NCBI GenBank assembly: GCA_949065595.1 | Contig: CARSXK010000004.1 | Coordinates: 1 to 56,801, forward strand | DNA from: an uncultured Bacilli bacterium | GTDB taxonomy: Bacteria; Bacillota_I; Bacilli_A; RF39; UBA660 | Direction of reading: 5' to 3' | Length of the DNA: 56,801 bases | Shown: positions 1 through 56,801 of the stretch, one piece after another | How the letters are laid out: every line of letters begins with the position of its first letter | Numbering within the stretch: the stretch's first letter is position 1 | Notes under the pieces: generated by a model | What the model saw: the letters and a program-made list of their open reading frames with translations, nothing else | Databases searched by the model: none | What the model was told of the DNA's origin: nothing | Made by a program: the position numbers and the translations under genes

Positions 1-99
1 AAACTAATGAATATTTATTCCATCAGTTCACATCTTAAAGTATACATGATATAATATTTGTGTACTAATTATAAAAAATTGAAAAAAGTAGGTGTATAT

Positions 100-795
100 A
101 TGAAACTTTCTCAATTTAATAATAATTCTTTACAATCTATATATTATAATTTGAAAACACCAAATAATAAAGTTATATGTGACTTTACTGATGAACAAAT
201 TTCATCTATTGTTTTTAGCGGAATTGCAGATAATTTAGTGAACTGCGATATTGCAATTGTTTTTGGAAATAGTGATATGATTTTAGAGAGAGCGAAGAAG
301 GCAGTAGAAATGTATAGACAAGGTAGGGTTAAGCTATTATTGTTCACTGGTGGAATTAATGGTATAACAGCTACGGAACATAATATGTCAGAGGCAGAAA
401 AGATGGCACAACTAGCATATCAGTATGGTGTACCACAAGAATGTGTTTTGGTTGAGAGCCACTCTAATAATTCTTTTGAAAACGTAGAATGTTCAATTAA
501 TCTATTAAAAAAGACAATGGATGTGGATTCTATTACTAATATTATGATAATTACTTCTGATTTTCATTTGAAGAGGTGTTACTCTATTTTTTTAAAACAT
601 TTACCATATAAGAATTATACATTAATTGGTGTTAAGAATGGCTATTCTGACGAAGAAAATTGGACAAATTCAGAACTTTATTGGGGTTCTGGAAGAAGTA
701 TTGTTACATATGAGGCTAATATTTTAATTCAATATGCAAAAGATAATAAAATAGCAGACTTGGAAATTGAAAATTATCCTATAAATAGAAAGTAG
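100..795 (+). CDS. DUF218/YdcF-family (SanA/ElyC-like) protein
   Basis: ORF 58..795. The likely start is ATG 100 behind AGGTG. 'IAIVFGNS...LLLFTGG...ITSDFHLKR' looks like the DUF218 fold. Confidence 0.6.
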   Translation: MKLSQFNNNSLQSIYYNLKTPNNKVICDFTDEQISSIVFSGIADNLVNCDIAIVFGNSDMILERAKKAVEMYRQGRVKLLLFTGGINGITATEHNMSEAEKMAQLAYQYGVPQECVLVESHSNNSFENVECSINLLKKTMDVDSITNIMIITSDFHLKRCYSIFLKHLPYKNYTLIGVKNGYSDEENWTNSELYWGSGRSIVTYEANILIQYAKDNKIADLEIENYPINRK

Positions 796-802
796 GAATT
801 GT

Positions 803-1132
803 ATGGAAGAAAGAACAATTAGGCAAATTCAGGGTGAAGTTGATTTATGGGTAAATCAGTTTAAAAAACCTTACTTTTCCCCATTATCACAACTTGCATG
901 CATGGTGGAAGAAATAGGTGAGGTAGCACGCATTTTAAATATTATGTATGGTGATAAAAACAAGAAAAATAAAGAGATTCTAGCTGATTTGGAAGAAGAA
1001 TTAGGAGATTTATTTTTTAATATTGTTTGCTTGGCAAATTCCCAAAATATAAATTTAACAAATTGTTATTTTCGTAAATTGGATAAACTATATCAAAGGG
1101 ACAACATGAGATTTGAGAGAATTGATGGATAG
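803..1132 (+). CDS. MazG-like nucleoside triphosphate pyrophosphohydrolase (YpjD type)
   Basis: Has the 'EEIGEVARIL' and 'EELGDLFFNIVCLAN' EExxE/D helices typical of all-alpha NTP-PPases. Confidence 0.7.
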   Translation: MEERTIRQIQGEVDLWVNQFKKPYFSPLSQLACMVEEIGEVARILNIMYGDKNKKNKEILADLEEELGDLFFNIVCLANSQNINLTNCYFRKLDKLYQRDNMRFERIDG

Positions 1133-2192
1133 ACAAATGAAAAATAAAAATCAGGAGCAACCGATTTTAACAATCATTCCAGTATTGTTGGGCTGGTATT
1201 ATCAATTTAAAAGAGATTTACCATGGCGAAAAGATAAAGATGCTTATCATATATGGATATCAGAAATTATGCTGCAGCAAACAAGGGTAGAAGCTGTCAT
1301 AGATTATTATAATCGTTTCTTGAAACAAATTCCTGATTTGAAAACATTGGCTCATATTTCAGAGGATGATTTATTAAAACTTTGGCAAGGACTTGGTTAT
1401 TATAGTCGGGCACGTAATCTCCAAAAGGCAGCAAAACAATTAATTCAAGAAGGAAAAGATACCTTACCAAGCACGTATGCCGAATTACTGGAACTACCTG
1501 GAATTGGGACCTATACAGCAGGAGCAATTGCATCCATTGCTTATCAAGAACCAGTTCCTGCAGTAGATGGAAATGTACTACGGATTATAACACGTATCCT
1601 AGGCGCTTATGATGATATTGCCGATTCTAAAACGAAAACAAAATATGAGAATATATTGAAACCATATATGCCAGAAAAAGAGTCTGGAAATTTAAACCAA
1701 GCCATGATGGAATTGGGAGCAACTATATGCATTCCCAATGGTGCACCTAGATGTAATATATGTCCTGTTTCCTTTATTTGTCAAGCATATCAAAAGGGAC
1801 TACTTGCAGTATTACCTGTGAAAGCAAAAAAACAAAACAGAAAAATCATCAATAAAGTTGTTTTTGTTTTCCATTATGAAAATGAATATGCAATTCAGAA
1901 AAGGCCAGATCATGGACTACTTGCTTCTTTATATGAATTTCCCAATATTGATGATGTGATGAATTTAGAAGCATTCAGCCGCTATTGCGTTCAAAATAAT
2001 ATTTTCTACCAAACAATTGATTTATTAGGAGAATATAAACATGTATTTACTCATTTAGAGTGGAATATGAATTGCTATATTATTTCTTTATCCAAGAAAA
2101 TAGAAGACAAGTATATATGGGCAACAAAAGATGAATTATACACAAAATATTCTTTGCCTACAGCATTTTCAAAAATCTTAACTGATATATAA
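1113..2192 (+). CDS. mutY: A/G-specific adenine DNA glycosylase
   Basis: 'WISEIMLQQTRV', HhH 'LPGIGTYTAGAIASIA', Fe-S loop 'CIPNGAPRCNICPVSFIC', and a C-terminal NUDIX-like domain. The start is uncertain (TTG 1113, ATG 1125 or ATG 1137). Confidence 0.9.
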   Translation: MRELMDRQMKNKNQEQPILTIIPVLLGWYYQFKRDLPWRKDKDAYHIWISEIMLQQTRVEAVIDYYNRFLKQIPDLKTLAHISEDDLLKLWQGLGYYSRARNLQKAAKQLIQEGKDTLPSTYAELLELPGIGTYTAGAIASIAYQEPVPAVDGNVLRIITRILGAYDDIADSKTKTKYENILKPYMPEKESGNLNQAMMELGATICIPNGAPRCNICPVSFICQAYQKGLLAVLPVKAKKQNRKIINKVVFVFHYENEYAIQKRPDHGLLASLYEFPNIDDVMNLEAFSRYCVQNNIFYQTIDLLGEYKHVFTHLEWNMNCYIISLSKKIEDKYIWATKDELYTKYSLPTAFSKILTDI

Positions 2193-2220
2193 GTTGTATT
2201 ATTGAATGGCCTAAAAGTGC

Positions 2221-2249
2221 TTGCTATAGAATTGCGTTTATGCTATGAT
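2221..2249 (+). promoter_or_regulatory. sigma-A-like promoter TTGCTA-17-TATGAT
   Basis: -35 at 2221..2226, an exact 17-nt spacer, -10 at 2244..2249. Lies in the mutY-thiI intergenic region. Confidence 0.4.
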
Positions 2250-2255
2250 GTATAT

Positions 2256-2370
2256 AGCTGAATGGAATTTTATAACATAAAAAAATAAGAATACTTTTGG
2301 TTGTTGAGTACTTACCAAACAATGATTTCGGTGTACTTTAATCTATGATGGATTAGAGTACTATTTTTTT
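2256..2370 (+). ncRNA. candidate ~115-nt small RNA (promoter-to-terminator unit, family unknown)
   Basis: Bounded by the promoter above and a strong intrinsic terminator: 11-bp stem GTACTTTAATC/GATTAGAGTAC (2333..2361, one G-U pair) followed by TATTTTTTT. Inside there is only an 11-codon ORF with no SD. Confidence 0.3.
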
Positions 2371-2539
2371 ATTGATAGAATTATAAGAAAAATCATTCAT
2401 AAAAGGATGATTTGAAATTGAAAAACTTTTTCTCTTTTATTAGAAAGGGATGTAAATAATTTTGTGTTAATTATTTTAAAATATAACATGATACTATTTA
2501 ATAATAGTTTAGCAATAATTTAAAAATGAGGTGATAAAT

Positions 2540-3715
2540 ATGGATCAATTATTAATGATAAAATATGGAGAATTAACAACCAAAAAGGCAAATCGAAATA
2601 CATTTATTACATTATTAACGAGTAATATTAAAAATATATTAAAGGAATATGAAATTACCATTCAAAAAGATAGGGTTCGTATGTATATTGCATGTCATTC
2701 TGTGGATTGTGATGCAATTGTTTGCAAATTAAAAAAAGTATTTGGAATTCATGGTATAGTGATTTGTCATAAAGTAAATACTAATATAGAGGATATAGAA
2801 GTAAAAATATTAGAATTGCTTCATAATGAGTCTTATCAAACCTTTAAAGTAGAAACCAAAAGAGCAGATAAGCGATTTCCTATTCCAAGTATGGAATTCA
2901 ATCAAAAAATAGGCGGTTTTGTTTTAAAAAATACTGCTTTAAAAGTAGATGTCCATCACCCAGATGTCAAAATTCACATTGAAATTCGTAATGAAGGAAC
3001 ATTCATTTATACCAATGAAGTGAAGGGAAATGGTGGATATCCCGTTGGCGTTCAAGGAAAAGGCTTACTTATGCTTTCTGGTGGAATTGATAGTCCTGTT
3101 GCAGGATATTTATCTTTAAAACGTGGAATTGATTTAGAATGTCTTTACTTTGAATCTCCTCCACATACCAGTTTAGAAGCGAAAAATAAAGTAATGACAC
3201 TCGCTTCTATTATCAATCAATATTCAGGAAATATAAAAGTCAATATTATACCATTTACCAAAATTCAAGAAGAAATTTACAAAAATGTTCCTGATAGTTA
3301 TATTATTACCATTATGAGAAGAATGATGTATCGTATTGCGGAAAGAATTTGTAAGTTACATAAGTGTAAGGTAATAATCAATGGAGAAAGTGTGGGACAA
3401 GTTGCAAGTCAAACATTAGATAGCATGGTTGTAATCAATTCAGTTACCAATTTACCTGTGATTCGACCAGTTGCTTGTATGGATAAATTAGAAATCATTG
3501 AATTTGCAAAAAAGATTGAAACGTATGAAACAAGTATTTTGCCATACGAAGATTGTTGTACGATTTTTTTACCAAAGCATCCTGTCATTTATCCTAATAT
3601 AGAAAAAGCCATTCTCTATGAAAATCTGTTTGACTATGAAACATTGATAGAAGAATGTATTACTCATATGGAAACTATTACTACATTTGAAACGAGCCAC
3701 AATTCTTATTTATAA
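2540..3715 (+). CDS. thiI: tRNA 4-thiouridine(8) synthase
   Basis: THUMP-type N-terminus and PP-loop 'LSGGIDSPVAGYL'. ATG 2540 follows GAGGTGA (the track starts at GTG 2531). Confidence 0.9.
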   Translation: MDQLLMIKYGELTTKKANRNTFITLLTSNIKNILKEYEITIQKDRVRMYIACHSVDCDAIVCKLKKVFGIHGIVICHKVNTNIEDIEVKILELLHNESYQTFKVETKRADKRFPIPSMEFNQKIGGFVLKNTALKVDVHHPDVKIHIEIRNEGTFIYTNEVKGNGGYPVGVQGKGLLMLSGGIDSPVAGYLSLKRGIDLECLYFESPPHTSLEAKNKVMTLASIINQYSGNIKVNIIPFTKIQEEIYKNVPDSYIITIMRRMMYRIAERICKLHKCKVIINGESVGQVASQTLDSMVVINSVTNLPVIRPVACMDKLEIIEFAKKIETYETSILPYEDCCTIFLPKHPVIYPNIEKAILYENLFDYETLIEECITHMETITTFETSHNSYL

Positions 3716-3739
3716 CCATAAATTACCATTCAAAAAATA

Positions 3740-3768
3740 GTATGAAAAAAAACTCCATGGACATGATA
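3740..3768 (+). promoter_or_regulatory. forespore (sigma-G/F-type) promoter-like element GTATG-17-CATGATA
   Basis: Matches the GHATR-N17-CATxHTA consensus, directly upstream of a SASP gene. Confidence 0.4.
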
Positions 3769-3791
3769 TTAGTGTACAGGAGGTGAAACAT

Positions 3792-3998
3792 ATGAAAAAC
3801 AATACTAATAAAATGGTAGTTCCTGGAGCTAAACAAGCTATCGATAAGATGAAATATGAAATCGCTAGTGAATTAGGTGTTAACATGGGACCAGATGCAA
3901 CTAGTAGAGCTAACGGATCAGTTGGTGGTGAAATTACTAGACGTTTAGTTCAAATGGGTGAACAACATTTAGGTGGTTCAAATTACCAAGCTAAATAA
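3792..3998 (+). CDS. alpha/beta-type small acid-soluble spore protein
   Basis: '[22 protein letters not shown]...[12 protein letters not shown]' is the canonical SASP signature. ATG 3792 follows AGGAGGTG. Confidence 0.9.
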
Positions 3999-4011
3999 TG
4001 ACTATAAAATG

Positions 4012-4038
4012 GACAGTGAAACGTTACTGTCTTTTTTT
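4012..4038 (+). terminator. intrinsic terminator after SASP gene
   Basis: GACAGT...ACTGTC stem followed by T7. Confidence 0.7.
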
Positions 4039-4111
4039 AGAACTATCAAAAATTACCACCTATATATTTTATGTGCTAGGAAATAATAATAGTATAAGGT
4101 GGTGAGCTGTA

Positions 4112-4309
4112 ATGAGTCATTTGAATAATAAATTAGTTGTTCCTGGTTCAAAACAGGCAATTGAAAATTTAAAATATGAAATCGCAAATGAATTAGGTAT
4201 CACTTTAGGAGCCGATACGACTTCTAGATTAAATGGTACCGTTGGTGGCGAAATGACAAGAAGGCTCGTTCGTTTAGGTGAACAAGCTTTAGAAAGTCAA
4301 AATCGATAA
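4112..4309 (+). CDS. alpha/beta-type small acid-soluble spore protein
   Basis: '[23 protein letters not shown]...[12 protein letters not shown]'. A hairpin plus T-run follows the gene. Confidence 0.9.
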
Positions 4310-4564
4310 AACAAAAGAACAGTAGCCCTGTTCTTTTCTAGAATAAAAATATATTTCTTAACTATAAATCAATAATTAGGAAAATACCATTTATAAAAAA
4401 TGTGCTTATGTTGGCTTTTATTTATACCTCTATAATATATCTTCAACACATGTATCAGTACAAAACAAAAAAGCCCATATTATGATGTCTACTTTCAAAG
4501 GTGCATTTCAATTATAAGGCTTTTATTAATTATTCTATACTTTATACACATCCGATTTTAAAAG

Positions 4565-5002
4565 TTATTTGCATTGATAATTCTGTTTTTCAAATGTTTG
4601 TTTGGCGTCATTAAAATTTTGTTTTGTATCTACGATATCTAAACTCTTTTTGCTCGCTTCATCCATTTTTGAAAGATCTATATTTACCGCAATTTTGATG
4701 TTATTTTTATCTGTTGTAGATGTCACTTCAAATCCATTCATTCCTTCAAATCCTGTAAAAACACCTTTCAATGATTCTTCTAATTGTTGGATATAAACTG
4801 AATAATTTTCTGCAACGGCGATATCTTCAATATATTCTACTTTTGTAATCGTATCTTTTTTGAAAGTGATAGTATATGTTTCTTTCTTGTTCATAATAGA
4901 AGAATTATCCTCTTTGGAACATTTTAATGTTTTGTTAGAACCGCAGCCTGTTACGATACTAATCATTATAATGGTAAAACAAACGACTAAATACTTCTTC
5001 AT
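4565..5002 (-). CDS. putative lipoprotein (possibly YehR/DUF1307-like)
   Basis: Signal peptide with lipobox 'IVTGC'. A GGAGG SD lies upstream and a terminator downstream. Confidence 0.6.
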   Translation of the reverse strand: MKKYLVVCFTIIMISIVTGCGSNKTLKCSKEDNSSIMNKKETYTITFKKDTITKVEYIEDIAVAENYSVYIQQLEESLKGVFTGFEGMNGFEVTSTTDKNNIKIAVNIDLSKMDEASKKSLDIVDTKQNFNDAKQTFEKQNYQCK

Positions 5003-5055
5003 TTTCTTTCCTCCCTAATGTTAGAATAATAAAAAATCCTATTTTTGTCAAGCAT

Positions 5056-5625
5056 TTATAGGATTTTATCAACAATGCCATATGCTAGGGATTCTTCGGC
5101 ACTTAAAAAATAATCTCTTTCTGTATCTACCTCAATGGTTTTCAAATCTTTTCCTGTATTTTTAGAAAGCATATGATTTAATTTATCACGCAATTTTAAA
5201 ATGCGTTCTGCTGCAATTTTGATTTCTGTCGCCTGTCCTTGAGCACCCCCTAAAGGCTGATGTATCATCACTTCACTATTGGGAAGACAACACCTTTTTC
5301 CTTTTGTTCCACTAGACAACAAGAACGCAGCCATACTTGCTGCCATTCCTACACATATAGTTGAAACATCACTTTTGATAAAATGCATTGTATCATAGAT
5401 AGCCATTCCAGCAGTGACACTCCCACCTGGAGAATTGATATAAATGCTAATATCATCATGGTTGATGGAATCTAAATATAATAGTTGGGCAACAATGGTA
5501 TTCGAATTAATATCGTCAATTTCACCACATAAAATAATAATTCGATCTTTTAATAATCGTGAATATATATCATAAGCACGCTCTCCATTGTTACTTTTTT
5601 CAATTACAGTTGGTACTAAACTCAT
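5056..5625 (-). CDS. clpP: ATP-dependent Clp protease proteolytic subunit
   Basis: '[16 protein letters not shown]', catalytic '[11 protein letters not shown]' and 'MIHQPLGG'. Confidence 0.95.
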
Positions 5626-5743
5626 GCAATCATCCTCTCTATTTATATCATAGGATAGAATTCGATTGTTTATTCAAAAAAAGATGTGACAAAATTACAC
5701 TTTTTTGATAAAATGAGTATAGTATAAGAATAAGAGGGATATT

Positions 5744-7405
5744 ATGCCAAGAACCATTAAAGTAAATTATAAAGATTTGGAAACCAAAGAATTCCCAGTA
5801 GGCGCGACGTTACTGGAAATTAGTCATGCCTTTGATCGCTACTATAATTATCCAATACTAGTAGGAAATGTAGACAATAATATTACGGAATTAAATGAGC
5901 CAATGACAAGAAGCTGCACCGTTGATTTTTATGATCGAAGTAGCGGAGTTGGAAATAGTATATATGGTAGAACCGCACAACTGATATTGATTTTGGCAAT
6001 CAAACGGGTTTTAGGTGAAAAAGCGGAAGTAATTATTGAGCATTCTATTGATAAAGGTTTTTATTGTGAAATTGAAAATGTTTCTATTGATAAAAAAGTA
6101 GTCAAGCAAATTGAAGATGAAATGTATGAAATTTCAAATCAGGATTTATTAATTCAGAAGGTGAGTGTGTCACGTTTTGATGCAATGAAATATTTTAAAA
6201 AGAAAAAGCAATTGGATAAGGTAAAAGTATTAAAATATATTAGTAACAGCTATATTAATTTGTATCGGATTGATGATTTGTATGACTATTTTTATGGAGA
6301 ACTTGCTTATAGTACAAAACAAATCGATGATTTTAAATTGACGTTTATTAAAGACAATGGATTTGTGTTAAGTTATCCTACCATGTATAACCCAGAGTGT
6401 ACGTTGGATTATATGCACCATAGTATGCTCTTTGATACATTTTTGAGTTATACCAAATGGGGAAATCAAATTGGCATTCGAAATGCAGCTGATTTAAATG
6501 AAATTGTATCACAAGGAAGATATAATGAGTTAATTCGTTTGTCAGAAGCTTATTATAATAGTCAATTATCTCGTATTGCAGATGAAATTGCTGAAAATCA
6601 TAAAAAAATAAAATTAATCTTAATCGCTGGACCTTCCTCATCTGGAAAAACAACGACTTCCAAAAAATTAGAAGTTTATTTGCAAAGTAAGGGAATTCAA
6701 ACGCATCAAATTTCTATCGACGATTATTTTTATGATCGAGACAAAACACCAAGATTAGAAAATGGGGAACTTGATTTTGAATCTTTGAATGCAGTAGATG
6801 TTACATTATTTAATAAACACTTAACCAAATTGTTAGATGGTGAGAAAGTAGAATTGCCAGAATACAATTTTGTTCTTGGTAAAAGAGAATACAAAGGAAA
6901 AACATTACAAATAGGAGAGGACGATGTGATTGTCATTGAAGGATTGCATGGGTTAAATGATGATTTGACAATTTCAATTGAACGAAGAAATAAATTTAAA
7001 ATTTATATCAGTCCTCTTACACAATTGAATATCGATAATCATAATCGAATTCATACCAGTGATACTCGGAAGTTAAGGAGAATTGTTCGTGACAATAAAT
7101 ATCGTTCCCATAGCGCGACAGATACATTGAAAATGTGGAAAAGCATTCGCGAAGGGGAAGAAAAGTATATATTTCCATATCAAGATCAGGCAGACGCTAT
7201 GATTAATTCTGCTTTGTTATATGAACTTGGCATATTAAAAACGTATGCAGAACCTCTTTTGTTTTCTGTTTCTGAAGATGATGAAATGTATCCAGAAGCA
7301 TTACGTTTGATTAATTTTTTAAGGAATTTTTTGCCAATCCCAAGTGATGATATACCAAACGATTCTATTTTAAGAGAATTCATTGGAGAAAGTTGTTTTC
7401 GATAA
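5744..7405 (+). CDS. uridine/nucleoside kinase family protein with ThrRS/TGS-like N-terminal region
   Basis: P-loop 'AGPSSSGKTTTSKKL' in the C-terminal half. The roughly 550-aa architecture is common in Firmicutes. Confidence 0.7.
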   Translation: MPRTIKVNYKDLETKEFPVGATLLEISHAFDRYYNYPILVGNVDNNITELNEPMTRSCTVDFYDRSSGVGNSIYGRTAQLILILAIKRVLGEKAEVIIEHSIDKGFYCEIENVSIDKKVVKQIEDEMYEISNQDLLIQKVSVSRFDAMKYFKKKKQLDKVKVLKYISNSYINLYRIDDLYDYFYGELAYSTKQIDDFKLTFIKDNGFVLSYPTMYNPECTLDYMHHSMLFDTFLSYTKWGNQIGIRNAADLNEIVSQGRYNELIRLSEAYYNSQLSRIADEIAENHKKIKLILIAGPSSSGKTTTSKKLEVYLQSKGIQTHQISIDDYFYDRDKTPRLENGELDFESLNAVDVTLFNKHLTKLLDGEKVELPEYNFVLGKREYKGKTLQIGEDDVIVIEGLHGLNDDLTISIERRNKFKIYISPLTQLNIDNHNRIHTSDTRKLRRIVRDNKYRSHSATDTLKMWKSIREGEEKYIFPYQDQADAMINSALLYELGILKTYAEPLLFSVSEDDEMYPEALRLINFLRNFLPIPSDDIPNDSILREFIGESCFR

Positions 7406-7422
7406 TAGAAAGAAGGAATAAA

Positions 7423-8430
7423 ATGACAAGAGTTGCGATTAATGGTTTTGGAAGAATTGGTAGACTTGTATTTCGAATAATAGAAGAAACACCTAATTTA
7501 GAAGTAGTTGCGATCAACGATTTAACAGATGCGGAACAATTAGCGTACCTATTAAAATATGATACCTCTCATCGTGTATATTTAAAAGAGGAAATATCAT
7601 TTGAAGGAAATGAGTTAATTGTTAATGGAAGACATATCCCTGTTTATGCAGAAAAAGATCCTTCACAGTTACCATGGAAGGAATTACAGATAGATCAAGT
7701 GATGGAATGTACAGGTGTTTTTACTGAAAAAGAAAAAGCACATGCCCATATTGATGCTGGGGCAAAGCATGTTATTATTTCTGCTCCTGCAAAGGGAGAT
7801 TTAAAAACAATTGTATATCATGTGAATGAAGAAAGGCTAGATGGTAGTGAGGAAATTATTAGTGCAGCTAGTTGTACAACCAACTGCTTGGCACCAGTTC
7901 TCTCTATTCTAGAAAAGGAATATGGAATTATATCTGGATATATGACGACCATTCACGCATATACAGGAGATCAAGCGGTACTAGATGTTGCTCACAAAAA
8001 AGGAATTCGTTCCCGCCGAGGACGTGCAGCCGCTGCTAACATTGTTCCAACTTCTACTGGTGCAGCCAGTGCGATAGGCGAGGTTATTCCACAGTTAAAG
8101 GGAAAATTGGATGGAAGTGCAGTACGTGTTCCTACAACTACGGGTTCGATGATTGATTTGACATTGCGATTGAAACGAAATGTAACAGTAGAAGAAATCA
8201 ATCGTTGCTTTTTAAATCATCAAAATGAGACCATTCAATATACAGAAGATCCAATTGTATCGAGTGACATAATTGGTTCTTATACTGGCGCTTTGGTAGA
8301 TGGATTATTAACTGATGTTCTTGAAGTCGATGGAGAACAGCTTGTAAAAGTTGTGGCGTGGTATGATAATGAAATGGGCTATAGTGCACAAATGGTAAGA
8401 TTAGCTTCTTATTTTGCTACCAAATTTTAA
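7423..8430 (+). CDS. gap: type I glyceraldehyde-3-phosphate dehydrogenase
   Basis: 'VAINGFGRIGR', active site 'SCTTNCLAP', 'WYDNEMGYS'. ATG 7423 follows AGAAGGA. Confidence 0.95.
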   Translation: MTRVAINGFGRIGRLVFRIIEETPNLEVVAINDLTDAEQLAYLLKYDTSHRVYLKEEISFEGNELIVNGRHIPVYAEKDPSQLPWKELQIDQVMECTGVFTEKEKAHAHIDAGAKHVIISAPAKGDLKTIVYHVNEERLDGSEEIISAASCTTNCLAPVLSILEKEYGIISGYMTTIHAYTGDQAVLDVAHKKGIRSRRGRAAAANIVPTSTGAASAIGEVIPQLKGKLDGSAVRVPTTTGSMIDLTLRLKRNVTVEEINRCFLNHQNETIQYTEDPIVSSDIIGSYTGALVDGLLTDVLEVDGEQLVKVVAWYDNEMGYSAQMVRLASYFATKF

Positions 8431-8735
8431 TAGGTTATTGTAATATCAAATGGGGGAATCATCCCTTTTTTGATGGCGAAACTATAATGATTTGTATGAG
8501 TGAAAAGATTGCTGTAAAAGAATAGTAAGGATAGATGGAGTACTATATAGGTTGTTTGAATTGTTTTGCAATATAGTAAGTATTTATTTTTTCTTTTAAA
8601 ATAGTGATTGGTATTGATAAAAAATGGAAAAAGATATAAAATAAAAAAGAAACATAAAACTTTATTATGGGGTTTCAAAATGAGATTGTATAACAATAGT
8701 TTATTGAAAACAATATAAAGATTATAGGAGGTCTT

Positions 8736-9920
8736 ATGAAAAAAACAATTCGCGATTATAGTTTAAAAGGTAAAAAAGTCCTCATTCGTGTTGATTTCAA
8801 TGTACCAATTTCAGATGGAAAAATTATGGATGATACTCGTATCAAAGCTAGCTTACCCACTATTTTGTATGCGATAGAAAATGGTGCAAAAGTGCTTCTT
8901 TTATCTCATTTAGGACGAATTAAAACAAGCGAAGATAAGCTACAATATGACTTATCTCCAATTGCAATACGTCTTGGTGAATTACTAAAACAAGATGTTA
9001 TTTTTGTAGATCAAACAAGGGGAAACTTGGTGGAAAATGCTATTTCAAAGTTACAAAATGGACAAGTTTTATTATTACAAAATACGCGATATGAAGATTT
9101 GGACGGGAAAAAGGAAAGTAACAATGATGCTGAACTGGGTGCTTATTGGGCAAGTTTAGGAGAAATATTCATTAATGATGCCTTTGGAACCAGCCATAGA
9201 GCACATGCTTCCAATGTTGGTATCGCCTCACATCTTCCCAATGGAATTGGTTTTTTAATCGAAAAAGAGTGGAATGCATTTATGCCGATTTTGACACAAC
9301 CCGCTCGACCATTTACTGTGATTTTAGGTGGCTCTAAAGTGAATGATAAAATAGAAGTGTTAGAACATTTGGTTACATTAGCTGATCAGATATTAATTGG
9401 TGGGGGAATGGCGTACACTTTCTTAAAGGCAAGTGGACTATCAATTGGTAAATCGTTATGTGATGAGGAACATATTGTGTATTGTAAAAATATAATGCAA
9501 CAATATCCTGATAAAATTATATTACCAATCGATAGTGTAAACGCAAAAGAAATCAATAAAGATACGGAAAGCCATGAACGTTTTATTAGTGATTTTCAGG
9601 AAGATGAAATTGGATTAGATATTGGTCATAATACAATTAAATTATTTGCTCAATATATCAGAAGTAGTAAGACGATTCTTTGGAATGGACCTGTTGGAAT
9701 GTTTGAATTACAACCTTTTAGTGAAGGAACGAAAGCCATTTGTCAGCTGTTAAAAGAAAATGATGGAATGACAGTAGTGGGTGGTGGCGATACTGCATCT
9801 GCGATTCAAAGTCTTGGATATTCAGAATTTGTAACACATATTTCAACTGGTGGTGGTGCTTCATTGGAATGGCTTGAAGGAAAAAATCTGCCTGGAATCG
9901 AGATTATTCATGAAAAATAA
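8736..9920 (+). CDS. pgk: phosphoglycerate kinase
   Basis: 'VLIRVDFNVP', 'FGTSHRAHAS', 'STGGGASLE'. Confidence 0.95.
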   Translation: MKKTIRDYSLKGKKVLIRVDFNVPISDGKIMDDTRIKASLPTILYAIENGAKVLLLSHLGRIKTSEDKLQYDLSPIAIRLGELLKQDVIFVDQTRGNLVENAISKLQNGQVLLLQNTRYEDLDGKKESNNDAELGAYWASLGEIFINDAFGTSHRAHASNVGIASHLPNGIGFLIEKEWNAFMPILTQPARPFTVILGGSKVNDKIEVLEHLVTLADQILIGGGMAYTFLKASGLSIGKSLCDEEHIVYCKNIMQQYPDKIILPIDSVNAKEINKDTESHERFISDFQEDEIGLDIGHNTIKLFAQYIRSSKTILWNGPVGMFELQPFSEGTKAICQLLKENDGMTVVGGGDTASAIQSLGYSEFVTHISTGGGASLEWLEGKNLPGIEIIHEK

Positions 9921-10923
9921 AAAATCAATTATTAATATTTTAATTTTACTTTTTATTACAGGATTTGTTCTATATTTTTCATTAAAAGATGATTTTGAAA
10001 ATATTGTTCATGAAATAGTTACACTCAATCCTCTTTGGTTTATAATTGCTATATTTTTAGTGATCTGCTACTGGTTATTCAAAGCCATTGAAGTTCATCA
10101 TGTGATTGGTGATTTTAAACCTGATTATACCTTCAAACAGACATTACGACTTACTTTATCCACCCAATTTTTCAACGCCATTACACCTTTTGCTTCTGGT
10201 GGACAACCCTTTCAAATTTATATGTTAAGTAAAAGTGGTATAAAATTAACCGATAGTACCAATATTATTATTCAAAATTTCATTGTTTATCAAATTCCTC
10301 TTGTTTTTTTGGGAATGATGGCGATTCTATCGAACCATTTTGGCCATTTTTTCAAAGAAGTCCATCTATTAAAATATTTGGTAACTATTGGATTTATTAT
10401 TAATACATTGGTTATCGTAGGTTTATTCATTATTGCATTTGCCCAAAAAACCAATAAAAGAATTATGCATGTTGTAATTAAGTTACTTCATAAATTACAT
10501 CTTGTGAAAAATAAGGAACAAAAAGAAACAGAATTTGAAGAGTACATCAATCGCTTTCATGCAGGTGCAAAATTATTATTTCATAATAAAAAACAGTTTA
10601 TTTCTTCTATTTTATATAATTTTATTGCTTTGCTATGCCTATATTTAATTCCTCTTGCCTTACTGTTTGCAATGGGTGATTATACGAGTATGAATGCGTT
10701 TCAAGTATTGGTTACGAGTGCTTATGTTATGTTGATAGGTTCTTTTGTACCAATTCCCGGTGGAACTGGTGGATTGGAATATGGATTTATTGCATTTTTT
10801 GGAAACTTTGTTGTCGGTAGTAAATTGAGTGCTGTTATGCTGTTATGGCGCGCGATTACTTATTATTTTGGGCTGATTGTAGGGGCCATTGCCTTTAACT
10901 TAAAGGGGAGAGAAGAAAAATGA
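9910..10923 (+). CDS. UPF0104 / lysyl-PG-synthase-TM-like (flippase-like) membrane protein
   Basis: Polytopic membrane protein, 'PFASGGQPFQIYML' and 'PIPGGTGGLEYGF'. The start is taken at ATG 9910 (MKNKKS), which overlaps the end of pgk. Confidence 0.7.
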   Translation: MKNKKSIINILILLFITGFVLYFSLKDDFENIVHEIVTLNPLWFIIAIFLVICYWLFKAIEVHHVIGDFKPDYTFKQTLRLTLSTQFFNAITPFASGGQPFQIYMLSKSGIKLTDSTNIIIQNFIVYQIPLVFLGMMAILSNHFGHFFKEVHLLKYLVTIGFIINTLVIVGLFIIAFAQKTNKRIMHVVIKLLHKLHLVKNKEQKETEFEEYINRFHAGAKLLFHNKKQFISSILYNFIALLCLYLIPLALLFAMGDYTSMNAFQVLVTSAYVMLIGSFVPIPGGTGGLEYGFIAFFGNFVVGSKLSAVMLLWRAITYYFGLIVGAIAFNLKGREEK

Positions 10924-12158
10924 GAATTGGAATATTTACGGATACCTATCCACCATTTATCAATGGGGTTTCTACAAGTATTTTGATGTTGGAACGAGCA
11001 CTAAAGAAAAAGGGACATCAAGTGTTTATAGTAACTGTAAATCCCGAAAATATGTCTTATAAATATGAAAATTATGATCATATCATTCGAATTCCTGGGA
11101 TTCCGATTGGAATCTATGACTATCGATTAACGGGTATTTATCCTATCCGTGCGATTAATAAAATAAAAAAATGGAATTTGGATGTCATTCATTCTCATAC
11201 TGAATTTGGAATTGGAACATTCGCACGTATCATTGCTAGGCAACTGGATGTGCCACTGGTTCATACCTATCATACGATGTATGAAGATTATGTTCATTAT
11301 ATTACAAAAGGACATTTTGATAAATCCAGTAAAAAAATTGTAGAATATTTAACCAAATTTTATTGTGATAAAACAGCAAGTGAATTGATTGTTCCGAGTA
11401 AAAAAACGTATGATTTATTTAAAGAAAAATATAAATTTGAAAAAAATGTTCATATTGTTCCAACGGGTATTGATGTAGAGCGGTTTTATAAAGAGCGACT
11501 CAAACATGATGAATTGCTTACAATCAAACAAGAACTCGGTTTAAAACCAGAGAATTTTGTAATTATCTATGTAGGTCGACTTGCCAAAGAGAAGAGTGTA
11601 GAATTACTACTGGAAGCACAGGTAGATCTTGTTAAGAAGTATCCATATTGTAAGTTAGTAATCGTCGGTAGTGGTCCTGACTATGAGCATTTTATTCAAA
11701 TGAGTATGGATTTAGGAATTTCTCAATCCGTTATTTTTACCAATGCGATAGCATGGGAGGAAGTACCTAATTATTATGGCATTGCCGATGTATTTGCAAC
11801 CGCATCTAAAACAGAAACACAAGGGCTGACAGTAGTGGAGGCTATGGCTGCTTCTTTGCCTGTGGTATGTGTAGATGATGAGAGTTTTAGGGACGTTGTT
11901 GTTGATGGTTTAAATGGATATTTATTTAAAACAAAAAGACAATATCGTACTTGTATGGAGACTTTGATTCAAAATAAGGAAACACTATTTCATATGCAAA
12001 ATCAAGCTCGTATTACCGCAGATGAACATTCCTTAAAATATTATGCTGAAAAAGTCTTGGATGTATATCACAGTGCTTTGGAAGCGAAACGAAGTGAAAA
12101 ACGATTTATAGATAAAGTAAAAGATGTTGTAAAACGTGGATTTGACGATAAATCCTAG
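10920..12158 (+). CDS. family-4 glycosyltransferase (glycolipid synthase-like)
   Basis: 'MRIGIFTDTYPPFINGVS' and the 'E..GLTVVEAMA' EX7E motif. The ATGA overlap suggests translational coupling to the upstream membrane protein. Confidence 0.8.
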   Translation: MRIGIFTDTYPPFINGVSTSILMLERALKKKGHQVFIVTVNPENMSYKYENYDHIIRIPGIPIGIYDYRLTGIYPIRAINKIKKWNLDVIHSHTEFGIGTFARIIARQLDVPLVHTYHTMYEDYVHYITKGHFDKSSKKIVEYLTKFYCDKTASELIVPSKKTYDLFKEKYKFEKNVHIVPTGIDVERFYKERLKHDELLTIKQELGLKPENFVIIYVGRLAKEKSVELLLEAQVDLVKKYPYCKLVIVGSGPDYEHFIQMSMDLGISQSVIFTNAIAWEEVPNYYGIADVFATASKTETQGLTVVEAMAASLPVVCVDDESFRDVVVDGLNGYLFKTKRQYRTCMETLIQNKETLFHMQNQARITADEHSLKYYAEKVLDVYHSALEAKRSEKRFIDKVKDVVKRGFDDKS

Positions 12159-12170
12159 CGTTAAGTTGTG

Positions 12171-12205
12171 AGAAGTTGTTTGATATTCAACTTCTTTCTT
12201 TTTTC
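12171..12205 (+). terminator. intrinsic terminator
   Basis: AGAAGTTG/CAACTTCT 8-bp stem followed by a T-rich tail. Confidence 0.7.
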
Positions 12206-12209
12206 GACA
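12203..12209 (-). promoter_or_regulatory. perfect Spo0A box (TGTCGAA on minus strand)
   Basis: TTCGACA lies 90 nt upstream of the spo0A start codon. Confidence 0.4.
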
Positions 12210-12298
12210 AAACTAGCTAATTTTTTCTCTAGTAAAGTAAGTGTATAGTGTAGTATAATAAATCAAGATAGCAGTACGATTTAGAAAGGAAGACAGAA

Positions 12299-13069
12299 AT
12301 GAAACATACCAGAGTACTTATGATAGACGACAATGTAAATTTAGTCGAAATGGTCAAGGAGTATTTTAGTAGTAGTGAACAGATTAGTATTGATTTAGTG
12401 GCTTATGATGGGCAGGAAGGGATACAAATTATTGAGGAAAAAAAGGATGAGTACGATTTAATTTTATTGGATTTGATTATGCCTAAAAAAGATGGAATGT
12501 ATGTATTGGAGGAAATGAAAGCACGCGATATTGATAAAAAAGTCATTGTGGTAACAAGCTATAATACCAGTGATATCATTCGTGAAGTTTCTGAATATGG
12601 AGTTAATTATTTTTTACTCAAACCATTTGAACTTTCTGATTTACAAAAACGAATTGTAGAAGCAACCAAAGGCAATAACGTACAAAATAAGAATATTGAT
12701 TTTTATCATAACAATCTCCAGATTTCTATTACGAAAATTTTGCACGAATTGGGGATTCCTTCTCATATTAAAGGATATCAATATATTCGGGAGGGAATTG
12801 GAATTATCTATGAAAGACCAGAAACGATTGGTGGAATTACCAAAGAATTGTACCCAGAGCTTGCTTCTAAATTTGATACAACTGTATCTCGTGTAGAACG
12901 TGCGATTCGTCATGCGATTGAAGTCAGTTGGAATCGTGGTAATTGGGATTTGATGGAAGAAATTTTTGGGCATAGCGTCGATATTGATAAGGCAAAACCA
13001 ACCAATTCAGAATTTATTGTGACAATTGCAGATAAATTAAAATTAGAAGGAAATAAAATAGGGGCATAG
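12299..13069 (+). CDS. spo0A: sporulation master regulator Spo0A
   Basis: Receiver domain ('VLMIDDN', 'LLDLIMP') plus the Spo0A-specific C-terminus '[15 protein letters not shown]'. Confidence 0.95.
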
Positions 13070-13175
13070 CAATATGTCTTTTTTGATGGATTTGATATGT
13101 AAAATTTACTGTAATATTTGGAAAATGACATTCTTTTATGTCAAAAATTATTAATTTTAGGTATAATAAGAAATA

Positions 13176-16028
13176 ATGGAGATGATTGTTTTGAAACCAG
13201 TTCTACTTTGTATATTAGATGGTGTTGGGATGCGCAAAGAGATTTATGGAAACGCCTTCTTACAAGCCAAAACACCTAATTTTGATGATTTATGGAAGAA
13301 ATATCCACATAGTTATTTGGAAGCAAGTGGTTCTTCTGTAGGCCTTCCAGAAGGACAAATGGGCAACAGTGAAGTGGGGCACTTAAATATTGGAGCTGGT
13401 AGAATTGTATATCAACCATTACAATTAATTACACAAAAAATAAAAGACAAAAGCTTTTTTGAAAATGAGCATCTATTAGATGTGATACATTATGCAAAAA
13501 AAAATAAGACTCGTTTACAGATTTTTGGATTATTAAGTGATGGGGGAATTCATTCTCATATTAATCATTTGATGGCTATTATCGACTTGTGCCAAAAAGA
13601 AGATATGCATGATGTTTACTTTCATGTATTTACGGATGGAAGAGATACGTTAAGCAATGTGGCTCTTTCTTATTTGGATCAATTGCAACAAAAAATAGAA
13701 GAAACCGGAATTGGTAAAATTGCAACCATCACTGGTAGATACTATGCGATGGATCGTGACAATCGATATGACCGTATCAAGAGGGCATACGATGCTTGTG
13801 TAAAAGGAAAGGGGAAAAAGTTTAGCACTTATCAGGATGTAATTGAACATCATTATGAAAAGGGTATTACTGATGAATTCATAGAACCTTCCGTATTAGA
13901 TATCAATGGATGTGTCAAAAAAGGAGATGGCTTACTGGTATTTAATTATAGACCTGATCGTTTGCGTGAACTTTTTTCGGCTTTCACAAACCCTAAATTC
14001 AATGGGTTTAAGCGAAAGAAAATACCAAATTTAAAATTGGTAACTATGATGCCTGTTAGTAATGAAGTAATCTATGAAGCTGCATTTACCAATGAAAAAA
14101 TGGATAACACATTGGGAGAATATGTCAGTAAACAAGGGTTAAAACAATTACGTATTGCTGAAACAGAAAAGTATGCCCATGTTACTTATTTTTTGGATGG
14201 TGGTGAAGAAAAGTCGTTAACAGAATGTGATCGTATTTTAATTCCCTCCCCTAAAGTTGCTACTTATGATCTGGCACCCGCTATGAGTGCAAACGAAATT
14301 ACCGATACCTTACTTCAAAAATTGGATGAAAATCTTTATGATTTGGTGATTCTCAATTTTGCAAACGGAGATATGTTAGGACATACTGGAAACATGGAAG
14401 CTGCCATTCAGAGTTTGGAAATAATGGATATTTGTTTGGGGAAACTATATCAAAAAATCAAGGAAAAGAACGGCCTAATGATTGTGACAGCTGATCATGG
14501 TAACTGTGAATTTATGTTAGATGAAAACCAAAACAAAATTACTTCTCATACAACTAGTTTGGTCCCTTTTATTGTCACCAAAACTGATATCGCCTTACAA
14601 GATGGAAAACTTTCTGATATCGCACCGACGGTACTGTCTTTGCTCAAACTGGATATACCTGTTGAAATGACTGGCAAAAGTTTATTAAGAAATTTCAAAA
14701 AAAGATTTGGGTTTCGTTTTTGGTTTATTTTATTATCTTGTTTGTTTTTGATGGGGATTATTTTGAATTATGGATATCGTTTTTTCCATTTTTATCATTT
14801 GGCACATCAGGAAAGGGATGCACAAAAAAGTACATTACATGATATGATTTTGCGCAATTCTCCTTTGGTGGCTAGTGGAGATGGACTTTATTTTGATCAA
14901 AATCGGTATGTATTTAAAGGTATGGTTAACAATAATTATGTGTACTATTCCAATCGTTATTTTCGTATTGTACGTGTCAATCAGGATGGCTCTATTGTTT
15001 TGATTGCAGATGACATTGTAACGTCATTGGTATGGAATTACAAAGATACTGATTATACCAATTCTTATATTCGTAGTTGGTTAAATGCGAGTGACAAAGA
15101 TTATACAGGTATTTTTTATCATAGTCTTGAACATCCAGATAATTATATTATGGAAACTTCTTATTGTGTGGATGTGGTCGATGGAGAAAATCTGACTTGT
15201 AAGCAAACAGTAACAGATCAAGTAGGATTGCTCAGTATTGCGGAATATAAAGAGGCTATGGGACATTTGAGTTACCTAAATATCGGTAAATACTGGTGGA
15301 CAAGCAATTCCTCAATGGATGGGCAAGTATGGTATGTATTTAGCGAGGGTGGTATTCATTCTAAATCAAATATGCATGATATTTATTATGCGTATGGTGT
15401 ACGTCCTGTCATTACATTAAAGCCAGATGTTCATTTTGTAAGTGGAAATGGAAGTAAGGAAAATCCATACCTTATTACTCCACCAAGTCAGCAGCTTAAT
15501 ATTGGAAGTTATGTTACATGGAATGATAATATATGGCAGGTACTGGATATAACTGAAGAAGATATTCGTCTAATGAAACATGAAGTATTAACCATTGATT
15601 CCAAGATGGTATCTCGTATATTTTCCAATCGTTCTAACCAGTATAATCCAAATGATTTGGGATCCTTGGCGTATTATTTAAACCATAATTATTTGCAGTC
15701 GTTATCCAATTCTAATTTAATAGTAGATGCTTTATGGTATAATGGAACTTATGGGGATTCTTATGATTATCAAAATATATATGGAAGTACAGTACAGGCA
15801 AAAGTAGGGATGGTAACTGTTGGAAATTTATATGGTAGTACCGACCAATCCTTTGTTACTATGACTGGAATGCATGATGATTTACTTTATTTTGTTTCCA
15901 ATCAAGGAATGCTATCTACTGCGGATATTGAAACTGAATTTGCCGTAAAGCCTGTTGTTGCTATTTCCAAATCAGTAAAAATTTTAGGCGGCAATGGTAT
16001 GAAACAGGATCCATTTGTGATAGGATAG
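13176..16028 (+). CDS. gpmI: 2,3-bisphosphoglycerate-independent phosphoglycerate mutase fused in frame to a TM helix and a ~420-aa extracellular domain
   Basis: Residues 1-505 are canonical iPGM ('GNSEVGHLNIGAGR', 'TADHGN', ending 'EMTGKSLL'). There is no stop codon. The ORF continues 'RNFKKRFGFRFWFILLSCLFLMGIIL' and then a region with a 'YWWTSNS...YGVRPVITLK' type repeat. Confidence 0.85.
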   Translation: MEMIVLKPVLLCILDGVGMRKEIYGNAFLQAKTPNFDDLWKKYPHSYLEASGSSVGLPEGQMGNSEVGHLNIGAGRIVYQPLQLITQKIKDKSFFENEHLLDVIHYAKKNKTRLQIFGLLSDGGIHSHINHLMAIIDLCQKEDMHDVYFHVFTDGRDTLSNVALSYLDQLQQKIEETGIGKIATITGRYYAMDRDNRYDRIKRAYDACVKGKGKKFSTYQDVIEHHYEKGITDEFIEPSVLDINGCVKKGDGLLVFNYRPDRLRELFSAFTNPKFNGFKRKKIPNLKLVTMMPVSNEVIYEAAFTNEKMDNTLGEYVSKQGLKQLRIAETEKYAHVTYFLDGGEEKSLTECDRILIPSPKVATYDLAPAMSANEITDTLLQKLDENLYDLVILNFANGDMLGHTGNMEAAIQSLEIMDICLGKLYQKIKEKNGLMIVTADHGNCEFMLDENQNKITSHTTSLVPFIVTKTDIALQDGKLSDIAPTVLSLLKLDIPVEMTGKSLLRNFKKRFGFRFWFILLSCLFLMGIILNYGYRFFHFYHLAHQERDAQKSTLHDMILRNSPLVASGDGLYFDQNRYVFKGMVNNNYVYYSNRYFRIVRVNQDGSIVLIADDIVTSLVWNYKDTDYTNSYIRSWLNASDKDYTGIFYHSLEHPDNYIMETSYCVDVVDGENLTCKQTVTDQVGLLSIAEYKEAMGHLSYLNIGKYWWTSNSSMDGQVWYVFSEGGIHSKSNMHDIYYAYGVRPVITLKPDVHFVSGNGSKENPYLITPPSQQLNIGSYVTWNDNIWQVLDITEEDIRLMKHEVLTIDSKMVSRIFSNRSNQYNPNDLGSLAYYLNHNYLQSLSNSNLIVDALWYNGTYGDSYDYQNIYGSTVQAKVGMVTVGNLYGSTDQSFVTMTGMHDDLLYFVSNQGMLSTADIETEFAVKPVVAISKSVKILGGNGMKQDPFVIG

Positions 16029-16035
16029 GTGTTGT

Positions 16036-17046
16036 ATGAAAAAAAAGAAAGTGATTATTTTATTTGGTTTTTTGGACTTTATGGCTATTGTATTTCTATT
16101 TTTTACATATGGGCCAATCTCTTATTTCCGTGATTTATGGATTACAACGTCAATGACAACTATGAATCATAAATATTTGGCGCGTGTTCTTTATAGTGAA
16201 AAAACGATATATCAGGTGTTGAGTGAGAATTATTTAAAAGAGGTAGAAGAAAATACGGATACCAGCCAAATTGATTTTAGTGGAATAGTAGAGCAAGAAC
16301 ATTATGAATCTATTTATGAAGAACAGGTTTTAAAAAAAGAAGAGGACAATGATCTTTATAAAGTTGTGCCACTTTCTGGGAGTGGATATAAAGGACATAT
16401 GGTGGTAATTTATGATCCGAGTAAAGTACAACTCGCTCTTGCAGAACATTTGGGAACCAATGGTGAGGTATTGACTAGAATGTCTAGGCGTTTATCATTT
16501 CAGGTTGGAATCAATGCGGGTGGTTTTGCGGATGCAGGCGGAGTTGGAAGTGGGGGTATTCCCACTGGAACGGTCATTCACAATGGTCAAATTATATACC
16601 GAGGACCCGAAACTGGTTGGACAGGTGGGTTGATTGGTTTTACTAGTGACCATGTATTGATGTTAACAAAAGAGAGTCCCGAGGTTGCGATCGCAAATGG
16701 GATGCGTGATGCTGTTGAATTTGGTCCTTTCTTAATTGTCAATGGAAAACGTGCGATTGCACGTGGAAATGGTGGATGGGGCGTTTCTTCTAGAACTGTT
16801 ATTGCTCAACGTCAAGATGGCATTGTATTATTTATTGTAATCGATGGGAGACAACCTGGACACAGTATTGGAATTAATATGGTTGATTTAACCAATTTAT
16901 TGGTACGTTATAAAGCTTATAATGCTGCTAATTTAGATGGTGGTGCTTCAACTGATTTGGTCATCAATCAACAATTAATCAATAAGCCATGTGGAATTGG
17001 CGGAAATGGAGAAAGAAGATTACCAAATGCATGGATTGTAAAATAG
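16036..17046 (+). CDS. phosphodiester glycosidase (NAGPA/DUF2233) family protein, membrane anchored
   Basis: N-terminal TM helix and 'AANLDGGASTDLV' near the C-terminus. Confidence 0.6.
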   Translation: MKKKKVIILFGFLDFMAIVFLFFTYGPISYFRDLWITTSMTTMNHKYLARVLYSEKTIYQVLSENYLKEVEENTDTSQIDFSGIVEQEHYESIYEEQVLKKEEDNDLYKVVPLSGSGYKGHMVVIYDPSKVQLALAEHLGTNGEVLTRMSRRLSFQVGINAGGFADAGGVGSGGIPTGTVIHNGQIIYRGPETGWTGGLIGFTSDHVLMLTKESPEVAIANGMRDAVEFGPFLIVNGKRAIARGNGGWGVSSRTVIAQRQDGIVLFIVIDGRQPGHSIGINMVDLTNLLVRYKAYNAANLDGGASTDLVINQQLINKPCGIGGNGERRLPNAWIVK

Positions 17047-17114
17047 ACGAGTTCTATTTTTTTGATACTGTTTTCTTCTCTTTTTGCATATGATGGATTG
17101 GGGAGGTAAGTTGT

Positions 17115-18188
17115 GTGTATCGAGGAAAGTATCAAAAATTATTAATTGTAGTTTCCATTTTTTTAGTTGGAATTCTTTTGTTCTTTGTTTTGAAACCACG
17201 ACAAAAAAAGCAGGATGAATACACTTGTTATCCACAAATTATTTTAAAAGGTAATAAGATTGTTTCCGTTTTTGTTGGGGAGGAGTATCAAGAATCTGGG
17301 TATGAATTAAAAGATAGTTGTGGTGAAAATTTAGAGAGTAGAATTGAAATTCAAAGTGATTTGAATAGTAATAGACCAGGTACTTATCAAATTGTTTATA
17401 AGGTTAGTAATCAATATGGTAATTTTACAGAGGAAAAACGATATGTAACAGTAAAGGCAAGTTCTCTTTCTTATCAGGATACTTACGATAAGATTGATAA
17501 TAAGGTACGGGGCTGGGGAATTCCCAATAAGAAGGATGGAGCACGACCCATTGAAGCAGGCAGTGTGAGAGAAAACCTGTTGCAATATAATGCGTATTTA
17601 ATTGGAAATGATGAAAAAAAACTATATTTGACATTTGATGAAGGAAGCAATGATACCTATTTGGAACAAATTGTAGATATACTGAATGCGAATGATGTGA
17701 AGGCAACTTTCTTTTTCTGTAGAAGATATATATTGGATCATCCTGAATTGATGAAAAAATTAGTGGAAACAGGGCATTCAGTTGGGAACCATACAGCTAA
17801 TCACTATCAGATGCCAAAATATGCAACAAGGGAAGGCTTTTCAAAATATATAGATGAGATTACAGCTGTAGAAGTGGCATTTGAACAGGTAACTGGCACT
17901 TCAATGGACCGTATTTACCGGGAGCCAAAAGGGGAATATAGTTATCGTAGTTTGCAGATTGTCAAGGATTTAGGGTATAAGACCTATTTTTGGAGCGTTG
18001 CCTATTTAGATTATGCGGATGATGTGAGCAAAGAAAGAGCTTTTCAAGAACTCACTTCTAGAGTACATAATGGCGCGATTTATTTGATTCATCCTAAAAA
18101 TAAAGGTAATTATGAAGCTATGGATGATTTTATTAAAGCGATGAAACAACAAGGTTATACATTTGATTTGGTAAAAAATATTGGATAA
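17115..18188 (+). CDS. PdaA-like polysaccharide (MurNAc) deacetylase with N-terminal TM helix and Ig-like domain
   Basis: 'LYLTFDEG', 'GNHTANH', 'FWSVAYLDY' and 'GAIYLIH' closely parallel B. subtilis PdaA motifs. GTG start behind GGGAGG. Confidence 0.8.
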   Translation: MYRGKYQKLLIVVSIFLVGILLFFVLKPRQKKQDEYTCYPQIILKGNKIVSVFVGEEYQESGYELKDSCGENLESRIEIQSDLNSNRPGTYQIVYKVSNQYGNFTEEKRYVTVKASSLSYQDTYDKIDNKVRGWGIPNKKDGARPIEAGSVRENLLQYNAYLIGNDEKKLYLTFDEGSNDTYLEQIVDILNANDVKATFFFCRRYILDHPELMKKLVETGHSVGNHTANHYQMPKYATREGFSKYIDEITAVEVAFEQVTGTSMDRIYREPKGEYSYRSLQIVKDLGYKTYFWSVAYLDYADDVSKERAFQELTSRVHNGAIYLIHPKNKGNYEAMDDFIKAMKQQGYTFDLVKNIG

Positions 18189-18196
18189 TTTATTAG

Positions 18197-18237
18197 AAAA
18201 ACGATTCACGGAGATAAAACATCAGAATCGTTTTTTT
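18197..18237 (+). terminator. intrinsic terminator of the pdaA-like gene
   Basis: AAAAACGATTC/GAATCGTTTTT stem followed by a T-run. Confidence 0.75.
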
Positions 18238-18749
18238 GATAAAAATTATTCTAATGTAGGGAAGGGATTAAAAAATAAGGTAGATATATTTTTTAAATTT
18301 ATTAATAACGTTATCAATAAACATAAAGGTAAATTACATAACAAATTAATGAAAGAATTTGGAATTAATTCTAATATAAATAATATGTTAATAAGTAGAA
18401 TATTTAATGTAAAATCTAGATTTAAAGATACGGGTGAATTTATAAAAGTAAAAACTTATTACTGGGAATTAATATTTTAATCATTTAATAGTTAAAGAAT
18501 TGTTTGACCAAAAAGTAAAGTATCGATTTTATTATTAATTTTGGTTTACTATGTAAGAAAATTATATCTATGGGACTGCATTTATTAATGTGGTTTTTTC
18601 TTTATAAGTGTCTTACTAGTGAGAAATAATTAGTATTTGTTAAATAATTTTACGCAAATAGTCAAATTTTCTTGAATTTCATGTTATACTTAAATTAGAA
18701 AGGTGCTAATCTGAAAGAAAAATATATTTATTACGAAAAGGCGAGAGGA

Positions 18750-19076
18750 ATGAGTATTAATATGGAAGAATTAACTAAAAAGATAAGAAAATTTGCAGAG
18801 GAAAGAGATTGGTTACAATTTAACACCCCAGAAAATCTTGCTAAATCAATTGCGATAGAGGCTGGAGAATTATTAGAGTGTTTTCAGTGGAATAGCAATT
18901 ATGATAAGGATGAATTAAAATATGAAATAGCGGATGTAATGAATTATTGTATATTATTGTGTTCACAAATAGGAGTGAATCCGAAAGAAATAATTCTTGA
19001 AAAAATGGATATATCTGCTAAAAAATATCCAGTTGATAAGGCAAAAGGAGTTAGTACAAAATATACTAAATTATAG
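18750..19076 (+). CDS. MazG-like / DCTPP1-like nucleotide pyrophosphohydrolase
   Basis: 'FAEERDWLQFNTPENLAKSIAIEAGELLECFQW...EIADVMNYCILL' is the typical short all-alpha NTP-PPase pattern. Confidence 0.7.
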   Translation: MSINMEELTKKIRKFAEERDWLQFNTPENLAKSIAIEAGELLECFQWNSNYDKDELKYEIADVMNYCILLCSQIGVNPKEIILEKMDISAKKYPVDKAKGVSTKYTKL

Positions 19077-19095
19077 TTTTAAGGAGATATATACT

Positions 19096-20868
19096 ATGGA
19101 ATTAACCAATCCTATTATAAAAAAAATAGAGGACAATGAATTTAGTTTAAGCCAATTTGAAGAACAAATAAATGCCTGTAAAGATAAAAATGAAAAAATG
19201 ATTATACGGGATTATCCAACTGTATATATTCATACATGGGAAAATAAGGGTATTTATGAGGTTTATGTTGGAGAAACAAATGATATTTTTAGAAGAACAA
19301 GACAGCATTATGAGGATAGCCGATTTGCAGAAAACTGGCAATATAATTTAAAGTTAAGTGATAATAGTTTATATGTGATAGGCCATGAGCATTTTAATAA
19401 GTCATTAACTTTGGATATTGAAAATAAATTAAGAGATTATTTAACGGGTGTTGATAGTGTTAGGAGAGTTCATAATATAAAGGCAAATCCACAAAATCAG
19501 TATTATCCAGCAAATGAATTTGATCAAATATTTCATAAAATATGGAAAAATTTAACAAAATATAATAATAAATTATTTCCTTTAGAGAGTGAAGTAATTA
19601 ATTCTGCAATTTTTAAAGCCTCACCATTACATAAACTAACCAGAGATCAACAAAGGGCAAAGGAATTAATAATAAGTAAAATTATAGAGGCATCAATCAC
19701 TAGAAAAAGTGGAAAATTAATATTTGTAGAGGGTGGAACAGGAACTGGTAAAACAGTATTAAATAGTAGTACTTTTTACGAATTATGTTGTATGAATGAG
19801 ACATCTATTGAGGATGATTCTAAACCAAAAATTAAAGAATTAAAATGTTGTTTAATTGTTAATCACAAGGAACAAGAAAATCTTTATAGACAAATATTCA
19901 AAAAATTTGGTATTGAGGATAATACTTTATATTCCCCAATTAAGTTTATTAATAAGCATGACATTAATAGCCCTATTGATGTTGCATTCATAGATGAGGC
20001 ACATTTATTGTTAACGCAGGGTAAGCAATCTTATAAAGGTAAGAATCAGTTGCAGGATATTATGAACCGTGCACGGGTAACTGTTGTAATGTTTGATATG
20101 AGTCAAATTTTGACTGTTGAACAATATTGGGAATATGAACTTTTAGAAAAATATAAAAATATGGCAAGAGAAAATAATAATTATATTGTTCTTACAGAAC
20201 AATTAAGAATTCAAGCGAACAAAGATGTTATTCAATGGATTGAGAACTTTACGAAAAATGGTATTGTTACTAAACTTCCAAATAATTTAGAAAACTATGA
20301 TATTAAGGTATTCGATACACCAAAGCTTTTAGAAGATATGATAAAGCAGAAAGCAAAGGATAAAAATTCGAAATTGTCTAGATTAGTGGCTACATATGAT
20401 TGGAAATATAGTTCCTTGTATACAAATAATGAACAATATTGGGAAGTAACTATAGGTAAATGGCATAAACCATGGAATTATGAAATGGCCAGAAAATTTA
20501 ACAGGAATGAGAAAAAGAAAATTAAGGACAAAGCTTGGGATGAACAAGAACATACTATTGATGAGATAGGATCAACATTTACAATTCAGGGCTTTGATTT
20601 AAATTATGTTGGTGTGATTATAGGACCATCGGTAAAATATAGAAATAATCGGATTGTTTATTGTCCTGAGTTTAGCTGGAATCGCAGGGCAGTTATAAAA
20701 AGAAGGATGTCTGATGGTACCTATAAAGAATTCGGGGAACAATTAATAAAAAATCAATTAAGAGTATTAATGACTAGAGGTGTCAATGGTCTATATATTT
20801 ATGCATGTGACGAAGAATTAAGAGAACATTTAAAAAAATGTGTTGAAAAAAGATACATATATAAATAG
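19096..20868 (+). CDS. GIY-YIG nuclease domain fused to a DUF2075 (Schlafen-group-3-helicase-like) P-loop ATPase
   Basis: N-terminal 'KGIYEVYVGETNDIFRRTRQH' (GIY...YVG...R), Walker A 'GGTGTGKT', Walker B 'VAFIDEAH', C-terminal 'LRVLMTRGVNGLYIY'. ATG 19096 follows AAGGAG, 19 nt after the MazG-like stop. Confidence 0.65.
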   Translation: MELTNPIIKKIEDNEFSLSQFEEQINACKDKNEKMIIRDYPTVYIHTWENKGIYEVYVGETNDIFRRTRQHYEDSRFAENWQYNLKLSDNSLYVIGHEHFNKSLTLDIENKLRDYLTGVDSVRRVHNIKANPQNQYYPANEFDQIFHKIWKNLTKYNNKLFPLESEVINSAIFKASPLHKLTRDQQRAKELIISKIIEASITRKSGKLIFVEGGTGTGKTVLNSSTFYELCCMNETSIEDDSKPKIKELKCCLIVNHKEQENLYRQIFKKFGIEDNTLYSPIKFINKHDINSPIDVAFIDEAHLLLTQGKQSYKGKNQLQDIMNRARVTVVMFDMSQILTVEQYWEYELLEKYKNMARENNNYIVLTEQLRIQANKDVIQWIENFTKNGIVTKLPNNLENYDIKVFDTPKLLEDMIKQKAKDKNSKLSRLVATYDWKYSSLYTNNEQYWEVTIGKWHKPWNYEMARKFNRNEKKKIKDKAWDEQEHTIDEIGSTFTIQGFDLNYVGVIIGPSVKYRNNRIVYCPEFSWNRRAVIKRRMSDGTYKEFGEQLIKNQLRVLMTRGVNGLYIYACDEELREHLKKCVEKRYIYK

Positions 20869-20997
20869 AATTTATTATCAAAATTATAATTTATGGCAAT
20901 AAAATGAAATAGAACTTCAAATGTAGCTTAAAATAGTGTTTTTTCTTTTTGTCTCCAAACTGGGCAGCTTACATATAATGATTTAGGAGGAGATTAT

Positions 20998-21039
20998 ATG
21001 AATAATTTTCAAGTCGTTGTAGATGCTGGACATGGCTGA
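20998..21039 (+). pseudogene. 5' fragment (13 codons, MNNFQVVVDAGHG*) of the split N-acetylmuramoyl-L-alanine amidase gene
   Basis: A TATAAT box (20974..20979) and AGGAGG SD precede the ATG. The frame is cut inside the Amidase_3 'DAGHGG' motif by the element. Confidence 0.8.
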
Positions 21040-21054
21040 TACAGTTATGCCAAG
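21037..21054. repeat. left terminal inverted repeat arm (TGATACAGTTATGCCAAG)
   Basis: 14/18 match to the reverse complement of 30486..30503. Confidence 0.7.
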
Positions 21055-21094
21055 ACAAGTGAGAAGGCATGTTAGGGCAGATAATACAAGGAAT

Positions 21095-21118
21095 GATACA
21101 CATTGTATCGTTTTTTTT
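21095..21118 (+). terminator. intrinsic terminator just inside the left end
   Basis: GATACA-CAT-TGTATC stem-loop, then G and T8. It would block read-through from the amidase promoter. Confidence 0.6.
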
Positions 21119-21189
21119 ATTTTGTCAAGGTAAAGGTCTTACCATGAGTTTATTTGCAATTCGTGTCTATAATAGTGTCATGAAAGGAG
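21113..21189 (+). promoter_or_regulatory. repeated ~77-nt regulatory module, copy A
   Basis: About 87% identical to 25092..25168. Contains TTGTCAA, dyad GGTAA-N5-TTACC, TATAAT and SD GAAAGGAG. Confidence 0.6.
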
Positions 21190-21196
21190 CAAAAAA

Positions 21197-21445
21197 ATGT
21201 TTAATATGGGTATTGATTGGGACAATGAAATTAAATTTATTTGTAGTGTTGATTGGGACGATATAGTTAATTTACATAATATAAGAAAAGGGTTGAAAAA
21301 GGGAGAGTTTACCGAAATACAAATTGAAGAAAGACCTTGCGTTTTAATTAGTAAGCATAACATTTTATGTAATAAAACACTTTTAGAATGCGTATGGGAA
21401 CATGATGATATATTATTTATAAAAATGAAAAAAACGGTTGATTAG
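21197..21445 (+). CDS. hypothetical protein (82 aa)
   Basis: ATG 8 nt after GAAAGGAG of module A. No recognisable motif. Confidence 0.45.
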   Translation: MFNMGIDWDNEIKFICSVDWDDIVNLHNIRKGLKKGEFTEIQIEERPCVLISKHNILCNKTLLECVWEHDDILFIKMKKTVD

Positions 21446-21645
21446 CCGTTTTCTTTTTGTATTTTATCTTTTAATTTTAAGTTATCTAGGGCATATCTTA
21501 TACATTGGTTTATCAATTCATTTCTACTAATATCAATTTCATTTGCTAGTTTGTCAATTTCTTCTAGCATAGTGTTATCTATACGAATTGTTGCAACAAC
21601 TTTTTCAATAGAAGTCGGTTTTTTATAAGGTTCAAATTCTTTCAT
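21442..21645 (-). CDS. ribbon-helix-helix (CopG/Arc-like) DNA-binding protein
   Basis: Beta-strand 'VVATIRIDNTML' followed by two helices, 'EEIDKLANEIDISRNELINQCIRYALDNL'. Confidence 0.65.
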   Translation of the reverse strand: MKEFEPYKKPTSIEKVVATIRIDNTMLEEIDKLANEIDISRNELINQCIRYALDNLKLKDKIQKENG

Positions 21646-21761
21646 AATTTCACGCCCTTTCTATATATATTTTAATGCTTTTTTGTCTTTGATAATATAC
21701 TTAATATGCGAAGTTAAAATACATCATATAATGTAATCTATGATAAAATACAAAAATGTAA

Positions 21762-21790
21762 TTGACACAATTTGATAATAGTAGTAGAAT
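21762..21790 (+). promoter_or_regulatory. sigma-A promoter TTGACA-17-TAGAAT
   Basis: Consensus -35, 17-nt spacer, good -10. Lies upstream of the surface-protein gene. Confidence 0.55.
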
Positions 21791-21872
21791 GAAATTGTCG
21801 GTAAGAAGTACCATGTCCGACATTGCAGTAATGTTGGTGGCAGTATGCAGTTATGCCAACATATGCATTATC

Positions 21873-21906
21873 GGAACACAAGGAAGTTTATCGTGTTCCA
21901 TTTTTT
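21873..21906 (+). terminator. leader terminator/attenuator upstream of the surface-protein gene
   Basis: GGAACAC/GTGTTCC stem followed by A and T6, 70 nt before ATG 21976. Confidence 0.55.
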
Positions 21907-21975
21907 AAATAATAATGTTTAAAGGACATTTATTATAGATAAAATTTTAATATGTTAGAAAGGAAAGATAAAAAA

Positions 21976-23250
21976 ATGAAAAAAACAAGTAAAATTTTAT
22001 TATCAGCATTAGCAGTATCTAGTATGTTCTTTACTATGACAGTTAATGCAGAAGAACTAACACCAAGTGAAAATCAAGAGCCAGTACAAGTAACTAGAAT
22101 GGGGGCAGAGACTTTTGATGCCATAACAAAGGAAAAATTTGATAGTATTGTCCCAAATACTATTGAAATTACTAAAACTAAAACAGAATTTTCTAATGCA
22201 GTTGTCAAAGATAATGGAAGTCTAAACGAGGATTTAACTAAAATAATAGAAGAAATTAATACAGAGATAGAAACAGAAATAATATCTTTATTTGAAAATT
22301 CAGGATATATGGATACAGAAGAGATAGAAAAAGAAGCAATAAAAGCACAATTTAATGACCCTTTTTACGATTTGTATTCAGTAACAGTTTCATTAAATAT
22401 AGATGGGAAAACAAAATATTCAAAAGATATAACAATTAAATATGCAAAAGAAAGTAATTATAGTGCAACTGATGAAACTTATGTAAAAAATGCCGTTAAC
22501 AGTATTAAATTTGCAAAATATGGCAATAGCGATTGGGGAATTGAAGAAAGTGATGCTGTATTTACAATGTATAACATAGGCGATGAAGAAAGTACTAAGA
22601 ATTGGGGGTATGAGAATTATGATTTTAATACCTTAATCAATGATAATTCTATAACTATTAAAACTTCAGTGTTTGCAGGTGGTTTTGGTGGTGGTACTCC
22701 TTGGGGTACTCCTGTATTATTACATTTTTATAAAAATGGTGTATTATATGAAACAAAGTCAATTTGGTATTTAGGTGCTTATGGAATAACACTAGAAAAT
22801 GGAACACCTGTTAATATGGCAAGATTAGAACAAGACGACGAAATTTACAAAGCAATGGCAAAAGAATTAGAAAGTAAAGGCTTTACAAATGTTCTAGGTT
22901 GTTATGAGTTGACGGCTTATGGAACAACTTATGACAATATGAGAGTATCATTTAATCTAGGAACTAACTATAATGGTAAAGAAGTGCAAATATTACATAA
23001 AAAGAAAGACAATACTTATGAAATATTTAAAACAACAGTAGCAGACGGAAAAGCAGAAATAACAGTTAATGAGTTTTCACCATTCATGATTGCTTTAACT
23101 GAAAACACTACTACTGAAAATGTAAATAAAGCACCTAACAATGCTCAAACTTCTTCAATGAATATTGTATTATATTCTATATTGGCTCTTGGCTCTCTAG
23201 TGGGAATTACTTATATATTAGTTAGCAATAAGAAAAAGGAAATAGCCTAG
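21976..23250 (+). CDS. secreted surface protein with class-B-sortase-type sorting signal (NAQTS + TM helix + KKKE tail)
   Basis: Signal peptide 'MKKTSKILLSALAVSSMFFTMTVNA'. C-terminus 'APNNAQTSSMNIVLYSILALGSLVGITYILVSNKKKEIA'. ATG 21976 follows AAAGGAAAG. Confidence 0.7.
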   Translation: MKKTSKILLSALAVSSMFFTMTVNAEELTPSENQEPVQVTRMGAETFDAITKEKFDSIVPNTIEITKTKTEFSNAVVKDNGSLNEDLTKIIEEINTEIETEIISLFENSGYMDTEEIEKEAIKAQFNDPFYDLYSVTVSLNIDGKTKYSKDITIKYAKESNYSATDETYVKNAVNSIKFAKYGNSDWGIEESDAVFTMYNIGDEESTKNWGYENYDFNTLINDNSITIKTSVFAGGFGGGTPWGTPVLLHFYKNGVLYETKSIWYLGAYGITLENGTPVNMARLEQDDEIYKAMAKELESKGFTNVLGCYELTAYGTTYDNMRVSFNLGTNYNGKEVQILHKKKDNTYEIFKTTVADGKAEITVNEFSPFMIALTENTTTENVNKAPNNAQTSSMNIVLYSILALGSLVGITYILVSNKKKEIA

Positions 23251-23276
23251 TTGCTATTTCTTTCTATTTTAGGACT

Positions 23277-24023
23277 ATGAAAAGAAAAATTAAAGTAAAA
23301 AATATTATATTGATTTTATTTATAGTAGTGTTCTTATTCTCTACTACTCAAATTGTGTTATTCTTATTTGATTCACACAAAAATAAAAAGGAAACAAAAG
23401 AACTTATACAAGATGTTATCAATATAGAAATAGAAGAAGAAAAAGAAGTTTTTAAAATTGATTTTGATAAGTTATTATCTATTAATAGTGATACTGTTGG
23501 TTGGGTACGATTTAATAGTGATAAGGTAAATAACCCTATTGTACATACAAGTGATAATTCGTATTATTTAAAAAGGTCTTTTGATAAATCATATAATCAA
23601 GCAGGAGCAATATTCATGGACTACAGAAATACATCTTTTAATGATAAAAATGTTGTATTATTCGGTCATGCTATGCTAGATGACACAATGTTTGGCTCAC
23701 TACAAGACATATTTAAAAATGGTTTCTTTGATACGAAAGAAAATAACTATATTCAAATATACAATAAAGACAATGAACTTCTAACCTATCAAATATTTAG
23801 TTATTATATTATTGAAAAGGAAGAATATTATATAACTACTTCATTTAATAGTGATAGTGATTTCAATAAATTTATTGATACCATTACAAGAAGAAGTTAT
23901 AAAAAATTTGATGTTGAAGTAAATACAAGTGATAAAATACTTACACTCTCTACTTGTTCGGGTACGGGTGGAACATCTAAAAGAAAGGTTGTACACGCAA
24001 AAAGAGTTGAAAATTTAGAATAG
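23277..24023 (+). CDS. srtB: class B sortase
   Basis: N-terminal TM anchor, 'VGWVRF...NPIVHTSDNSYYL', 'VLFGHAM', catalytic 'LTLSTCS'. Confidence 0.85.
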   Translation: MKRKIKVKNIILILFIVVFLFSTTQIVLFLFDSHKNKKETKELIQDVINIEIEEEKEVFKIDFDKLLSINSDTVGWVRFNSDKVNNPIVHTSDNSYYLKRSFDKSYNQAGAIFMDYRNTSFNDKNVVLFGHAMLDDTMFGSLQDIFKNGFFDTKENNYIQIYNKDNELLTYQIFSYYIIEKEEYYITTSFNSDSDFNKFIDTITRRSYKKFDVEVNTSDKILTLSTCSGTGGTSKRKVVHAKRVENLE

Positions 24024-24130
24024 TCTATAAAATAATTTTGGGACAAATAATTGTGATCCAAAATTATTTTTTGTTTTAATATATATAATAATGGTAAAAA
24101 ATGGTATAATTGTCGTAGGAGGAATGCTTT

Positions 24131-24592
24131 ATGAATAATGAAATAGAATTTATTTGTCAAAAATGTGGAAAAAATTTTTATAAATCAAATGAGGAAAAAG
24201 TAATAAAATGCCCCTTTTGTCATGCTAAAGATACTTTTATGTCATTAAGTCAAAAAGACTTTGAAAATATTATGGAAGTGGAAAATCTAAAAATTACTTG
24301 TGATAATTGCTTGGCTAATTTTAACGGAGAACAATTGATAACTAATGATTTTAAATGCCCAACATGTAATAAAAAGTATAGTGAAGATAGTGTATACAAT
24401 TCAATAAAAAAGATAGAAAAAAGATATGCATGTAATACATGCAATTGTAAATTTTCAACGGAAGTATTTTTTGCATATAATGGTTCTTGTCCTAATTGTC
24501 ATGATAATTTAATGTCTATTGAACAATGGGAAGATTATAAAGCAGTTGAATTAGACGGAAAAATACCTGATGAAGATTGGCAAAATTTGTAA
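24131..24592 (+). CDS. protein with three tandem CxxC...CxxC zinc-ribbon units
   Basis: 'CQKCG..KCPFC', 'CDNC..KCPTC' and 'CNTCN..CPNC'. TGGTATAAT extended -10 and AGGAGG lie upstream. Confidence 0.6.
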   Translation: MNNEIEFICQKCGKNFYKSNEEKVIKCPFCHAKDTFMSLSQKDFENIMEVENLKITCDNCLANFNGEQLITNDFKCPTCNKKYSEDSVYNSIKKIEKRYACNTCNCKFSTEVFFAYNGSCPNCHDNLMSIEQWEDYKAVELDGKIPDEDWQNL

Positions 24593-24616
24593 TATAGTGC
24601 TGAATAGAGGTTAATT

Positions 24617-25048
24617 ATGAAAAATGAAGAATTAGAAGAATTAGTATGTAGATTTGAAGATAATTTTGGTATAGACGGAAAGTTAGAGAAAAACTTTTCT
24701 GAAAAATTTAAAATACTACTAGAAGAAAAAGAAATTGAAGTAGACGAATTTATGGAAGAAACGGGGTTAAGCGATGAAATATTTGGTAATTATTGCAAAG
24801 GGAAAAGTGACCCAAGTTTAAGAAGTATAACCGCATTTTGTCATGCTTTTGAATTTGATAGAAATGCTTTTGATAGTTTATTAAAAGCGGGAGGCTTCAC
24901 AGTTAATTATCGAAAGAAAAGAGATTGTGCATATGCTTTTTTGATAACTGATTGTGCTGATTTGAGCATTGAAGATTGTAATAAAATTTTAAAAAAGATA
25001 GGGTTGGAAGAACACGAATTATTGCCAATACCTAAAAAATTAAAATAA
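24617..25048 (+). CDS. XRE-like helix-turn-helix protein
   Basis: 'FKILLEEKEIEVDEFMEETGLSDEIFGNYCKGKSDPSLRSITAFCHAF' has an HTH_3-like pattern. Confidence 0.5.
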   Translation: MKNEELEELVCRFEDNFGIDGKLEKNFSEKFKILLEEKEIEVDEFMEETGLSDEIFGNYCKGKSDPSLRSITAFCHAFEFDRNAFDSLLKAGGFTVNYRKKRDCAYAFLITDCADLSIEDCNKILKKIGLEEHELLPIPKKLK

Positions 25049-25091
25049 TATATATCGTTGTTTTATAAGGTCATAACTTAATAATTATGGC

Positions 25092-25168
25092 TTTTTTATT
25101 TTGTCAAGGTAAAGGCTTTACCGTGAGTTGATTTGCAAGTTGTGGTTATAATGGTGTCACGAAAGGAG
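25092..25168 (+). promoter_or_regulatory. repeated ~77-nt regulatory module, copy B
   Basis: Paralog of 21113..21189. The dyad here is GGTAAAG-G-CTTTACC. Confidence 0.6.
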
Positions 25169-25178
25169 GAAAGAGGCA

Positions 25179-25535
25179 TTGAAAACAAGTGATATTGTTA
25201 TTGATGTCATCAAAACTATTGGTAAAGCACCTTATCTTGCATGTAGTTGCGACCCAATTTATGAATATGATGAACATAATAACAAAACTGACAATGTAAT
25301 TGGACATAAAGTTGAAATCTTGTTGCCACACATGAAATATGCTAAATTTGGTGTTAAAGTTGATAATACAACAAACCCACTACCAACTATTGAAGATGTT
25401 GTAGAAGTTGACTTTAACAACTTAATGATTGGCATTTATGTTGACCGTGCAGGAAGAATACAACCTTATGGGAAAGCTGATAGTGTTCGTATTGCTGATA
25501 AACAAAATATCAAAATGAATGCAAAGGCTGAATAA
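25179..25535 (+). CDS. hypothetical protein, possibly DUF961/HelP-like OB-fold accessory factor
   Basis: TTG start behind GAAAGGAGG. Its size and position, directly upstream of the Rep and coupling-protein genes, resemble ICEBs1 helP and Tn916 orf22/23. The sequence resemblance is only loose. Confidence 0.35.
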   Translation: MKTSDIVIDVIKTIGKAPYLACSCDPIYEYDEHNNKTDNVIGHKVEILLPHMKYAKFGVKVDNTTNPLPTIEDVVEVDFNNLMIGIYVDRAGRIQPYGKADSVRIADKQNIKMNAKAE

Positions 25536-25553
25536 TTACTAAAATTTATTATT

Positions 25554-25602
25554 GCTACATGCTACATGCTACACAATAAGTGGTAATACTAGCACTTATT
25601 GT
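25554..25602 (+). promoter_or_regulatory. candidate Rep origin (ori/oriT): 3 x 7-nt iterons plus stem-loop with a nonanucleotide-like loop
   Basis: GCTACAT GCTACAT GCTACAC (25554..25574) overlap a 10-bp perfect stem, ACAATAAGTG/CACTTATTGT (25573..25602), with loop GTAATACTAG. Confidence 0.6.
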
Positions 25603-25606
25603 TGGT

Positions 25607-25641
25607 GCGGAGGCAATCGTGGCTATCGCCACTTGCCCCGC
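25607..25641 (+). other. GC-rich nested hairpin (possible sso or accessory origin structure)
   Basis: GCGG-A-GGCAA pairs with TTGCCCCGC, enclosing GTGGC-TATC-GCCAC. It stands out in an AT-rich context. Confidence 0.45.
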
Positions 25642-25739
25642 AATGTACATGTATTATCTAGTATGTGTAATCGCATTAGTTCTTTGAAAATTTAATTATA
25701 TTTAATATTTGCTATAACAAACTTATTGGAGGTGTATAC

Positions 25740-26741
25740 ATGGCGGAAAATAGCCAATCTAGAAAATGGCAACTGACTATAAATAACCCCCAAGAACATG
25801 GAATAACGGACGAGTTTATACGAGAACAATTATTAAAATTTGCCCCCGAATATTATTGTATGGGTCGAGAGATTGGAAACAAGACCAAGACCGAACATAT
25901 ACATCTTTTTATCTATTCTAAATCTCCTATGAGGTTTACAACTATTAAAAATCGTTTCCCTATGGCTCATATAGAAAAAGCATACGGAAGTATTAGAGAT
26001 AATATAGATTATATACAAAAAAAGGGTAAGTGGGAAAATACCGCAAAAGAAGAAACTACCATTGAGGGCAGTTTTGTAGAACATGGAACGGTACCTACCG
26101 AACTAATAGAAAAAGACGCAACTATGGGTAAATTGTTAGAAGATATAAAAGACGGGAAATCTATTATTGAAATTATAGAAGATAATCCACAATTTGCATT
26201 TAAGATTAAAGATATAGAAACTATTAGACAAACTTATCTTAATGAAAGATATTCACGAGAAAATCGTGATTTGATAGTGACATATTTAAGTGGTCCAAGC
26301 GGTGTGGGAAAAACATTTAGTATTTTTAAAAAACATAAAGCAGATAATATTTGCCGTATAACAAGTTATAATTCAAGCCAAGGCGGTATAATTTTTGATA
26401 ATTATGATAGGTCGCAAGATGTACTTGTTTTTGAGGAATTTAGAAGTCAAATAAACCTAGAAAGCATGTTAAATTATTTAGATGTTTACCCACTACGACT
26501 TCCCGCTAGATACAATAATAAAGTGGCATGTTATACGAGGGTTTATATTACATCAAATGTTCCATTTGAAAATCAATATGCGGAATATAAACTGAATTCA
26601 AGAGATTATGCAGTATATAAAGCATGGTGTCGGCGAGTTCATAATATTTATGAAATGGTAAAAGAGCAAGACGGCTCTATAAAAATAATCACACATAAAG
26701 AAACTAAAAAAGAGGAGGAAAAAGTTATTGAAAATAAATAA
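25740..26741 (+). CDS. HUH endonuclease + SF3-helicase Rep protein (CRESS-virus/plasmid Rep-like; probable relaxase/replication initiator)
   Basis: Motif I 'WQLTINNP', motif II 'HIHLFIY', motif III 'YIQKKG', Walker A 'GPSGVGKT', Walker B 'VLVFEEF', motif C 'YITSN'. Confidence 0.8.
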   Translation: MAENSQSRKWQLTINNPQEHGITDEFIREQLLKFAPEYYCMGREIGNKTKTEHIHLFIYSKSPMRFTTIKNRFPMAHIEKAYGSIRDNIDYIQKKGKWENTAKEETTIEGSFVEHGTVPTELIEKDATMGKLLEDIKDGKSIIEIIEDNPQFAFKIKDIETIRQTYLNERYSRENRDLIVTYLSGPSGVGKTFSIFKKHKADNICRITSYNSSQGGIIFDNYDRSQDVLVFEEFRSQINLESMLNYLDVYPLRLPARYNNKVACYTRVYITSNVPFENQYAEYKLNSRDYAVYKAWCRRVHNIYEMVKEQDGSIKIITHKETKKEEEKVIENK

Positions 26742-28245
26742 AATAATTGAAATAAAAGATAAAATTAAAGGTTGGTATTGTAAAAGTAAAATAGTATCTA
26801 TTATTCAATCTATACTTTTAATTACATTTAAGGTTTTAAAATATATAATATGGCAATTATTTTATCATTGGAAGATTGGAGTATTTTTACTAACTATTAT
26901 ATGTTTATATTATTTCAATCAAAATGAAACATTGATAAATAAAGTTTTTGATTTTCATATTTTAAATTTCTATATTGCAAAAGTAATTACTTTATATGAT
27001 TTTCATAAAAATTTACAAATATCACAATATGTTTTAGAAGGTGCAATATTATTATTGATTATGTTATCTTTAATTTTTAGTTTTAGACTAAAGGATCTAA
27101 AACAAAACAAAATTAACAAAATTAAAGTATTGAAAGAAAAAGGTGTTGAATTACCATATTTTACATGGCGAACTAGATTGTGGTTAAACTTAAAAATAGC
27201 AGTATGGTATTGGAATATGAACGGAATAGACCCTAAAGTATTTGAAAGTGATGAGTTTAAAGGTAGTTTTCAGTCGGCATTTAATGTCACATTCATTGAT
27301 AAACAACCCGTAAAAAATAGTAAAAATACAATAAAATTGTTAGTTGCAAGTCGTAGATATAGTTTGCCTAACAAAATTTCAATAGATATACGAGATATAG
27401 ACTATTTTGGTCCTATATTTTTATTAGGGGAAAATTTAATAGGAAAAATAAAAATTGATATAAGTAAAAGACCTCATTTATTAATCGCAGGAGATACAGG
27501 AAGTGGTAAATCGGTGCTAATCGATTCACTTATTTATCAAGCCATGTTAAAAGGCTATGTGATTCGAGCATGTGACCCAAAACAAACTGAATTTAACGGG
27601 TGGCACAATCTTACTATAAGAAATACTAATCTTTTGAATACTGAAATTAAAGCTAGTCAATTTTTAAGAACAATGGATTTAAAAGGAACTTTAGAAGATT
27701 TAAAACTCATAGAAAAAGAATTAAGATTAAGACAAATGATTTTTGCAGATGTAAAATGTAGAAATATAGATAAATACAACAAAAAATTACACCATACAAA
27801 ATCAAGTATTCCTTTAAGTCGTGTAATTTATATTTTTGACGAGTTTGTAGAAATGATAACATCACAAGATAAAAAGACTGTATCGGAAATAGAACGAATA
27901 TTGAAACTCATAGCAACAAGAGGTCGTTCACTTGGTATACATCTTATTTTATCGTCACAAAGACCCGATTGTAATTTACTAGACGGACAAATAAAATCTA
28001 ATCTTTCCAATAGAATATGTGGTAGAATGCCTGATAGGTCGGCATCCGAAACGGCTTTAGGTAAAGGGAATTATGATGCATGTACTTTAATAGGTGAAGA
28101 CGAATTAGGTAAATTTGTTACAAATGACGGTAAATGTTTTAAAGGTTATTTGCTTGATACTGATAAATTAACGGAAGAATTACACGAGCAATATGACAAA
28201 AAAGATACAAGCAATCTAGGAGGAAATAATAATGTTGAGCAATGA
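26728..28245 (+). CDS. FtsK/SpoIIIE-TcpA-like coupling ATPase, membrane anchored
   Basis: N-terminal TM helices, Walker A 'AGDTGSGKS', Walker B 'IYIFDEF', 'GIHLILSSQRP'. Confidence 0.8.
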   Translation: MKINKIIEIKDKIKGWYCKSKIVSIIQSILLITFKVLKYIIWQLFYHWKIGVFLLTIICLYYFNQNETLINKVFDFHILNFYIAKVITLYDFHKNLQISQYVLEGAILLLIMLSLIFSFRLKDLKQNKINKIKVLKEKGVELPYFTWRTRLWLNLKIAVWYWNMNGIDPKVFESDEFKGSFQSAFNVTFIDKQPVKNSKNTIKLLVASRRYSLPNKISIDIRDIDYFGPIFLLGENLIGKIKIDISKRPHLLIAGDTGSGKSVLIDSLIYQAMLKGYVIRACDPKQTEFNGWHNLTIRNTNLLNTEIKASQFLRTMDLKGTLEDLKLIEKELRLRQMIFADVKCRNIDKYNKKLHHTKSSIPLSRVIYIFDEFVEMITSQDKKTVSEIERILKLIATRGRSLGIHLILSSQRPDCNLLDGQIKSNLSNRICGRMPDRSASETALGKGNYDACTLIGEDELGKFVTNDGKCFKGYLLDTDKLTEELHEQYDKKDTSNLGGNNNVEQ

Positions 28246-28375
28246 AAAAAGTACGATTTGCCCCCGTACTTTTGCCCAATATCTTGCATGTATTGATAAA
28301 CCTAGTATAACAAATAACTTTCATATTGACAAGCACCCTATCATACCTTTTATTGAGGGGTTGAAATATGAATAA
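28232..28375 (+). CDS. small ORF (47 aa), hypothetical
   Basis: Not in the ORF track (shorter than 60 aa). AGGAGG sits 8 nt upstream. It overlaps the end of the FtsK-like gene and the start of the next small ORF. Confidence 0.35.
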   Translation: MLSNEKSTICPRTFAQYLACIDKPSITNNFHIDKHPIIPFIEGLKYE

Positions 28376-28493
28376 ATATAAAATTGTAGTATCTAGTGAA
28401 TTTCTAACGGACACAACAACGGACGAGTTTCTATCGCTTTTTAATGATAAATTGGCGACCCTATTTATCTATTATGAACAACAAACAAGTTAA
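28368..28493 (+). CDS. small ORF (41 aa), hypothetical (candidate recombination directionality factor)
   Basis: GAGGGG SD upstream. The 8-nt overlap with the previous small ORF suggests translational coupling. It lies directly upstream of the recombinase. Confidence 0.3.
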   Translation: MNKYKIVVSSEFLTDTTTDEFLSLFNDKLATLFIYYEQQTS

Positions 28494-28510
28494 ATATTAA
28501 ATAAAGGCTG

Positions 28511-28551
28511 AAATAATACAAGTTATAGTGTATAATATACTTGTATTATTT
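28511..28551 (+). terminator. 13-bp perfect hairpin between the small ORFs and the recombinase gene
   Basis: AAATAATACAAGT/ACTTGTATTATTT with a 15-nt loop that contains TATAAT. Confidence 0.45.
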
Positions 28552-28586
28552 TGACCTTAACATGTAATTAAGGAAAGGAATATTAT

Positions 28587-30485
28587 ATGTTAAGTGAACA
28601 AAAAGGCGGTGAAACTTATTCTTATAATAATACAAAATCAAGTTATAGTATTCAAAATGTTTCGTTAGAAGATTATACAAGTTCGGTTGAGTATAAAGCA
28701 ATCAAAGATTTACTTGTAGAAGATAGTCTTATTTATTGTACTGAATTTATAAGAAAACTATTAGATATTAAAAAGCCAAATGATACCACTTGTTTTACTT
28801 GTGGCGAGGGCAATCAAATAGTCTATAAGTTAGGGTATGGAAAAAGGACTTTATTGTATGTTCGATTATCAGTTGAAGATATACAAAGAAAAGATACAAC
28901 GGTTAGTAAAAGTATTTTAAATCAGTTGCTATTGCTACTACAATATTGCAAAGACCATGACCTAGAAGTTGTTGGCATTTTCTATGAGGAAGATATAAGC
29001 GGTGGCGATGAAAGTAGACCCGAGTGGAACAAGTCCTTAACTTTTTGTGAAAGAGGACACACCGACACTTATATTTGCAAAACACAATCACGATTTGCAA
29101 GAGATGTTGAAATGATAGAACGATACTTGCATAAAAGATTTATTGAGTGGAATATTCGTTTTTTAAGTATTGTAGACCATAGCGACACATCACAAAAAGG
29201 AAATAAACTACAAAGACAAATAACCGCAATCGTTGATGAAAATAAAATTGCTGAACAATCAATAAATACTAAAGCAACTTTACGAGGTAAAAATAAGGCG
29301 GGACAATGGACGGGGTCTTTTGCTTGTTATGGCTATATAGAAGACCCAAACGACCAATATCATCTAGTAGTAGACCCACCCGCAGCCCAAGTGGTGCAAA
29401 CAATATATAAAATGTATGCGGAGGGTATGGGGTACTTTAAAATATGTAAGTATCTTAATGAACATAATATACCTACACCAAGTAAATATAAGAAATTACA
29501 AGGGTCAAACTTTGTATGTCCTGTTGCCCCAAATGGTAGCGAGTTTTGGAACATTGATACGGTTGCAAAAATATTGAAAGATGAAACATACGACGGGTTA
29601 TTGATACAAAATAGAACGGAAACAATCTCACATAATATTAAGAAGTCAAGAAAATTGCCAAAGAGTGAGCAAACTATTGTTGCTTGTGCTCATGAAAGAA
29701 TTGTTGACCCTATTATATCAAGAATAGTACGAGATAAATTTGAGGCAAGGGCGAAAAAGTCAAGTGATAGTGATGACACTATACATGCAAGACCTAAACC
29801 CGATAAAAACGGCGAGGTACATATTTTTAGTCAAAAAGTATACTGTGCTCATTGTGGGAAAATTTTTCAAAAGACTAATGCTAAAAGTGGTCCTAGGAAA
29901 AACCCAACAAAGAAAGCATATTTACTATGTAGAACAAAGAAAAGAACTTGTGGAACGGGTTGTGATAATAACTCATCAATTCGTATTGAAGTCTTGGAAC
30001 AAATAGTACTAGACGAAATTAACAAACAAATAGAGAACTACTATAATCAATCTAAATTTGAAAAAAGTTATTATGAGAAGAAAGTAAACACCAATTATGA
30101 AAAAGATATAAAAGCACTAGAGGAAGAAAAGACCACCATTGAAAAGAAAATAAAAGATAATACCAATCGTTTTGCTTTACTTTATGAAGATAGAGCGAAC
30201 GAGATTATAACAACACAAGAATTTATGTTGTTGAAAACAAAATATAATGATGAAATAGAAAGGTTTAATAATCGTGTAAGTGAGATTGATAATACCATAA
30301 TCAATTTACGAAAGAAGAAAGACCAACAAATACACGAGCAAGATATATTTAAACAATATAGACATATTGATAAATTAGATAGACTTGTTGTTGAAACCTT
30401 TATATCAAAAATAATTGTTGGAAAAGTTGATAAAGAAACAAACGAAAGGGCTATAAATATTGTTTGGAATATTTGTAGCACCTAG
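28587..30485 (+). CDS. large serine recombinase (SpoIVCA/TndX-like)
   Basis: Catalytic 'LLYVRLSVEDIQ', recombinase domain, zinc ribbon 'CAHCGK...LLCRTKKRTCGTGC', long coiled-coil tail. The stop codon is 27 nt from the right junction. Confidence 0.9.
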   Translation: MLSEQKGGETYSYNNTKSSYSIQNVSLEDYTSSVEYKAIKDLLVEDSLIYCTEFIRKLLDIKKPNDTTCFTCGEGNQIVYKLGYGKRTLLYVRLSVEDIQRKDTTVSKSILNQLLLLLQYCKDHDLEVVGIFYEEDISGGDESRPEWNKSLTFCERGHTDTYICKTQSRFARDVEMIERYLHKRFIEWNIRFLSIVDHSDTSQKGNKLQRQITAIVDENKIAEQSINTKATLRGKNKAGQWTGSFACYGYIEDPNDQYHLVVDPPAAQVVQTIYKMYAEGMGYFKICKYLNEHNIPTPSKYKKLQGSNFVCPVAPNGSEFWNIDTVAKILKDETYDGLLIQNRTETISHNIKKSRKLPKSEQTIVACAHERIVDPIISRIVRDKFEARAKKSSDSDDTIHARPKPDKNGEVHIFSQKVYCAHCGKIFQKTNAKSGPRKNPTKKAYLLCRTKKRTCGTGCDNNSSIRIEVLEQIVLDEINKQIENYYNQSKFEKSYYEKKVNTNYEKDIKALEEEKTTIEKKIKDNTNRFALLYEDRANEIITTQEFMLLKTKYNDEIERFNNRVSEIDNTIINLRKKKDQQIHEQDIFKQYRHIDKLDRLVVETFISKIIVGKVDKETNERAINIVWNICST

Positions 30486-30503
30486 TTTGGTATAGCAGTA
30501 TCA
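30486..30503. repeat. right terminal inverted repeat arm (TTTGGTATAGCAGTATCA)
   Basis: Its reverse complement matches 21037..21054 at 14 of 18 positions. Confidence 0.7.
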
Positions 30504-30512
30504 AGGGCATGG

Positions 30513-31692
30513 TGGGAGTGATCCAGGCGCTGTTGCAAATGGTGTTCAAGAAAAAGATTTAAACTTGCAAATAGCCCGTTATATGTATGAACAGTTTCAA
30601 AATAGGGGAATTCCTGTAACATTAATTCGTAGCACAGATGAAACCATTAGTCCAACAGAACGTGTTAATAGAATACTTGCTGCCTATGGTGATAACCCTA
30701 ATGTAGTTGTTATTTCCAATCACATTAATGCATCAGGATCAGCAACATCGGGCGCAGAGGGTGCTGAAGTAATCTATGCTTTGAGAAATGATGATACACT
30801 TGCCAAAAATATATTACAGGCGATTGGAAACCAAGGGCAAGTTGTAAGAACCTATTATCAAAGACGATTACCAAGTGATACTTCAAAGGACTACTACTTT
30901 ATTCACAGAAATACAGGTAGTACCCAACCTGTGATTGTAGAATATGGATATATTGACAATCCATCCGATTTAGCACGTATTCAAAATAATTATAAAAAAT
31001 ATGTGGATGCTGTTGTAAATGCAGTTATCGCAACCAAACAAGGGCAAACTATTCCGTCTGCACCAGGAACAGGAACTTCTTATGTGGTGAAACCAGGAGA
31101 TAGTTTATGGAGTATCGCAAATCGCTATAATACTACTGTAAATGCAATTAAAAATATGAATAATCTAACAAGTAATACCCTATCAGTAGGGCAGGTACTA
31201 CAAATACCAACCAGTACATCTACTGGGACAGGAACAACTTATACTGTAAAATCAGGGGATAGTCTATGGAGTATCGCAAATCGTTATAATACTACTGTGG
31301 ATGCGATTAAAAATGCCAATAATTTAACTAGCAATACCTTATCGATTGGGCAAGTACTGCAAATACCAACGAGTACATCTACTGGGACAGGAATAACTTA
31401 TACTGTAAAATCAGGGGATAGTTTATGGAGTATTGCAAATCGTTATAATACTACTGTAAGTGCAATCAAAAGTGCCAACAATTTAACAAGTGACATACTA
31501 TCCATTGGGCAAGTACTACAAATACCAACGAGTACATCTACTGGGGCAGGAACTACTTATACCGTGAAATCAGGAGATAGTTTGTGGAGCATTGCGAATC
31601 GTTATAATACTACTGTCGATGCCATCAAAAAAGCGAGTGGAATTATCAGTAATAATTTAACCATTGGTCAAGTATTAACCATTCCAAATTAG
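30513..31692 (+). pseudogene. 3' portion of the split N-acetylmuramoyl-L-alanine amidase (Amidase_3 + 4 LysM)
   Basis: The frame opens at 30496 and reads 'GHGGSDPGAVANGVQEKDLNLQIARYM...ISNHINAS...EYGYIDN', then four LysM repeats. It has no start or SD of its own (the track uses TTG 30565). Confidence 0.8.
31081..31689 (+). repeat. four tandem ~159-bp LysM-plus-TSTSTGTG-linker coding repeats
   Basis: 'TYTVKSGDSLWSIANRYNTTV.AIK.ANNLTSN.LSIGQVLQIP' occurs four times with near-identical DNA. Confidence 0.9.
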
Positions 31693-31776
31693 AAACGGAT
31701 TTTTACCCGTTTTTTTGGTATTTATATTACGTTGTAAAATCAATGTTTTTAGTATATAATGAGACTGGTGATTCTT

Positions 31777-32754
31777 ATGTGGAAGATAGGCGATGTGGTA
31801 ATTCAAAATAAGATAGTGCTTGCCCCTATGGCAGGTATTTCTAATAGTGCTTATCGGACACTTATCAAAGAAATGGGCTGTGGTTTAATTTATGCAGAAA
31901 TGGTAAGTGATAAAGCCATAGAATATGGAAATCAGAAAACCATTGATATGCTATATATGACGGATTGTGAACGTCCTATTGCTCAACAAATATTTGGGTC
32001 TGACAAGGCATCCTTTGTAAAAGCTGCTAAATATATATACGAAACCATGCATCCTGATATCATTGATATTAATATGGGATGTCCAGTTCCTAAAGTTGCT
32101 CTACGTGCACAGGCAGGTAGTGCTTTATTAAAAGATAGTGAAAAAGTATTTGAGATTGTAGAAAGTGTAGTCAAAGCGGTTCCAATTCCTGTTACTGTAA
32201 AAATAAGAAGTGGTTGGGATCAAAATCATATCAATGCTGTTCAAATTGCGCAGGTAGTCGAAAAAGCGGGTGCCAAGGCCATCGCGATTCATGCGAGAAC
32301 AAGAAGTCAAGGCTATAGTGGAAAAGCTGATTGGAATCTGATTAAAGCGGTAAAAGAAAGTGTGCAAATTCCAGTGATTGGAAATGGAGACATTCTATCT
32401 TGCTATGATGCACAACGCATGTTAGAAGAAACTGGTTGTGACGCCGTTATGATAGGAAGAGGTGTTCTTGGGAATCCATGGTTGATTCGAGATTGTGTCA
32501 ATTATTTAGAAAAGGGCGAAAAACCTACTGTTGTTTCTTCCAAAGAAAAAATAAAGATGATGTTGAAGCACTTCGAGCTTTTGCTTGCAACCAAATCGGA
32601 GAAAGTAGCGGTGCTGGAAATGCGCAGTCATATAGCTTGGTATTTAAAAGGAATTTCGGGGACCAACGAACTGAAAAATCAAATGTTTAAAACAAAAACA
32701 GCAGAGGAGTTGAAAGAACAATTGATGCAATTTCAACAAACCATAGAAAAATAA
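31777..32754 (+). CDS. dusB: tRNA-dihydrouridine synthase
   Basis: 'LAPMAGISNSAYR', 'DINMGCP', 'HARTR'. ATG 31777 is preferred because the upstream ATG lies within the TATAAT box. Confidence 0.85.
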   Translation: MWKIGDVVIQNKIVLAPMAGISNSAYRTLIKEMGCGLIYAEMVSDKAIEYGNQKTIDMLYMTDCERPIAQQIFGSDKASFVKAAKYIYETMHPDIIDINMGCPVPKVALRAQAGSALLKDSEKVFEIVESVVKAVPIPVTVKIRSGWDQNHINAVQIAQVVEKAGAKAIAIHARTRSQGYSGKADWNLIKAVKESVQIPVIGNGDILSCYDAQRMLEETGCDAVMIGRGVLGNPWLIRDCVNYLEKGEKPTVVSSKEKIKMMLKHFELLLATKSEKVAVLEMRSHIAWYLKGISGTNELKNQMFKTKTAEELKEQLMQFQQTIEK

Positions 32755-32818
32755 TGGATTTTCCTTTCCTATCATGATACAATAAAGAAAATTCATATTA
32801 AAAATAAGAGGTGAAATT

Positions 32819-34297
32819 ATGCGAGAATTATCAGAACAAGAGCAAGTCAGAAGAGAAAAAGTAGAAAGTATAAGAGAATTTTGTAATCCTTATCCAGAAC
32901 GATATGAAGTAACACATACGTTAAAAGAAGCAGGTACACTTCCAGACGGAATTACAGATGTTTCCATTGCAGGAAGAATTATTTTTATGCGTAAAATGGG
33001 GAAATTAAGTTTCATTCGGATTCGTGATTTAGAAGGCGATATGCAACTGGAATTTAAAATTGATGTAATAGGAGAGGAACACTATAATTTCTTTAAGAAA
33101 CAAATTGATGCTGGAGATTTTATTGGTGCGAAAGGGGAAATTTTTACCACACAAACGGGTGAAAAAACATTACGAGTACAAAGTTTTACATTTTTAGGTA
33201 AGGCCTTAAGACCACTTCCAGAAAAGTTCCATGGACTTGTTGATACAGAATTAAAATATCGTCAGAGATATGTAGATTTAATCATGAATGAAGAAAGTAG
33301 AAAAGTCTTTTTAGGCAGGAGTAAATTTTATAATTTTTTACATCGTTATTTAGCAGAACATGGCTTTTTGCAAGTTGAAACACCAATTATTCAAACAGCG
33401 GTATGTGGAGCAAGTGCCAAACCTTTTTACACACACCACAATGCTTTAGATTTGGACTGTAATTTAAGAATTGCGCCAGAAACTTATTTAAAGCAGTGTA
33501 TTGCAGCTGGCTTCAATCGTGTTTATGAAGTAGCTAAATGTTTTCGAAATGAGGGGATGGACTGTGAACATCTCCAAGAATTTACCCAAGTAGAATGGTA
33601 CGCATCTTTTTGGAACTATGAAGATAATATAAAATTCTATACAGGATTTATCAAATCTCTATTAATGGAACTAACTGGTACTACGCAAATAGAATATCAA
33701 GGTCGTACACTGGATTTTGGAAAAGAAAGTTGGGATCGTATTAATTACTGTGAAACTATGGAACAGGTCCTTGGCTTTGATTTTTTATCCATTGAAGAAC
33801 CTCAAGAATTGAAAGAGAAAATTATTGCTTCAGGTTTATTTACAGAAGGAGATTTAGCAGACTATAAATCATTAAGTCAAATTATTGATTTTGTATATAA
33901 GAAAAAAATTCGTGTCAATATTATGAATCCTACCATTATTTATAATTATCCTAGCGTTTTGATTCCACTTGCTAGAAGAAATGATACAGATGACAGAAGA
34001 ATTGATGTATTTCAAGTGGTTGCAGCTGGGACTGAGTTATGTAAAGCATATTCAGAACTTGTCAATCCAATGGAACAACGTGCAGCTTTTGAAGGTCAAT
34101 TAAAAGCAAAATCACAAGGTGATGATGAAACTATGGAGATGGATGAAGACTTTTTACTTGCGATGGAGCAAGGTATGCCCCCTATTTCGGGTCTTGGTTT
34201 TGGAATTGACCGTTTGATGATGTTAATTTATGATGTAGCGTCTGTTAGAGATGTTGTATTATTTCCAATGATGAAACCAGTAGAAAAGGAAAACTAA
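32819..34297 (+). CDS. lysS: lysine--tRNA ligase (class II)
   Basis: OB-fold N-terminus, 'FLQVETP', 'CFRNEG', 'GLGFGIDRLMM'. Confidence 0.95.
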   Translation: MRELSEQEQVRREKVESIREFCNPYPERYEVTHTLKEAGTLPDGITDVSIAGRIIFMRKMGKLSFIRIRDLEGDMQLEFKIDVIGEEHYNFFKKQIDAGDFIGAKGEIFTTQTGEKTLRVQSFTFLGKALRPLPEKFHGLVDTELKYRQRYVDLIMNEESRKVFLGRSKFYNFLHRYLAEHGFLQVETPIIQTAVCGASAKPFYTHHNALDLDCNLRIAPETYLKQCIAAGFNRVYEVAKCFRNEGMDCEHLQEFTQVEWYASFWNYEDNIKFYTGFIKSLLMELTGTTQIEYQGRTLDFGKESWDRINYCETMEQVLGFDFLSIEEPQELKEKIIASGLFTEGDLADYKSLSQIIDFVYKKKIRVNIMNPTIIYNYPSVLIPLARRNDTDDRRIDVFQVVAAGTELCKAYSELVNPMEQRAAFEGQLKAKSQGDDETMEMDEDFLLAMEQGMPPISGLGFGIDRLMMLIYDVASVRDVVLFPMMKPVEKEN

Positions 34298-34830
34298 TGT
34301 ATTTGGCAGTTGTAAGACATGGAGAAACCGTTCGTAATATTGTTGGATTGGTACAAGGGGATACGGAATCGCTGCTTTCTGAAAAGGGAAAGGAGCAGGC
34401 AAGACAAGTAAAAGAAAAATTAGGTAATCAAACATTTGACATGGTATTTTCTTCTCCCTTATCTAGAGCATATCAAACAGCTGAAATTATTATGAATGGA
34501 ACGTTACCAATTATAATAGATGAAAGGCTCAATGAACGAGATTATGGTGACTTTGAAGGTCATACAAGAGAAGAGTTTGATTATATCGGTTATTGGAATT
34601 TTGATTATAATTTGAAAGAAAATCATGGTGAGAGTGTTCAACATCTTTGTATGCGTGTGGATGATTTTTTAAGAGATATAAAAGAAAAATATGGAGATAA
34701 AAAAGTGCTTGTTGTAACACATAGTGGAGTTGCACGCGCAATTTACTACTGTATTCATGGAATTCCAGATGATGGAGATATGAGTATTGTCGACATTCCT
34801 AATTGTACAATTATGGAATATCATATATAG
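34297..34830 (+). CDS. histidine phosphatase family protein (GpmB/CobC-like)
   Basis: 'VVRHGET' RHG motif and 'THSGVARA'. The start overlaps the lysS stop (TAATG). Confidence 0.8.
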   Translation: MYLAVVRHGETVRNIVGLVQGDTESLLSEKGKEQARQVKEKLGNQTFDMVFSSPLSRAYQTAEIIMNGTLPIIIDERLNERDYGDFEGHTREEFDYIGYWNFDYNLKENHGESVQHLCMRVDDFLRDIKEKYGDKKVLVVTHSGVARAIYYCIHGIPDDGDMSIVDIPNCTIMEYHI

Positions 34831-34845
34831 TGAAAGGGTGGAGTT

Positions 34846-36039
34846 ATGAAAGTATTATCAGTAAATGCAGGAAGTTCTACTTTAAAATTTCGTTTGTATG
34901 AAATGCCTGAAGAAAAAGTATTAGCAAAAGGTGCATTTGAACGAATTGGCTTAGATAGTGGAATTTATAGTATTAAAATTAAAGATGAAAAAGTAGAAAA
35001 AACACTTGATATGAGAGATCATGGAGATGCAGTGCAAGCATTATTGAAGGAACTCGTAGAACAACATATGATTGAACGCTTGGATGAGATTGGTGCGGTT
35101 GGGCATCGTGTCGTACATGGTGGTTCTAAATACGCTAAAAGTGTAGTCATTGATGAAGAAGTAATGCGGGAAATTGAATCGATTTCTGATTTGGCACCAT
35201 TACACAATCCAGCCAATCTAATTGGTATTAGAGCGTTTAAAGAAGCAATTCCAAATGCACTTCAAGTCGCTTGTTTCGATACAGCTTTTCATCAAACAAT
35301 GGAAGAAAGAAACTATCTTTATCCAGTCCCATATGAATGGTATACCAAATATGGTGTTCGTAAATATGGATTTCATGGAATGAGTCATAAATTTATTACT
35401 GAAAAGATGAAGTCTATTTTAAAGACAGAAACCCCAAATTTGATTATATGTCATATTGGAAATGGTGCAAGTATTACTGCAGTAAGAGAAGGAAAATGTA
35501 TGGATACTTCTATGGGATTTACGCCAAATGCAGGTATCATGATGGGTACACGGAGTGGCGATATTGATTATACGATGATTCAATATTTGAAAAATAAGAT
35601 GGATTCTAATTATGAAGCAATCGATGGTTTACTCAATAAAGCTAGTGGATTAGAAGGCATTGCTGGTAGAAGTGATTTGAGAGATTTGGACGATGGTTTT
35701 CTTGCCCAAGAACCAGCTGTTATTCTTGCTTTTGCAATGTATACAGACCGAATTGTGGATTATATTGCCAAATATTATGTAAAATTGGATGGACATGTGG
35801 ATGCGATTTGTTTTACAGCAGGTGTTGGTGAAAATGATTCGATTATTCGTGCCGAAGTTCTTAAGAAATTAACTTCTTTAGGAATTCAATTGGATGAGGA
35901 GAAAAACAATGCAACACTTTGTAGAAAAGGTGTGGAAGGGATTATTACGACAGATGCATCTCAAATTCCATGCTATGTACTTGGTACAGATGAAGAGTTG
36001 ATGATTGCAAGAGATACTTATAGTTTTCGCGCAGTATAA
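34846..36039 (+). CDS. ackA: acetate kinase
   Basis: 'VLSVNAGSSTLKF', 'GHRVVHGG', 'FDTAFHQTM', 'GFHGMSH'. Confidence 0.9.
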   Translation: MKVLSVNAGSSTLKFRLYEMPEEKVLAKGAFERIGLDSGIYSIKIKDEKVEKTLDMRDHGDAVQALLKELVEQHMIERLDEIGAVGHRVVHGGSKYAKSVVIDEEVMREIESISDLAPLHNPANLIGIRAFKEAIPNALQVACFDTAFHQTMEERNYLYPVPYEWYTKYGVRKYGFHGMSHKFITEKMKSILKTETPNLIICHIGNGASITAVREGKCMDTSMGFTPNAGIMMGTRSGDIDYTMIQYLKNKMDSNYEAIDGLLNKASGLEGIAGRSDLRDLDDGFLAQEPAVILAFAMYTDRIVDYIAKYYVKLDGHVDAICFTAGVGENDSIIRAEVLKKLTSLGIQLDEEKNNATLCRKGVEGIITTDASQIPCYVLGTDEELMIARDTYSFRAV

Positions 36040-36118
36040 GGGACAGATTTCTGTTCTTTTTCTTTGATTTCTTATGATTTATATAGTATAATGAGAATGG
36101 TAGAAAGAAGGATAAATC

Positions 36119-37300
36119 ATGAAAATTATGTCAATTAACGCAGGAAGTAGTTCATTAAAATTTAGCTTATTTGATATGGAACATTCTACTTGCATTGCCA
36201 GTGGTTATTTTGAAAGGGTTACTTTATCTAATAGTTTTTATACCATTAAATATAATGGTGAAAAAATAAGAGAAGAAATCGATATGCCAACCCATAAATT
36301 AGCCGTTGAAATATTGTTAGAAAGACTTGTTTCATTACATATCATTACTTCTTTAGATGAAATTGGAGGGGTAGGACATCGATTGGCGCATGGAATGGAT
36401 CGGTACAAACATTCTGTTCTTATCACAGATGAAGTGATTCAAAATTTAAAAAGTTATATTCCGCTTGCTCCCCTACATCTTCCAGCTCATATTTTGGGAA
36501 TTGAAGTTATGAAAGAAGTATTACCAAATATTCCTATGGTAGGTGTTTTTGATACAGCTTTCCATCAAACAATCAATCAAACGAAGTATCTTTATCCAGT
36601 CCCATATGAATGGTATACTAAATATGGTGTTCGCAAATATGGGTTTCATGGAACTAGTTATTGTTTTATTAGTAAACAAATTCCAAGATTACTTGGGAAA
36701 CAAGAATACAAGGCCATTATTTGTCATTTAGGAAGTGGTGGTTCGCTTGCGCTTGTTCAAAATGGAAAATGTTTGGATACCACGATGGGATTTACCCCTC
36801 TTGCAGGTATTATGATGGGCACACGAAGTGGTGATATTGATCCTTCTATTATTGCTTATATGGTAGAGCAAACAGGAAAATCGATAGATGAAATTATGAA
36901 GGATTTGAATCAACATTCTGGTTTTCTAGGTTTGAGTCAAAAATTTAGTGACTTTAGAGATATTTATGAGGGTGTAAAAGCTGGTGATGCGGATTGTATT
37001 TTGGCGTTTGATAAATATGTAGATACGGTTGTCAAATATATTGCGGAATACTATGTGGAAGCCAGTGGTGTAGATGCAATTTGTTTTACAGCTGGACTTG
37101 GTGAAAATGCGGTTGCGGCCAGAGCAGCAATCATAGAAAGATTAGCATGTTTGGGTATTTATTTAGACCATGATGCGAATCAAATAACAAAAGAGGAAGT
37201 TTGCATTAGTTCGGCGCATTCTCAAGTTTCTGTTTATGTCATTCCTACCAATGAGGAATTGATGATTGCAGAGGATACATTAGAAATCATTGGTGGTTAA
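36119..37300 (+). CDS. acetate/propionate kinase paralog
   Basis: 'IMSINAGSSSLKF', 'GHRLAHG', 'FDTAFHQTI', 'GFHGTSY'. Sits in tandem with ackA. Confidence 0.85.
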   Translation: MKIMSINAGSSSLKFSLFDMEHSTCIASGYFERVTLSNSFYTIKYNGEKIREEIDMPTHKLAVEILLERLVSLHIITSLDEIGGVGHRLAHGMDRYKHSVLITDEVIQNLKSYIPLAPLHLPAHILGIEVMKEVLPNIPMVGVFDTAFHQTINQTKYLYPVPYEWYTKYGVRKYGFHGTSYCFISKQIPRLLGKQEYKAIICHLGSGGSLALVQNGKCLDTTMGFTPLAGIMMGTRSGDIDPSIIAYMVEQTGKSIDEIMKDLNQHSGFLGLSQKFSDFRDIYEGVKAGDADCILAFDKYVDTVVKYIAEYYVEASGVDAICFTAGLGENAVAARAAIIERLACLGIYLDHDANQITKEEVCISSAHSQVSVYVIPTNEELMIAEDTLEIIGG

Positions 37301-37301
37301 T

Positions 37302-38267
37302 ATGACCAATCGTTTACTCAAAAAAATATATCATCAAATTAAGAAATATGATACCATTGTTATTGCACGTCATGTTGGACCAGATCCAGATGCAGTAGGA
37401 AGTTCGATGGCTCTTAAGGAAATTATTTTAAATACATTTCCACATAAAAAGGTATATGTGGTAGGTTGTCCTGTGAGTAAGTTTCGGTATATGGGAATGC
37501 ATGATAAACTGACAGAGGATATGTATCACAAATCATTGTTAATTATAACAGATACACCAGACCAAAAAAGAGTAGATGGTGTAGATACCACTCTTTTTTC
37601 TTATAAAATTAAAATTGATCATCATCCATTCATTGAGCAATTTGCCGATATTGAATGGATGGATGAGAATGCTTCTAGTGCTTCACAAATGATTATGGAA
37701 CTTACTTTTTCTACACCTTTAAAAATGAGCAAATCGGCAGCTGAAAAATTGTATATTGGATTAGTAGCCGATACCAATCGTTTTCTTTTCTATTATACTA
37801 CTTCAAAAACATTTGCTCTGGTGTCTAGGTTAATCAAAGAAACCAAAATTGATTTTCCAAAATTATATGAAAATTTATATATCAGACCCTACAAAGAAAT
37901 CAAATTTGAAGGATATATTACCAATCATTTGACCATAACAGAAAATGGTTTGGCTTATATTAAGGTAACAGATGATATTCTAAAAGAATATGATGTAGAT
38001 GCTGCTACTTCTGGAAACATGGTCAATGAGTTTAATTACATTGATGAAATGCTTGCCTGGGCCATTTTTACTGTAGATAGGAATCATGAAAACATCAGGG
38101 GCTCTATTCGTTCTAGAGGACCTGTGATTAATGAAGTTGCAAGCCGCTATGGTGGTGGTGGTCATATTTATGCGAGTGGTGTTCGTTTAAAGACATTTGA
38201 TGAAGTAGATGCTTTGATTCAGGATTTGGATAATGTTTGCAAGGAATATCAAAAAAACATGGAATAA
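37302..38267 (+). CDS. nrnA: DHH/DHHA1 phosphoesterase (NrnA-like oligoribonuclease/pAp phosphatase)
   Basis: 'ARHVGPDPDAVGS', 'DHHP', 'GGGGHIYASG'. Confidence 0.8.
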   Translation: MTNRLLKKIYHQIKKYDTIVIARHVGPDPDAVGSSMALKEIILNTFPHKKVYVVGCPVSKFRYMGMHDKLTEDMYHKSLLIITDTPDQKRVDGVDTTLFSYKIKIDHHPFIEQFADIEWMDENASSASQMIMELTFSTPLKMSKSAAEKLYIGLVADTNRFLFYYTTSKTFALVSRLIKETKIDFPKLYENLYIRPYKEIKFEGYITNHLTITENGLAYIKVTDDILKEYDVDAATSGNMVNEFNYIDEMLAWAIFTVDRNHENIRGSIRSRGPVINEVASRYGGGGHIYASGVRLKTFDEVDALIQDLDNVCKEYQKNME

Positions 38268-38358
38268 TATGGATCGAGTGTGATGTTTCATTTTGGAAGA
38301 ACAAAAGCAAAAATGAGTCAAATATTATAAAAAAATACGAGTGTTTTACTCGTATTTT

Positions 38359-38805
38359 CTATAGATATTCTTTTAGTAATTCAATATTTTCTTCTTGAAA
38401 TTTTAAAAGAGATTTTGCAAGTTTATGGATATCTTTGTTTACTTCACCTTCAAAATGATCTAATCTTTTTTGAATATCAATGATACCCATTGTCATTCCC
38501 CGAATGAGTAAATCAGCAATTTTACTGTCGCTATTATCTTTGGCAACCTCTATTTGCATAGAAATATCAGCCATAAGAGAAGCGAGTATTCCTTTTGTTT
38601 TTGTTTCTGCTTTATTTTTCTTGATTAATTTTTCACTTTCTTTGTAAAACTTCTCATATTCTTTTAATTCTGATTCAAGTAATTTTTTAATTTTATTGTC
38701 TTTTTCTTTTAATAATTTCAGTAACTTTTCACTTGATTTCATCCCCATATCAGCACAAGCATATACGTATTGTAGTAATTCTAAACTTTCATCCATGTCA
38801 TCCAT
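38359..38805 (-). CDS. hypothetical all-helical protein
   Basis: Lys/Glu-rich helical sequence. A bidirectional terminator lies downstream. No motif recognised. Confidence 0.45.
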   Translation of the reverse strand: MDDMDESLELLQYVYACADMGMKSSEKLLKLLKEKDNKIKKLLESELKEYEKFYKESEKLIKKNKAETKTKGILASLMADISMQIEVAKDNSDSKIADLLIRGMTMGIIDIQKRLDHFEGEVNKDIHKLAKSLLKFQEENIELLKEYL

Positions 38806-38846
38806 TCCTTTCGTTTTTAGTATGGATGAAAAGCTTATTTTGATAC

Positions 38847-39239
38847 TTATAGATTTGGATTGGATATTCCAGAAATAATACTATATTGTTCTCCCTGACT
38901 TTTGATGACCACATATAATACAATGAGTGTTGAAACCAATGAAATTTCAGATGCGATAACTTGTAAATCAAAGTTTTCTAGTTTTTCTCCTTTGATTTTT
39001 GCAAGTTCTCTGGTTTTATAACTTGCATATAGAAAAATCAATGTCAAAATTACTACTAAAAATCGATTAAAAATAGAAAGGTTTCGATTTTGTTTTTCTG
39101 TAAATATTTTATTCAAATTTAACACATTCATTTTATCATTATAAGTTAGAAAAATGGAAATGATTAAACTGCCAATATAAACAATGGTTGCGATTAACTG
39201 TAGATCTAGTAATTGTGCCTCATTTTTTTGGGTATTCAT
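38847..39239 (-). CDS. hypothetical membrane protein
   Basis: Three predicted TM helices. Confidence 0.4.
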   Translation of the reverse strand: MNTQKNEAQLLDLQLIATIVYIGSLIISIFLTYNDKMNVLNLNKIFTEKQNRNLSIFNRFLVVILTLIFLYASYKTRELAKIKGEKLENFDLQVIASEISLVSTLIVLYVVIKSQGEQYSIISGISNPNL

Positions 39240-39338
39240 ATTTCATGATATGAGCTTAATATATAAATTAGAATTTATTCAATGAAATTATTTATTTTTT
39301 TGTTCTATAATATTATAATGTAAACGGGAGGTTTCTTT

Positions 39339-40409
39339 ATGACCAATGATGGTATCATATATAAAAAGTGGACAAATTGTGTTTTATCTTTGTCGTGCTT
39401 TTTTGTTACGTTTGTTTTATTAAAAGAACTATTTTCTTTTGCATATTTTGAAATAAATCATGTATATACGAATACTTGTTTTTCATCTCTTTTTTTAAAA
39501 ATCGTATTACCTACTTTGCTTAATTTATTGATACTTTATATAGGACATTGGTTTATTCATAAAAAGAAATTAGATACACCCATGGCACCTTTAATGGTTA
39601 TGGTCTGTTTAAATATTAATTATATTGTATTTCATTATGATTCACCTATTTGTATTTTGGTTTTTCTTTTTCCGATTTTGTTAACGATATTTTATGCTGA
39701 TCGTACGATTATGAAGTATACAATGGTCCTTTGTATTGTGATGTGTACTTTTATTGTATGGATATTACTATATATTAATCATAATATTGGCTATGATTAT
39801 CTTGAAACTCTATTTGGTTCATGTATGTTTTTAATGATATTGGCTATTGGATGTATGTTAATGACCTATTTAGAAGAAGAAAAAAGAAATTTATTAATTA
39901 CCTCTATGCAAGAAAGAGATTATTATTATGATAGGGCAAATTTAGATGGACTTACCAAGTGCCACAATCGTGCTTCTTATGAAAAAACAGTCGCAGAAAA
40001 AGTGGAAAATTGTAATCATTTATTATTGGCAATTATTGATATTGATTACTTTAAAAATGTAAATGATTCATTTGGTCATACAGTTGGAGATGCTGTGTTA
40101 GTTCAATTATCAACTTTACTAAATCAAATAAGTAGTGAAACAGTCTATGTAAGTCGTTATGGAGGCGAAGAGTTCGTAATTTTATTTTCTAACCATTCAT
40201 TGAAACAAGCGGAAAAAATAATTGATGATATAAAAAGGAAACTATCGCAGTGTGTTTTTCATGAAATGGGAAATCAAAGAATTACATTTAGTTGTGGAAT
40301 CGCATCCAAAAAAGTAGATGATACTACCATTACATTGTTTAATCGAGCAGATGAGGCCTTATATGAAGCAAAAAATACAGGAAAAAACAAAATTGTAATA
40401 TATTCTTAA
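39339..40409 (+). CDS. membrane-bound diguanylate cyclase (GGDEF)
   Basis: About 6 TM helices, then 'DIDYFKNVNDSFGH' and 'RYGGEEF'. Confidence 0.85.
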   Translation: MTNDGIIYKKWTNCVLSLSCFFVTFVLLKELFSFAYFEINHVYTNTCFSSLFLKIVLPTLLNLLILYIGHWFIHKKKLDTPMAPLMVMVCLNINYIVFHYDSPICILVFLFPILLTIFYADRTIMKYTMVLCIVMCTFIVWILLYINHNIGYDYLETLFGSCMFLMILAIGCMLMTYLEEEKRNLLITSMQERDYYYDRANLDGLTKCHNRASYEKTVAEKVENCNHLLLAIIDIDYFKNVNDSFGHTVGDAVLVQLSTLLNQISSETVYVSRYGGEEFVILFSNHSLKQAEKIIDDIKRKLSQCVFHEMGNQRITFSCGIASKKVDDTTITLFNRADEALYEAKNTGKNKIVIYS

Positions 40410-40419
40410 AAAGATTTCT

Positions 40420-41706
40420 TTACTTCATTTGTGATCTTAATAATTCAATCTCTTTTAATTCGCTCACTGTCACAAATTCAAATCCCTGCTGTTGTAATGT
40501 AGGGATTATTTTTTTGAGTGCTTCAACTGTTCTTTTATGGGTATCATGCATTAGAATAATATCCAAATCTTTTGTTTTTTCAGTTGCTTCTTTTACGATC
40601 CGCTCTATTGATTTGTATTTCCAATCGCTAGTATCTACTGTCCACATAACAATATCGAGTGATAATTGCTGTTTTAACTTTTGGCTAATAGAACCATATG
40701 TAGGGCGGATTAAGGTTGGTATAAAGCCTGTATTTGCTTGAATAATGTCTTGTGTTTTAGAAATTTGTTCTTTTAAATCTTCTTCTGTTAATTTGGTTAA
40801 CCATTTATGGTTATAGGAATGGTTACCAATTTCATTTCCATAGGAAACCATCTTTTGCATAGTATCTTTATATATTTCCACCTTATTACCAATGACAAAA
40901 AATGTTCCACAAGCATCATTTTCTTTTAAAATTTCTAAAATTTCATCTGTGTATTTACTTGGCCCATCATCAAATGTTAGTGCAACAACTTTTCGCTTTG
41001 GATCTATGATTTTATTTGGCGTAGATAGTTTAACTGTAGTATCGAGTTTAACTTCTGGCTGAATAGGGAGTTTCAATTGTAGGGAATCCAAAGGAATATC
41101 GATTTGTAAAATATCACAGTAAGAGGCTGCAATTTGGGCTGGATTAAAGTAGATGGTTAAGAGTTCATGGTCAAAGGTGAATAAGGGATATTCATATTGT
41201 TCGGTAATGGTTGCTTTGAGTTCATCCAATAAGATGCAATCATTATATTTTTGGAATAATTTAGTTTTCGTGAGACCGACAAATTTTGGAAAATCTTGAT
41301 CTTGAATCAAATCATGAATATTTAGTAGCTTGTTTTGTTTTTGATCGAATACATAACTTTTCATATAACTTTCTGGATTGGCAAGCGTAGAGTTATTAAT
41401 AAAGATATGGAGTGTAATATTGATATAGCGGTTATTTATGATTTCATAGGTATAATCAATATTCAATTCTGATTGTTCTTGTACATTTTGAAACTGATTA
41501 TATTCTTTTTTAAAATGATTATAAATTTCTTCTATCTCTTTTTGAATGAGGTTATCGAGCTTTTGGACGGAGGTTACAGGATAGTTAATTCCGATTAGCA
41601 TGTTTTTTTCTTCTTCAATAATGGTATCAATTCCTTTGGCTTTTTTTTGCGAAGTACAACCTGTTATGAGTAATAAACAAAGAATTAAGAAAAAATATTT
41701 TTTCAT
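40420..41706 (-). CDS. polysaccharide deacetylase lipoprotein (PdaC-like)
   Basis: Lipobox 'LITGC' and NodB motifs 'ALTFDDGP' and 'GNHSYNH'. Confidence 0.8.
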   Translation of the reverse strand: MKKYFFLILCLLLITGCTSQKKAKGIDTIIEEEKNMLIGINYPVTSVQKLDNLIQKEIEEIYNHFKKEYNQFQNVQEQSELNIDYTYEIINNRYINITLHIFINNSTLANPESYMKSYVFDQKQNKLLNIHDLIQDQDFPKFVGLTKTKLFQKYNDCILLDELKATITEQYEYPLFTFDHELLTIYFNPAQIAASYCDILQIDIPLDSLQLKLPIQPEVKLDTTVKLSTPNKIIDPKRKVVALTFDDGPSKYTDEILEILKENDACGTFFVIGNKVEIYKDTMQKMVSYGNEIGNHSYNHKWLTKLTEEDLKEQISKTQDIIQANTGFIPTLIRPTYGSISQKLKQQLSLDIVMWTVDTSDWKYKSIERIVKEATEKTKDLDIILMHDTHKRTVEALKKIIPTLQQQGFEFVTVSELKEIELLRSQMK

Positions 41707-41808
41707 TTTCTCACCTATATCAATATATTCAGGTCATATGGATAACATACGGGTGTTTTATCATTGCTTCTTTTGTTGTCTAATCATATGATAGGATAGG
41801 GTGATTCT

Positions 41809-42147
41809 ATGTATGTAATTCCAGAAAGTTTGTTACAGATTTTATTTGTAAGTATGGTATTTAGTGTTGTTTTAATGTCGTTGATTCAGAAATTAAAGAC
41901 ATTTACATTGATTCAGAAGAAATGGCATATTTGGATATTGAATCTGATATTTTCTTTTGTATTAGGAATTCCGTTTGGTATGACTTTTTATGATTTATCG
42001 ATACTAGATAGTACATGGGTAGGCGTATTTAGTTTTATTGGTGCTTCTACCATTTATGATCAATTAGAAAAGTATCGTCCAGTATCTTTGACTGATGTGA
42101 ATGTAAAATTAGAAAAAGAAAAATCAGATTTGGAAACAGAAGGATAA
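41809..42147 (+). CDS. small membrane protein, hypothetical
   Basis: Three hydrophobic helices. Confidence 0.4.
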   Translation: MYVIPESLLQILFVSMVFSVVLMSLIQKLKTFTLIQKKWHIWILNLIFSFVLGIPFGMTFYDLSILDSTWVGVFSFIGASTIYDQLEKYRPVSLTDVNVKLEKEKSDLETEG

Positions 42148-42255
42148 TTTGCTTATTTTCGAAAGAAAATACGTAAATCTATTGATTTTGTTATTGAAAA
42201 ATGTTATCCTGTAAATGTAAGCAAGATAGCTTATTAAAATGAGGAGGTAAATATT

Positions 42256-42528
42256 ATGTCAAGAGCAGAATTAGTAAATTGTATGGCAGAAGAAGCAGGG
42301 ATAACAAAAGCTGATGCGACTCGTGCTTTAGATGCTATGCAAAAATGTGTAGAAAAAGGATTAAAAGAAAGTGGTAAAGTGACTTTAACTGGTTTTTGTA
42401 CTTTCACTGTTAAGAACAAACCAGCTACTACTGGACGCAATCCTAAAACAGGGGAAACTGTTCAAATTGCTGCAAAAAATGCTGTTACAATCAAAGCAGG
42501 TTCTAAATTAAAAGATGCTTTAAACTAA
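42256..42528 (+). CDS. hup: DNA-binding protein HU
   Basis: 'GFCTFTVKNKPATTGRNPKTGETVQIAAKN' is the canonical HU arm. Confidence 0.95.
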   Translation: MSRAELVNCMAEEAGITKADATRALDAMQKCVEKGLKESGKVTLTGFCTFTVKNKPATTGRNPKTGETVQIAAKNAVTIKAGSKLKDALN

Positions 42529-42553
42529 GAAACTGAAAAGTTTCTTTTTTTTT
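42529..42553 (+). terminator. intrinsic terminator of hup
   Basis: GAAACT-GAAA-AGTTTC stem-loop followed by T9. Confidence 0.8.
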
Positions 42554-42588
42554 CAGTTGATTCATAGTACAATATAGGTGGTGATGTT

Positions 42589-43239
42589 ATGTATGAAGTA
42601 GCGCTTTCTTTACTTCAAAAAATCAAGACACTTGGGTATGAAGCCTACATTGTTGGTGGATATCCAAGAGATGCATATTTAGGTCTTTTGAGTACTGATA
42701 TTGATATTTGTACTTCTATGCGACCTATCCAAATTTTAAAAAGTTTTTTGGTATTAGAAGATCGAAGTCAATATGGTTCTTTTATCATTGAAGAAAAGGG
42801 TTTTTTATTTGAAATAACCACTTATCGGAAAGACTACTATCATAATAATAGGTATCCTGAAATTCAATACGTGGATACTTTAAAAGAAGATTTATATAGA
42901 AGAGATTTTACGATGAATACTCTATGTATTAACCAAAACGGAGAATATATTGACTTATTAGGGGCAATACAAGATATACAGAATAAGAGTATTCGAATGA
43001 TTGGAAATCCAAATGTGAGGTTAAAAGAAGATCCACTTCGCATATTGCGTGCAATCCGTTTTGCGGTAAATCTCAATTTTGAAATAGAAAAAAGTTTATA
43101 TGAAAGTATAAAGCAGAATAAGGAATTGCTACATAAGATATCTACTTCTAGAATGCAAAAAGAACTTGCTAAAGTACACAATCAAAAGAAATGGAATGAA
43201 TGGATAGAATTACTTGATTTAGATGTCCATTTGTCGTAA
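42589..43239 (+). CDS. short (216 aa) tRNA nucleotidyltransferase/poly(A) polymerase-family protein (head/neck only)
   Basis: 'VGGYPRD' and 'DIDI' catalytic motifs and 'RDFTMN'. Lacks the roughly 180-aa body/tail of full-length CCA-adding enzymes. Confidence 0.7.
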   Translation: MYEVALSLLQKIKTLGYEAYIVGGYPRDAYLGLLSTDIDICTSMRPIQILKSFLVLEDRSQYGSFIIEEKGFLFEITTYRKDYYHNNRYPEIQYVDTLKEDLYRRDFTMNTLCINQNGEYIDLLGAIQDIQNKSIRMIGNPNVRLKEDPLRILRAIRFAVNLNFEIEKSLYESIKQNKELLHKISTSRMQKELAKVHNQKKWNEWIELLDLDVHLS

Positions 43240-43268
43240 AATAATAGCTATGAATTAGGGTGGTCTTT

Positions 43269-43916
43269 ATGATGGAAAAAGTAATCAATTTGTTGAAAGA
43301 AAATACTATGCAAATTCCTAAATTGTTACTTCTCAATTACAAAAAATTTGGGTGCAACGAGAAAGATTTAATTGTTTTGATTTATATATATAATGAAAAA
43401 GATATAAGCTTTAATCCTAAAAGAATAAGTGATGCGCTTAATATTACATTACCAGAAGTTTTGGAAGCAATTGATCATCTTTCTAGTAGTGGATTGTTAA
43501 TGATTCAACTGAAGAAAATAGGTAGTATTCGCGAAGAGCAAATTACGTTGGATGGATTATATGAAAAGATGGCTTATTTGGTATTAAATGAAGATGAGAA
43601 AGAATATAAAACCAAAACGATTTATGATTTGTTTGAACAAGAATTCGGAAGAACGTTATCGCCTATGGAATACGAAATTATTGGTGGATGGCGTGATGCG
43701 GGTTTTGAGCAGGATGTCATTGTACTGGCTTTAAAAGAGGCAACCTATAATGGGGTATCCAACCTTCGTTATATTGATAAAATATTGTATGAATGGAAGA
43801 AAAAAGGAATTCATACCAAAGAAGATTTGGAGAAAGATAGGGCTTCATATCAAACAAAAAAAATAGAAAAAAAAGAATTATTTGATTATGATTGGTTGAA
43901 TGATAATGATGAATGA
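43269..43916 (+). CDS. dnaD: DnaD-domain replication initiation protein
   Basis: 'FEQEFGRTLSPMEYEIIGGW' and 'NLRYIDKILYEWKKKG'. Classic dnaD-nth synteny. Confidence 0.8.
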   Translation: MMEKVINLLKENTMQIPKLLLLNYKKFGCNEKDLIVLIYIYNEKDISFNPKRISDALNITLPEVLEAIDHLSSSGLLMIQLKKIGSIREEQITLDGLYEKMAYLVLNEDEKEYKTKTIYDLFEQEFGRTLSPMEYEIIGGWRDAGFEQDVIVLALKEATYNGVSNLRYIDKILYEWKKKGIHTKEDLEKDRASYQTKKIEKKELFDYDWLNDNDE

Positions 43917-44535
43917 AGTAATGGAGTATTTGGATAGGTTAATCCCCAATCCTGTATGTGAATTGGTGTTTCATAAGGATTATGAGTTATTAATAGCTGT
44001 TATGTTGAGTGCTCAAACAACAGACAAAAGAGTCAATATGGTAACACCTGTATTGTTTGAACGTTATCCTGATTTAGAAGCACTTAGTAAAGCAAGACTA
44101 GAAGATGTGAAACAAATAATTCAATCGATTGGTACGTATCATAAAAAAGCGAGTAATGTCATTTCTATCGCTCAATCTTTGTTGCGGGAACAAGATGGAA
44201 AGATACCCAATGATCGTGCGTATTTGGAAAGTTTACCTGGTGTTGGAAGAAAAACAACAAATGTTGTTTTGAGTATTTTATATAATGAACCTTGTATTGC
44301 TGTTGATACACATGTGTCAAGAGTAAGTAAGCGTTTGGGTTTTGCGAAAGAAAATGATGATGTTCTTGTCATCGAAAAAAAGTTAACCAAAAAAATTCCA
44401 AAAGATTCTTTGAATAGAATGCATCATCAATTGGTTTTATTTGGGAGGTATTATTGTAAGTCATTAAATCCTTCTTGTGATAGTTGTCAATTACAAGGAA
44501 TGTGTCGGTTTTTTTCTCAAAAGCAAAAAAGATAG
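43900..44535 (+). CDS. nth: endonuclease III
   Basis: 'LSAQTTD', HhH 'LPGVGRKTTNVVL', Fe-S 'CKSLNPSCDSCQLQGMC'. Confidence 0.9.
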   Translation: MIMMNEVMEYLDRLIPNPVCELVFHKDYELLIAVMLSAQTTDKRVNMVTPVLFERYPDLEALSKARLEDVKQIIQSIGTYHKKASNVISIAQSLLREQDGKIPNDRAYLESLPGVGRKTTNVVLSILYNEPCIAVDTHVSRVSKRLGFAKENDDVLVIEKKLTKKIPKDSLNRMHHQLVLFGRYYCKSLNPSCDSCQLQGMCRFFSQKQKR

Positions 44536-44549
44536 TTGAACTATCTTTT

Positions 44550-47504
44550 TTATGTAGTTGGTTTTTCGGATGGTTTAGGGGGCTTCTCTGGTGTTTTTTC
44601 TTTTATGATAATGGTTCTAGTTAAAGTATCTGTAAATTTCTTATAGCTGATACTATATGTTATGGTATATGTTTCTGCTTGATCTGTTTTGATTGCAGTG
44701 ACTTCTTTGCCATCTTTGGTTTTGATGGTTTTTTTGATGGTAGCTTTATCTGTTACATTGGTTAAGTCTTCTAATACAGTAACAGAGGGAGATGGTTCTT
44801 TGAATGTATCTCCAACGGTTAGGGTCATTGTTTTTTGTCCAACCAATTCAGTTGTTATGACTGTCTCCACTTCATCCAATGATATTTTTGTTTCTGTGCC
44901 ACTGCTTATGTTTGCTTTAAAAATAGTATAGGCAGTTTTTACAACATATGTGGTAGGAGATTTAGAAGTAATTGGTATTTCCATAGTTGTCTTATCAGTT
45001 GTGCCAACCAATGTCAGTTCTCCTTTGGTATCTTTGGAATAGATTTGATACACGATGGTACCTAGCTGTGCACTATTTGCATTTTTTCTATCGTTAATCA
45101 ATTGATTGATTCCATTTTCACTTGTTGCGATATTTCTTGCCCAAGCATCGATTGTTTCATCCTTGATTGCGTTTGGTGTAACCGCATCCCAAGAAAGTGT
45201 CAATGTTTTCTTTTCTATTTTTGATTTTAAATTGGCTACATTTTCTAAAGTATCATAGCGATCAGATACTTCGGTTGGTTCTGTACCTACTTTAAATAAT
45301 TCAGTAATGCGCATATCCGCTGGCGTATGTGCACTTGGTAATTTGATAGGATCCGTTTCTTTTTCAATTTCTACTTGAATGACACCACTTGGTTTCGCCC
45401 AATTGACACCAGTTCTAAAAATGCCTTTTCCAACTGTTTGGAATAATCTTCGATGTCCAGTGGAATAAGAACTACTGGTATAATCACAGTTAGAGCGATC
45501 CTTGTATCCATACCATACTGAAATTGCATAATCAGGGGATACCCCATTTACCCATAAATCATTTACTGAATCATTTGAGAAATTAGGACATTTGTTGAAT
45601 ACAGATTGATCATAATTGGTCGTTCCAGTTTTAGCCCCATAAATGGCTCCATTGATATATGCTTGGTTGTAAAGTCCACCTTGTGCGGCACTTTTTAATA
45701 AATCTGCCATAATATAAGCGCTCTCTTCGCTCATGACCCTTATTTTATCTACTTTCTTTTCGGTTACTTCTTTTGTATCACGATCTATGATTTTTGTATA
45801 ACTATGTGGTGTGATATAGTATCCACCATTTCCAAAGGCTGCATAGGCTGCGGCCATTGATTTAGGCGATTCTCCTGTGTATCCACCAATTGAGTGTGCT
45901 TCATGTAATATTCCATCAGAACCAATTTCTGGACTCAAATGTAATCCTAGAGCCAAGTTTTTAATATTGCTATTGTGGTTTTGTTGAAAAGCTTTTAAGG
46001 CTGGAATATTACGAGATTGCGATAATGCTTCTCTTAATGTGAGAAGACCATTGTATTTTCTATCCCAGTTATTGATTCTGGTTCCATTGGAATAAGTATA
46101 TTCTTCATCCATGTATAATTTGGCGGTTGACCAATTTTCAAATTCGATTCCTGGAGCGTAGTCATAGATTGGTTTTGATGTAGAACCGATTTGTTTTATT
46201 GTTTCTGTTGCAGTATTGAATTGCGTTAGATTGGTACGATTGCGTCCAGCACCCACTGCTAAAATGGCTCCAGTTTTGTTATCGAGTACCATAATTCCAG
46301 CATCTACTTGATCATTTTCCCACTCATAAAGTTCTCCATTCATAACTCGATTGATATAGATTTGTTTCTCTGGATCTAATGTAGTCCAAATTTCCATAGG
46401 ATATACGTATGGATTTTTACCTGTATCTTTGATAACTTCTTTGACTACTGTGTCAATAAATGCTTCGTAATCCTCATTTTCTGAAGTTGTTTTTGTGTAT
46501 AATAATTTATCAACAGTTAATGCTTCTGCTACTTTCCGTTCTTCGTTTGTAATATAACCATGACGTTCCATTAAATAAAGAACTGTTTTTCGTCTTTCTT
46601 CAGCAAGTTCTGGATTTCTATTTGGATCATAAGAGTTTGGTGCCTGGAATAAACCTGCAATTAAAGCCGCTTCAGCAACATTAATGTCTTTTGCTGATTT
46701 TCCAAAATAAGTTTGACAAGCTTGTTCTACACCATAAGCTCCACTGCCTAGATAGTTTGAGTTGATATAAAATTCAATGATTTCTTTTTTGGTGTATTTT
46801 TTTTCTACTTGAAAAATTGCCATATAAATATCGGTAAATTTTCTTGTAATGGTTTGATCTGTTGATGTGAAGTTATTTTTAACTACTTGCATGGTCAAGG
46901 TAGATGCCCCTCCACCACTATGTGTTAGTACTTGTTTTACACTTGCGACTAAAAATCTTGGTAAATCAAATCCATTGTGTTGGAAGAAACGTGAATCTTC
47001 TGTTGCAACAATGGCGTCTACTAATATTTCAGGAAGTTCATCGTATGTAATTTTCTCTCTTTTTTCTGTTCCTAATTTTGTAATAATGGTTCCATCAGGT
47101 CGATAAAGAATGGTAGATTCTTGACGATATAAGTTATCGGGATTGAATTCAGGGGCATTTTTGACAATGTAGTTTGCGAATAAAACACATGCTACAATGA
47201 TTAAAATACCAATAGAAAAACAAATCAATAAAATAATTTTTAAGATTTTATTTCGTTTTCTTTTTTTGTCATGATTGGATACCTTCTTTTTGGCTTTGTT
47301 TTTTCCAATGAGTGGTTGTGTTTTAGAAGGTTTTCTTTTCTTTTTTCTGGTTTGTAAAAAATTGGGCAAGAATAAAAGTGCATCTGCAATTCCAATAATG
47401 AAGATTGCTTTTAGCCATCCAATCGCAAAGCAGCCCGTAATAAAGGCGATGAGACTTACAATTAAAATTACAATATTTTCCCTGTTTTTTAATAATTTTT
47501 TCAT
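44550..47504 (-). CDS. ponA: bifunctional class A penicillin-binding protein (PBP1A)
   Basis: 'EDSRFFQHNGFD', 'GASTLTMQ', 'GSTSKP', 'KTGTT'. The start is reset to ATG 47504 (AAGGAGG upstream, ATGA overlap with the recU stop). Confidence 0.9.
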   Translation of the reverse strand: MKKLLKNRENIVILIVSLIAFITGCFAIGWLKAIFIIGIADALLFLPNFLQTRKKKRKPSKTQPLIGKNKAKKKVSNHDKKRKRNKILKIILLICFSIGILIIVACVLFANYIVKNAPEFNPDNLYRQESTILYRPDGTIITKLGTEKREKITYDELPEILVDAIVATEDSRFFQHNGFDLPRFLVASVKQVLTHSGGGASTLTMQVVKNNFTSTDQTITRKFTDIYMAIFQVEKKYTKKEIIEFYINSNYLGSGAYGVEQACQTYFGKSAKDINVAEAALIAGLFQAPNSYDPNRNPELAEERRKTVLYLMERHGYITNEERKVAEALTVDKLLYTKTTSENEDYEAFIDTVVKEVIKDTGKNPYVYPMEIWTTLDPEKQIYINRVMNGELYEWENDQVDAGIMVLDNKTGAILAVGAGRNRTNLTQFNTATETIKQIGSTSKPIYDYAPGIEFENWSTAKLYMDEEYTYSNGTRINNWDRKYNGLLTLREALSQSRNIPALKAFQQNHNSNIKNLALGLHLSPEIGSDGILHEAHSIGGYTGESPKSMAAAYAAFGNGGYYITPHSYTKIIDRDTKEVTEKKVDKIRVMSEESAYIMADLLKSAAQGGLYNQAYINGAIYGAKTGTTNYDQSVFNKCPNFSNDSVNDLWVNGVSPDYAISVWYGYKDRSNCDYTSSSYSTGHRRLFQTVGKGIFRTGVNWAKPSGVIQVEIEKETDPIKLPSAHTPADMRITELFKVGTEPTEVSDRYDTLENVANLKSKIEKKTLTLSWDAVTPNAIKDETIDAWARNIATSENGINQLINDRKNANSAQLGTIVYQIYSKDTKGELTLVGTTDKTTMEIPITSKSPTTYVVKTAYTIFKANISSGTETKISLDEVETVITTELVGQKTMTLTVGDTFKEPSPSVTVLEDLTNVTDKATIKKTIKTKDGKEVTAIKTDQAETYTITYSISYKKFTDTLTRTIIIKEKTPEKPPKPSEKPTT

Positions 47505-48073
47505 GATTTTCCTCCTTCGAAATATATCGTATTTACCCAAAATAGATAATCAATTCTTGGATTTAGTTTTTCTGGAATGAGATATCCATTTTCCTTTATA
47601 TAGGTATATGGGATTGATTTTCTAGTTTCTAGCTCTATAAATGTAAATAGTGTTTCACCCTTTAATAAATAGGTTTCTTGCTTTTGTGTGAAACGAATGA
47701 TGAAAAAACCAATCCCCCCATGACGAATAATTTGTTTCATGTGTATCATTTGATGTAAATGTATATTATTCAGTGGAAAGCGTTCTTGTTTTGTTTCTTT
47801 GGCTTCAAAATCAATATACTTTCCTTTATAAACTCCATTATAATCAGTTGTGGATGGTGTTTTAAAATAGGCCTCTTTAATTACTGCTTCTTTTCGATTT
47901 GGAAAATCGACCTTTGTTATGGTAATTGGAGTTGGCTTTTTATATATAATTGCAATATCTTGTTCTCTATAGTAGTTATTCGTGATATTAATGTCTTCTT
48001 CTAATGACATACCACGGTTTCCATAGTTGGTTATTTTTTTTTTATTTTGTTTAATGCCTGTGGGATATTTCAT
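47501..48073 (-). CDS. recU: Holliday junction resolvase RecU
   Basis: 'GMSLEEDIN.TN.YY' and 'DFEAKET'. Conserved recU-ponA operon. Confidence 0.9.
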   Translation of the reverse strand: MKYPTGIKQNKKKITNYGNRGMSLEEDINITNNYYREQDIAIIYKKPTPITITKVDFPNRKEAVIKEAYFKTPSTTDYNGVYKGKYIDFEAKETKQERFPLNNIHLHQMIHMKQIIRHGGIGFFIIRFTQKQETYLLKGETLFTFIELETRKSIPYTYIKENGYLIPEKLNPRIDYLFWVNTIYFEGGKS

Positions 48074-48165
48074 TTTATCACCACTATCATTATACTATAG
48101 ATAAAAAAAATTTACTATAAAATTTATAGTAAACATGATAAAAATGAAAAATAGGGGAAGAGCAT

Positions 48166-49548
48166 CTATGGATTGATTTTTATTTTATCTTTAAAAACTT
48201 TTTGTATGCTTTTGTATGTGATTTCATCTGTTGCTGCTATAAAATCTTGTAGCTCTAAAAATGATAGTTGATTTAAGTATTTTTTTAGTGTTTCTTCAGA
48301 TATTTTTTTTCTTTGTAAGATGTTATCTATGAAGGAAGGTGGTGTATTCATGTAAATTGTGGTTAATGTTTGTATAATTTCTGACTTGGCATGCGTGTGA
48401 TAATAGGCTGCCGCAGATGCAAAGCAATGAATACATTTTAAAAATTCAAAATCTTGGATTGCCTCACCAAATCCTATTTGTAAATTTTTTCTATTTTCAC
48501 GATAATTATTTAGTTGTATATAAATAGAATTTAATTCTTTTTTCAAATTTTTTAAATGTTCATTTGTATTCCATGGATATTCTTCTTTTAAAGAAAAGGT
48601 AAACAGGTCTTTATCTGACAAATAAGGAAAGAATATTTGTGGGAATGCTATATTTGCCTTTTGAATTACCTTTCTTCTTAAGGTATCATATTTTTGGCAA
48701 AGCTCCTGTTCTTGTTCTTTGAAAAGGAAATATGAACAGAAATCTTTATCCATCAATGCATAGTTCGCATAATATGTATTAATTTCTAAAGTCAACATAT
48801 AAATATTTTTATTGCATTCTAACTCTGGGTGTCTTTCAAAGTCATATTCTAAAAATTGTTCGCTTGCATAGCTTAATGCTGTTTCTTCTCTATTTTGTTT
48901 TTGGGATGAATATGGTGCTTTCTCAAATATTCGGTTGTATGTTTCAATGGTACTATTGTAGTAAATTGGTTGTTGCCCCTTTTCTCTTTTGTAATGGGTT
49001 TGTTTTGCGGCATTTGAAATAAAACAAATTGAATCATATCTAGCATTTAAAAAGTTGTTAAATGCTAATAGAAATTTAGGGTTTATATGCCAATTAGAAG
49101 GATATTCAGATGGGTAATTTAATTTTCTGGCTTTTTCTATAATTTGCTCATATAATTGCTTTTTATTATCATCTAGAGGAACCTGATTAGTAGAACATAG
49201 TAAGTACATTATATCTAGAAGAATATATAAAGGAAATTTATTAGAATAATCAAAGGAAAAAACTCCATCTAAAACTTCTGCTATTGTTTTGGGATCTTTT
49301 GTATAAATTTGTTCAATCATATGAAATGCTTGATAAGTATTTTCGTGTACTTTTAAAGCACATGGTAATTTTATTTCTAAATCATCTCTACTTTTACTGT
49401 AGCCATATTGTGCAAGTGTCTCATGTATTAATGGCGATAATGAATCGTTAATTTTTTTTCTTATTTCTTCTGCATTAATATACTCAATATTAATATACTC
49501 AATAGAGGAATCGGCCAAATTGTAATTTTCATTTGTTATGGGTTTCAT
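48166..49548 (-). CDS. hypothetical protein (460 aa), no recognisable domain
   Basis: ATG 49548 sits 7 nt after AGGAG. Long clean ORF in an accessory gap between recU and rnj. Confidence 0.6.
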   Translation of the reverse strand: MKPITNENYNLADSSIEYINIEYINAEEIRKKINDSLSPLIHETLAQYGYSKSRDDLEIKLPCALKVHENTYQAFHMIEQIYTKDPKTIAEVLDGVFSFDYSNKFPLYILLDIMYLLCSTNQVPLDDNKKQLYEQIIEKARKLNYPSEYPSNWHINPKFLLAFNNFLNARYDSICFISNAAKQTHYKREKGQQPIYYNSTIETYNRIFEKAPYSSQKQNREETALSYASEQFLEYDFERHPELECNKNIYMLTLEINTYYANYALMDKDFCSYFLFKEQEQELCQKYDTLRRKVIQKANIAFPQIFFPYLSDKDLFTFSLKEEYPWNTNEHLKNLKKELNSIYIQLNNYRENRKNLQIGFGEAIQDFEFLKCIHCFASAAAYYHTHAKSEIIQTLTTIYMNTPPSFIDNILQRKKISEETLKKYLNQLSFLELQDFIAATDEITYKSIQKVFKDKIKINP

Positions 49549-50241
49549 ATTTAGACTCCTTTTCATGTAAATGAGATATATCATATATTTATTTTTTTGA
49601 TTTGTCAAATTTTTTTAACGATGTTTGTAACGATGTTACGTGTATGTTATGAATATTATGATATGGTAGCTGATTATTTGAACTCAATTTTACAGCGAAA
49701 AATAAGTTTAAATTTAAAAAACTATTAATTATGTGAAACAAATTTAGAATAAAAGTGTTGATTTGGCTACTTATAAAATACAGAATATATCCTGAAAATT
49801 ATAAGTGGCATGCGACCATTCCTTTTAACTTTTTAATCATTTTACTCTAATGTCATAATTAGTTTTTCTTGCAGTATTTTTGTCTTCTTAATTTGAACAT
49901 CTATATTGTTTGAACGAGCATATCTCTTCAAATTTTTCATTTCTCCTTCTTTGGTATAGTTCCACCCTTTCTAATTCGGTTAACCTCAATTTTGATTCCT
50001 CTTTAAAACTTTGAGTAATATTTTCCTTCTTTTCTGCTAGCTATTATGCATATTTTTTCTAGTTTTGTCGAATTTATGTAAACCACATATTTTTTGTGCT
50101 AGAGTATAAATTAGGTGATGATATGGGAATGGATAGGCGACTCAATCGATTATTTGATGAGATGTTAGAGGATATAAAATATAGTAAAATTGCAGCTTTT
50201 ACAAAAGTATTATATCAGGATAAGTAAAAAGAAACTATTCA

Positions 50242-51918
50242 TTAGCTTCTTTTTTTAATGTCCATGATGACGGGTAATATAATTGGTTTTCTTCCTGTTT
50301 TTTCATATGCATAAGTTGATAATTCTGTGATGATTTCCTGTTTGATATCTGCATAGTTAACAGGTGGCTTTAGTCTTGATAGGATGGCATTTTTGCAAAT
50401 CATTTCTAAATGCTTGAGTAATTCTTCATTTTCATTGACTAGTACAAATCCTCTTGTGGTAATATTGACTTTTCCAAGTAACTTTGCATTTTTTGTATCA
50501 ATATTTGCAATGACAACAATAATACCATCATTGGCCATAATTTTTCTGTCTTTGATTACTGCTGCGCCAACATCACCGATGCGATTTCCATCTACATAAA
50601 TATCACCTGCTGGAATCATACCTGCTTTTTTGATATTTCCTTTGTACATAGATAAAATTTCGCCATTTCCTAAAATAAAGGTATTTTCTTTAGGAATCCC
50701 ACATAAGACTCCTAAATCCGCATGTTGTTTTAACATACGATATTCTCCATGGAAAGGCATTAAATATTTTGGTCTCATAAGCCGAATCATTAATTTCAAT
50801 TCCTCTTGATAAGCATGTCCAGAGGTATGAATATCACCCAAAGAAGTATTGGTATATACATCAACCCCTTGTAGATATAATTTGTTAATGGTTCTAGAAA
50901 TACTTAATGCGTTTCCCGGAATTGCGGATGAAGAAAAAATGACAGTATCTTCTGGTTGTAATTTGATAGAACGATGTACTCCATTGGCAATACGGGATAA
51001 TGCAGCAAGTGGTTCTCCTTGACTACCTGTACAAAGTAGACATACTTGGTTTGGTGGCAAATGATTGGCTTCTTCTGGTGTAATAAAAATATCCTTATTT
51101 TTGATATATCCACCTTGAATCGAAATTTCAATATTGTTTTCCATACTTCTTCCAAATGTAGCAATTTTTCTCCCATTTTTTTTACATGTATCAACAATGT
51201 GTTTTAAGCGATAAATATTAGAAGCAAATGTTGCGATGATAATTCTCCCATTTTTTCTTCTAAAAATTTCTTGTAATGCATTATCTACACGGGATTCACT
51301 TGCACTCATGCCTTCATTCAAGGCATTGGTACTATCACTTAATAATAATGTAACACCTCTTTTGCCAATCGCAGCCATTTTATGAATATTTGCCATTGGA
51401 CCAATTGGCGTAAGGTCAAATTTGAAATCTCCTGTTGTAACAATTGTTCCATTTGGTGTTGTAATACAAATTCCGTGAGAATCAGGAATGGAGTGTGTTG
51501 TTCTAAAAAATTCCACTTCAATATACTTGAATTTGACTTTAGTTCTTTCTTCATACACCACAATATTTTTATATTGAACGTTTCTATCTTCTAATTTTTT
51601 CTTAATCAAACCAACGGCTTGATTTGGGGCATATATAACAGGAATATGCACCGTTTGTAATAAAAATGGAATCGCCCCAATATGATCTTCGTGACCATGT
51701 GTGATAAACAAAGCTTTTATTTTTGTTTCATTCTTTTTTAAAAAGGAAAAATCTGGAATAACATAGTCAACTCCCATCAATTCTCCTTCTGGAAAAGTAA
51801 TACCCGCATCCGTAATAATCAGTTCGTTATTATGCATTACACAATACATATTTTTTCCGACTTCCCCAAGGCCACCTAAAGCAAAAATTTTAGTGTCCTC
51901 GTTGTTAAAAAATTTCAT
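50242..51918 (-). CDS. rnj: ribonuclease J
   Basis: 'ALGGLGEVGKN', metallo-beta-lactamase 'THGHEDHIGA', and beta-CASP plus C-terminal domains. Confidence 0.95.
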   Translation of the reverse strand: MKFFNNEDTKIFALGGLGEVGKNMYCVMHNNELIITDAGITFPEGELMGVDYVIPDFSFLKKNETKIKALFITHGHEDHIGAIPFLLQTVHIPVIYAPNQAVGLIKKKLEDRNVQYKNIVVYEERTKVKFKYIEVEFFRTTHSIPDSHGICITTPNGTIVTTGDFKFDLTPIGPMANIHKMAAIGKRGVTLLLSDSTNALNEGMSASESRVDNALQEIFRRKNGRIIIATFASNIYRLKHIVDTCKKNGRKIATFGRSMENNIEISIQGGYIKNKDIFITPEEANHLPPNQVCLLCTGSQGEPLAALSRIANGVHRSIKLQPEDTVIFSSSAIPGNALSISRTINKLYLQGVDVYTNTSLGDIHTSGHAYQEELKLMIRLMRPKYLMPFHGEYRMLKQHADLGVLCGIPKENTFILGNGEILSMYKGNIKKAGMIPAGDIYVDGNRIGDVGAAVIKDRKIMANDGIIVVIANIDTKNAKLLGKVNITTRGFVLVNENEELLKHLEMICKNAILSRLKPPVNYADIKQEIITELSTYAYEKTGRKPIILPVIMDIKKRS

Positions 51919-52101
51919 AAATACTCCTTTCTACTCGATTTGAAATCTAACGTATTACATTATAACTGTTTTTTAGACTTTTGTAAATGGAAAAATTTGT
52001 GTATCTAAAATAATCCATAAAATAAAATTGGTTGGTACTTGATGTTTTGATGTATTTTCGGTACAATATAATTAGGGTAAAAGAATAGAAAAGAGGGCTA
52101 T

Positions 52102-54510
52102 ATGTTTAATTTTTATAATCCAACGCCAATTACAGCGGCAAAAAATGTATTAGATTCAGAAATGTTAAAAAAAATAGATGCTTATTTTAGAGCTGCTAAT
52201 TATTTATCAGTAGGACAACTTTATTTATTGGATAATCCTTTATTGCGGGAACCTTTGAAAAAAGAACACATCAAACGAAAAATCGTAGGACATTGGGGAA
52301 CTGTGCCAGGACAAAATTTTATTTATGTTCATTTAAATCGTGTCATTCAAAAATATGATTTGAACATGATATATGTATCTGGTCCTGGTCATGGTGGAAA
52401 TGCGGTTGTTTCTAATGTATATTTAGAAGGTAGTTATAGTGAAGTTTATCCAGATGTAAGTGAAGATATAGAGGGAATGACAAAGTTATTCAAACAGTTT
52501 TCATTTCCAGGAGGAATTTCATCCCATGTTGCCCCTGAAACGCCAGGTTCTATTAATGAAGGAGGAGAGCTTGGATATTCTTTGGCACATTCTTTTGGAG
52601 CTGTTTTTGACAATCCCGATTTGATTGCAGCTTGTGTGATTGGAGATGGGGAAGCCGAAACGGGTCCACTTGCAACCTCATGGCATTCTAACAAATTTTT
52701 AAACCCTATTACTGATGGGGCAGTTTTACCTATCTTGCATTTAAATGGATATAAAATTAGTAATCCGACTGTTTTTTCTCGCATTTCCGAAGAGGAATCT
52801 AGACAGTTTTTTGAAGGATGTGGATGGAAGCCATACTATGTAGAAGGCGACGATCCGATGGTGATGCATGAAAAAATGGCCTCTGTGATGGATCAAGTAA
52901 TTACAGAAATTAAACAAATTCAAAACCATGCACGTAGTACCAATGATGCTTCCAGACCAATGTGGCCTATGATAGTATTTCGATCTCCTAAAGGTTGGAC
53001 AGGGCCAAAAGTAGTGGATGACAAGCAAATAGAAGGAACTTTTAGAGCACACCAAGTACCAATCGCGATGGACAAAGAAGAACATATTGGTGTGTTAGAA
53101 GCTTGGATGAAAAGTTATCATCCAGAAGAGTTATTTGATGAAAAAGGTGCCTTACTACCAGAGCTGAAGGCACTTGCTCCAACTGGGAATCATCGTATGG
53201 GTTCTAATCCACATACCAATGGCGGTCTTTTATTAAAAGAATTGAGAATGCCAGATTTTAGAAATTATGGTCTTGCTATCGAAAAACCAGGTATGGTTGA
53301 AGCGCAGGATATGTTAGTACTTGGTAACTTTGTAAGAGATATATTTGTACGAAATGAAGAGGAACATAATTTTCGAATTTTTGGTCCAGATGAGACAATG
53401 TCCAATCGTTTGAGTAAGGTATTTGAAAAAGCCAATCGTGCTTGGAATGTAGAAACAAAAGACAATGATGAATTTTTATCCCCAGATGGTAGGGTTATGG
53501 ATTCCATGCTCAGTGAACATTTATGTGAAGGATGGCTAGAAGGATACTTATTGACAGGACGCCATGGCTTTTTTGCAAGTTATGAAGCATTCGCACGTAT
53601 TATCGATTCCATGTTTAGTCAACATGCCAAATGGTTGAAAGTGACCAAAGAATTACCTTGGAGGCAAAAAATTGCATCATTGAATTATATACTGACTTCT
53701 AATGTTTGGCAACAAGACCATAATGGGTATACACATCAAGACCCTGGTTTTTTAGACCATGTTGCGAATAAGAAAGCAGATATTGTGCGTATGTATTTGC
53801 CACCAGATGCGAATTGTTTACTATCTGTATTTGATCATTGTATTCGTAGTAAAAATTATGTAAATGTCATTGTTGCTTCAAAACATCCTCGTCCACAATG
53901 GTTAACTATGGAACAAGCTATCCGTCATTGTACACAAGGAATTGGTATTTGGAATTGGGCAAGTAATGACCAACATGCAGAGCCAGATATTGTACTCGCA
54001 ACTTGTGGGGATACGCCTACATTAGAGGGGCTTGCGGCGGTTACTTTAATGCGAAAATATTTACCAGAAATTAAAATTCGTTTTATCAATGTCGTTGATT
54101 TGATGAAATTGGTTCCCAATGAAGACCATCCACATGGACTTAAAAATGAGGATTATGATACGTTATTTACCAAAAATAAACCAATTATATTTGTTTTCCA
54201 TGGGTATCAGTCTTTAATTCATGAACTTTTATATCACCGTCATAATCGTAATTTACATGTGTGTGGCTATAAAGAAGAAGGAACCATCACAACACCATTT
54301 GATATGCGCGTTCAAAATGAAATCGATCGTTATCATTTGGTGATTGATATGATACAAAGGTTGCCCCAACTTGGCAATCGCGGCGCATATGTGTTTCAAT
54401 TGATGCGTGATCAATTGGTAAAACATAAGCAATATATTAAAGAATATGGGGAGGATATGCCAGAAGTAAAAGATTGGAAATGGGAAACTTTGGTAGAAGA
54501 TATGCAATAA
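52102..54510 (+). CDS. xfp: xylulose-5-P/fructose-6-P phosphoketolase
   Basis: '[23 protein letters not shown]' and '[11 protein letters not shown]'. About 800 aa. Confidence 0.95.
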
Positions 54511-54515
54511 AATGA

Positions 54516-54546
54516 AAAATCTTTTCAAAATTGAAAAGATTTTTTA
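54516..54546 (+). terminator. intrinsic terminator of xfp
   Basis: AAAATCTTTTC/GAAAAGATTTT stem followed by a T-run. Confidence 0.8.
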
Positions 54547-54682
54547 GTAGAAAATTAAAATTTGTATAAAGTTATTTACTTTTATATAGACTGTTGGTAT
54601 AATGTATTTGGGATATGTTTTGATGCATGTCAGGTGCTTTTCCCTTCCTTTTGCTTTTGCAGATAGAAGGTGGTGATGTATT

Positions 54683-54760
54683 GTGAGAAAGAATGAAAAA
54701 TGTCTTTATTTCATAATCTTCCTATTATTTCTAGTAGTGTTTGTATTATTAATGAAATAA
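54683..54760 (+). CDS. 25-aa hydrophobic peptide (type I toxin-like)
   Basis: Not in the track. GTG 54683 follows GAAGGTGGTG. Encodes 'RKNEKCLYFIIFLLFLVVFVLLMK'. TGGTATAAT extended -10 at 54595..54603. Confidence 0.35.
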   Translation: MRKNEKCLYFIIFLLFLVVFVLLMK

Positions 54761-54943
54761 TAAAAGGCATCTGTTTATCACATCCGTGATTTGACAGACG
54801 CCAGTCCTTAATTTAGGGATTGCATTTGATTCTCCACAATCAAACGTATCCTTTTTATTGTATGGAATATATCCATCTACATACACTATAGCATATATTT
54901 TTTTCGGTTTCAATTCTTTTTGATTCACCTCAACTATCTGCAC
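54749..54943 (-). CDS. doubtful 64-aa ORF, or an antisense transcript convergent on the small peptide gene
   Basis: GTG start with no clear SD. A terminator-like hairpin (54765..54803) followed by a T-run on the minus strand lies inside its 3' end. Confidence 0.2.
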   Translation of the reverse strand: MQIVEVNQKELKPKKIYAIVYVDGYIPYNKKDTFDCGESNAIPKLRTGVCQITDVINRCLLLFH

Positions 54944-55004
54944 ACAATTTTAGAAAAGATAGATTTTTTATATGGAATCGTGTACAATGGTAATAGGTGA
55001 TATC

Positions 55005-55985
55005 ATGGGAATGTTTGATAAGTTCAAAAGCTTATTTCAGAAAGATAGTAAAGAAGAAATAGAAAAGTATGATATAGGGTTAGAAAAAACAAGAAAAGAA
55101 TTTACTTCTAAATTAAATTTACTTACAATGAAATATAATCGTATTGATGAAGAATACTATGAGGAATTAGAAGATATCTTAATTGGCGCTGATATTGGTG
55201 TAAATACTGTGATACAATTTATTGATCAATTAAGAGCAAGGGTAAAAAAGGAAAATATTTTAAATGTAACAGATTTAAAAGAAATTATTGTAGATGAGAT
55301 GTTTATTATTTATGTTCAAAATCAGATTATTGTAAATAAAATAAACTATACCAAAGAAGGACCAACGGTTATTTTATTTGTTGGTGTTAATGGTGTTGGA
55401 AAAACGACAACGATTGGAAAACTGGCTTATCAAATGAAAAATGAGGGAAAAAAAGTTTTATTGGTTGCTGGGGATACATTCCGGGCTGGGGCAGTGGAAC
55501 AATTGATGGAATGGGCAGAACGTACACATTCAGAAGTGGTATATAAGATAGATGCAGATCCTGCGAGTGTGATTTATGATGGGTTAGAAAAGGCCAAGAA
55601 AGATGCTTATGATGTTGTTTTAATTGATACGGCAGGAAGGTTACAAAATAAAGTAAATTTAATGAATGAACTTGAAAAAATCAATAAGGTAATTGGAAAA
55701 ATGATTCCAGATGCACCCCATGAAACATTACTGGTAATGGACGCAACCACTGGTCAAAATGGAATTAGTCAAGCCAAAAGTTTTCAGGAAATTACTAATA
55801 TAACAGGAATTGTATTAACCAAATTGGATGGCACAGCTAAAGGTGGAATTGTATTAGCAATTAAGGATAGTGTGGGAATTCCAGTAAAATATGTAGGGCT
55901 TGGGGAACAAAAAGAAGATTTACGTGTTTTTGATATTGAAAAATATATTTATGGACTTTTTAAAGAAATGGATGAAGTAGAATGA
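55005..55985 (+). CDS. ftsY: signal recognition particle receptor
   Basis: '[15 protein letters not shown]', 'DTAGRLQN', '[10 protein letters not shown]'. ATG 55005 or 55011 after AGGTGA. Confidence 0.9.
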
Positions 55986-56257
55986 AAGAAAAGCAAACTG
56001 TATTTGAAAGATTAGTTAGAAAAAAATCGATTAATTCTTTGGGAATATTTGTTCAATTTGTTCTTTTGGTTGCTTTAAGCATAATTATGGTATCTACTTT
56101 ATTTGTATCTGAATTTCAAATTATAGCAAAAATTTTATTGGTGTTGTTATTATTTACTATGGGATATAATAATCATAAAACATTTAAACGAAAAGGATTT
56201 ACAGTATTTTATGTTGCTACTGGTTTTGCTTTTTTATTTACAATTGTATTTGGGTGA
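55982..56257 (+). CDS. small membrane protein, hypothetical
   Basis: Three hydrophobic helices. ATGA overlap with the ftsY stop. Confidence 0.45.
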   Translation: MKEKQTVFERLVRKKSINSLGIFVQFVLLVALSIIMVSTLFVSEFQIIAKILLVLLLFTMGYNNHKTFKRKGFTVFYVATGFAFLFTIVFG

Positions 56258-56260
56258 ATT

Positions 56261-56551
56261 ATGAAAGATAGACTTTATTTGATTGATTTATATGATTTGT
56301 ATGGGGATCTTTTAACAGAAAAACAACAGAATTATTTTGAGGATTATTATTTTTCTAATTTGTCATTGTCAGAAATTGCAGAAAATGTGGATGTAAGTCG
56401 GAATGCGGTTCATAACCAAATTAAGGATGTGGAAGAAAAGTTACTGTATTATGAAGCCCATTTGCACTTGCATGAGCGTAATAGTAAAATTAAAGAGTTG
56501 TTGGTTTCATTGGATGCCAATATGCAACATAAAATTGAGGAGTTACTATGA
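56261..56551 (+). CDS. ylxM: YlxM/UPF0122 putative DNA-binding protein
   Basis: 'LLTEKQQNYFEDYYFSNLSLSEIAENVDVSRNAVHNQIK'. Usual ftsY-ylxM context. Confidence 0.8.
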   Translation: MKDRLYLIDLYDLYGDLLTEKQQNYFEDYYFSNLSLSEIAENVDVSRNAVHNQIKDVEEKLLYYEAHLHLHERNSKIKELLVSLDANMQHKIEELL

Positions 56552-56674
56552 GTGCCTTTTTGATTATGATAACACTTTTCCATTAGAATTCCATCTTGAA
56601 AAAAGAAAAAGAGTATGATAAAATAAAGAAGAAAAATAGATAACAAGGGAAAAGAATAATTGCAGATTGTAAAC

Positions 56675-56684
56675 GGGGGGGGGG
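56675..56684 (+). repeat. G10 homopolymer
   Basis: Ten consecutive G in an AT-rich genome, 20 nt upstream of the -35 of the prepilin promoter. Confidence 0.9.
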
Positions 56685-56703
56685 TAAGCCTCCTTTTTAG
56701 TGG

Positions 56704-56732
56704 TTGAATGAAGGAGAAAAAAAGGGTATACT
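56704..56732 (+). promoter_or_regulatory. sigma-A promoter TTGAAT-17-TATACT
   Basis: Exact 17-nt spacing, upstream of the prepilin gene. Confidence 0.5.
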
Positions 56733-56759
56733 AAAAATAAGATATAGGAGATGTAGAAA

Positions 56760-56801
56760 ATGAAGAAAAAAGGATTTACATTGATAGAAATAATGGGAGT
56801 A
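56760..56801 (+). CDS. type IV prepilin/pseudopilin (5' end only, truncated by the window)
   Basis: 'MKKKGFTLIEIMGV' is the class III signal peptide (G/FTLIE). ATAGGAG SD upstream. Confidence 0.6.
   Translation, partial: MKKKGFTLIEIMGV

Follow-up and report, generated by a model that had tools for sequence, protein, structure and literature searches.

The window analyzed here is a 56,801-nucleotide (56.8-kb) stretch of contig CARSXK010000004.1 from an uncultured Bacilli bacterium (GenBank assembly GCA_949065595.1; genome G000). On its plus strand, the open reading frame at 13176..16028 runs without an internal stop through three parts: a phosphoglycerate mutase of the iPGM type (GpmI; residues 7 to 504), a basic linker with a hydrophobic helix (513 to 541), and an ectodomain of 400 residues. 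The features discussed below are as follows.

13176..16028, plus strand: fused open reading frame of 950 aa, consisting of iPGM, linker, transmembrane (TM) helix, and tandem lectin-fold ectodomain (full-length AF2 model, mean pLDDT 92.4, pTM 0.56)
13194..14687, plus strand: GpmI moiety, residues 7 to 504, predicted to be cytoplasmic (TIGR01307, 676.9-679 bits; PDB 2ify_A, E 1.4e-161)
14667..14669, plus strand: in-frame ATG encoding M498 in EMTG, a conserved iPGM motif; a candidate internal start
14691..14711, plus strand: basic linker NFKKRFG, residues 506 to 512, where the iPGM C terminus meets the anchor N terminus (pLDDT <50 at 508 to 512)
14697..14703, plus strand: A7 run between a C and a G, encoding lysines of the positive-inside patch
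14712..14798, plus strand: single TM and juxtamembrane helix, residues 513 to 541, with a conserved YGYR motif (hydropathy, AF2)
14994..15422, plus strand: module 1, DUF6273 (PF19789), residues 607 to 749, with C664/C675 and YWWTS...YGVRPV (Pfam, AF2)
15486..16025, plus strand: module 2, a degenerate second lectin-fold module, residues 771 to 950 (structure matches, internal repeat)
16036..17046, plus strand: NAGPA-like phosphodiester glycosidase with an N-terminal TM segment, 8 nt past the stop of the fusion (PF09992, 133.6 bits)
17115..18188, plus strand: PdaA-like polysaccharide deacetylase with an Ig-like domain (best NCBIfam match PdaA, 199.2 bits; cut-off, 298)

A first-pass annotation made from the letters alone had read this frame as an iPGM fused to a TM helix and an extracellular domain, and this is borne out: the iPGM is complete, no stop follows it, and a single TM-like segment comes next. 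TIGR01307 matches the window protein at 676.9 bits (cut-off, 330.65), with residues 7 to 504 covering positions 1 to 504 of the 504-position profile, and scored 679.1 bits in a search of the whole genome. Pfam places Metalloenzyme (PF01676) at residues 7 to 493, interrupted by iPGM_N (PF06415) at 85 to 292, which is the two-domain build of an iPGM. The annotated end of the enzyme at about residue 505 also holds. Because the iPGM part aligns end to end with solved structures (residues 7 to 504 on chain positions 2 to 507 of 508 in 2ify_A), this is its natural C terminus; the AF2 model is confident across residues 1 to 505, and separate iPGMs terminate 1 to 9 residues past EMTGxSLI. The join is exact, setting the natural C terminus of an iPGM onto the natural N terminus of a signal-anchored surface protein.

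For the enzyme half, the closest known systems are the solved iPGM structures 2IFY and 1EJJ. All 24 fused rows have the expected residue at 83 of the 96 columns that do not vary among 23 separate iPGMs. D15, S65, H126, R156, D157, R188, R194, R259, R262, K332, D399, H403, D440, H441, and H458 are invariant in both sets; we take these, from the Geobacillus structure work, to include the catalytic serine and the metal and substrate ligands, a correspondence that the alignment to 2ify_A supports. The fused iPGM retains all catalytic residues. One residue that does not vary among the separate iPGMs, H115, reads Q in every member of the genus clade.

The hydropathy maximum (2.16) lies at residue 512. 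Kyte-Doolittle windows of 19 residues reaching at least 1.6 start at 510 to 516, and the only others fall on the first beta-strand of the iPGM. Five K/R residues precede the TM-like segment (all within residues 498 to 513) and one follows it. AF2 models one helix at 513 to 541 between two low-confidence linkers, and this segment is conserved in all eight fused orthologues. The nearly invariant cysteine pair of the ectodomain and the prepilin-type N termini of paralogues also favor an N-in, C-out topology. The iPGM half would remain cytoplasmic, with about 8 residues between it and the cytoplasmic membrane surface. The PknB/PrkC kinases that carry PASTA domains are built alike: a large folded enzyme lies N-terminally in the cytoplasm, a single TM helix follows, and the repeat that binds ligand is extracellular. 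Those kinases are signaling enzymes whose activity responds to the ectodomain; here, in contrast, a glycolytic housekeeping mutase takes the enzyme's place, and any coupling would be hypothetical.

The ectodomain, modeled at pLDDT 95.5, consists of two C-type-lectin-fold (DUF6273) modules, as judged from profile and model comparisons. PF19789 matches module 1 with 27.5 bits in the whole protein and 29.5 bits in the C-terminal part (cut-off, 23.5), aligning residues 607 to 749 with profile positions 4 to 171 of 172; the cysteine pair C664/C675 is nearly invariant in A1. Pfam gave no match to module 2, which is 28% identical to module 1 over 58 aa (E 2e-7) as an internal repeat. Two modules had been proposed from the sequence, each with a YWW(T/R)S-YGVRPV motif; the count stands, and the second copy of the motif does not, module 2 reading FVTMT...FAVKPV in the same fold. 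The structural match of module 1, to the C-type lectin CEL-I (Z 5.3), is weak taken alone. Module 2 matches 9qa6_A well (VIA Z 16.8, rmsd 2.7 over 171 residues, 15% identity; Foldseek E 5.4e-7), followed by the C-terminal domain of Legionella Lcl (8Q4E; Z 8.5), Treponema TvpA (2Y3C; Z 7.8), and many C-type-lectin-like domains at Z 5 to 6. The fold is also common with Bordetella phage Mtd (1YU0; Z 5.7); identities of the ectodomain to Lcl, TvpA, and Mtd are at the 5 to 10% level. PMC10743442 describes DUF6273 as a C-lectin fold, and the tentaclins of that paper are a further group of C-type-lectin-fold binding domains. The best match of module 2, PDB 9QA6, is the N-terminal DUF6273 domain of the Thomasclavelia ramosa IgA peptidase (ThomasA NTD; PMC12402451). 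DUF6273 is N-terminal there, in a secreted, sortase-anchored M64 protease, whereas in the window protein it is C-terminal, TM anchored, and without a protease domain.

Two other identities for the surface part were considered. As a target protein of a diversity-generating retroelement (DGR) it was set aside: the window holds no template-like repeat of the ectodomain, and no direct repeats of at least 40 nt touch 14900-16028 except a T-rich match in the TM-coding sequence. Pfam found no prepilin motif (PF07963, N_methyl) in the window protein; prepilin-type N termini with PF07963 occur in paralogues P0034, P0035, and P0037 and in those of G016 and G007.

Downstream, membership of the first gene in the NAGPA family, as annotated, is confirmed by PF09992, and PdaA is the best match of the second, below the equivalog cut-off. 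NCBIfam gave no match to either the ectodomain or the protein of the NAGPA-like gene. A homologue of this gene was found by tblastn in all 20 anchor-gene loci tested, and in the loci mapped for open reading frames it lies directly downstream; it is a conserved partner that always follows the anchor protein gene. The ectodomain would act outside the cell as a ligand-binding module, probably for glycan or cell wall, together with the cotranscribed NAGPA-like enzyme and the deacetylase. A complex prediction for the ectodomain with residues 30 to 336 of the NAGPA-like protein scored 0.02 against a mark of 0.32, which speaks neither for nor against their contact. A scan of 12900-18600 gave 28 promoter-like sites versus 31.7 expected and no plus-strand terminator.

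The fusion is not confined to the window genome. All seven genomes of the genus have the fused frame, as does G012 from a different genus, and none of these loci has the stop after gpmI that a comparison of orthologues, as suggested in the first-pass annotation, might have revealed. Open frames are 944 to 965 aa in the six other genus genomes and 928 aa in G012, and every indel at the junction has a length divisible by three. Within the genus, the iPGM is 78.6 to 84.5% and the ectodomain 58.4 to 83.2% identical to that of the window protein; for G012 the values are 55% and 37%, respectively. An open frame of 950 codons in AT-rich DNA, common to eight genomes, is far beyond chance. In a collection of 5.8 billion proteins, 23 of 70 matches combine iPGM and ectodomain (925 to 948 aa), and ectodomain identity among these 23 fused clusters ranges from 100 down to 32%. 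Over seven pairs (dS 0.13 to 1.9), dN/dS is 0.066 to 0.089 for the iPGM and 0.12 to 0.26 for the ectodomain; both halves are under purifying selection. The fusion is genuine, and the eight fused genomes, the 23 fused matches, and purifying selection support the option that it tethers the iPGM to the membrane. We consider it quite probable that the product is one real bitopic membrane protein, with its N terminus inside and its C terminus outside.

Textbooks treat the central glycolytic enzymes as soluble proteins. The known GpmI proteins, of about 500 to 525 aa, are soluble too, and separate iPGMs in the family sample have open frames of 483 to 534 aa. The window protein contains a complete GpmI with both domains, yet it is not a typical GpmI protein: a soluble stand-alone enzyme has about 510 aa, whereas this one continues without a stop into the TM helix at 513 to 541 and the ectodomain, to 950 aa. 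It is also the only phosphoglycerate mutase recognizable in G000 and five relatives. A profile search found one iPGM in G000 and one in each of 5/5 genus genomes tested, and no dPGM above the cut-off in those five; gap, pgk, and eno are present. The 177-aa His_Phos_1 protein of the window falls below every cut-off, and a second Metalloenzyme-family gene was ruled out as another mutase, being phosphopentomutase. The picture is that of genomes 87 to 92% complete: G000 is a draft of 45 contigs at 87%, and a second mutase could sit in its unassembled DNA; the five relatives, at 87 to 92%, show the same sole mutase. From its intact residues and the absence of another recognizable mutase, the fused iPGM would interconvert 3-PGA and 2-PGA. 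In this reduced, spore-forming gut bacterium, the one recognizable mutase is covalently attached to a surface domain and to the membrane, an arrangement that selection has kept across the genus and beyond.

A tether would be lacking if the gene gave two products, a soluble iPGM and an anchored ectodomain, by internal initiation or by cleavage in the basic linker. The in-frame ATG at 14667 is separated from the TM helix by 14 codons, and the peptide from there (MTGKSLLRNFKKRF...) resembles the N termini of stand-alone anchor proteins; linker residues 508 to 512 are K/R rich and predicted to be flexible. The annotation had seen no good SD before this ATG, and we agree: pairing energies are -3.1 kcal/mol in the window protein's gene and 0.0 to +0.7 in seven orthologues, versus medians of -5.85 for 34 starts of long open reading frames and -2.6 for 29 ATGs inside the fused frame. 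The fused gene's own start is also weak (-3.7 kcal/mol), so weak SDs do not forbid initiation. On the other hand, the ATG is part of EMTG, an invariant motif of iPGMs; the fused genes have lost the clear SD that precedes the anchor gene in unfused relatives; and internal initiation would in any case give no free iPGM. In addition, P0023 carries a decayed iPGM stub of 150 aa (start MKPVVICFL, no Pfam match) ahead of an intact anchor and ectodomain, and such a useless N terminus would hardly be expected were the ectodomain to start on its own. Because the stub is kept, P0023 suggests that the ectodomain is translated from the gpmI start; it would have no start of its own. The ATG's place in a conserved motif and the near-zero pairing in the seven orthologues speak against the internal-initiation option of the annotation, and we regard two products as unlikely.

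Most members of the bacterial family encode the anchor as an independent protein of about 440 to 465 aa. These stand-alone DUF6273 proteins (e.g., the 445-aa gene adjoining gpmI in G060; P0073-P0180) share with the window protein the basic N terminus, the TM helix, YGYR, the two-module ectodomain at 30 to 40% identity, and the NAGPA-like gene downstream; unlike it, they start from an SD and a start codon of their own and lack a cytoplasmic enzyme. Among 49 other iPGM loci of the family sample (one genome per genus), 45 keep the genes unlinked, and 4 have an anchor homologue directly downstream: G012 is fused, and three sister genera (G046, G060, and G078) have gpmI, the anchor gene, and the NAGPA-like gene adjacent and in this order, with gpmI and anchor separate. 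In G060, a TAA stop is followed by a 57-nt spacer with GAGGTAGG and then ATG; in G046, by AGGTGGA and then ATG. The two genes of G078 overlap in different frames at an A-rich stretch, one indel short of fusion. By reading of the junction sequence, we found no canonical slippery site there, and a programmed frameshift in G078 was rejected.

Adjacent separate genes are the likely precursor state, and the fusion would have arisen from them through loss of the stop and spacer. It may have been tolerated because a signal anchor with N-in, C-out topology accepts any cytoplasmic N-terminal extension. The two gene halves tell different histories: on the iPGM tree, the fused rows need five changes and the AU test rejects holding them together (p 0.011), while a quick ectodomain tree places all but one of the 24 fused sequences in a single group (SH-aLRT 92). 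Because these trees disagree, a single fusion from adjacent genes is too simple, and fissions, several fusions, or recombination must be added. A likeness is found in PGK-TPI of Thermotoga, a central glycolytic enzyme within a larger fusion, from neighboring genes. PGK-TPI joins two soluble enzymes of the same pathway; unlike it, the window enzyme is joined to an unrelated membrane-anchored surface domain. If the tether is simply tolerated, the locus offers a natural example of operon neighbors fusing across a membrane, with relatives preserving all three stages: separate genes, a fusion, and a fusion whose enzyme has decayed to a stub.

For the bitopic protein, the two halves probably work independently, and fusion would mainly fix coexpression and put the iPGM at the membrane. 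Alternatively, the halves could be functionally coupled, with an ectodomain ligand controlling the iPGM or with the iPGM sited for a phosphoglycerate task at the envelope or spore cortex. Points in favor are that gpmI adjoins the anchor-NAGPA pair in three genera even when unfused, that the fused frame is kept at dS of about 1, and that the tether is very short, about 8 residues in the AF2 model. The neighborhood also includes spo0A and the PdaA-like deacetylase, and the genome encodes SpoIVA; in forespores of Bacillus, 3-PGA storage is gated by the activity of iPGM. Conversely, the ectodomain of P0023 persists while its iPGM decays, the genes are unlinked in the great majority of other family loci, no sign of a new interface appeared at the residue level, and AF2 gives no defined arrangement of the domains relative to each other. 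Coupling is accordingly rated as quite improbable. The same slim chance attaches to a receptor-like metabolic enzyme whose lectin-fold modules report the state of wall, cortex, or gut glycan to the cell's only mutase. If that were true, an envelope signal would gate or localize lower glycolysis and the 3-PGA pool that spore formers store, and the repeated association of gpmI with the anchor (adjacent in three genera, fused elsewhere) would reflect selection for coupling; a functional tether would link envelope state directly to carbon flux.

That a miscounted A run or an assembly error erased a real stop between two genes is extremely improbable and close to refuted, even though the genome is a draft, the G078 junction is frameshifted, and an A7 run lies at the junction: the eight fused junctions differ by substitutions and in-frame indels; G006, the nearest relative, is fused without a homopolymer of six or more; the 23 fused clusters are drawn from NCBI, ENA, JGI, and Logan; contigs from four independent runs of four studies show 0 differences and 0 gaps over 14655-15100, with the same A7; and a frameshift at the run would leave no start codon ahead of the TM helix. 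The annotation was right that losing one A brings an early stop, put there at about 17 codons; it falls at residue 525, 16 residues after F508, and one added A gives a stop at residue 556. Its proposal of a homopolymer-dependent or error-dependent fusion is rejected for the window genome by G006 and the four contig sets, and survives in a weaker form, on the evolutionary scale, in G078. The A run does not maintain the fusion, and programmed frameshifting at it was rejected, since the run is not conserved and shifted frames give short tails.

In the openly accessible literature searched, we found no published account of the iPGM-anchor-DUF6273 architecture or of the anchor/NAGPA-like gene pair. 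A cluster look-up attached no names to the fused proteins, and protein Atlas matches were to DUF6273 or hypothetical clusters only. The architecture is real and new, and its parts are known. The DUF6273 ectodomain family comprises >100 clusters, and an entry reading "950-aa GpmI" conceals an unrelated surface protein of this large, uncharacterized family.

A single reading frame of 950 codons runs without interruption through 13176..16028 (+ strand) and joins an enzyme to a membrane-anchored ectodomain. Residues 7-504 make up a whole cofactor-independent phosphoglycerate mutase (iPGM, GpmI): TIGR01307 matches over its full profile at 676.9 bits (cut-off 330.65), and Pfam places Metalloenzyme on 7-493 with iPGM_N (85-292) inserted in it. 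The alignment to the best solved relative, 2ify_A, spans residues 2 to 507 of 508 of that structure; thus, the enzyme part stops at the normal iPGM end. Across related genomes, 23 separate iPGMs have their stop codon 1-9 residues past the motif EMTGxSLI. Here, the frame instead enters NFKKRFG and then the one strongly hydrophobic segment of the protein, where Kyte-Doolittle hydropathy peaks at residue 512 (2.16); five K/R precede this segment and one follows it. AlphaFold2, run on the whole protein with an 80-row alignment (mean pLDDT 92.4, pTM 0.56), gives a confident iPGM, low confidence at 508-512, a continuous helix at 513-541, low confidence at 541-550, and a confident C-terminal domain.

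The fusion is real. The first-pass annotation had pointed to a seven-A run at 14697-14703, in which the loss of one A would bring an early stop; the run is there, and removing one A places a stop at residue 525, with the first original-frame start codons then falling within the transmembrane (TM) helix. The closest relative (83% identical) has AAGAAGAAA in place of the run, yet is fused alike; the seven A's are merely lysine codons of an AT-rich genome. The stretch was found in mouse-gut metagenome runs from 10 studies, and in four runs from four studies the run itself was recovered with 0 substitutions and 0 gaps, as contigs rather than reads and with three of the four possibly including the source sample. 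The frame is equally open in all six remaining genomes of the genus, at 944-965 aa, and at 928 aa in G012, from another genus. Junctions of the eight fused genomes vary by substitutions and in-frame indels, and the basic patch, TM helix, and juxtamembrane YGYR motif are kept. Among 70 matches to the C-terminal region in a collection of 5.8 billion proteins, 23 are iPGM plus ectodomain (925-948 aa, four data sources, ectodomain identity down to 32%). Over seven pairs (Nei-Gojobori), dN/dS is 0.066-0.089 in the iPGM half and 0.12-0.26 in the ectodomain at synonymous divergence mostly ∼1 or >1, indicating long purifying selection on both halves while fused.

That one frame yields two products through an internal restart of translation is unlikely. 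The in-frame ATG at 14667, within EMTG, is present as previously noted. Upstream of it, pairing with an assumed anti-Shine-Dalgarno motif amounts to −3.1 kcal/mol; in seven orthologues the value ranges from 0.0 to +0.7, and the median over 34 long-ORF starts in the window is −5.85 kcal/mol. P0023, a 581-aa protein cluster from a 90.8-kb contig, is placed within the fused ectodomain clade and has its TM anchor and both lectin-fold modules intact. Its N-terminal 150 residues begin with an iPGM-like MKPVVICFL and match nothing in Pfam; just the final ∼60 residues of this stub are alignable, to iPGM residues 436-503, and the catalytic motifs are lost. P0023 shows that the ectodomain can do without an active iPGM and that this lineage still uses the old gpmI start. 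Because that start is kept despite loss of the enzyme, P0023 argues that the fused genes lack an internal start, in agreement with the weak pairing at the EMTG ATG. The fusion gene's own start (13176) also has a weak Shine-Dalgarno sequence (−3.7 kcal/mol). A promoter-like ATGTCA-18-TATAAT lies at 13138-13167, its −10 box ending 8 nt ahead of the ATG; the leader may be very short or absent altogether, with promoter-like sites occurring in the region at chance frequency.

All 15 positions that we take to be catalytic or ligand binding are invariant in the fused rows, and of the 96 columns that do not vary among separate iPGMs, 83 are retained in 24/24 of them. Residue 115 (13518-13520) is H in 23/23 separate iPGMs and Q in all 11 genus-clade rows and in cluster P0017. 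The genome to which the window belongs, 1.17 Mb in 45 contigs and 87% complete, yielded no second iPGM. Two other candidates were rejected: the second Metalloenzyme-family gene is a phosphopentomutase, and the sole His_Phos_1 protein (177 aa) falls under every NCBIfam cut-off. The five genus genomes tested each contain the fused iPGM and no other, and a dPGM over the cut-off was found in none of five genomes tested, G012 among them. Of the other glycolytic genes, gap and pgk are found 3-6 kb upstream of the fusion and eno on a separate contig. Since its residues are intact, no other mutase was found, and glycolytic genes are present, flux through glycolysis very probably runs via the tethered enzyme. 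The interval 7393-13069 contains no tpi and is arranged as follows.

7393-8430, gap
8736-9920, pgk
9850-10923, LPG_synthase_TM-like membrane protein
10920-12158, GT4 glycosyltransferase
12299-13069, spo0A (Spo0A_C, 134.9 bits)

Outside the enzyme, Pfam places DUF6273 (PF19789) on residues 607-749, slightly over the gathering score. An AlphaFold2 model of 546-950 from 84 homologues reached pLDDT 95.5 and pTM 0.93, and its sole significant solved match in Foldseek was the Thomasclavelia ramosa IgA peptidase (9qa6, E 5.4e-7). An exhaustive VIA search matched the modules as follows.

Module 2, 9qa6_A N-terminal domain, Z 16.8 (rmsd 2.7, 171 residues)
Module 2, Legionella Lcl C-terminal domain, Z 8.5
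Module 2, Treponema TvpA, Z 7.8
Module 2, dozens of C-type lectin domains, Z 5-6
Module 1, lectin CEL-I, Z 5.3

The first-pass annotation had described two YWW-type modules; the modules are indeed homologous to each other (E 2e-7), but the YWW motif is gone from module 2. PMC10743442 treats DUF6273 as a C-type-lectin-like domain and a variable receptor-binding module in phages, and PMC12402451 gives the 9qa6 N-terminal domain this name. A template-like repeat marking the target of a diversity-generating retroelement was looked for in the window and not found. The nearly invariant pair C664/C675 among ectodomain homologues and paralogues with prepilin-type N-termini fit an extracellular placement. 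These paralogues (loci L016 on G016:C1 and L018 on G007:C36; clusters P0034, P0035, and P0037) have type IV pilin-like N-termini (GFTLIE/GFTLVE, PF07963) and no plain signal anchor. Three relatives, G020, G014, and G022, have 30, 20, and 15 ectodomain matches, mostly of 450-750 aa and sharing only a ∼40-residue motif (query residues 71-108), which look like large paralogous surface-protein families.

The anchor protein is normally separate: its stand-alone form fills >100 clusters (380-510 aa), the few named ones being "hypothetical protein," and in related genomes it has a short, basic N-terminus followed by the TM helix and YGYR. A NAGPA-like gene follows it there, with a NAGPA homologue in 20/20 loci tested. 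We sampled the family with one genome per genus (61 genomes, iPGM over the cut-off in 49). Besides the window, an anchor homologue lies directly 3′ of gpmI in 4 of the 49 iPGM loci, fused in G012 and unfused in G046, G060, and G078. In G060, gpmI ends in TAA, and 57 nt of spacer, including a good Shine-Dalgarno sequence, precede the ATG of the anchor gene; G046 is arranged identically within 14 nt. In G078 (L068 1430-1610, G078:C6), the anchor frame is open from 27 nt upstream of the gpmI TAA, in a different frame and within an A-rich stretch, a single indel away from being fused, and its sole candidate start is a GTG after AGAGGA. At 360 aa the downstream protein is short, and its tree branch is very long (1.8-1.95); the locus could be a pair of overlapping genes or else a fusion that a single indel has disrupted. 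In the simplest reading, gpmI would first have been placed upstream of the anchor-NAGPA pair, with stop and spacer lost afterwards. In a carefully built iPGM tree of 47 rows (fused, 24; separate, 23; 5 separate loci removed by a motif filter and 20 more distant loci left out), the fused label takes 5 changes, of which well-supported branches require at least 2, and an AU test rejected a single fused clade (p 0.011). A quick ectodomain tree (58 rows) groups 23 of 24 fused ectodomains (SH-aLRT 92), with P0026 outside. These trees require that genes underwent fission, repeated fusion, or recombination.

We propose a bitopic Nin-Cout protein, in which a cytoplasmic iPGM would sit ∼8 residues off the membrane, one TM helix would cross it, and two lectin-fold modules would lie outside. 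The probable ligand of these modules is a glycan or wall polymer; the NAGPA-like phosphodiester glycosidase, its gene beginning 8 nt past the fusion's stop, and the PdaA-like deacetylase would act alongside them. We consider it likely that a single polypeptide is made, each half working on its own side of the membrane. The boldest reading, in which the mutase would be modulated or localised by the ectodomain, seems highly improbable. Three observations hint at it: gpmI and the anchor gene are repeatedly associated, sporulation genes accompany the fusion (spo0A upstream, SpoIVA elsewhere in the genome), and in Bacillus iPGM has a part in storing 3-PGA in forespores. SpoIVA is encoded at G000:C24:7555-9027 (714 bits, over the cut-off); with both it and Spo0A in a genome of only ∼1.2 Mb (87% complete), the mouse-gut bacterium is a candidate for a very small endospore-former. 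Each part belongs to a known family, and fused sequences already stand unnamed in public collections; no description of this iPGM-anchor architecture was found in the searchable literature. Here, the anchor of a surface protein has a housekeeping glycolytic enzyme for its cytoplasmic domain, and the evolutionary intermediates preserved in relatives are unusually complete.

Other features of the window are the following.

18750-20868, Schlafen group 3-type helicase of 623 aa (PF09848, 289.7 bits), its start overlapped by a MazG-like pyrophosphohydrolase (108 aa); may be a defence-type gene pair
21113-21193 and 25092-25172, two copies (86% identical) of an 81-nt element with TTGTCA...TATAAT-like boxes and a terminal GAAAGGAG; may be a promoter/leader common to two genes
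31066-31683, tandem repeat of period 159 nt, three copies, 79-85% identical
34846-37300, two acetate-kinase-like genes in tandem (direct repeats D2, D4, D7, and D8, 71-88% identical, spacing ∼1273), directly 3′ of the 177-aa histidine-phosphatase gene

Follow-up and report, generated by a model that had tools for sequence, protein, structure and literature searches.

A mobile two-gene cassette pairing a DCTPP1-like pyrophosphatase with a GIY-YIG nuclease-DUF2075 helicase: a probable defence module in an uncultured RF39 bacterium

The locus

Two genes on the same strand, with 19 nt between the stop codon of the first and the ATG of the second, form a small island in the window considered here, i.e. 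the whole 56,801-nt stretch of DNA analysed (contig CARSXK010000004.1 of assembly GCA_949065595.1, from an uncultured Bacilli bacterium of the RF39 lineage UBA660). An earlier note on this DNA, made by inspection of the letters, had described a two-gene operon lying between a pdaA-like gene with its own terminator and the promoter of an amidase gene, and the gap, the position and the terminator hairpin are all borne out (Table 1). The hairpin is the left boundary of the island and the spacer preceding the amidase gene its right boundary. A G+C-based scan of 18100-21100 called neither this hairpin nor any other terminator. Of the AT-rich flanks of about 500 bp that had been ascribed to the island, the upstream one is real, at 20.6% GC, but downstream there are just 130 nt to the amidase start codon.

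Table 1. Positions in the window of the cassette and of the features that border it
Feature	Position	Strand	Evidence
Terminator hairpin of the upstream pdaA-like (polysaccharide deacetylase) gene	18189..18243	+	Inverted repeat with 19-nt arms, 89% complementary, then TTTTTTT
AT-rich upstream region	18483..18749	+	73-80% DNA identity to the upstream region of locus L001; GC 20.6%
Gene 1, DCTPP1/RS21-C6-like all-alpha (d)NTP pyrophosphatase (MazG-like PF12643)	18750..19076	+	Pfam, PDB, invariant residues
Ribosome-binding site AAGGAG of gene 2, within the intergenic spacer	19081..19086	+	Read from sequence
Gene 2, GIY-YIG nuclease fused to a DUF2075 / Schlafen group-3-type SF1B helicase, 590 aa	19096..20868	+	Pfam, homologues, AF2/Foldseek
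Predicted GIY-YIG core, residues ~40-131	19213..19488	+	AF2 topology, BFVD Foldseek, PF01541 in the family, invariant residues
DUF2075 helicase/ATPase domain, residues 207-572	19714..20811	+	PF09848 E 4e-86; invariant motifs
Short spacer with promoter and ribosome-binding site of the downstream amidase gene	20869..20998	+	Homologous region 5' of the intact amidase gene in locus L174

The upstream region holds a conserved block, CGCAAATAGTCAAA...TGtTATACT, whose extended -10 element (TG at 18682-18683, TATACT at 18685-18690) is kept in the closest relative. A consensus promoter scan of 18100-21100 gave 24 sites against 23.4 expected, no excess over chance in AT-rich DNA; the promoter of its own with which the island had been credited is not established by the scan, though it has conservation of the block on its side. 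At locus L001, where an orthologous pair is present, the region is well preserved even though the genes to its left differ; judged by this DNA identity, it travels along with the cassette. GC content is 28% for the pair and 33% for the neighbouring gene. A search for flanking repeats, direct or inverted, of the kind left by transposition or integration turned up only weak AT-rich matches, and an Rfam search of 17900-22100 gave no match. A serine-recombinase element lies to the right; the pair is not part of it, as its left junction, at 21038, is inside the amidase gene and downstream of the pair.

The pyrophosphatase

Gene 1 is 108 codons long as an open reading frame and 104 from the ATG at 18762, which is probably the true start since homologues begin MEEL or MKEL and a GAGAGGA ribosome-binding site is present at 18741-18747. 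Its initial reading as a short all-alpha NTP pyrophosphatase is confirmed by Pfam (PF12643, E 8e-18, 64.9 bits with a curated cut-off of 27) and by sequence matches to PDB entries, namely 4qgp (E 2e-20) and mouse and human DCTPP1, also known as RS21-C6 (E 2e-16). The EXXE...EXXD residues E37, E40, E59 and D62 are invariant among homologues, as are W21, F24, W47, Y66 and Y93 of an aromatic pocket.

Mapping onto the published substrate pocket of DCTPP1 (PMC13291643) aligns E37, E40, E59, D62, W21 and W47 with E63, E66, E95, D98, W47 and W73 of the mammalian enzyme. The fold family, the metal site and the Trp47/Trp73 base sandwich are thus shared, with Phe41, Phe50, Tyr102, Tyr129 and Asp98 of DCTPP1 also retained. 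There are differences: DCTPP1 has 170 residues and a 10-residue insertion that the bacterial protein lacks, and its cytosine selectivity filter, His38 and His51, is replaced by Ile12 and Asn25. Asn at the second position characterizes the clade of gene 1, whereas most homologues have His there and, like gene 1, none at the first. As the filter is not retained, the substrate of the protein is uncertain. Mammals, moreover, have no counterpart of the partner gene or of the mobile context described below.

A MazG gene at 803-1132, considered earlier as a first copy to which gene 1 would be the second, is real (PF03819, E 3e-11), but identity of 13% and a different Pfam family dispose of the paralogy.

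The nuclease-helicase

Translation of gene 2 is taken to start at the ATG at 19096, for which there is a ribosome-binding site, and the TTG at 18997 of a mechanical list of open reading frames was set aside. The helicase assignment of the earlier note is confirmed, with Walker A (GGTGTGKT, 19732-19755) and the DEAH box (19993-20004) invariant in alignments of close and distant family members (A1 and A7). Homologues of gene 2 number 3817 at E<=1e-10. An AF2 model of the protein gives Foldseek matches to Dna2, RecD, SLFN11, Upf1 and Dda, and also to SLFN14.

The GIY-YIG assignment needs the family. On the gene 2 protein alone, PF01541 scores below its cut-off (E 1.6e-3, 19.2 bits against 22.6), which makes for a weak call; since 60 of 67 diverse family representatives match at E<=0.01, the best with E 1e-12, it stands at the family level. 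The modelled N-domain (pLDDT 86, about 90 in the core) has the beta-beta-alpha-alpha-beta-alpha topology expected of GIY-YIG, and the top named matches in the BFVD library of viral structures are GIY-YIG, SegD and I-TevI-like homing endonucleases (Foldseek, E 2.7e-4 to 5e-2). A search of the PDB by fold with the N-domain yielded nothing significant, the GIY-YIG nuclease HIGLE coming at rank 29, and one by sequence, with the whole protein or the N-domain, yielded nothing even at E 10. Y44, Y57, R67, H71, E109 and N127 do not vary among 24 close and 67 distant members, and their spacing agrees with that of Y6, Y17, R27, H31, E75 and N90 in I-TevI. The catalytic set of Tyr, Tyr, Arg, His/Tyr, Glu and Asn is thus intact.

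Neither a Schlafen/AlbA_2 domain (PF04326) by Pfam nor a modification-reading domain of the SRA, PUA or DUF3427 kind was found in gene 2. PADLOC models gave no match for gene 1, and for gene 2 those of Nhi and AbiO gave none at E<=0.1, its sole match being PDC-S41 over the C-terminus (E 4.7e-6). NCBIfam held no informative model for either protein.

Linkage of the two families

That the pairing of this pyrophosphatase with a nuclease-DUF2075 protein is not due to chance is clear from both directions. A MazG-like gene is directly adjacent to relatives of gene 2, on the same strand, at 73 of 80 loci, and when only loci of other species with sufficient flanking sequence are counted the figure is 71 of 76. 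Either gene order occurs, the pyrophosphatase being upstream at 16 loci and downstream at 57, and with one exception the intergenic gaps are between -4 and 82 nt. Of the five unpaired cases in the 76, three have a group II intron or a transposase as neighbour. How closely each of the two proteins resembles its counterpart in the window co-varies between them (Spearman 0.72 for the identities, p 7e-13).

Starting from gene 1, 60 of 80 relatives adjoin a DUF2075 gene, whose N-domain is GIY-YIG in 31 and PD-(D/E)XK in 29; only the latter, a sister class, has the motif R.DF...ELKQW. Paired instances span Bacillota, Actinomycetota, Saccharibacteria, Bacteroidota and Spirochaetota and include a Methanobrevibacter. 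Co-occurrence of the two families far beyond chance, for which a check had been proposed, is therefore plain from the 71/76 and 60/80 figures. The remaining 20 relatives of gene 1 are without a DUF2075 neighbour, some of them alone among housekeeping genes, which implies that the enzyme can act as an ordinary pool sanitiser, and the pyrophosphatase is also found beside PDC-M33A, a Dam methylase and type III restriction-modification.

Relation to known systems

The closest validated relatives are Nhi (S. epidermidis SERP2475), Nhi-like (B. cereus FSL H8-0482; Millman 2022) and lactococcal AbiO, all of them single-gene defence proteins. In common with gene 2 they have an N-terminal nuclease followed by a C-terminal DUF2075 or Schlafen-group-3-type SF1B helicase, and are accessory and found in defence contexts. 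Their nuclease is, however, PD-(D/E)XK rather than GIY-YIG, and they act alone, whereas the gene 2 family is nearly always accompanied by a DCTPP1-like partner. The PADLOC Nhi and AbiO models do match sister proteins (E 1e-14 to 1e-18) that have this pyrophosphatase family as partner, and the cassette is a variant with another nuclease and a near-obligate pyrophosphatase.

The single-gene action of these relatives raises the prospect that two independent anti-replication effectors merely travel together, the one depleting canonical dCTP in the manner of the dCTP deaminase and dGTPase defences and the other being a stand-alone Nhi-like nuclease-helicase, with no coupling between them. Defence genes cluster generally, and the other associations of the pyrophosphatase listed above would fit such a reading. 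Nevertheless, the near-obligate partner in 71 of 76 loci argues against single-gene action of gene 2, the operon-like adjacency, seen in over 90% of loci, persists when the genes are in reverse order and when the nuclease domain is a different one, and loose co-location in islands does not yield the co-variation of both proteins; independent effectors are accordingly very unlikely.

The absence of a name for the pairing, pointed out previously, holds, but is not the full story. 'Pyrophosphatase + DUF2075' is among 45 candidates chosen from defence-island statistics by Millman et al. (2022), so the cassette is not wholly new. In Table S2 of that work SG192 (B. firmus LK28), a pyrophosphatase with a PD-(D/E)XK-DUF2075 protein, is marked 'x', to be read, by analogy with the 'v' on the verified Nhi-like entry, as not verified; SG193 (B. 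thuringiensis Lr3/2) failed to clone. Gene 1 has 40-44% identity to both pyrophosphatases, and the DUF2075 partners have RVDF...VELKQW (SG192) and RIDL...VELKQW (SG193). The candidate therefore resembles the cassette in having a pyrophosphatase of the same family beside a DUF2075 protein and differs from it in that the N-domain is PD-(D/E)XK, not GIY-YIG, in both instances. It was never named and is absent from the discussion in the main text, being present in the supplementary table only. A literature search on DUF2075 with MazG, on DCTPP1 or dCTP pyrophosphatase with phage defence, and on MazG-like defence islands found no description of the pairing outside that table. Lack of protection is thus on record, per this reading of 'x', for the PD-(D/E)XK sister variant and a limited phage panel; that negative came from the other nuclease variant, and the panel may have missed relevant targets.

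Resemblance to Schlafen group-3 proteins (SLFN11, SLFN5, SLFN13, SLFN14) is confined to the helicase/ATPase (PF09848), which SLFN11 and SLFN14 also match in structure: in place of the Schlafen (AlbA_2) RNase domain gene 2 has a GIY-YIG DNA nuclease. Papers on bacterial Schlafen defence were set aside as prior art, their subject being AlbA_2 and not DUF2075. Defences that deplete nucleotides (dCTP deaminase, dGTPase) and modification-dependent restriction of type IV resemble the cassette, as proposed, in targeting the dNTP pool or modified DNA and so halting phage replication. Gene 1, though, is of another enzyme family, the all-alpha pyrophosphatases, than the former, and gene 2, as noted, showed no SRA, PUA or DUF3427 domain.

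Mobility and genomic setting

The pair is accessory and mobile. The synteny Spo0A-iPGM-NAGPA-pdaA is kept in six related species, all without the pair, and the locus is therefore not core, the possibility of its being so having been raised as grounds for doubt. Homologues are carried by 106 plasmid records, culturable carriers including B. thuringiensis ATCC 10792 (plasmid poh1) and, on plasmids, L. plantarum and L. salivarius. A search of phage genomes gave four weak matches only; phages are thus not its typical carriers. The pair apart, no flanking gene cluster is common to more than 8 of 81 loci.

A setting in defence islands is frequent. In the closest relative Wadjet JetABC is directly 3' of the pair, and in another relative AbiEi/AbiEii occupy the same hotspot. 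Elsewhere the neighbours include type IV restriction (E 5e-188), Cas9, MADS, PbeA, PARIS, AbiO/Nhi, Thoeris, AbiL and AbiE; type IV enzymes are frequent among them. Many neighbours are housekeeping genes, however, and the estimate of defence-gene enrichment, derived from aggregated tables, is a rough lower bound.

At ten or more loci a second pair recurs beside the cassette, a NUDIX dNTP pyrophosphohydrolase with a helicase of about 960 residues of a kind matching type IV restriction and DUF3427. It follows the same logic as the pyrophosphatase with gene 2.

This setting bears on whether the pair serves its own genome, with the pyrophosphatase cleaning the pool and the GIY-YIG helicase removing non-canonical bases, lesions or stalled forks from host DNA. 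GIY-YIG is also the nuclease fold of UvrC and Slx1, and DCTPP1-type enzymes are house-cleaning enzymes; the gene 1 relatives without a DUF2075 neighbour, the frequency of housekeeping genes in the flanks and the lack of phage protection by the sole tested sister system, SG192, on the reading of its 'x' given above, are all compatible with such a role. For a repair function one would nonetheless expect conservation and synteny, whereas the pair is patchy, missing in close relatives, plasmid-borne and of lower GC, and its surroundings include Wadjet, AbiE, Thoeris and type IV restriction. Given further that the validated nuclease-fused relatives of the helicase domain are all defence proteins, genome maintenance is unlikely to be what the pair is for.

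The pair might also be an addiction cassette. A toxic nuclease-helicase neutralised by the pyrophosphatase, for instance through removal of a nucleotide cofactor or activator, would mainly stabilise the islands and plasmids that host it. Dependence is indeed asymmetric, gene 2 relatives lacking the pyrophosphatase far less often (5/76) than the pyrophosphatase lacks a DUF2075 neighbour (20/80), and the pair occurs on plasmids and beside mobile elements. The failure to clone SG193 and the toxicity of AbiO at high copy number point the same way, but imbalance makes many a defence system toxic too, so toxicity cannot separate addiction from defence. Retention by the partner of its full catalytic site across wide phylogenetic distances and in either gene order is atypical of a labile antitoxin, leaving toxin-antitoxin-like addiction distinctly unlikely.

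Proposed function

What the comparisons bear out of the antiphage module originally suggested is a functional accessory module (co-occurrence, non-core status, defence neighbours) whose two genes are inherited together; its role in defence, the substrate of gene 1 and the way the two proteins share the work are inferred. The cassette probably defends against phages or other invading DNA and, in function, would rank with Nhi, Nhi-like and AbiO. The reading preferred here, to which a probability of roughly 0.55 is given, is a defence cassette in which the helicase-nuclease attacks replicating foreign DNA and the pyrophosphatase removes a pyrimidine dNTP, probably a modified one.

Gene 2 would be the effector, its ATP-driven SF1B helicase loading on foreign or replicating DNA and handing it to the protein's own, catalytically intact GIY-YIG nuclease. 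The nucleotide that gene 1 would hydrolyse to dNMP and PPi is proposed to be a pyrimidine dNTP, probably one like dCTP and modified at C5; both DCTPP1 and Orf135 of E. coli sanitise 5-methyl-dCTP. Its preferred role is that of a near-obligate partner clearing non-canonical dNTPs, whether phage-made or recycled from degraded modified DNA. Such clearing would deprive the phage of its protective base, and at the same time prevent modified bases from entering host DNA, where they would turn the nuclease-helicase against the host.

A stronger and speculative form, itself rather unlikely, has the DCTPP1-like enzyme as a dedicated destroyer of modified pyrimidine dNTPs made by phages (5-methyl- or 5-hydroxymethyl-dCTP, modified dUTP), acting with a Schlafen-helicase-type nuclease. 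It would hit the supply for hypermodification, strip the anti-restriction shield and guard the host, and would imply an ancient partnership of DCTPP1 with the SLFN group-3 helicase, both of which persist in humans. If true, it would suggest that DCTPP1 has an antiviral role so far overlooked.

The control of nuclease-DUF2075 helicases such as Nhi, Nhi-like and AbiO is poorly understood, and here a whole branch of them, with GIY-YIG or PD-(D/E)XK nucleases, has a DCTPP1-like enzyme encoded within operon distance, in an archaeon as well as in five or more phyla of bacteria. With homologues of both partners in humans (DCTPP1 and the SLFN11-type helicase domain), the bacterial mechanism could guide work there, and, the family being present in culturable strains, its function is readily testable. 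Should the link be functional, it would represent a new immune logic in which editing of the nucleotide pool is joined to DNA destruction, and which may be specific for modified bases.

The two genes and their products

That two genes lie here on the same strand is confirmed by the ORF list, and the gap from the stop codon of gene 1 to the ATG of gene 2 is, as claimed, exactly 19 nt. In that mechanical list gene 2 opens at TTG 18997; because its homologues align from ATG 19096, the latter is taken as its start, with AAGGAG preceding at 19081-19086. Since the homologues of gene 1 are 104 aa long with an N-terminal MEEL or MKEL, and its GAGAGGA ribosome-binding site is at 18741-18747, its true start is probably ATG 18762.

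Gene 1 matches PF12643 (Pfam MazG-like; E 8e-18, well over the curated cut-off), and resembles in sequence a solved archaeal pyrophosphatase structure, 4qgp (2e-20), and those of mouse and human dCTP pyrophosphatase 1 / RS21-C6 (2e-16). When aligned with DCTPP1, the pocket of which is described in PMC13291643, its E37, E40, E59 and D62 correspond to E63, E66, E95 and D98, W21 and W47 to the Trp47/Trp73 base sandwich, and F15, F24, Y66 and Y93 to Phe41, Phe50, Tyr102 and Tyr129; among 26 pyrophosphatase partners of DUF2075 genes the mapped active-site residues are invariant or nearly so. Retention of the metal and pocket residues makes the product very probably an active pyrimidine-type dNTP pyrophosphatase, though one whose exact substrate is not readable from sequence. 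The two histidines proposed as the cytosine selectivity filter of DCTPP1 differ: His38 is replaced by Ile12 and, in the window's clade, His51 by Asn25, whereas most homologues have His at the latter. Asn25 (codon 18822-18824) is shared by the clade of the window, L001 and L008, with His in almost all other pyrophosphatase partners of DUF2075 genes, and could reflect a change in substrate preference. The MazG gene at 803-1132 is present as the earlier note had it, but gene 1 is not a second copy of it: its product belongs to PF03819 as a canonical member and has just 13% identity to that of gene 1.

The DUF2075 assignment of gene 2 is borne out by PF09848 (DUF2075 / 'Schlafen group 3 helicase'), which covers residues 207-572 (E 4e-86), and its AlphaFold model (pLDDT 75) matches in fold the SF1B helicases Dna2, RecD, SLFN11, SLFN14, Upf1 and Dda. 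For the GIY-YIG nuclease domain, evidence from the window protein by itself is thin (PF01541, E 1.6e-3, 19.2 bits against a cut-off of 22.6, with half of the model covered), and residues 1-184 were therefore modelled separately. The resulting model (pLDDT 86) has the GIY-YIG core topology; compared by fold with the PDB it gave no significant match, and in a viral structure library homing endonucleases (GIY-YIG, SegD or I-TevI-like) make up nearly all of its named top matches (E from 2.7e-4). A profile search with the domain yielded 625 clusters at 50% identity, and of 67 full-length representatives all 67 carry DUF2075 and 60 match PF01541 at E<=0.01 (best 1e-12). Close and distant members alike keep Y44, Y57, G59, E60, R67, H71, D107, E109, N127 and N131 without exception, at the spacing of the I-TevI catalytic set. 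The claim, sub-threshold for the single protein, is upheld by its family: the domain is accepted as GIY-YIG on sequence and model, and the nuclease is regarded as catalytically intact.

Persistence of the pairing

Relatives of gene 2 were scanned in one genome per species, giving 579 loci of which the best 80 were kept. In 73 of those 80 a relative of gene 1 directly adjoins on the same strand; it precedes the gene 2 relative in 16 and follows it in 57, and all gaps but one fall between -4 and 82 nt. The figure is 71/76 when at least 420 nt are required on both sides. Where no gene 1 relative was seen, a contig end cuts the locus in two cases, and in three others a transposase or group II intron occupies the site where the gene would be expected. 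Across loci, identity to the window in the one protein tracks identity in the other (Spearman 0.72, p 7e-13). There are, though, loci in which the pyrophosphatase is 81% identical and the helicase, in reversed gene order, 54-59%; modules have thus been exchanged.

The reverse scan with gene 1 reached Bacillota, Actinomycetota, Saccharibacteria, Muribaculaceae, Spirochaetales and a Methanobrevibacter, with an adjoining DUF2075 gene in 60/80 loci, and co-occurrence of the two families, which the earlier note had made a check on its proposal, was found from both sides. Among the 60 adjoining DUF2075 proteins, 31 have the GIY-YIG N-domain and 29 another of about 260 residues, whose motif R.DF...ELKQW is that of PD-(D/E)XK; proteins of this second type weakly match the PADLOC Nhi, AbiO and PDC-S41 models. 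That the partnership persists when the genes are in inverted order and when another nuclease domain takes the place of GIY-YIG is strong evidence for a functional link of pyrophosphatase with helicase. Dependence is asymmetric, the nuclease-helicase rarely being without the pyrophosphatase, and the latter lacking a DUF2075 neighbour in 20/80 loci, where it is alone or beside a Dam methylase, type III R-M or PDC-M33A.

Variant arrangements also occur. L053 (3729-7782) has both classes together, in the order PD-(D/E)XK-type DUF2075 gene (625 aa), pyrophosphatase, GIY-YIG-DUF2075 gene. Some PD-(D/E)XK-type loci have a third small, highly variable gene (140-284 aa) between the other two, for which no family assignment was obtained. 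In L087 (494-4675) a close gene 1 relative (~80% identical) comes after the gene of a candidate-defence protein, PDC-M33A (E 4e-125), and two more genes, and is itself followed by a second small protein whose sole match is a sub-threshold one to Pfam CotH; no DUF2075 gene was found in this locus, which stops ~750 nt past the pyrophosphatase gene, so that one further downstream is possible.

A parallel is provided by L. plantarum plasmid NZ_CP028230 (L161 1342-4639). Upstream of the MazG-like/DUF2075 pair there is another, made up of a NUDIX '(deoxy)nucleoside triphosphate pyrophosphohydrolase' with a DEAD/DEAH helicase of 961 aa; relatives of this NUDIX pair are beside the MazG-like/DUF2075 pair in at least 10 further loci. 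These ~960-aa helicases are the source of the DUF3427 and type IV restriction matches among neighbours. DUF3427 modification-dependent enzymes sometimes adjoin DUF2075 NTPases, and fusions of DUF2075 to GIY-YIG or PD-(D/E)XK domains have been noted (Lutz et al. 2019). 5-Methyl-dCTP is sanitised by the NUDIX enzyme Orf135 of Escherichia coli as well as by DCTPP1. Two different pairings of a dNTP pyrophosphatase with a helicase or nuclease, side by side, are the main reason for favouring a role in which the cassette would handle modified pyrimidine nucleotides.

Mobility and setting

When the flanking proteins of 81 loci were clustered, only the two genes were common, the next commonest flank cluster being in 8 loci. 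The window comes from an uncultured spore-former (Spo0A at 12299-13069) with relatives among gut Bacilli/Bacillales MAGs, and upstream synteny is kept at least partly in seven related species: six have the iPGM-like, NAGPA and pdaA-like genes, and Spo0A where the contig extends that far, and L176 has the pdaA-like gene only, within the stretch available. The pair is present in just one of the seven and is not a core locus; in its place the rest have AbiEi/AbiEii, an ABC transporter, phage-like regulators or further genes. Across L170-L176 and L001, the relative with the orthologous pair (73% and 91% identity), the interval between the pdaA-like and amidase genes is a variable hotspot; in L001 Wadjet JetA/JetB/JetC (E 1.7e-83, 7e-50, 3e-272) directly follow the pair. 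Homologues are in 106 plasmid records, covering plasmids of Lactobacillaceae and megaplasmids of the Bacillus cereus group, where a 'nucleotide pyrophosphohydrolase' is once more the neighbour; almost none of the phage records searched has homologues.

Among 294 neighbouring proteins (two genes each side in the best 80 of 579 loci) there are strong matches to type IV restriction (5e-188), MADS proteins, Cas9, PbeA, DRT-associated NERD helicase, PARIS AriA, AbiO/Nhi, Thoeris ThsA/ThsB, AbiL, AbiE and PDC-M12A; two-component systems, tRNA synthetases and other housekeeping genes are also there. Defence content is clearly above that of an average genome region, as judged from aggregated counts. 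The cassette is by these comparisons accessory and mobile, often amid defence genes.

GC content is 20.6% upstream and 28% in the pair genes, against 33% in the pdaA-like gene. The stretch 18483-20881 (the cassette and ~270 nt upstream) has 73-80% DNA identity to L001, including a block, CGCAAATAGTCAAA...TGnTATAC, that contains the extended -10 element earlier proposed; a generic promoter scan is uninformative in such AT-rich DNA. Same-strain contigs from four independent assemblies (L166, L167, L168, L169), with an identical pdaA-like protein, stop 140-250 nt past its stop codon, where the AT-rich region begins, for which strain heterogeneity or low coverage could account. A 99-aa ORF at 18181-18480, in 21%-GC DNA and overlapping the end of the pdaA-like gene and its terminator, is annotated as a gene in public assemblies; it matched no family, related species have no homologue of it, and it is probably not real.

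To the right, the amidase gene (Amidase_3 and four LysM) is split, and is unbroken in L174 and L176. The insert carries genes for RHH, a surface protein and sortase, HTH, Viral_Rep-like, an FtsK/SpoIIIE ATPase and a large serine recombinase (28587-30485), and CATGG at both junctions marks it as an integrated mobilisable element. The pair is outside it.

Coordinates and contents of the pair, its surroundings and comparable loci
Feature	Locus	Position	Remarks
Gene 1 ORF	window	18750-19076	same strand as gene 2; 108 aa
Amidase 5' part	window	20999-21037	first 13 codons, MNNFQVVVDAGHG
Insert within amidase gene	window	~21038-30509	roughly 9.5 kb
Amidase remainder	window	~30505-31692	
pdaA-like-to-amidase hotspot	window	18240-20998	
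Hotspot content	L171		AbiEi/AbiEii
Hotspot content	L001		PRiA4_ORF3 protein, pair, Wadjet JetABC
Hotspot content	L174, L175		ABC transporter
Hotspot content	L173		phage-like regulators
Third small gene	L082	4302-4799	
Third small gene	L084	4254-4898	
Third small gene	L090	4325-4747	
Third small gene	L094	4324-4890	
Third small gene	L095	4323-5177	
NUDIX + helicase pair beside cassette	L050, L045, L076, L073, L065, L102, L119, L128, L154		

Earlier candidates and possible mechanism

A full-text literature search found no paper treating DUF2075 with MazG or DCTPP1 in defence, and in that sense the pairing is, as had been supposed, no named system, but it had been shortlisted. In Millman et al. 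2022, 45 candidates chosen by defence-island statistics were challenged with 26 phages, using E. coli and B. subtilis as hosts, and 21 were verified; according to the authors, the others may still defend under different conditions. Supplementary Table S2 has a candidate called 'Pyrophosphatase', with SG192 from B. firmus LK28 (98-aa pyrophosphatase and 643-aa DUF2075) marked 'x', and SG193 from B. thuringiensis Lr3/2 (619-aa DUF2075 and 108-aa pyrophosphatase) marked 'Cloning failed'. As the verified Nhi-like entry of that table is marked 'v', the 'x' is read as 'no defence seen'. The pyrophosphatases of SG192 and SG193 are 40-44% identical to gene 1, but their DUF2075 partners are of the PD-(D/E)XK type and that of the window is GIY-YIG. 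The pairing has already been noticed and shortlisted, and neither validated, named nor discussed.

The helicase-nuclease is the likely effector, acting on foreign replicating DNA, if it behaves like AbiO and like Nhi, whose targets are the replication intermediates of phages that it degrades. The role preferred for the pyrophosphatase is a safeguard combined with starvation: it would hydrolyse non-canonical pyrimidine dNTPs, whether phage-made or released on degradation of modified DNA. Such a role agrees with the dependence being asymmetric, with the parallel NUDIX pair and with the hints of toxicity (the SG193 cloning failure and the toxicity of AbiO). Plain depletion of dCTP, a toxin-antitoxin-like relation of the two products, and a non-immune role in repair are each possible instead.

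Two enzymes intact by sequence, operon linkage, co-inheritance, mobility and defence-rich surroundings characterise the cassette. As the candidate antiphage module that the earlier note proposed, the pair is well supported by comparative genomics yet unproven, the reading of its sister PD-(D/E)XK variant SG192 as negative being the counterweight. It belongs to the Nhi/AbiO kind as a variant, rather than being a separate kind of system, and it is the conserved pyrophosphatase partner that gives it its interest; it is simple to test, and human homologues of both partners exist.

What the first reader, a model, noticed from the sequence alone, without database searches (positions are those of the whole stretch)
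20998..31692. A 9.48-kb serine-recombinase element splits an Amidase_3/LysM cell-wall hydrolase gene inside its DAGHGG motif, and precise excision would rebuild the gene (skin-like)
Seen in the sequence:
- A TATAAT box, AGGAGG and ATG 20998 encode MNNFQVVVDAGHG, then TGA at 21037.
- At 30496 a frame reopens and reads ..GHGGSDPGAVANGVQEKDLNLQIARYM.., running to 31692 through an Amidase_3 domain and 4 LysM repeats. It has no start codon or SD of its own.
- Both junctions carry CATGG (21031..21035 and 30508..30512).
- Joining them gives GCT GGA CAT GGT GGG AGT, an uninterrupted 405-codon ORF.
- The intervening 9477 bp begin and end with imperfect inverted repeats: TGATACAGTTATGCCAAG versus the reverse complement TGATACTGCTATACCAAA (14/18).
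- A 632-aa large serine recombinase gene ends 27 nt from the right junction.

Established knowledge: large serine recombinases (SpoIVCA in skin/sigK, SprA in SPbeta/spsM) excise intervening elements from mother-cell-expressed sporulation genes.

Inference: this host is a spore former (spo0A, SASPs, and a pdaA-like gene 3 kb away). The amidase has no signal peptide and resembles mother-cell lytic or cortex enzymes. The element may therefore be excised developmentally to restore the gene. The simpler alternative is a plain insertional knockout by a mobilizable element.
Basis: partly seen in the sequence, partly recalled or inferred. Interest (0 to 1): 0.85.

Follow-up and report, generated by a model that had tools for sequence, protein, structure and literature searches.

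The report
Mobile element that targets cell-wall amidase genes
A 9.5-kb mobile DNA element has cut a spore-former's cell-wall amidase gene in two at the codon for a catalytic histidine. The same element splits other amidase genes, including the spore-cortex gene cwlD, at the same codon in related gut bacteria, so it is an actively spreading, motif-seeking element rather than a proven sporulation switch.

Summary
Removing 9,477 bp (21033-30509) rebuilds a 405-codon Amidase_3 + 4xLysM gene, and its first 14 residues are identical to those of intact orthologs.

New findings:
1. **Crossover.** It is the CA of the His codon in D-[A/P]-G-H-G-G. A sister strain shows the exact predicted empty site.
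2. **Mobility.** The identical 632-aa TnpX-like serine recombinase occurs in at least four genomic contexts. The element is 99.86% identical to the window's in one of them and 91-99% in two others. All four contexts are Amidase_3 genes, and two are CwlD-like.
3. **Target range.** Recombinases 82-89% identical to it sit in five further amidase genes at the same codon. About 10% of species representatives of this clade of uncultured, small-genome gut Bacilli carry some element at this site.
4. **Content.** The element has an HUH/SF3 Rep, an FtsK-like ATPase, a sortase with a surface protein, and repressors. It has no phage genes.
5. **Host.** The host has Spo0A and SASPs. Orthologs of the amidase share a sigma-K-type promoter motif (40/53 against 1/544 controls).

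No sporulation-type promoter precedes the recombinase or any other element gene. The one insertion pair tested for shared ancestry was acquired horizontally. The skin-like reading is therefore possible but unsupported (about 0.2). This is a new variant of a known kind.

The parts
20954..20980 (+). Putative promoter of the amidase gene. It reads TC-N16-CATATAATG, with TATAAT at 20974-20979. In most orthologs the same position reads AC-N16/17-CATAnnnTA, a sigma-K-type motif.
   Evidence: 40/53 ortholog upstream regions carry the full motif against 1/544 control ORF upstream regions. The sigma-factor assignment is an inference.
20985..20990 (+). Ribosome-binding site AGGAGG of the amidase gene.
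   Evidence: It is conserved in orthologs.
20998..21032 (+). 5' fragment of the amidase gene: codons 1-11 plus the CA of His12. As interrupted, it reads MNNFQVVVDAGHG and stops at 21037-21039.
   Evidence: The N-terminus is identical to intact orthologs.
21031..21032 (+). Left copy of the crossover dinucleotide CA (attL core).
   Evidence: The attL/attR polymorphisms in other contexts, and the empty site in L101, bracket the exchange to this CA.
21033..30509 (+). The 9,477-bp integrative element, counted with one copy of CA.
   Evidence: It is 99.86% identical over 9,513 aligned bp to the copy in L087 and 100% identical to the copies in L090 and L093.
21037..21054 (+). Left terminal inverted repeat TGATACAGTTATGCCAAG (P' arm of attP), 4 nt from the CA.
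   Evidence: 14/18 match to the right repeat. It is identical in all copies.
21197..21445 (+). 82-aa ORF of unknown function. It is conserved at the left end of related elements.
   Evidence: no family hit.
21442..21645 (-). Ribbon-helix-helix (CopG/Arc-like) repressor, 67 aa.
   Evidence: PF01402, E 2.5e-5; Arc-like repressor PHROGs.
21952..23250 (+). 432-aa secreted surface protein with an N-terminal signal peptide and a C-terminal hydrophobic segment plus KKK tail. It is a variable cargo gene.
   Evidence: sequence; this module is replaced in the context-B copies.
23277..24023 (+). Sortase, 248 aa (cargo gene).
   Evidence: PF04203, E 1.1e-15.
24131..24592 (+). Zinc-ribbon protein, 153 aa.
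   Evidence: several CxxC pairs.
24617..25048 (+). HTH (Cro/C1-type) regulator, 143 aa.
25179..25535 (+). 118-aa ORF of unknown function.
25740..26741 (+). Rep protein, 333 aa. It combines an HUH endonuclease (EHIHLFIY) with a P-loop (GPSGVGKT), and is a candidate rolling-circle initiator or relaxase.
   Evidence: PF02407, E 3.1e-7; motifs read directly in the sequence.
26728..28245 (+). FtsK/SpoIIIE-family ATPase, 505 aa. It is a candidate DNA translocase or coupling protein.
   Evidence: (PF01580, E 1.6e-16).
28232..28493 (+). Two small ORFs (47 and 41 aa) just upstream of the recombinase gene. Their function is unknown, and they are the only positional candidates for an accessory or directionality factor.
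   Evidence: They have no family hits, so this role is speculative.
28514..28549 (+). Putative recombinase promoter and operator. An extended -10 (TGTATAAT, 28529-28536) lies within the palindrome ATAATACAAGT ... ACTTGTATTAT.
   Evidence: sequence. No sigma-E/K-type motif is present here.
28587..30485 (+). Large serine recombinase, 632 aa, of TnpX/TndX type (Resolvase + Recombinase + Zn_ribbon_recom + DUF4368).
   Evidence: The only PDB match is TnpX. The exact protein is found in 49 sample blocks.
30486..30503 (+). Right terminal inverted repeat TTTGGTATAGCAGTATCA (P arm of attP), 4 nt from the CA.
30508..30509 (+). Right copy of the crossover dinucleotide CA (attR core).
30508..31692 (+). 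3' fragment of the amidase gene, from His12 to the stop. It covers the rest of Amidase_3 and the four LysM repeats and is fully open.
   Evidence: The reconstituted 405-aa protein is 94-95% identical to the intact orthologs P0003 and P0004.

Best explanation
The insert is an active, non-phage integrative element of IME type.

**Integration.** Its TnpX/TndX-like large serine recombinase uses, as its chromosomal attachment site, the DNA that encodes the zinc-binding D-[A/P]-G-H-G-G motif of Amidase_3 peptidoglycan amidases. Strand exchange occurs at the CA of the histidine codon. In this window the element has recently entered the host's signal-less Amidase_3-LysM4 gene. That gene is probably sporulation-expressed and analogous to the mother-cell lysin CwlC.

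**Consequence.** The insertion separates the promoter and the first 11 codons from the rest of the gene. The catalytic His is interrupted after its first two bases and is followed, after one Gly codon, by a stop. The amidase is therefore off while the element is integrated.

**Reversal.** The exchange is conservative, so recombinase-mediated excision restores the gene exactly.

**Why this target (inferred).** The motif is conserved in many Firmicute genomes, and the genes hit (cwlC-like, cwlD) are dispensable for vegetative growth. That would give the element a wide host range at low cost.

**Shown:** anatomy, crossover point, empty site, multi-gene targeting and horizontal spread.
**Inferred:** that excision actually occurs (by analogy with TnpX, which needs no accessory factor), the transfer route (Rep plus FtsK-like ATPase), and the amidase's sporulation role.
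For: **Structure and reconstitution**
- Searches give the anatomy and the rebuilt ORF.
- Intact orthologs have an identical N-terminus.

**Same recombinase in several amidase genes**
- The identical recombinase protein is found in 49 sample blocks and in four different contexts.
- All four contexts are Amidase_3 genes cut at the same His codon.
- Two are CwlD-like. TIGR02883 is the top hit at 198-202 bits, and NCBI names the intact form CwlD.

**Crossover**
- attL carries attP's T and attR carries attB's C around a shared CA.
- Strain L101 (flanks 99.96% identical) holds exactly the predicted attB and an intact 216-aa CwlD.

**Recent horizontal spread**
- The element is 99.86% identical between the window and L087.
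- Between L041 and L044, element genes are 97-100% identical apart from one divergent 501-aa cargo ORF (81.5%), while host genes are 80-85% identical.

**Wider targeting**
- Recombinases 89% and 82% identical occupy five more amidase genes at the same codon.
- About 8 of 80 species representatives are interrupted at this site, by at least six different element right ends.

**Element type**
- It has the TnpX-type domain set, and TnpX is its only PDB match.
- DUF4368 marks the multi-targeting TndX clade (PMC10083194).
- The Tn4451 recombinase acts without a directionality factor at a 2-bp core (PMC5704250).
- The element has no phage genes.
Against: - Excision was not observed. No attP junction was found in the JGI contigs, although that collection evidently lacks these samples.
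- The exact intact 405-aa allele of this strain is not in the protein collection.
- The transfer machinery is only inferred from domain hits.
- The cwlD-interrupted strain recurs almost clonally in at least six samples. That would be surprising if the knockout were never repaired, because cwlD loss blocks germination in model species. This hints at some form of rescue.
Confidence: 0.72

Rival explanations
1. Skin- or SPbeta-like developmental switch. The element stays in the germ line (forespore). In the mother cell during sporulation it is excised by its recombinase, under sigma-E/K control or with a sporulation-controlled directionality factor. This rebuilds the amidase gene (and cwlD in other hosts) exactly when it is needed.
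For: - The host has Spo0A and SASPs.
- Amidase orthologs carry a conserved sigma-K-type promoter motif.
- Two other targets of the same element are CwlD-like. In B. subtilis cwlD is a sigma-E-controlled cortex gene.
- Both gene halves are intact, and excision is exact.
- The cwlD::element strain persists across at least six samples.
- There is precedent for non-phage and still-mobile intervening elements: gin in gerE and SPbeta in spsM (PMC5595907, PMC4191935).
Against: - No sigma-E/K-type motif precedes the recombinase or any element gene. The recombinase promoter looks sigma-A-type with an operator.
- No directionality factor could be identified.
- In the one pair tested for shared ancestry the insertions were acquired horizontally, and the window's copy is near-identical to one in another host. 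There is therefore no sign of long-term co-inheritance, and conservation of the split gene cannot be used as evidence.
- Other targets of the clade are signal-less amidases whose role in sporulation is unknown.
- A 71%-identical relative sits in a non-amidase gene.
Confidence: 0.2
2. Dead-end insertion. The element is fixed and no longer excises, and the amidase is simply a fresh pseudogene that the host tolerates.
For: - The intact allele of this exact strain was not found.
- In B. subtilis loss of cwlC alone has little phenotype (established knowledge).
- In one context (L092) the amidase 3' part is additionally truncated.
Against: - All element ORFs and both ends are intact and are 99.9-100% identical to copies elsewhere.
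- The same recombinase has clearly moved between several sites recently.
- The amidase fragments show no decay.
Confidence: 0.07
3. Assembly artefact. The junctions are chimeric joins of a mobile element and an amidase gene.
For: Several metagenomic contigs break exactly at the junction (L046, L065, L002, L003, L005).
Against: - Independent assemblies from different samples reproduce both junctions base for base (L090, L093).
- The junction structure obeys serine-recombinase rules, and a matching empty site exists.
Confidence: 0.01

Closest known systems
Sporulation gene-intervening elements: skin in sigK (B. subtilis, C. difficile), SPbeta in spsM, vfbin in spoVFB, vrin in spoVR, gin in gerE
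   Same: - A large-serine-recombinase element lies inside the coding sequence of a (probable) sporulation gene of an endospore former.
- Short direct repeats flank the element and inverted repeats lie at its ends.
- Precise excision recreates the ORF.
- Like gin it is non-phage, and like SPbeta it is still mobile.
   Different: - Developmental excision has not been shown, and no sporulation promoter or directionality factor was found.
- One and the same element occupies several different genes.
- The target is a protein-family motif rather than one locus.
- Amidase genes (cwlC-like, cwlD) were not found as targets in the searchable literature.
Tn4451/Tn4453 (TnpX) and Tn5397 (TndX) of clostridia
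   Same: - The recombinase has the same domain set, including DUF4368, and TnpX is its only PDB match.
- Exchange occurs at a 2-bp core.
- It is a small integrative element without its own mating-pore genes.
   Different: - The core is CA rather than GA (the GA core is from my own knowledge of those elements).
- Targeting is strict motif-level targeting of Amidase_3 genes rather than low specificity.
- The mobilisation module is an HUH/SF3 Rep plus an FtsK-like ATPase rather than TnpZ/RSA.
- The cargo is a sortase and a surface protein, not a resistance gene.
Site-specific serine-recombinase IMEs of streptococci that disrupt conserved dispensable genes such as rumA (Guedon et al. 2017, PMC5704250)
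   Same: It follows the same strategy: integration within a conserved, dispensable gene, short direct repeats, and its own integration/excision module plus partial transfer functions.
   Different: - The host clade differs (uncultured spore-forming gut Bacilli).
- The target is a catalytic-motif sequence shared by paralogous and orthologous genes.
LSR clusters that target one conserved coding site (prolyl isomerase, Mg-chelatase/comM-like genes), and motif-directed multi-targeting LSRs (Durrant et al. 2022, PMC10083194)
   Same: - Diverse recombinases (about 37-90% identical) converge on one conserved coding site.
- The DUF4368 clade is multi-targeting and uses sequence motifs.
   Different: Amidase_3 does not appear among the reported targets in the main text or in the supplementary files held. 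Here the motif corresponds to an enzyme active site.
B. subtilis CwlC (mother-cell lysin) and CwlD (cortex delta-lactam amidase)
   Same: - The target genes are Amidase_3 enzymes.
- The window's gene, like CwlC, lacks a signal peptide, has C-terminal wall-binding repeats, and has a sigma-K-like promoter motif.
- The context B and C genes have the CwlD architecture and their top family hit is CwlD.
   Different: - The wall-binding repeats are LysM, not SPOR.
- The CwlD-like proteins score just below the NCBIfam cutoff (198-202 bits against 221.55).
- No expression or function data exist for these uncultured hosts.

Membership tests
Sporulation gene-intervening element (skin/SPbeta/gin type) | It interrupts the coding sequence of a sporulation-specific gene. 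| tested here: inconclusive
   The interruption is certain. Sporulation-specific expression of this amidase is inferred only from the conserved AC-N16/17-CATAnnnTA motif. The sister insertions are in CwlD-like genes.
Sporulation gene-intervening element (skin/SPbeta/gin type) | It encodes a site-specific (serine) recombinase, and excision rebuilds the ORF precisely. | tested here: met
   The LSR lies at 28587-30485. The rebuilt ORF is 405 codons. The empty site in L101 equals the prediction.
Sporulation gene-intervening element (skin/SPbeta/gin type) | Excision is developmentally controlled: it is mother-cell specific, with the recombinase or a directionality factor under sigma-E/K. | tested here: not met
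   The motif scan finds no sigma-E/K-type promoter before any element gene. The recombinase has a sigma-A-like extended -10 with an operator. A motif scan is weak evidence, so experiment is needed.
Sporulation gene-intervening element (skin/SPbeta/gin type) | The element is retained in the spore (germ-line) genome while being lost from the mother cell. | not testable with these tools
   This needs compartment-specific DNA or spore-fraction sequencing.
TnpX/TndX-type large serine recombinase elements | The recombinase has Resolvase + Recombinase + Zn-ribbon domains with a C-terminal DUF4368. | tested here: met
   all four domains; the TnpX catalytic domain is the only PDB hit.
TnpX/TndX-type large serine recombinase elements | Conservative exchange occurs at a 2-bp core, leaving 2-bp direct repeats. 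| tested here: met
   The CA core is defined by the attL/attR polymorphisms and the empty site.
TnpX/TndX-type large serine recombinase elements | The recombinase alone performs both excision (to a circle) and insertion. | not testable with these tools
   A search for the attP junction in JGI contigs was negative but uninformative.
TnpX/TndX-type large serine recombinase elements | The element carries a TnpZ-type Mob protein with an RSA oriT. | tested here: not met
   No Mob/relaxase family hit was found. The element instead carries an HUH/SF3 Rep and an FtsK-like ATPase.
Integrative mobilizable element (IME, sensu Guedon et al. 2017) | It has its own integration/excision module and is flanked by short direct repeats. 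| tested here: met
Integrative mobilizable element (IME, sensu Guedon et al. 2017) | It has some transfer functions (a relaxase and/or coupling protein) but no complete mating-pore apparatus. | tested here: inconclusive
   A Rep (HUH) and an FtsK/SpoIIIE ATPase are present, and no T4SS families were hit in any ORF. Their roles in transfer are inferred.
Amidase_3 N-acetylmuramoyl-L-alanine amidase, CwlC-like mother-cell lysin | It has an Amidase_3 catalytic domain with intact zinc-binding motifs once rejoined. | tested here: met
   profile positions 1-173 of 174 matched; H12 and the other motif residues are invariant.
Amidase_3 N-acetylmuramoyl-L-alanine amidase, CwlC-like mother-cell lysin | It has no signal peptide, has C-terminal wall-binding repeats, and is sigma-K/GerE dependent. 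| tested here: inconclusive
   The protein starts directly at the first strand of the domain and carries four LysM repeats. A sigma-K-type motif is present in 40/53 orthologs, but the window's subclade reads CATATAATG, which is also a perfect sigma-A TATAAT.

The most novel reading that the evidence does not exclude
A horizontally mobile family of serine-recombinase elements has specialised on the catalytic-motif codons of sporulation amidase genes (cwlD and a CwlC-like mother-cell lysin). It is excised in the sporulating cell to restore those genes. This would be a transferable, multi-gene 'skin-like' switch that is common in uncultured spore-forming gut Bacilli, present in about 10% of species at this one locus. 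It would be the first such case for cortex or mother-cell-lysis enzymes, and the first in which one element serves several sporulation genes.
Probability: 0.2. Interest if true: 0.78.

Novelty: new variant of a known kind. Interest (0 to 1): 0.55.

Why it matters
1. **Recombinase specificity.** The recombinase's specificity is best described at the level of a protein-family active-site motif. This explains how one small element can enter many genomes and several loci per genome. It also offers a natural set of related attB sites (at least nine) for studying or engineering LSR specificity.
2. **Sporulation biology.** Sporulation amidases, including cwlD, become recurrent and reversible targets of mobile DNA in a poorly known clade of small-genome gut spore formers. 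If excision is tied to sporulation, the list of gene-intervening elements would extend to cortex and mother-cell-lysis functions.
3. **Annotation.** These split amidase genes will be annotated as truncated genes or pseudogenes, and assemblies will break at them, unless the element is recognised.

Tried and rejected
- **Vertical co-inheritance (L041 against L044).** Rejected. Element genes are 97-100% identical apart from one divergent 501-aa cargo ORF (81.5%), while host genes are 80-85% identical. The insertions are therefore independent or horizontal, and dN/dS of the split gene says nothing about retained function.
- **Exact intact 405-aa allele of this strain.** Not in the 15-billion-protein collection.
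- **Junction searches in JGI metagenome contigs.** The attP junction and the element's right end both gave zero matches. The collection evidently lacks these samples, so the result is uninformative.
- **Megablast of the element against plasmid and phage collections.** No match.
- **Sigma-E/K motif scan for promoters in front of element genes.** Nothing in the sense orientation. Two full sigma-K-type matches lie antisense inside genes and one weak sigma-E-like match overlaps a TATAAT. I dismissed all three as chance.
- **PdaA identity of 17115-18188.** Below the curated cutoff.
- **Literature searches for amidase, cwlD or cwlC as intervening-element or LSR targets.** Nothing relevant.
- **Host of context B.** I considered a Clostridium or segmented-filamentous-bacterium host because of the phospholipase C gene. 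NCBI labels the identical proteins 'Bacilli bacterium', so I dropped the idea.

Full report
**1. The observation**

- A TATAAT box (20974-20979) and AGGAGG (20985-20990) precede ATG 20998. This ORF encodes MNNFQVVVDAGHG and stops at TGA 21037-21039.
- A frame reopens at 30496 and reads ..GHGGSDPGAVANGVQEKDL.. through to the stop at 31692.
- CATGG occurs at both junctions.
- Deleting 9,477 bp gives one 405-codon ORF. Pfam reads it as Amidase_3 (residues 6-185) plus four LysM repeats.
- The 18-nt terminal inverted repeats match at 14/18.
- A 632-aa large serine recombinase (LSR) gene ends just inside the right junction.

The rebuilt ORF is not a coincidence. 115 of the 120 best database homologs are full-length with the GHGG motif in place. 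The closest (94-95% identical, 404 aa) begin with the same MNNFQVVVDAGHGG.

**2. Host and target gene**

The window carries Spo0A (TIGR02875, 267.6 bits against a cutoff of 200) and two alpha/beta-type SASP genes. The host therefore has core endospore genes. The 'pdaA-like' gene scores below the curated cutoff.

Relatives are uncultured gut 'Bacilli bacterium' MAGs with chromosomes of 1.3-1.5 Mb. They include Firmicutes bacterium CAG:822, Ca. Coprosoma and Ca. Pelethosoma.

The amidase has no signal peptide. Its orthologs lie in conserved synteny upstream of dusB and lysS.

Across 53 ortholog upstream regions the only conserved elements are the ribosome-binding site and a motif AC-N16/17-CATAnnnTA, placed 24-31 nt before the start codon.
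- The full motif is present in 40/53 orthologs, against 1/544 other ORF upstream regions in the same loci.
- From established knowledge this is the sigma-K promoter consensus of B. subtilis.
- In contrast, a SASP gene in the window has a canonical sigma-G-like GTATG-N17-CATGATA.
- In B. subtilis, cwlC and cwlH are the late mother-cell lysins, and cwlD is a sigma-E-controlled cortex gene (PMC517825).

I therefore consider the gene a probable CwlC analogue. One caveat applies. In the window's own subclade the -10 element reads CATATAATG, which is also a perfect sigma-A TATAAT.

**3. What the insert is**

Genes, left to right:

| Coordinates | Product |
|---|---|
| 21197-21445 | 82-aa ORF, unknown |
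| 21442-21645 (-) | divergent ribbon-helix-helix repressor |
| 21952-23250 | secreted surface protein |
| 23277-24023 | sortase |
| 24131-24592 | zinc-ribbon protein |
| 24617-25048 | HTH regulator |
| 25179-25535 | 118-aa ORF, unknown |
| 25740-26741 | Rep with HUH motif (EHIHLFIY) and P-loop (GPSGVGKT) |
| 26728-28245 | FtsK/SpoIIIE ATPase |
| 28232-28493 | two tiny ORFs (47 and 41 aa) |
| 28587-30485 | LSR (Resolvase + Recombinase + Zn_ribbon_recom + DUF4368) |

- No phage structural or lysis gene was found, and there is no megablast match to phage or plasmid collections.
- The LSR's only match among solved structures is TnpX of Tn4451.
- In a published survey, DUF4368 marks the 'multi-targeting' TndX-like LSR clade (PMC10083194).
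- A review states that the Tn4451 recombinase performs both integration and excision without a directionality factor, at a 2-bp core (PMC5704250).

**4. The decisive comparative result**

The exact 632-aa LSR protein is present in 49 sample blocks. The same element lies in at least four different genomic contexts:
- **A.** The window's locus (L090 and L093, 100% identical).
- **B.** After spoVG-yabP-divIC in another Bacilli MAG lineage (L086 and five others).
- **C.** After rpsI (L087).
- **D.** Next to Wadjet genes (L092).

In every case the interrupted gene is an Amidase_3 gene cut in the His codon of D-[A/P]-G-H-G-G.

Contexts B and C are CwlD-like. Both proteins have an N-terminal membrane anchor, TIGR02883 is their top hit at 198-202 bits, and NCBI names the intact protein CwlD.

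The element in context C is 99.86% identical to the window's over 9,513 bp, although the host DNA is unrelated.

**5. The crossover point**

In contexts B to D, attL reads ...GGA-CA-TGGCTGATA and attR reads ...AAGGG-CA-CGG.... Only the CA is shared between attP and attB, and the flanking bases segregate as expected for exchange at that dinucleotide.

The predicted empty site was then found. Strain L101 (flanks 99.96% identical to L086) contains exactly ...GACCCCGGACACGGCGGAAAAGATCC... and an intact 216-aa CwlD whose sequence equals my in-silico join.

Integration is thus precise and conservative, as expected for a serine recombinase, and excision would be scarless.

**6. Breadth of targeting**

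- LSRs 89% (P0125) and 82% (P0126) identical to the window's sit in two and three further, mutually different Amidase_3 genes at the same codon.
- A 707-aa subfamily uses the same motif in the opposite orientation (L097).
- A 71%-identical relative sits in an amino-acid-kinase gene instead.
- At the window's own locus, about 8 of 80 species-representative genomes are interrupted at exactly this CATGG. The elements have at least six different right ends, and their LSRs are only about 37-60% identical to the window's.
- Several contigs break at the junction.

**7. Tests of the skin-like reading**

- **Co-inheritance.** L041 and L044 (two species) share an insertion. Their element genes are 97-100% identical apart from one divergent 501-aa cargo ORF (81.5%), while host genes are 80-85% identical (dS 0.64-1.1). 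The insertion is therefore horizontal, not ancestral. In this test, and for the window's own copy (99.86% identical to a copy in another host), the insertions look recent, so intactness of the split gene carries no information.
- **Regulation.** The LSR gene is preceded by an extended -10 (TGTATAAT) within an 11-bp-arm palindrome. No AC-N16/17-CATAnnnTA or sigma-E-type motif precedes any element gene.
- **Direct evidence of excision.** None was obtainable.

In favour of some form of rescue, the cwlD::element strain is found nearly clonally in at least six samples. The truncated CwlD form is on 20 contigs, alongside roughly 100 contigs with intact variants. This would be odd for a lineage with a permanent germination defect.

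**8. Conclusion**

The best-supported explanation is an active IME-type element whose TnpX-like recombinase has evolved to recognise the Amidase_3 active-site codons. It has recently and reversibly knocked out a probable mother-cell lysin here.

A developmentally timed, SPbeta-like excision is not excluded (about 0.2). It is worth testing because the hit genes are sporulation amidases.

I found no report of amidase, cwlD or cwlC genes as targets of intervening elements or LSRs in the searchable literature. I therefore rate the finding as a new variant of known kinds (LSR integrative elements and gene-intervening elements).

Noticed in passing
L001:8588-10000 and L007:3164-9950: In the closest relatives with an intact amidase gene, a different island of about 6.8 kb is inserted immediately upstream of the amidase promoter's -35 region. 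It carries a 427-aa serine recombinase, a type IIG-like N6_Mtase/Eco57I gene and AAA_11/AAA_12 helicases. The locus is therefore a hot spot for two unrelated recombinase elements.
   Followed up: partly
L098:4471-4700 (also L099, L100): A 656-aa relative of the recombinase (42% identical, with a Pfam LysM hit) is followed directly by an attP-like joint. The joint reads ..TTTGGTATAAGCGAGTCTTCCACATGACAGATACAGTTATACCAAG.. and leads into the left-end genes of a second, similar element (82-aa ORF, RHH, surface protein, sortase). It lies inside a 130-kb contig. It may be a tandem (accretion) array or a permuted element.
   Followed up: no
L096:4411-4700: A recombinase 71% identical to the window's is inserted in an amino-acid-kinase (aspartokinase-like) gene rather than an amidase gene. 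Target specificity has therefore switched within this clade.
   Followed up: partly
L097:4624-4720: A 707-aa DUF4368 recombinase subfamily abuts the 5' fragment (MDDYKIVIDAGHG) of an amidase gene on the opposite strand. It uses the same motif with the element in inverted orientation.
   Followed up: partly
L092:11921-12200: In context D the amidase 3' part stops after about 80 codons (..NHINAGGQDA*) and unrelated sequence follows. This is a second disruption downstream of the element.
   Followed up: no
window:28514-28549: A perfect 11-bp-arm palindrome (ATAATACAAGT ... ACTTGTATTAT) encloses the extended -10 of the putative recombinase promoter. It is a likely operator for one of the element's repressors.
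   Followed up: no
window:13176-16028: A 950-aa ORF has an N-terminal half that is a complete cofactor-independent phosphoglycerate mutase (residues 7-504). It continues without a stop into about 450 more residues that include a DUF6273 hit. This is an unusual fusion, or possibly a sequencing error.
   Followed up: no
window:18750-20868: Immediately upstream of the split amidase lie a MazG-like ORF and a 623-aa Schlafen-group-3 helicase. This defence-like pair is absent from that position in L006.
   Followed up: no
window:21952-24023 versus L086:3463-5361: The element's surface-protein and sortase module is replaced by two unrelated ORFs (353 and 272 aa) in the context-B copies. The aligned remainder of the element is 95-99% identical, so the cargo is exchanged as a module.
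   Followed up: partly
L008:7934-9970: In the species closest at this locus (amidase domain 98% identical), a related element occupies the same site. Its recombinase (57-63% identical) aligns in two pieces separated by about 250 nt. This could be an insertion, a frameshift or a divergent segment.
   Followed up: no

Follow-up and report, generated by a model that had tools for sequence, protein, structure and literature searches.

A predicted circovirus-type rolling-circle origin, matching Rfam RF03070, in an integrated mobile element of an uncultured Bacilli bacterium

The region 25553-25641 of the window (the whole analysed stretch of 56,801 nucleotides) probably acts in cis as the origin of an integrative mobilizable element, or integrated rolling-circle plasmid, of 9.5 kb. 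Its repeats and hairpin are very probably the cutting site of the neighbouring circovirus-like Rep. An earlier note on this DNA had proposed that the HUH-SF3 Rep encoded next to the hairpin and iterons uses them as its origin or nick site, and that the following GC-rich hairpin may be a single-strand origin. Both proposals gained support, of a comparative kind throughout, and the GC hairpin was recognised as a part of the origin module that sits where expected. The note had also regarded such an origin layout as unusual for an integrated Firmicute element. This was not borne out: the layout is the rule in this Rep family, Rfam already lists the hairpin with its iterons as family RF03070, hundreds of related bacterial elements and filamentous phages have it as a standard feature, and the element type itself has been published (PMC6668415; PMC5357655).

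The three heptamers, the perfect 10-bp stem, the 10-nt loop and the GC hairpin described previously were each matched base for base. The distance between the module and the Rep gene, formerly given as about 140 nt, was measured as 138 nt from the stem to the rep ATG at 25740. Shifted by one nucleotide, the iterons read GCTACAT GCTACAT GCTACAC (25554-25574). Their minus-strand sequence is GTAGCAT GTAGCAT GTAGCA, located immediately next to the 3' arm of the nonamer hairpin. The arms of the stem, ACAATAAGTG (25573-25582) and CACTTATTGT (25593-25602), pair at 10 out of 10 positions and enclose the plus-strand loop GTAATACTAG (25583-25592), the reverse complement of which is exactly CTAGTATTAC. 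The canonical circovirus nonamer TAGTATTAC is thus carried by the minus strand, whereas rep is encoded on the plus strand, and the nick is predicted in the former. The earlier reading of the plus-strand loop as a variant of TAATACTAG had to be abandoned, as it had missed the exact complement of TAGTATTAC. The minus-strand sequence carrying the nonamer site is ACAATAAGTGCTAGTATTACCACTTATTGT. On the nonamer strand, the GC hairpin lies 4 nt 5' of the nonamer hairpin. The features are listed in Table 1.

Table 1. Features of the origin module and of the surrounding element (positions in the window)
Feature	Position	Strand	Basis or role
Integrated element, ~9.48 kb	21036-30512	.	Amidase gene split, junction comparison
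Conserved 118-aa all-beta protein, immediately upstream of the origin module	25179-25535	+	Homologue search
Three exact tandem heptamer iterons (TGCTACA x3)	25553-25573	-	Presumed double-stranded Rep-binding sites
Nonamer hairpin, perfect 10-bp stem	25573-25602	-	Minus-strand loop CTAGTATTAC
Nonanucleotide TAGTATTAC	25591 to 25583	-	Direct sequence reading
GC-rich hairpin GCGGAGGCAATCGTGGCTATCGCCACTTGCCCCGC	25607-25641	-	Candidate single-strand (complementary-strand) origin
ATGTACATGTATT, degenerate inverted copy of the terminal part of the iteron array	25645-25657	+	Repeat search, predicted fold
rep, HUH endonuclease and SF3 helicase, 333 aa	25740-26741	+	Pfam PF02407
FtsK/SpoIIIE-family ATPase, TcpA-type putative coupling protein	26728-28245	+	PF01580, 60.9 bits
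Large serine recombinase, element integrase	28587-30485	+	Resolvase, Recombinase, Zn_ribbon_recom and DUF4368 domains

The repeats were recovered by independent means. Tandem Repeats Finder reported the iterons with a period of 7, 3.0 copies and 100% matches, and a separate repeat search returned the same iterons together with the same inverted repeat. Apart from the iteron triplet, the hexamer GTAGCA/TGCTAC was found in the window at chance density only. The sequence AGTATTAC within a hairpin loop occurs once in the 56.8 kb, and a covariance model of the hairpin detected exactly one site in the window. The 204-nt intergenic region has a strongly structured predicted fold (z = -5.4 for the plus strand and -4.2 for the minus strand), which none of 200 shuffled sequences equalled; in this fold ATGTACATGTATT pairs with the iterons. 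A scan of 25536-25739 revealed neither an intrinsic terminator nor a sigma-70 promoter, and the GC hairpin was thereby rejected as an intrinsic terminator. No Rfam family matched the GC hairpin in the window and in 20 relatives, and no sequence match to characterised single-strand origins was found for it.

Rep matched PF02407 with 31 bits (cutoff 26), the match to PF00910 being weak. It displays motif I (KWQLTINNP), motif II (HIHLFIY) and motif III (YIQK, with Tyr91) of the endonuclease, followed by Walker A (GPSGVGKT), Walker B (VLVFEEF) and motif C (ITSN) of the helicase. The HUH, YxxK and SF3 motifs were invariant in an alignment of 21 homologues. The best solved structure was the Rep of porcine circovirus 2 (7lar, E = 4e-8), which aligned over residues 7-275 and both domains. 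The same succession recurs among the loci, with the conserved upstream protein followed by the origin, then rep, then the FtsK/TcpA-like gene: a homologue of the FtsK-like ATPase directly follows rep in 76 of 95 loci, and homologues of the 118-aa protein are located upstream of the module in 26 loci. The ATPase has hydrophobic segments at its N-terminus, as in membrane-anchored types, and matched an FtsK/SpoIIIE-like PHROG (2e-44), while the serine recombinase matched an integrase PHROG (1e-80). Searches with the 118-aa protein gave nothing significant in Pfam, NCBIfam, PHROGs and, both as single sequence and as profile, in PDB; with its single-sequence AlphaFold model of low confidence (pLDDT 57.6), Foldseek returned 2k5d at an E-value of only 4.4.

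Relatives of Rep were identified among the GTDB species genomes (456) and in IMG/VR (84). In about 160 related loci, the module was present beside rep in nearly all those having upstream sequence, in the order GC-rich hairpin, hairpin with NAGTATTAC loop and, immediately beyond its 3' arm, tandem iterons. The earlier note had named homologous elements devoid of iterons and stem-loop upstream of rep as a finding that would speak against an origin; nearly every locus with upstream sequence has the module. A stem-loop with NAGTATTAC or a near variant was found in all of 92 distinct GTDB loci except two (L022 and L026), both of which are cut short directly ahead of rep. Its distance to rep is 45-160 nt on the upstream side, with the exception of L015 where it is found downstream, and tandem iterons come directly after the stem. 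In IMG/VR, 66 of the 71 relatives with upstream sequence carry the stem-loop module.

Comparison of homologues, as suggested earlier, revealed strong covariation of the stem and a fixed loop nonamer. Among 91 loci, 62 had TAGTATTAC as nonamer, 18 had AAGTATTAC and 8 had CAGTATTAC. A plain MAFFT alignment with one structure string was dropped owing to register shifts between sequences, and covariation was assessed instead by counting from the loop outwards and by a covariance-model-based alignment. For 67 distinct homologues, 89.6% of the cells were paired against 65.9% in shuffles, with none of 500 shuffles reaching the observed value; the covariation score was 0.569, compared with 0.141 for shuffles and at most 0.207 for slid controls. 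Changes on both sides of the stem were observed in 10 of 11 pairs, and pairing ends past position 11-12 from the loop. GTAGCA iterons also follow the hairpin in a clade with Reps 51-58% identical to the window Rep, and more distant clades display other hexamers such as GTGACA, GTCGCA and GTAACA. A fixed nonamer together with clade-variable iterons is the pattern expected if a common catalytic site were combined with clade-specific binding sites. Of 62 distinct homologous loci, 60 have a GC hairpin, which is always located 5' to the nonamer: the 80 nt preceding the nonamer hairpin fold there with z < -2 (median -5.7), and the fold ends 0-5 nt from the nonamer stem.

The order of GC hairpin and nick site resembles that of the Ff intergenic region, and the same module of GC hairpin, nonamer hairpin and iterons was found in inoviruses with a CRESS-type Rep ('bajarodino viruses'). 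The element might be a defective or satellite relative of inoviruses, with a phage plus-strand origin next to a minus-strand origin or packaging hairpin, the single strand leaving in virions instead of by conjugation. Several observations point in this direction: Reps 41-47% identical to that of the window are encoded in circular Inoviridae genomes with Zot, Lachnospiraceae loci have Zot directly upstream of the same module, and one locus (L097) has TCTAGTATTAC in a hairpin, followed by GTCGCA iterons. A Zot match is present in L007, L009-L011, L013 and L014, and inovirus-CRESS Rep chimeras have been published (Tisza et al., 2020, PMC7000223). However, these inoviruses are circles of 5-10 kb with Zot and structural genes, whereas searches with Pfam, PHROGs and tblastn gave no Zot/pI or coat-protein match in the window element, which has an FtsK/TcpA-type ATPase instead of Zot. 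No IMG/VR contig belongs to the clade of the window, defined by a Rep identity of at least 62% to that of the window. An inovirus prophage was rejected for lack of Zot and coat genes, and a defective or satellite relative is considered very unlikely.

The integrated element has defined ends. It is inserted in the DAGHGG codons of a gene for an N-acetylmuramoyl-L-alanine amidase (LysM), of which the 5' part is found at 20998-21035 (MNNFQVVVDAGHG) and the 3' part at 30513-31692, and the pentamer CATGG is common to both junctions (21031-21035 and 30508-30512). Similarity to two related loci (L002 and L003), which occupy this motif in other amidase genes, stops at the right junction. Genes for MazG and a Schlafen-like helicase (18750-20868) were rejected as cargo since they are located outside of the left junction. 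The predicted attP junction (…GCAGTATCAAGGGCATGG|CTGATACAGTTATGCC…) had no match in public assemblies, a result which is uninformative rather than negative. That the excised form is not evidenced in these assemblies, and that the module sits in the upstream region of rep, would also fit a mere operator or remnant, in which Rep autoregulates its gene via the iterons of a decaying integrated plasmid that is neither nicked nor replicated. Yet all core-gene ORFs are intact, the hairpin is perfect and the nonamer exact, and near-identical copies at other amidase genes in other metagenome-assembled genomes indicate recent mobility, which makes an operator or remnant highly improbable.

The motif of the predicted origin has been classified before. 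RF03070 ('ssNA-helicase') comes from the survey of Weinberg et al. (2017, PMC5737381). It matched the minus strand at 25553-25603 over the full model (positions 1-49 of 49), scoring 45.0 bits (E = 6e-7) where the curated gathering threshold is 41.5 bits. As in the window, the consensus consists of a hairpin with UAGUAUUAC loop, then AUGUAGCAUGUAGCA, beside a gene with a helicase domain, and rep adjoins the motif here. Iterons belong to the consensus as well, but the window has three of them rather than two, and its stem has diverged (ACAATAAGTG rather than CCATAAGG). RF03070 is filed as a candidate RNA with no function given, whereas the motif of the window is read here as a DNA origin opposite to the gene. 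The 'ssNA' in its name presumably stands for single-stranded nucleic acid, which leaves DNA possible.

The orientation of the module bears directly on this difference. Relative to rep, the module is turned round in its entirety, and this is seen even among close relatives: it is on the plus strand in L179, with a Rep 71% identical to that of the window, and on the minus strand in the window, L004, L020-L025 and L180-L183. Inverted modules were also found in three IMG/VR loci, and the GC hairpin holds its place relative to the nonamer upon inversion. In L179 the iteron array ends with ...TAGCATGTATT directly before the common block GTTCTTTGAAAATTT, and ATGTACATGTATT in the window was probably left behind when the module became inverted. 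Such flipping between close relatives favours a DNA-level origin over an RNA located in the 5'-UTR. That the motif is instead a structured RNA, be it a small RNA or a 5' leader regulating the helicase/rep gene in cis, is very unlikely: the match to RF03070 (Rfam type 'Gene; sRNA') and the location of the motif in most relatives, on the coding strand 45-60 nt ahead of rep and just before the ribosome-binding site, where a leader RNA is expected, are outweighed by its location opposite to rep and all neighbouring genes in the window and its closest relatives, by the change of orientation between Reps 71% and 72% identical to that of the window, and by a loop that is a known DNA nick site next to tandem iterons typical of double-stranded DNA binding.

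From the predicted origin the following mechanism is proposed. Rep would bind the three GTAGCAT iterons as double-stranded DNA, and the adjacent inverted repeat would be extruded or melted, so that TAGTATTAC is displayed in the loop of the minus strand. There, Tyr91 of the HUH domain would cut TAGTATT^AC between 25585 and 25584 of the minus strand and remain linked to the 5' end. This position, after the seventh base of the nonamer and before the eighth, is inferred from circoviruses and nanoviruses, for which the nick position of Rep in the nonamer is established biochemistry. The 3'-OH would prime rolling-circle synthesis toward lower coordinates, for which the SF3 helicase domain would open the duplex. 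The displaced minus strand could be re-circularised, by which the excised circle would be maintained, or it could alternatively be handed to the FtsK/TcpA-like ATPase and transferred through the conjugation pore of a helper element. No conjugation genes were found in the window and no type IV secretion genes in the element (Pfam, PHROGs), so that the helper is hypothetical. Located just 5' of the nick, the GC hairpin would be exposed last on the displaced strand, and most likely it primes complementary-strand synthesis. Binding and nicking by Rep, the subsequent replication and transfer, and what the GC hairpin does are all inferred from sequence; no experimental nicking, replication or transfer for any member of the family was found in the openly accessible literature.

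Beyond the window, it appears somewhat more probable than otherwise that RF03070 is not an RNA but the double-strand origin (and oriT) of a large family of bacterial replicons with HUH-SF3 Rep, cut at TAGTATT^AC exactly as in circoviruses. If so, the full circovirus and nanovirus arrangement of nonamer, hairpin and 3' tandem iterons would have been present in bacterial integrated plasmids and filamentous phages beforehand, and eukaryotic CRESS viruses would have inherited it along with Rep. An orphan Rfam motif would thereby gain a testable role, namely as the place where a circovirus-like Rep is predicted to bind and nick. Bacterial integrated elements, a Bifidobacterium plasmid, filamentous phages of Gram-positive bacteria, and circoviruses and nanoviruses have in common not just Rep but also the predicted cis-acting origin. 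Such a shared origin strengthens the plasmid-to-virus scenario for CRESS-DNA viruses, offers a bacterial system for studying this origin type, and provides a likely candidate oriT for a class of mobilizable elements that has no known one. As a bolder extension, the module with its GC hairpin may be an evolutionarily invertible cassette whose orientation decides which strand is displaced, and which could permit export by conjugation or by hitch-hiking in inovirus particles. Specialists would not be surprised, given that the protein homology is known and the motif already catalogued.

The origin of porcine circoviruses consists of a stem-loop with A/TAGTATTAC and hexamer repeats at the 3' arm, together with Rep/Rep'. 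With circoviruses and nanoviruses the window shares the identical nonamer, the tandem iterons directly 3' of the stem and a Rep with HUH and SF3 domains showing detectable sequence homology to PCV2 Rep. All the parts of a CRESS origin were found, namely a stem-loop nonamer (NAGTATTAC), adjacent iterons as putative Rep sites and an HUH-SF3 Rep in cis. Unlike circoviruses, the window element belongs to a bacterial host, is 9.5 kb of double-stranded DNA integrated by a serine recombinase and has no capsid gene (no match to capsid or structural genes in Pfam or PHROGs). It further differs by the extra GC hairpin beside the nick site and by HUH instead of the circoviral HUQ in motif II. The element would work like a CRESS origin, but with its 9.5 kb and chromosomal integration it is not a CRESS virus, a group defined by small circular genomes of single-stranded DNA with a capsid gene.

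Counterparts are also found among bacterial elements. The pCRESS integrated plasmids of the p4M-like cluster (Kazlauskas et al., 2019, PMC6668415), of which pCRESS2 is the most similar, share the viral-type nuclease-helicase Rep, and the window Rep displays the pCRESS2 signature as given in the published description: HUH in motif II, no YLxH motif III, Walker B glutamates and the Asn of motif C. Plasmid p4M has the same origin layout, with TAGTGTTAC and GTACCA iterons, though identity between its RepA and the window Rep is only 26.5%. The accessory genes described for pCRESS2 comprise an FtsK-like ATPase and a 2k5d-like single-strand-binding protein, and the match of the 118-aa protein to 2k5d was, as given above, not significant. 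An FtsK-like ATPase, a small conserved upstream protein and site-specific integration are also common to pCRESS elements, most of which use tyrosine integrases and tRNA or rpsI targets (PMC6668415), while the window element has a large serine recombinase and targets an amidase gene. No mention of a nonanucleotide or stem-loop origin was found in the text or supplements of PMC6668415, and no description of a nonanucleotide origin in pCRESS or PF02407 elements was found in the openly accessible literature.

Integrative mobilizable elements combining a PF02407 'relaxase' with TcpA have been described from just two streptococcal examples, without oriT; in these reports (Coluzzi et al., 2017, PMC5357655; Guedon et al., 2017, PMC5704250) the integrase, the PF02407 Rep and the TcpA-type ATPase were all proposed to act in mobilisation as well as in maintenance. 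Like these, the window element has an integrase, a PF02407 Rep, a TcpA-type FtsK-like ATPase and defined ends, and no mating-pore genes. Its predicted gene set matches both the published pCRESS integrated plasmids and the PF02407-type mobilizable elements; what sets it apart from the latter is the candidate oriT/origin, which could be defined here across the family.

The heptamers, stem, loop and GC-rich hairpin that the earlier note had described upstream of rep were all found in place (see table); the heptamer array and the stem overlap by one base. Heptamers and hairpin were recovered by Tandem Repeats Finder and by a repeat finder, and the 204-nt intergenic region showed fold z-scores of -5.4 and -4.2 on the two strands (0/200 shuffles equal). 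The iteron hexamer occurs elsewhere in the window at chance density only, and AGTATTAC within a hairpin loop was detected once in the 56.8 kb. These features are therefore not due to chance. The loop had been taken for a TAATACTAG variant, which was wrong: its reverse complement is CTAGTATTAC, so that the minus strand, opposite to rep, bears the exact circovirus/nanovirus nonamer TAGTATTAC.

Features of the origin module, of the integrated element and of related loci (L numbers)
Locus	Feature	Position	Remark
Window	Integrated element	21036-30512	9.48 kb; splits N-acetylmuramoyl-L-alanine amidase/LysM gene
Window	Amidase gene, 5' part	20998-21035	ATG at 20998, MNNFQVVVDAGHG; stops at left junction
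Window	Amidase gene, 3' part	30513-31692	frame picks up again at 30513 (GSDPGAVANG...)
Window	Three exact heptamers TGCTACA	25553-25573	direct sequence check
Window	Heptamers in register of earlier note	25554-25574	GCTACAT/GCTACAT/GCTACAC
Window	Perfect 10-bp stem	25573-25582 with 25593-25602	ACAATAAGTG with CACTTATTGT
Window	10-nt loop inside stem		GTAATACTAG
Window	Predicted nick, minus strand	between 25585 and 25584	TAGTATT^AC
Window	GC-rich hairpin	25607-25641	starts four bases past nonamer stem
Window	RF03070 match, minus strand	25553-25603	above gathering score
Window	Degenerate copy of iteron-array end	25645-25657	ATGTACATGTATT
Window	Segment after relic iterons, plus strand	25658-25680	CTAGTATGTGTAATCGCATTAG
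Window	Segment directly ahead of rep start codon	25709-25734	GCTATAACAAACTTATTGGAGGTG
Window	432-aa protein, then class B sortase	21952-24023	sortase: TIGR03064, 195 bits
Window	MazG-like pyrophosphatase and 623-aa Schlafen-group-3-type helicase	18750-20868	helicase: weak GIY-YIG match
L002	Insertion	10740-10815	
L002	Left flank	900-1110	
L003	Insertion	2400-2425 and 10780-10840	
L085	Altered module	2912-2975	loop TAAGCATTG, iterons ATCGCA
L087	Altered module	2921-2975	loop GAGTACTAC, iterons GTATCG
L007, L009, L010, L011, L013, L014	Zot-like gene directly upstream of module	about 4900-5800	

The Rep protein (333 aa) passes Pfam Viral_Rep and displays motifs I (KWQLTINNP), II (HIHLFIY) and III (YIQK), in addition to Walker A, a Walker B that contains two glutamates, an Asn-bearing motif C and a pair of arginines. 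Across 21 homologues, the catalytic residues do not vary. Among all solved structures, the best match was porcine circovirus 2 Rep (E = 4e-8), with both nuclease and helicase domains covered. The family comprises more than 1,500 protein clusters, with 456 loci in GTDB species genomes and 84 in IMG/VR.

Comparison with about 160 related loci gives good support to the module as the putative origin or nick site of the adjacent Rep. Scanning for hairpins with ..TATTAC in the loop revealed a stem-loop bearing NAGTATTAC or a close variant of it in all but two of 92 distinct GTDB loci, the exceptions (L022 and L026) being truncated just upstream of rep. It lies 45-160 nt upstream of rep, except in L015 where it is downstream, and two or three tandem iterons begin at or a few bases from the 3' arm. 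A covariance model made from the hairpins found a single site in each locus, the window included. Among 91 loci, the nonamer was TAGTATTAC in 62, AAGTATTAC in 18, CAGTATTAC in eight and a variant in three. The stem sequence varies while pairing is retained: in a model-based alignment of 67 distinct sequences, 89.6% of cells are paired vs 65.9% in shuffles (0/500 shuffles reach the observed value), and changes on both sides were seen in 10 of the 11 stem pairs. Counted from the loop outwards, pairing is 100% at positions 1-8, of which 1-5 are biased upwards by the selection rule, and reaches background beyond position 12. The comparison of homologous elements proposed in the earlier note thus favours its claim: the stem covaries (score 0.569 vs 0.141 for shuffles and at most 0.207 with partners slid), the nonamer is kept, and iterons and stem-loop are present upstream of rep.

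GTAGCA iterons are common to the window clade and to a clade whose Reps share 51-58% identity with that of the window; more distant clades display GTGACA, GTCGCA, GTAACA, GTATCG, GTATTT and others. A constant cleavage motif next to clade-specific repeats is the pattern that a Rep-recognised origin should show. In L085 and L087 (Flavonifractor/Pseudoflavonifractor) both loop and iterons are altered, and the nonamer hairpin and GC hairpin are retained despite this. These natural specificity variants would be useful for the study of Rep-nonamer recognition.

The GC hairpin also recurs. On the nonamer strand, the 80 nt located 5' of the nonamer hairpin fold with z < -2 in 60/62 distinct loci (median z -5.7), and 0-5 nt separate this fold from the nonamer stem. 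In the clade of 51-58% identity the hairpin measures about 75 nt and is GC-rich at its base and AT-rich at its tip; in the window clade it measures 35 nt. As its position relative to the nonamer is the same in either orientation, it belongs to the module and probably acts on the same strand as the nonamer. Lying 5' of the predicted nick, it would become single-stranded last as the strand is displaced. In rolling-circle plasmids the single-strand origin lies at this place, as does the minus-strand origin in Ff phages. By position, the hairpin is consistent with the single-strand origin suggested earlier; searching it against Rfam families gave no match, and no terminator-like site was found there.

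Most relatives carry the nonamer on the coding strand of rep. It is opposite to rep in the window, in L001-L004, L020-L025 and L180-L183 (Reps 62-98% identical to the window Rep), and in three IMG/VR loci, while L179, with a Rep of 71% identity, shows the usual orientation. Set against L179, the window shows that block GTTCTTTGAAAATTT, the probable rep promoter region, is outside the flipped segment and that a degenerate copy of the iteron-array end was left on the far side. That the whole module has inverted repeatedly among close relatives speaks for a DNA site, free to point either way relative to rep, and against a leader RNA acting in cis; considering also the strand of the module, action as an RNA is unlikely. 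Two further segments were noticed. CTAGTATGTGTAATCGCATTAG, which lies after the relic iterons and before the shared GTTCTTTGAAAATTT block, opens with CTAGTAT as in the nonamer loop; it is kept in the minus-oriented L003, L004, L021 and L023, is missing from the plus-oriented L179, and may represent either a relic or a further site recognised by Rep. GCTATAACAAACTTATTGGAGGTG overlaps the ribosome-binding site; it contains another iteron-like GCTA(T)A together with a copy of the 3' stem arm ACTTATTG that matches 25594-25607 at 86%, and may be a Rep autoregulation half-site or the footprint of an ancestral plus-oriented arrangement.

Judging from anatomy and conservation, the best-supported reading is that Rep would bind the iterons and nick the minus-strand loop. 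This would lead to rolling-circle synthesis of the excised circle and/or to mobilisation, for which the TcpA-like ATPase would receive the strand; the GC hairpin would prime the complementary strand. In the window, the fork would run towards lower coordinates and, the nonamer being opposite to rep, the displaced or transferred strand is predicted to be the template strand of all element genes.

These genes are all on the plus strand: two small ORFs, the 432-aa protein, the sortase, a zinc-ribbon protein and an HTH protein are followed by a conserved 118-aa protein, the origin module, rep, an FtsK/SpoIIIE-family ATPase with hydrophobic N-terminus and a large serine recombinase. The 432-aa protein, for which no family match was obtained, is probably a sortase-anchored surface protein, either cargo or a mating/exclusion factor. 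Both junctions share the pentamer CATGG. The GHGG-coding motif is also the insertion site in the close relatives L002 and L003, which occupy different amidase genes; in all three cases an amidase gene is split at a conserved DAGHGG-coding motif, which the serine recombinase seems to target. Excision of sporulation-gene intervening elements restores the split gene, a possible parallel for the amidase. The predicted excised attP junction had no match in public assemblies, which counts neither for nor against mobility. The left flank of L002 does not look like an amidase 5' end but like the C-terminal part of a further large serine recombinase gene, which suggests tandem or nested elements at the site. 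Outside the element, the window consists of ordinary chromosomal DNA (glycolysis, acetate kinase, LysRS, penicillin-binding protein, phosphoketolase), in which no conjugation machinery was found; the MazG-like and Schlafen-type genes just outside the left junction could be a defence or other island.

An inovirus-type life style was considered for the element. Reps 41-47% identical to that of the window are encoded by circular 'bajarodino' Inoviridae genomes (5.7-10 kb) and by loci of Lachnospiraceae in which Zot lies immediately upstream of the module; L096 and L097 were noted along with these. However, neither Zot nor coat genes are present in the window element, and IMG/VR holds no member of its clade. 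That the module is a mere operator in a decaying element is countered by the intact element genes and by near-identical copies in different amidase genes of other genomes.

The arrangement, described as unusual in the earlier note, is typical of a widespread and already catalogued motif and element family. RF03070, the Rfam motif 'ssNA-helicase', also matches 17 of 20 relatives tested, and its consensus corresponds exactly to the hairpin with UAGUAUUAC plus AUGUAGCAUGUAGCA. It stems from the survey of Weinberg et al. 2017 (PMC5737381), the main text of which is silent on the motif; its name suggests that single-stranded DNA had been considered. Viral-like Reps in integrated plasmids (pCRESS1-9) were reported by Kazlauskas et al. 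2019 (PMC6668415), with FtsK-like ATPases and a small single-strand-binding-like protein common to groups 1-3, 5 and 8; the motif signature of the window Rep agrees with what they describe for pCRESS2. Also known are mobilizable elements of streptococci that combine a PF02407 'relaxase' with a TcpA coupling protein (Coluzzi et al. 2017, PMC5357655; Guedon et al. 2017, PMC5704250) and inovirus genomes with CRESS-type Reps (Tisza et al. 2020, PMC7000223). The searchable text of these papers holds no description of the nonanucleotide origin of such bacterial elements. New here are the explicit link of RF03070 to a circovirus-type origin, the companion GC hairpin, the recurrent module inversion, and the exact element ends and target. 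In p4M of Bifidobacterium pseudocatenulatum, the prototype of the Rep cluster, GC hairpin, gtgggcggCATAGTGTTACccgcccac, GTACCAGTACCAG, ribosome-binding site and repA follow in this order. With the same Rep family in Zot-bearing loci and 'bajarodino' genomes, one Rep and origin cassette thus serves filamentous phages, plasmid p4M and integrated mobilizable elements.
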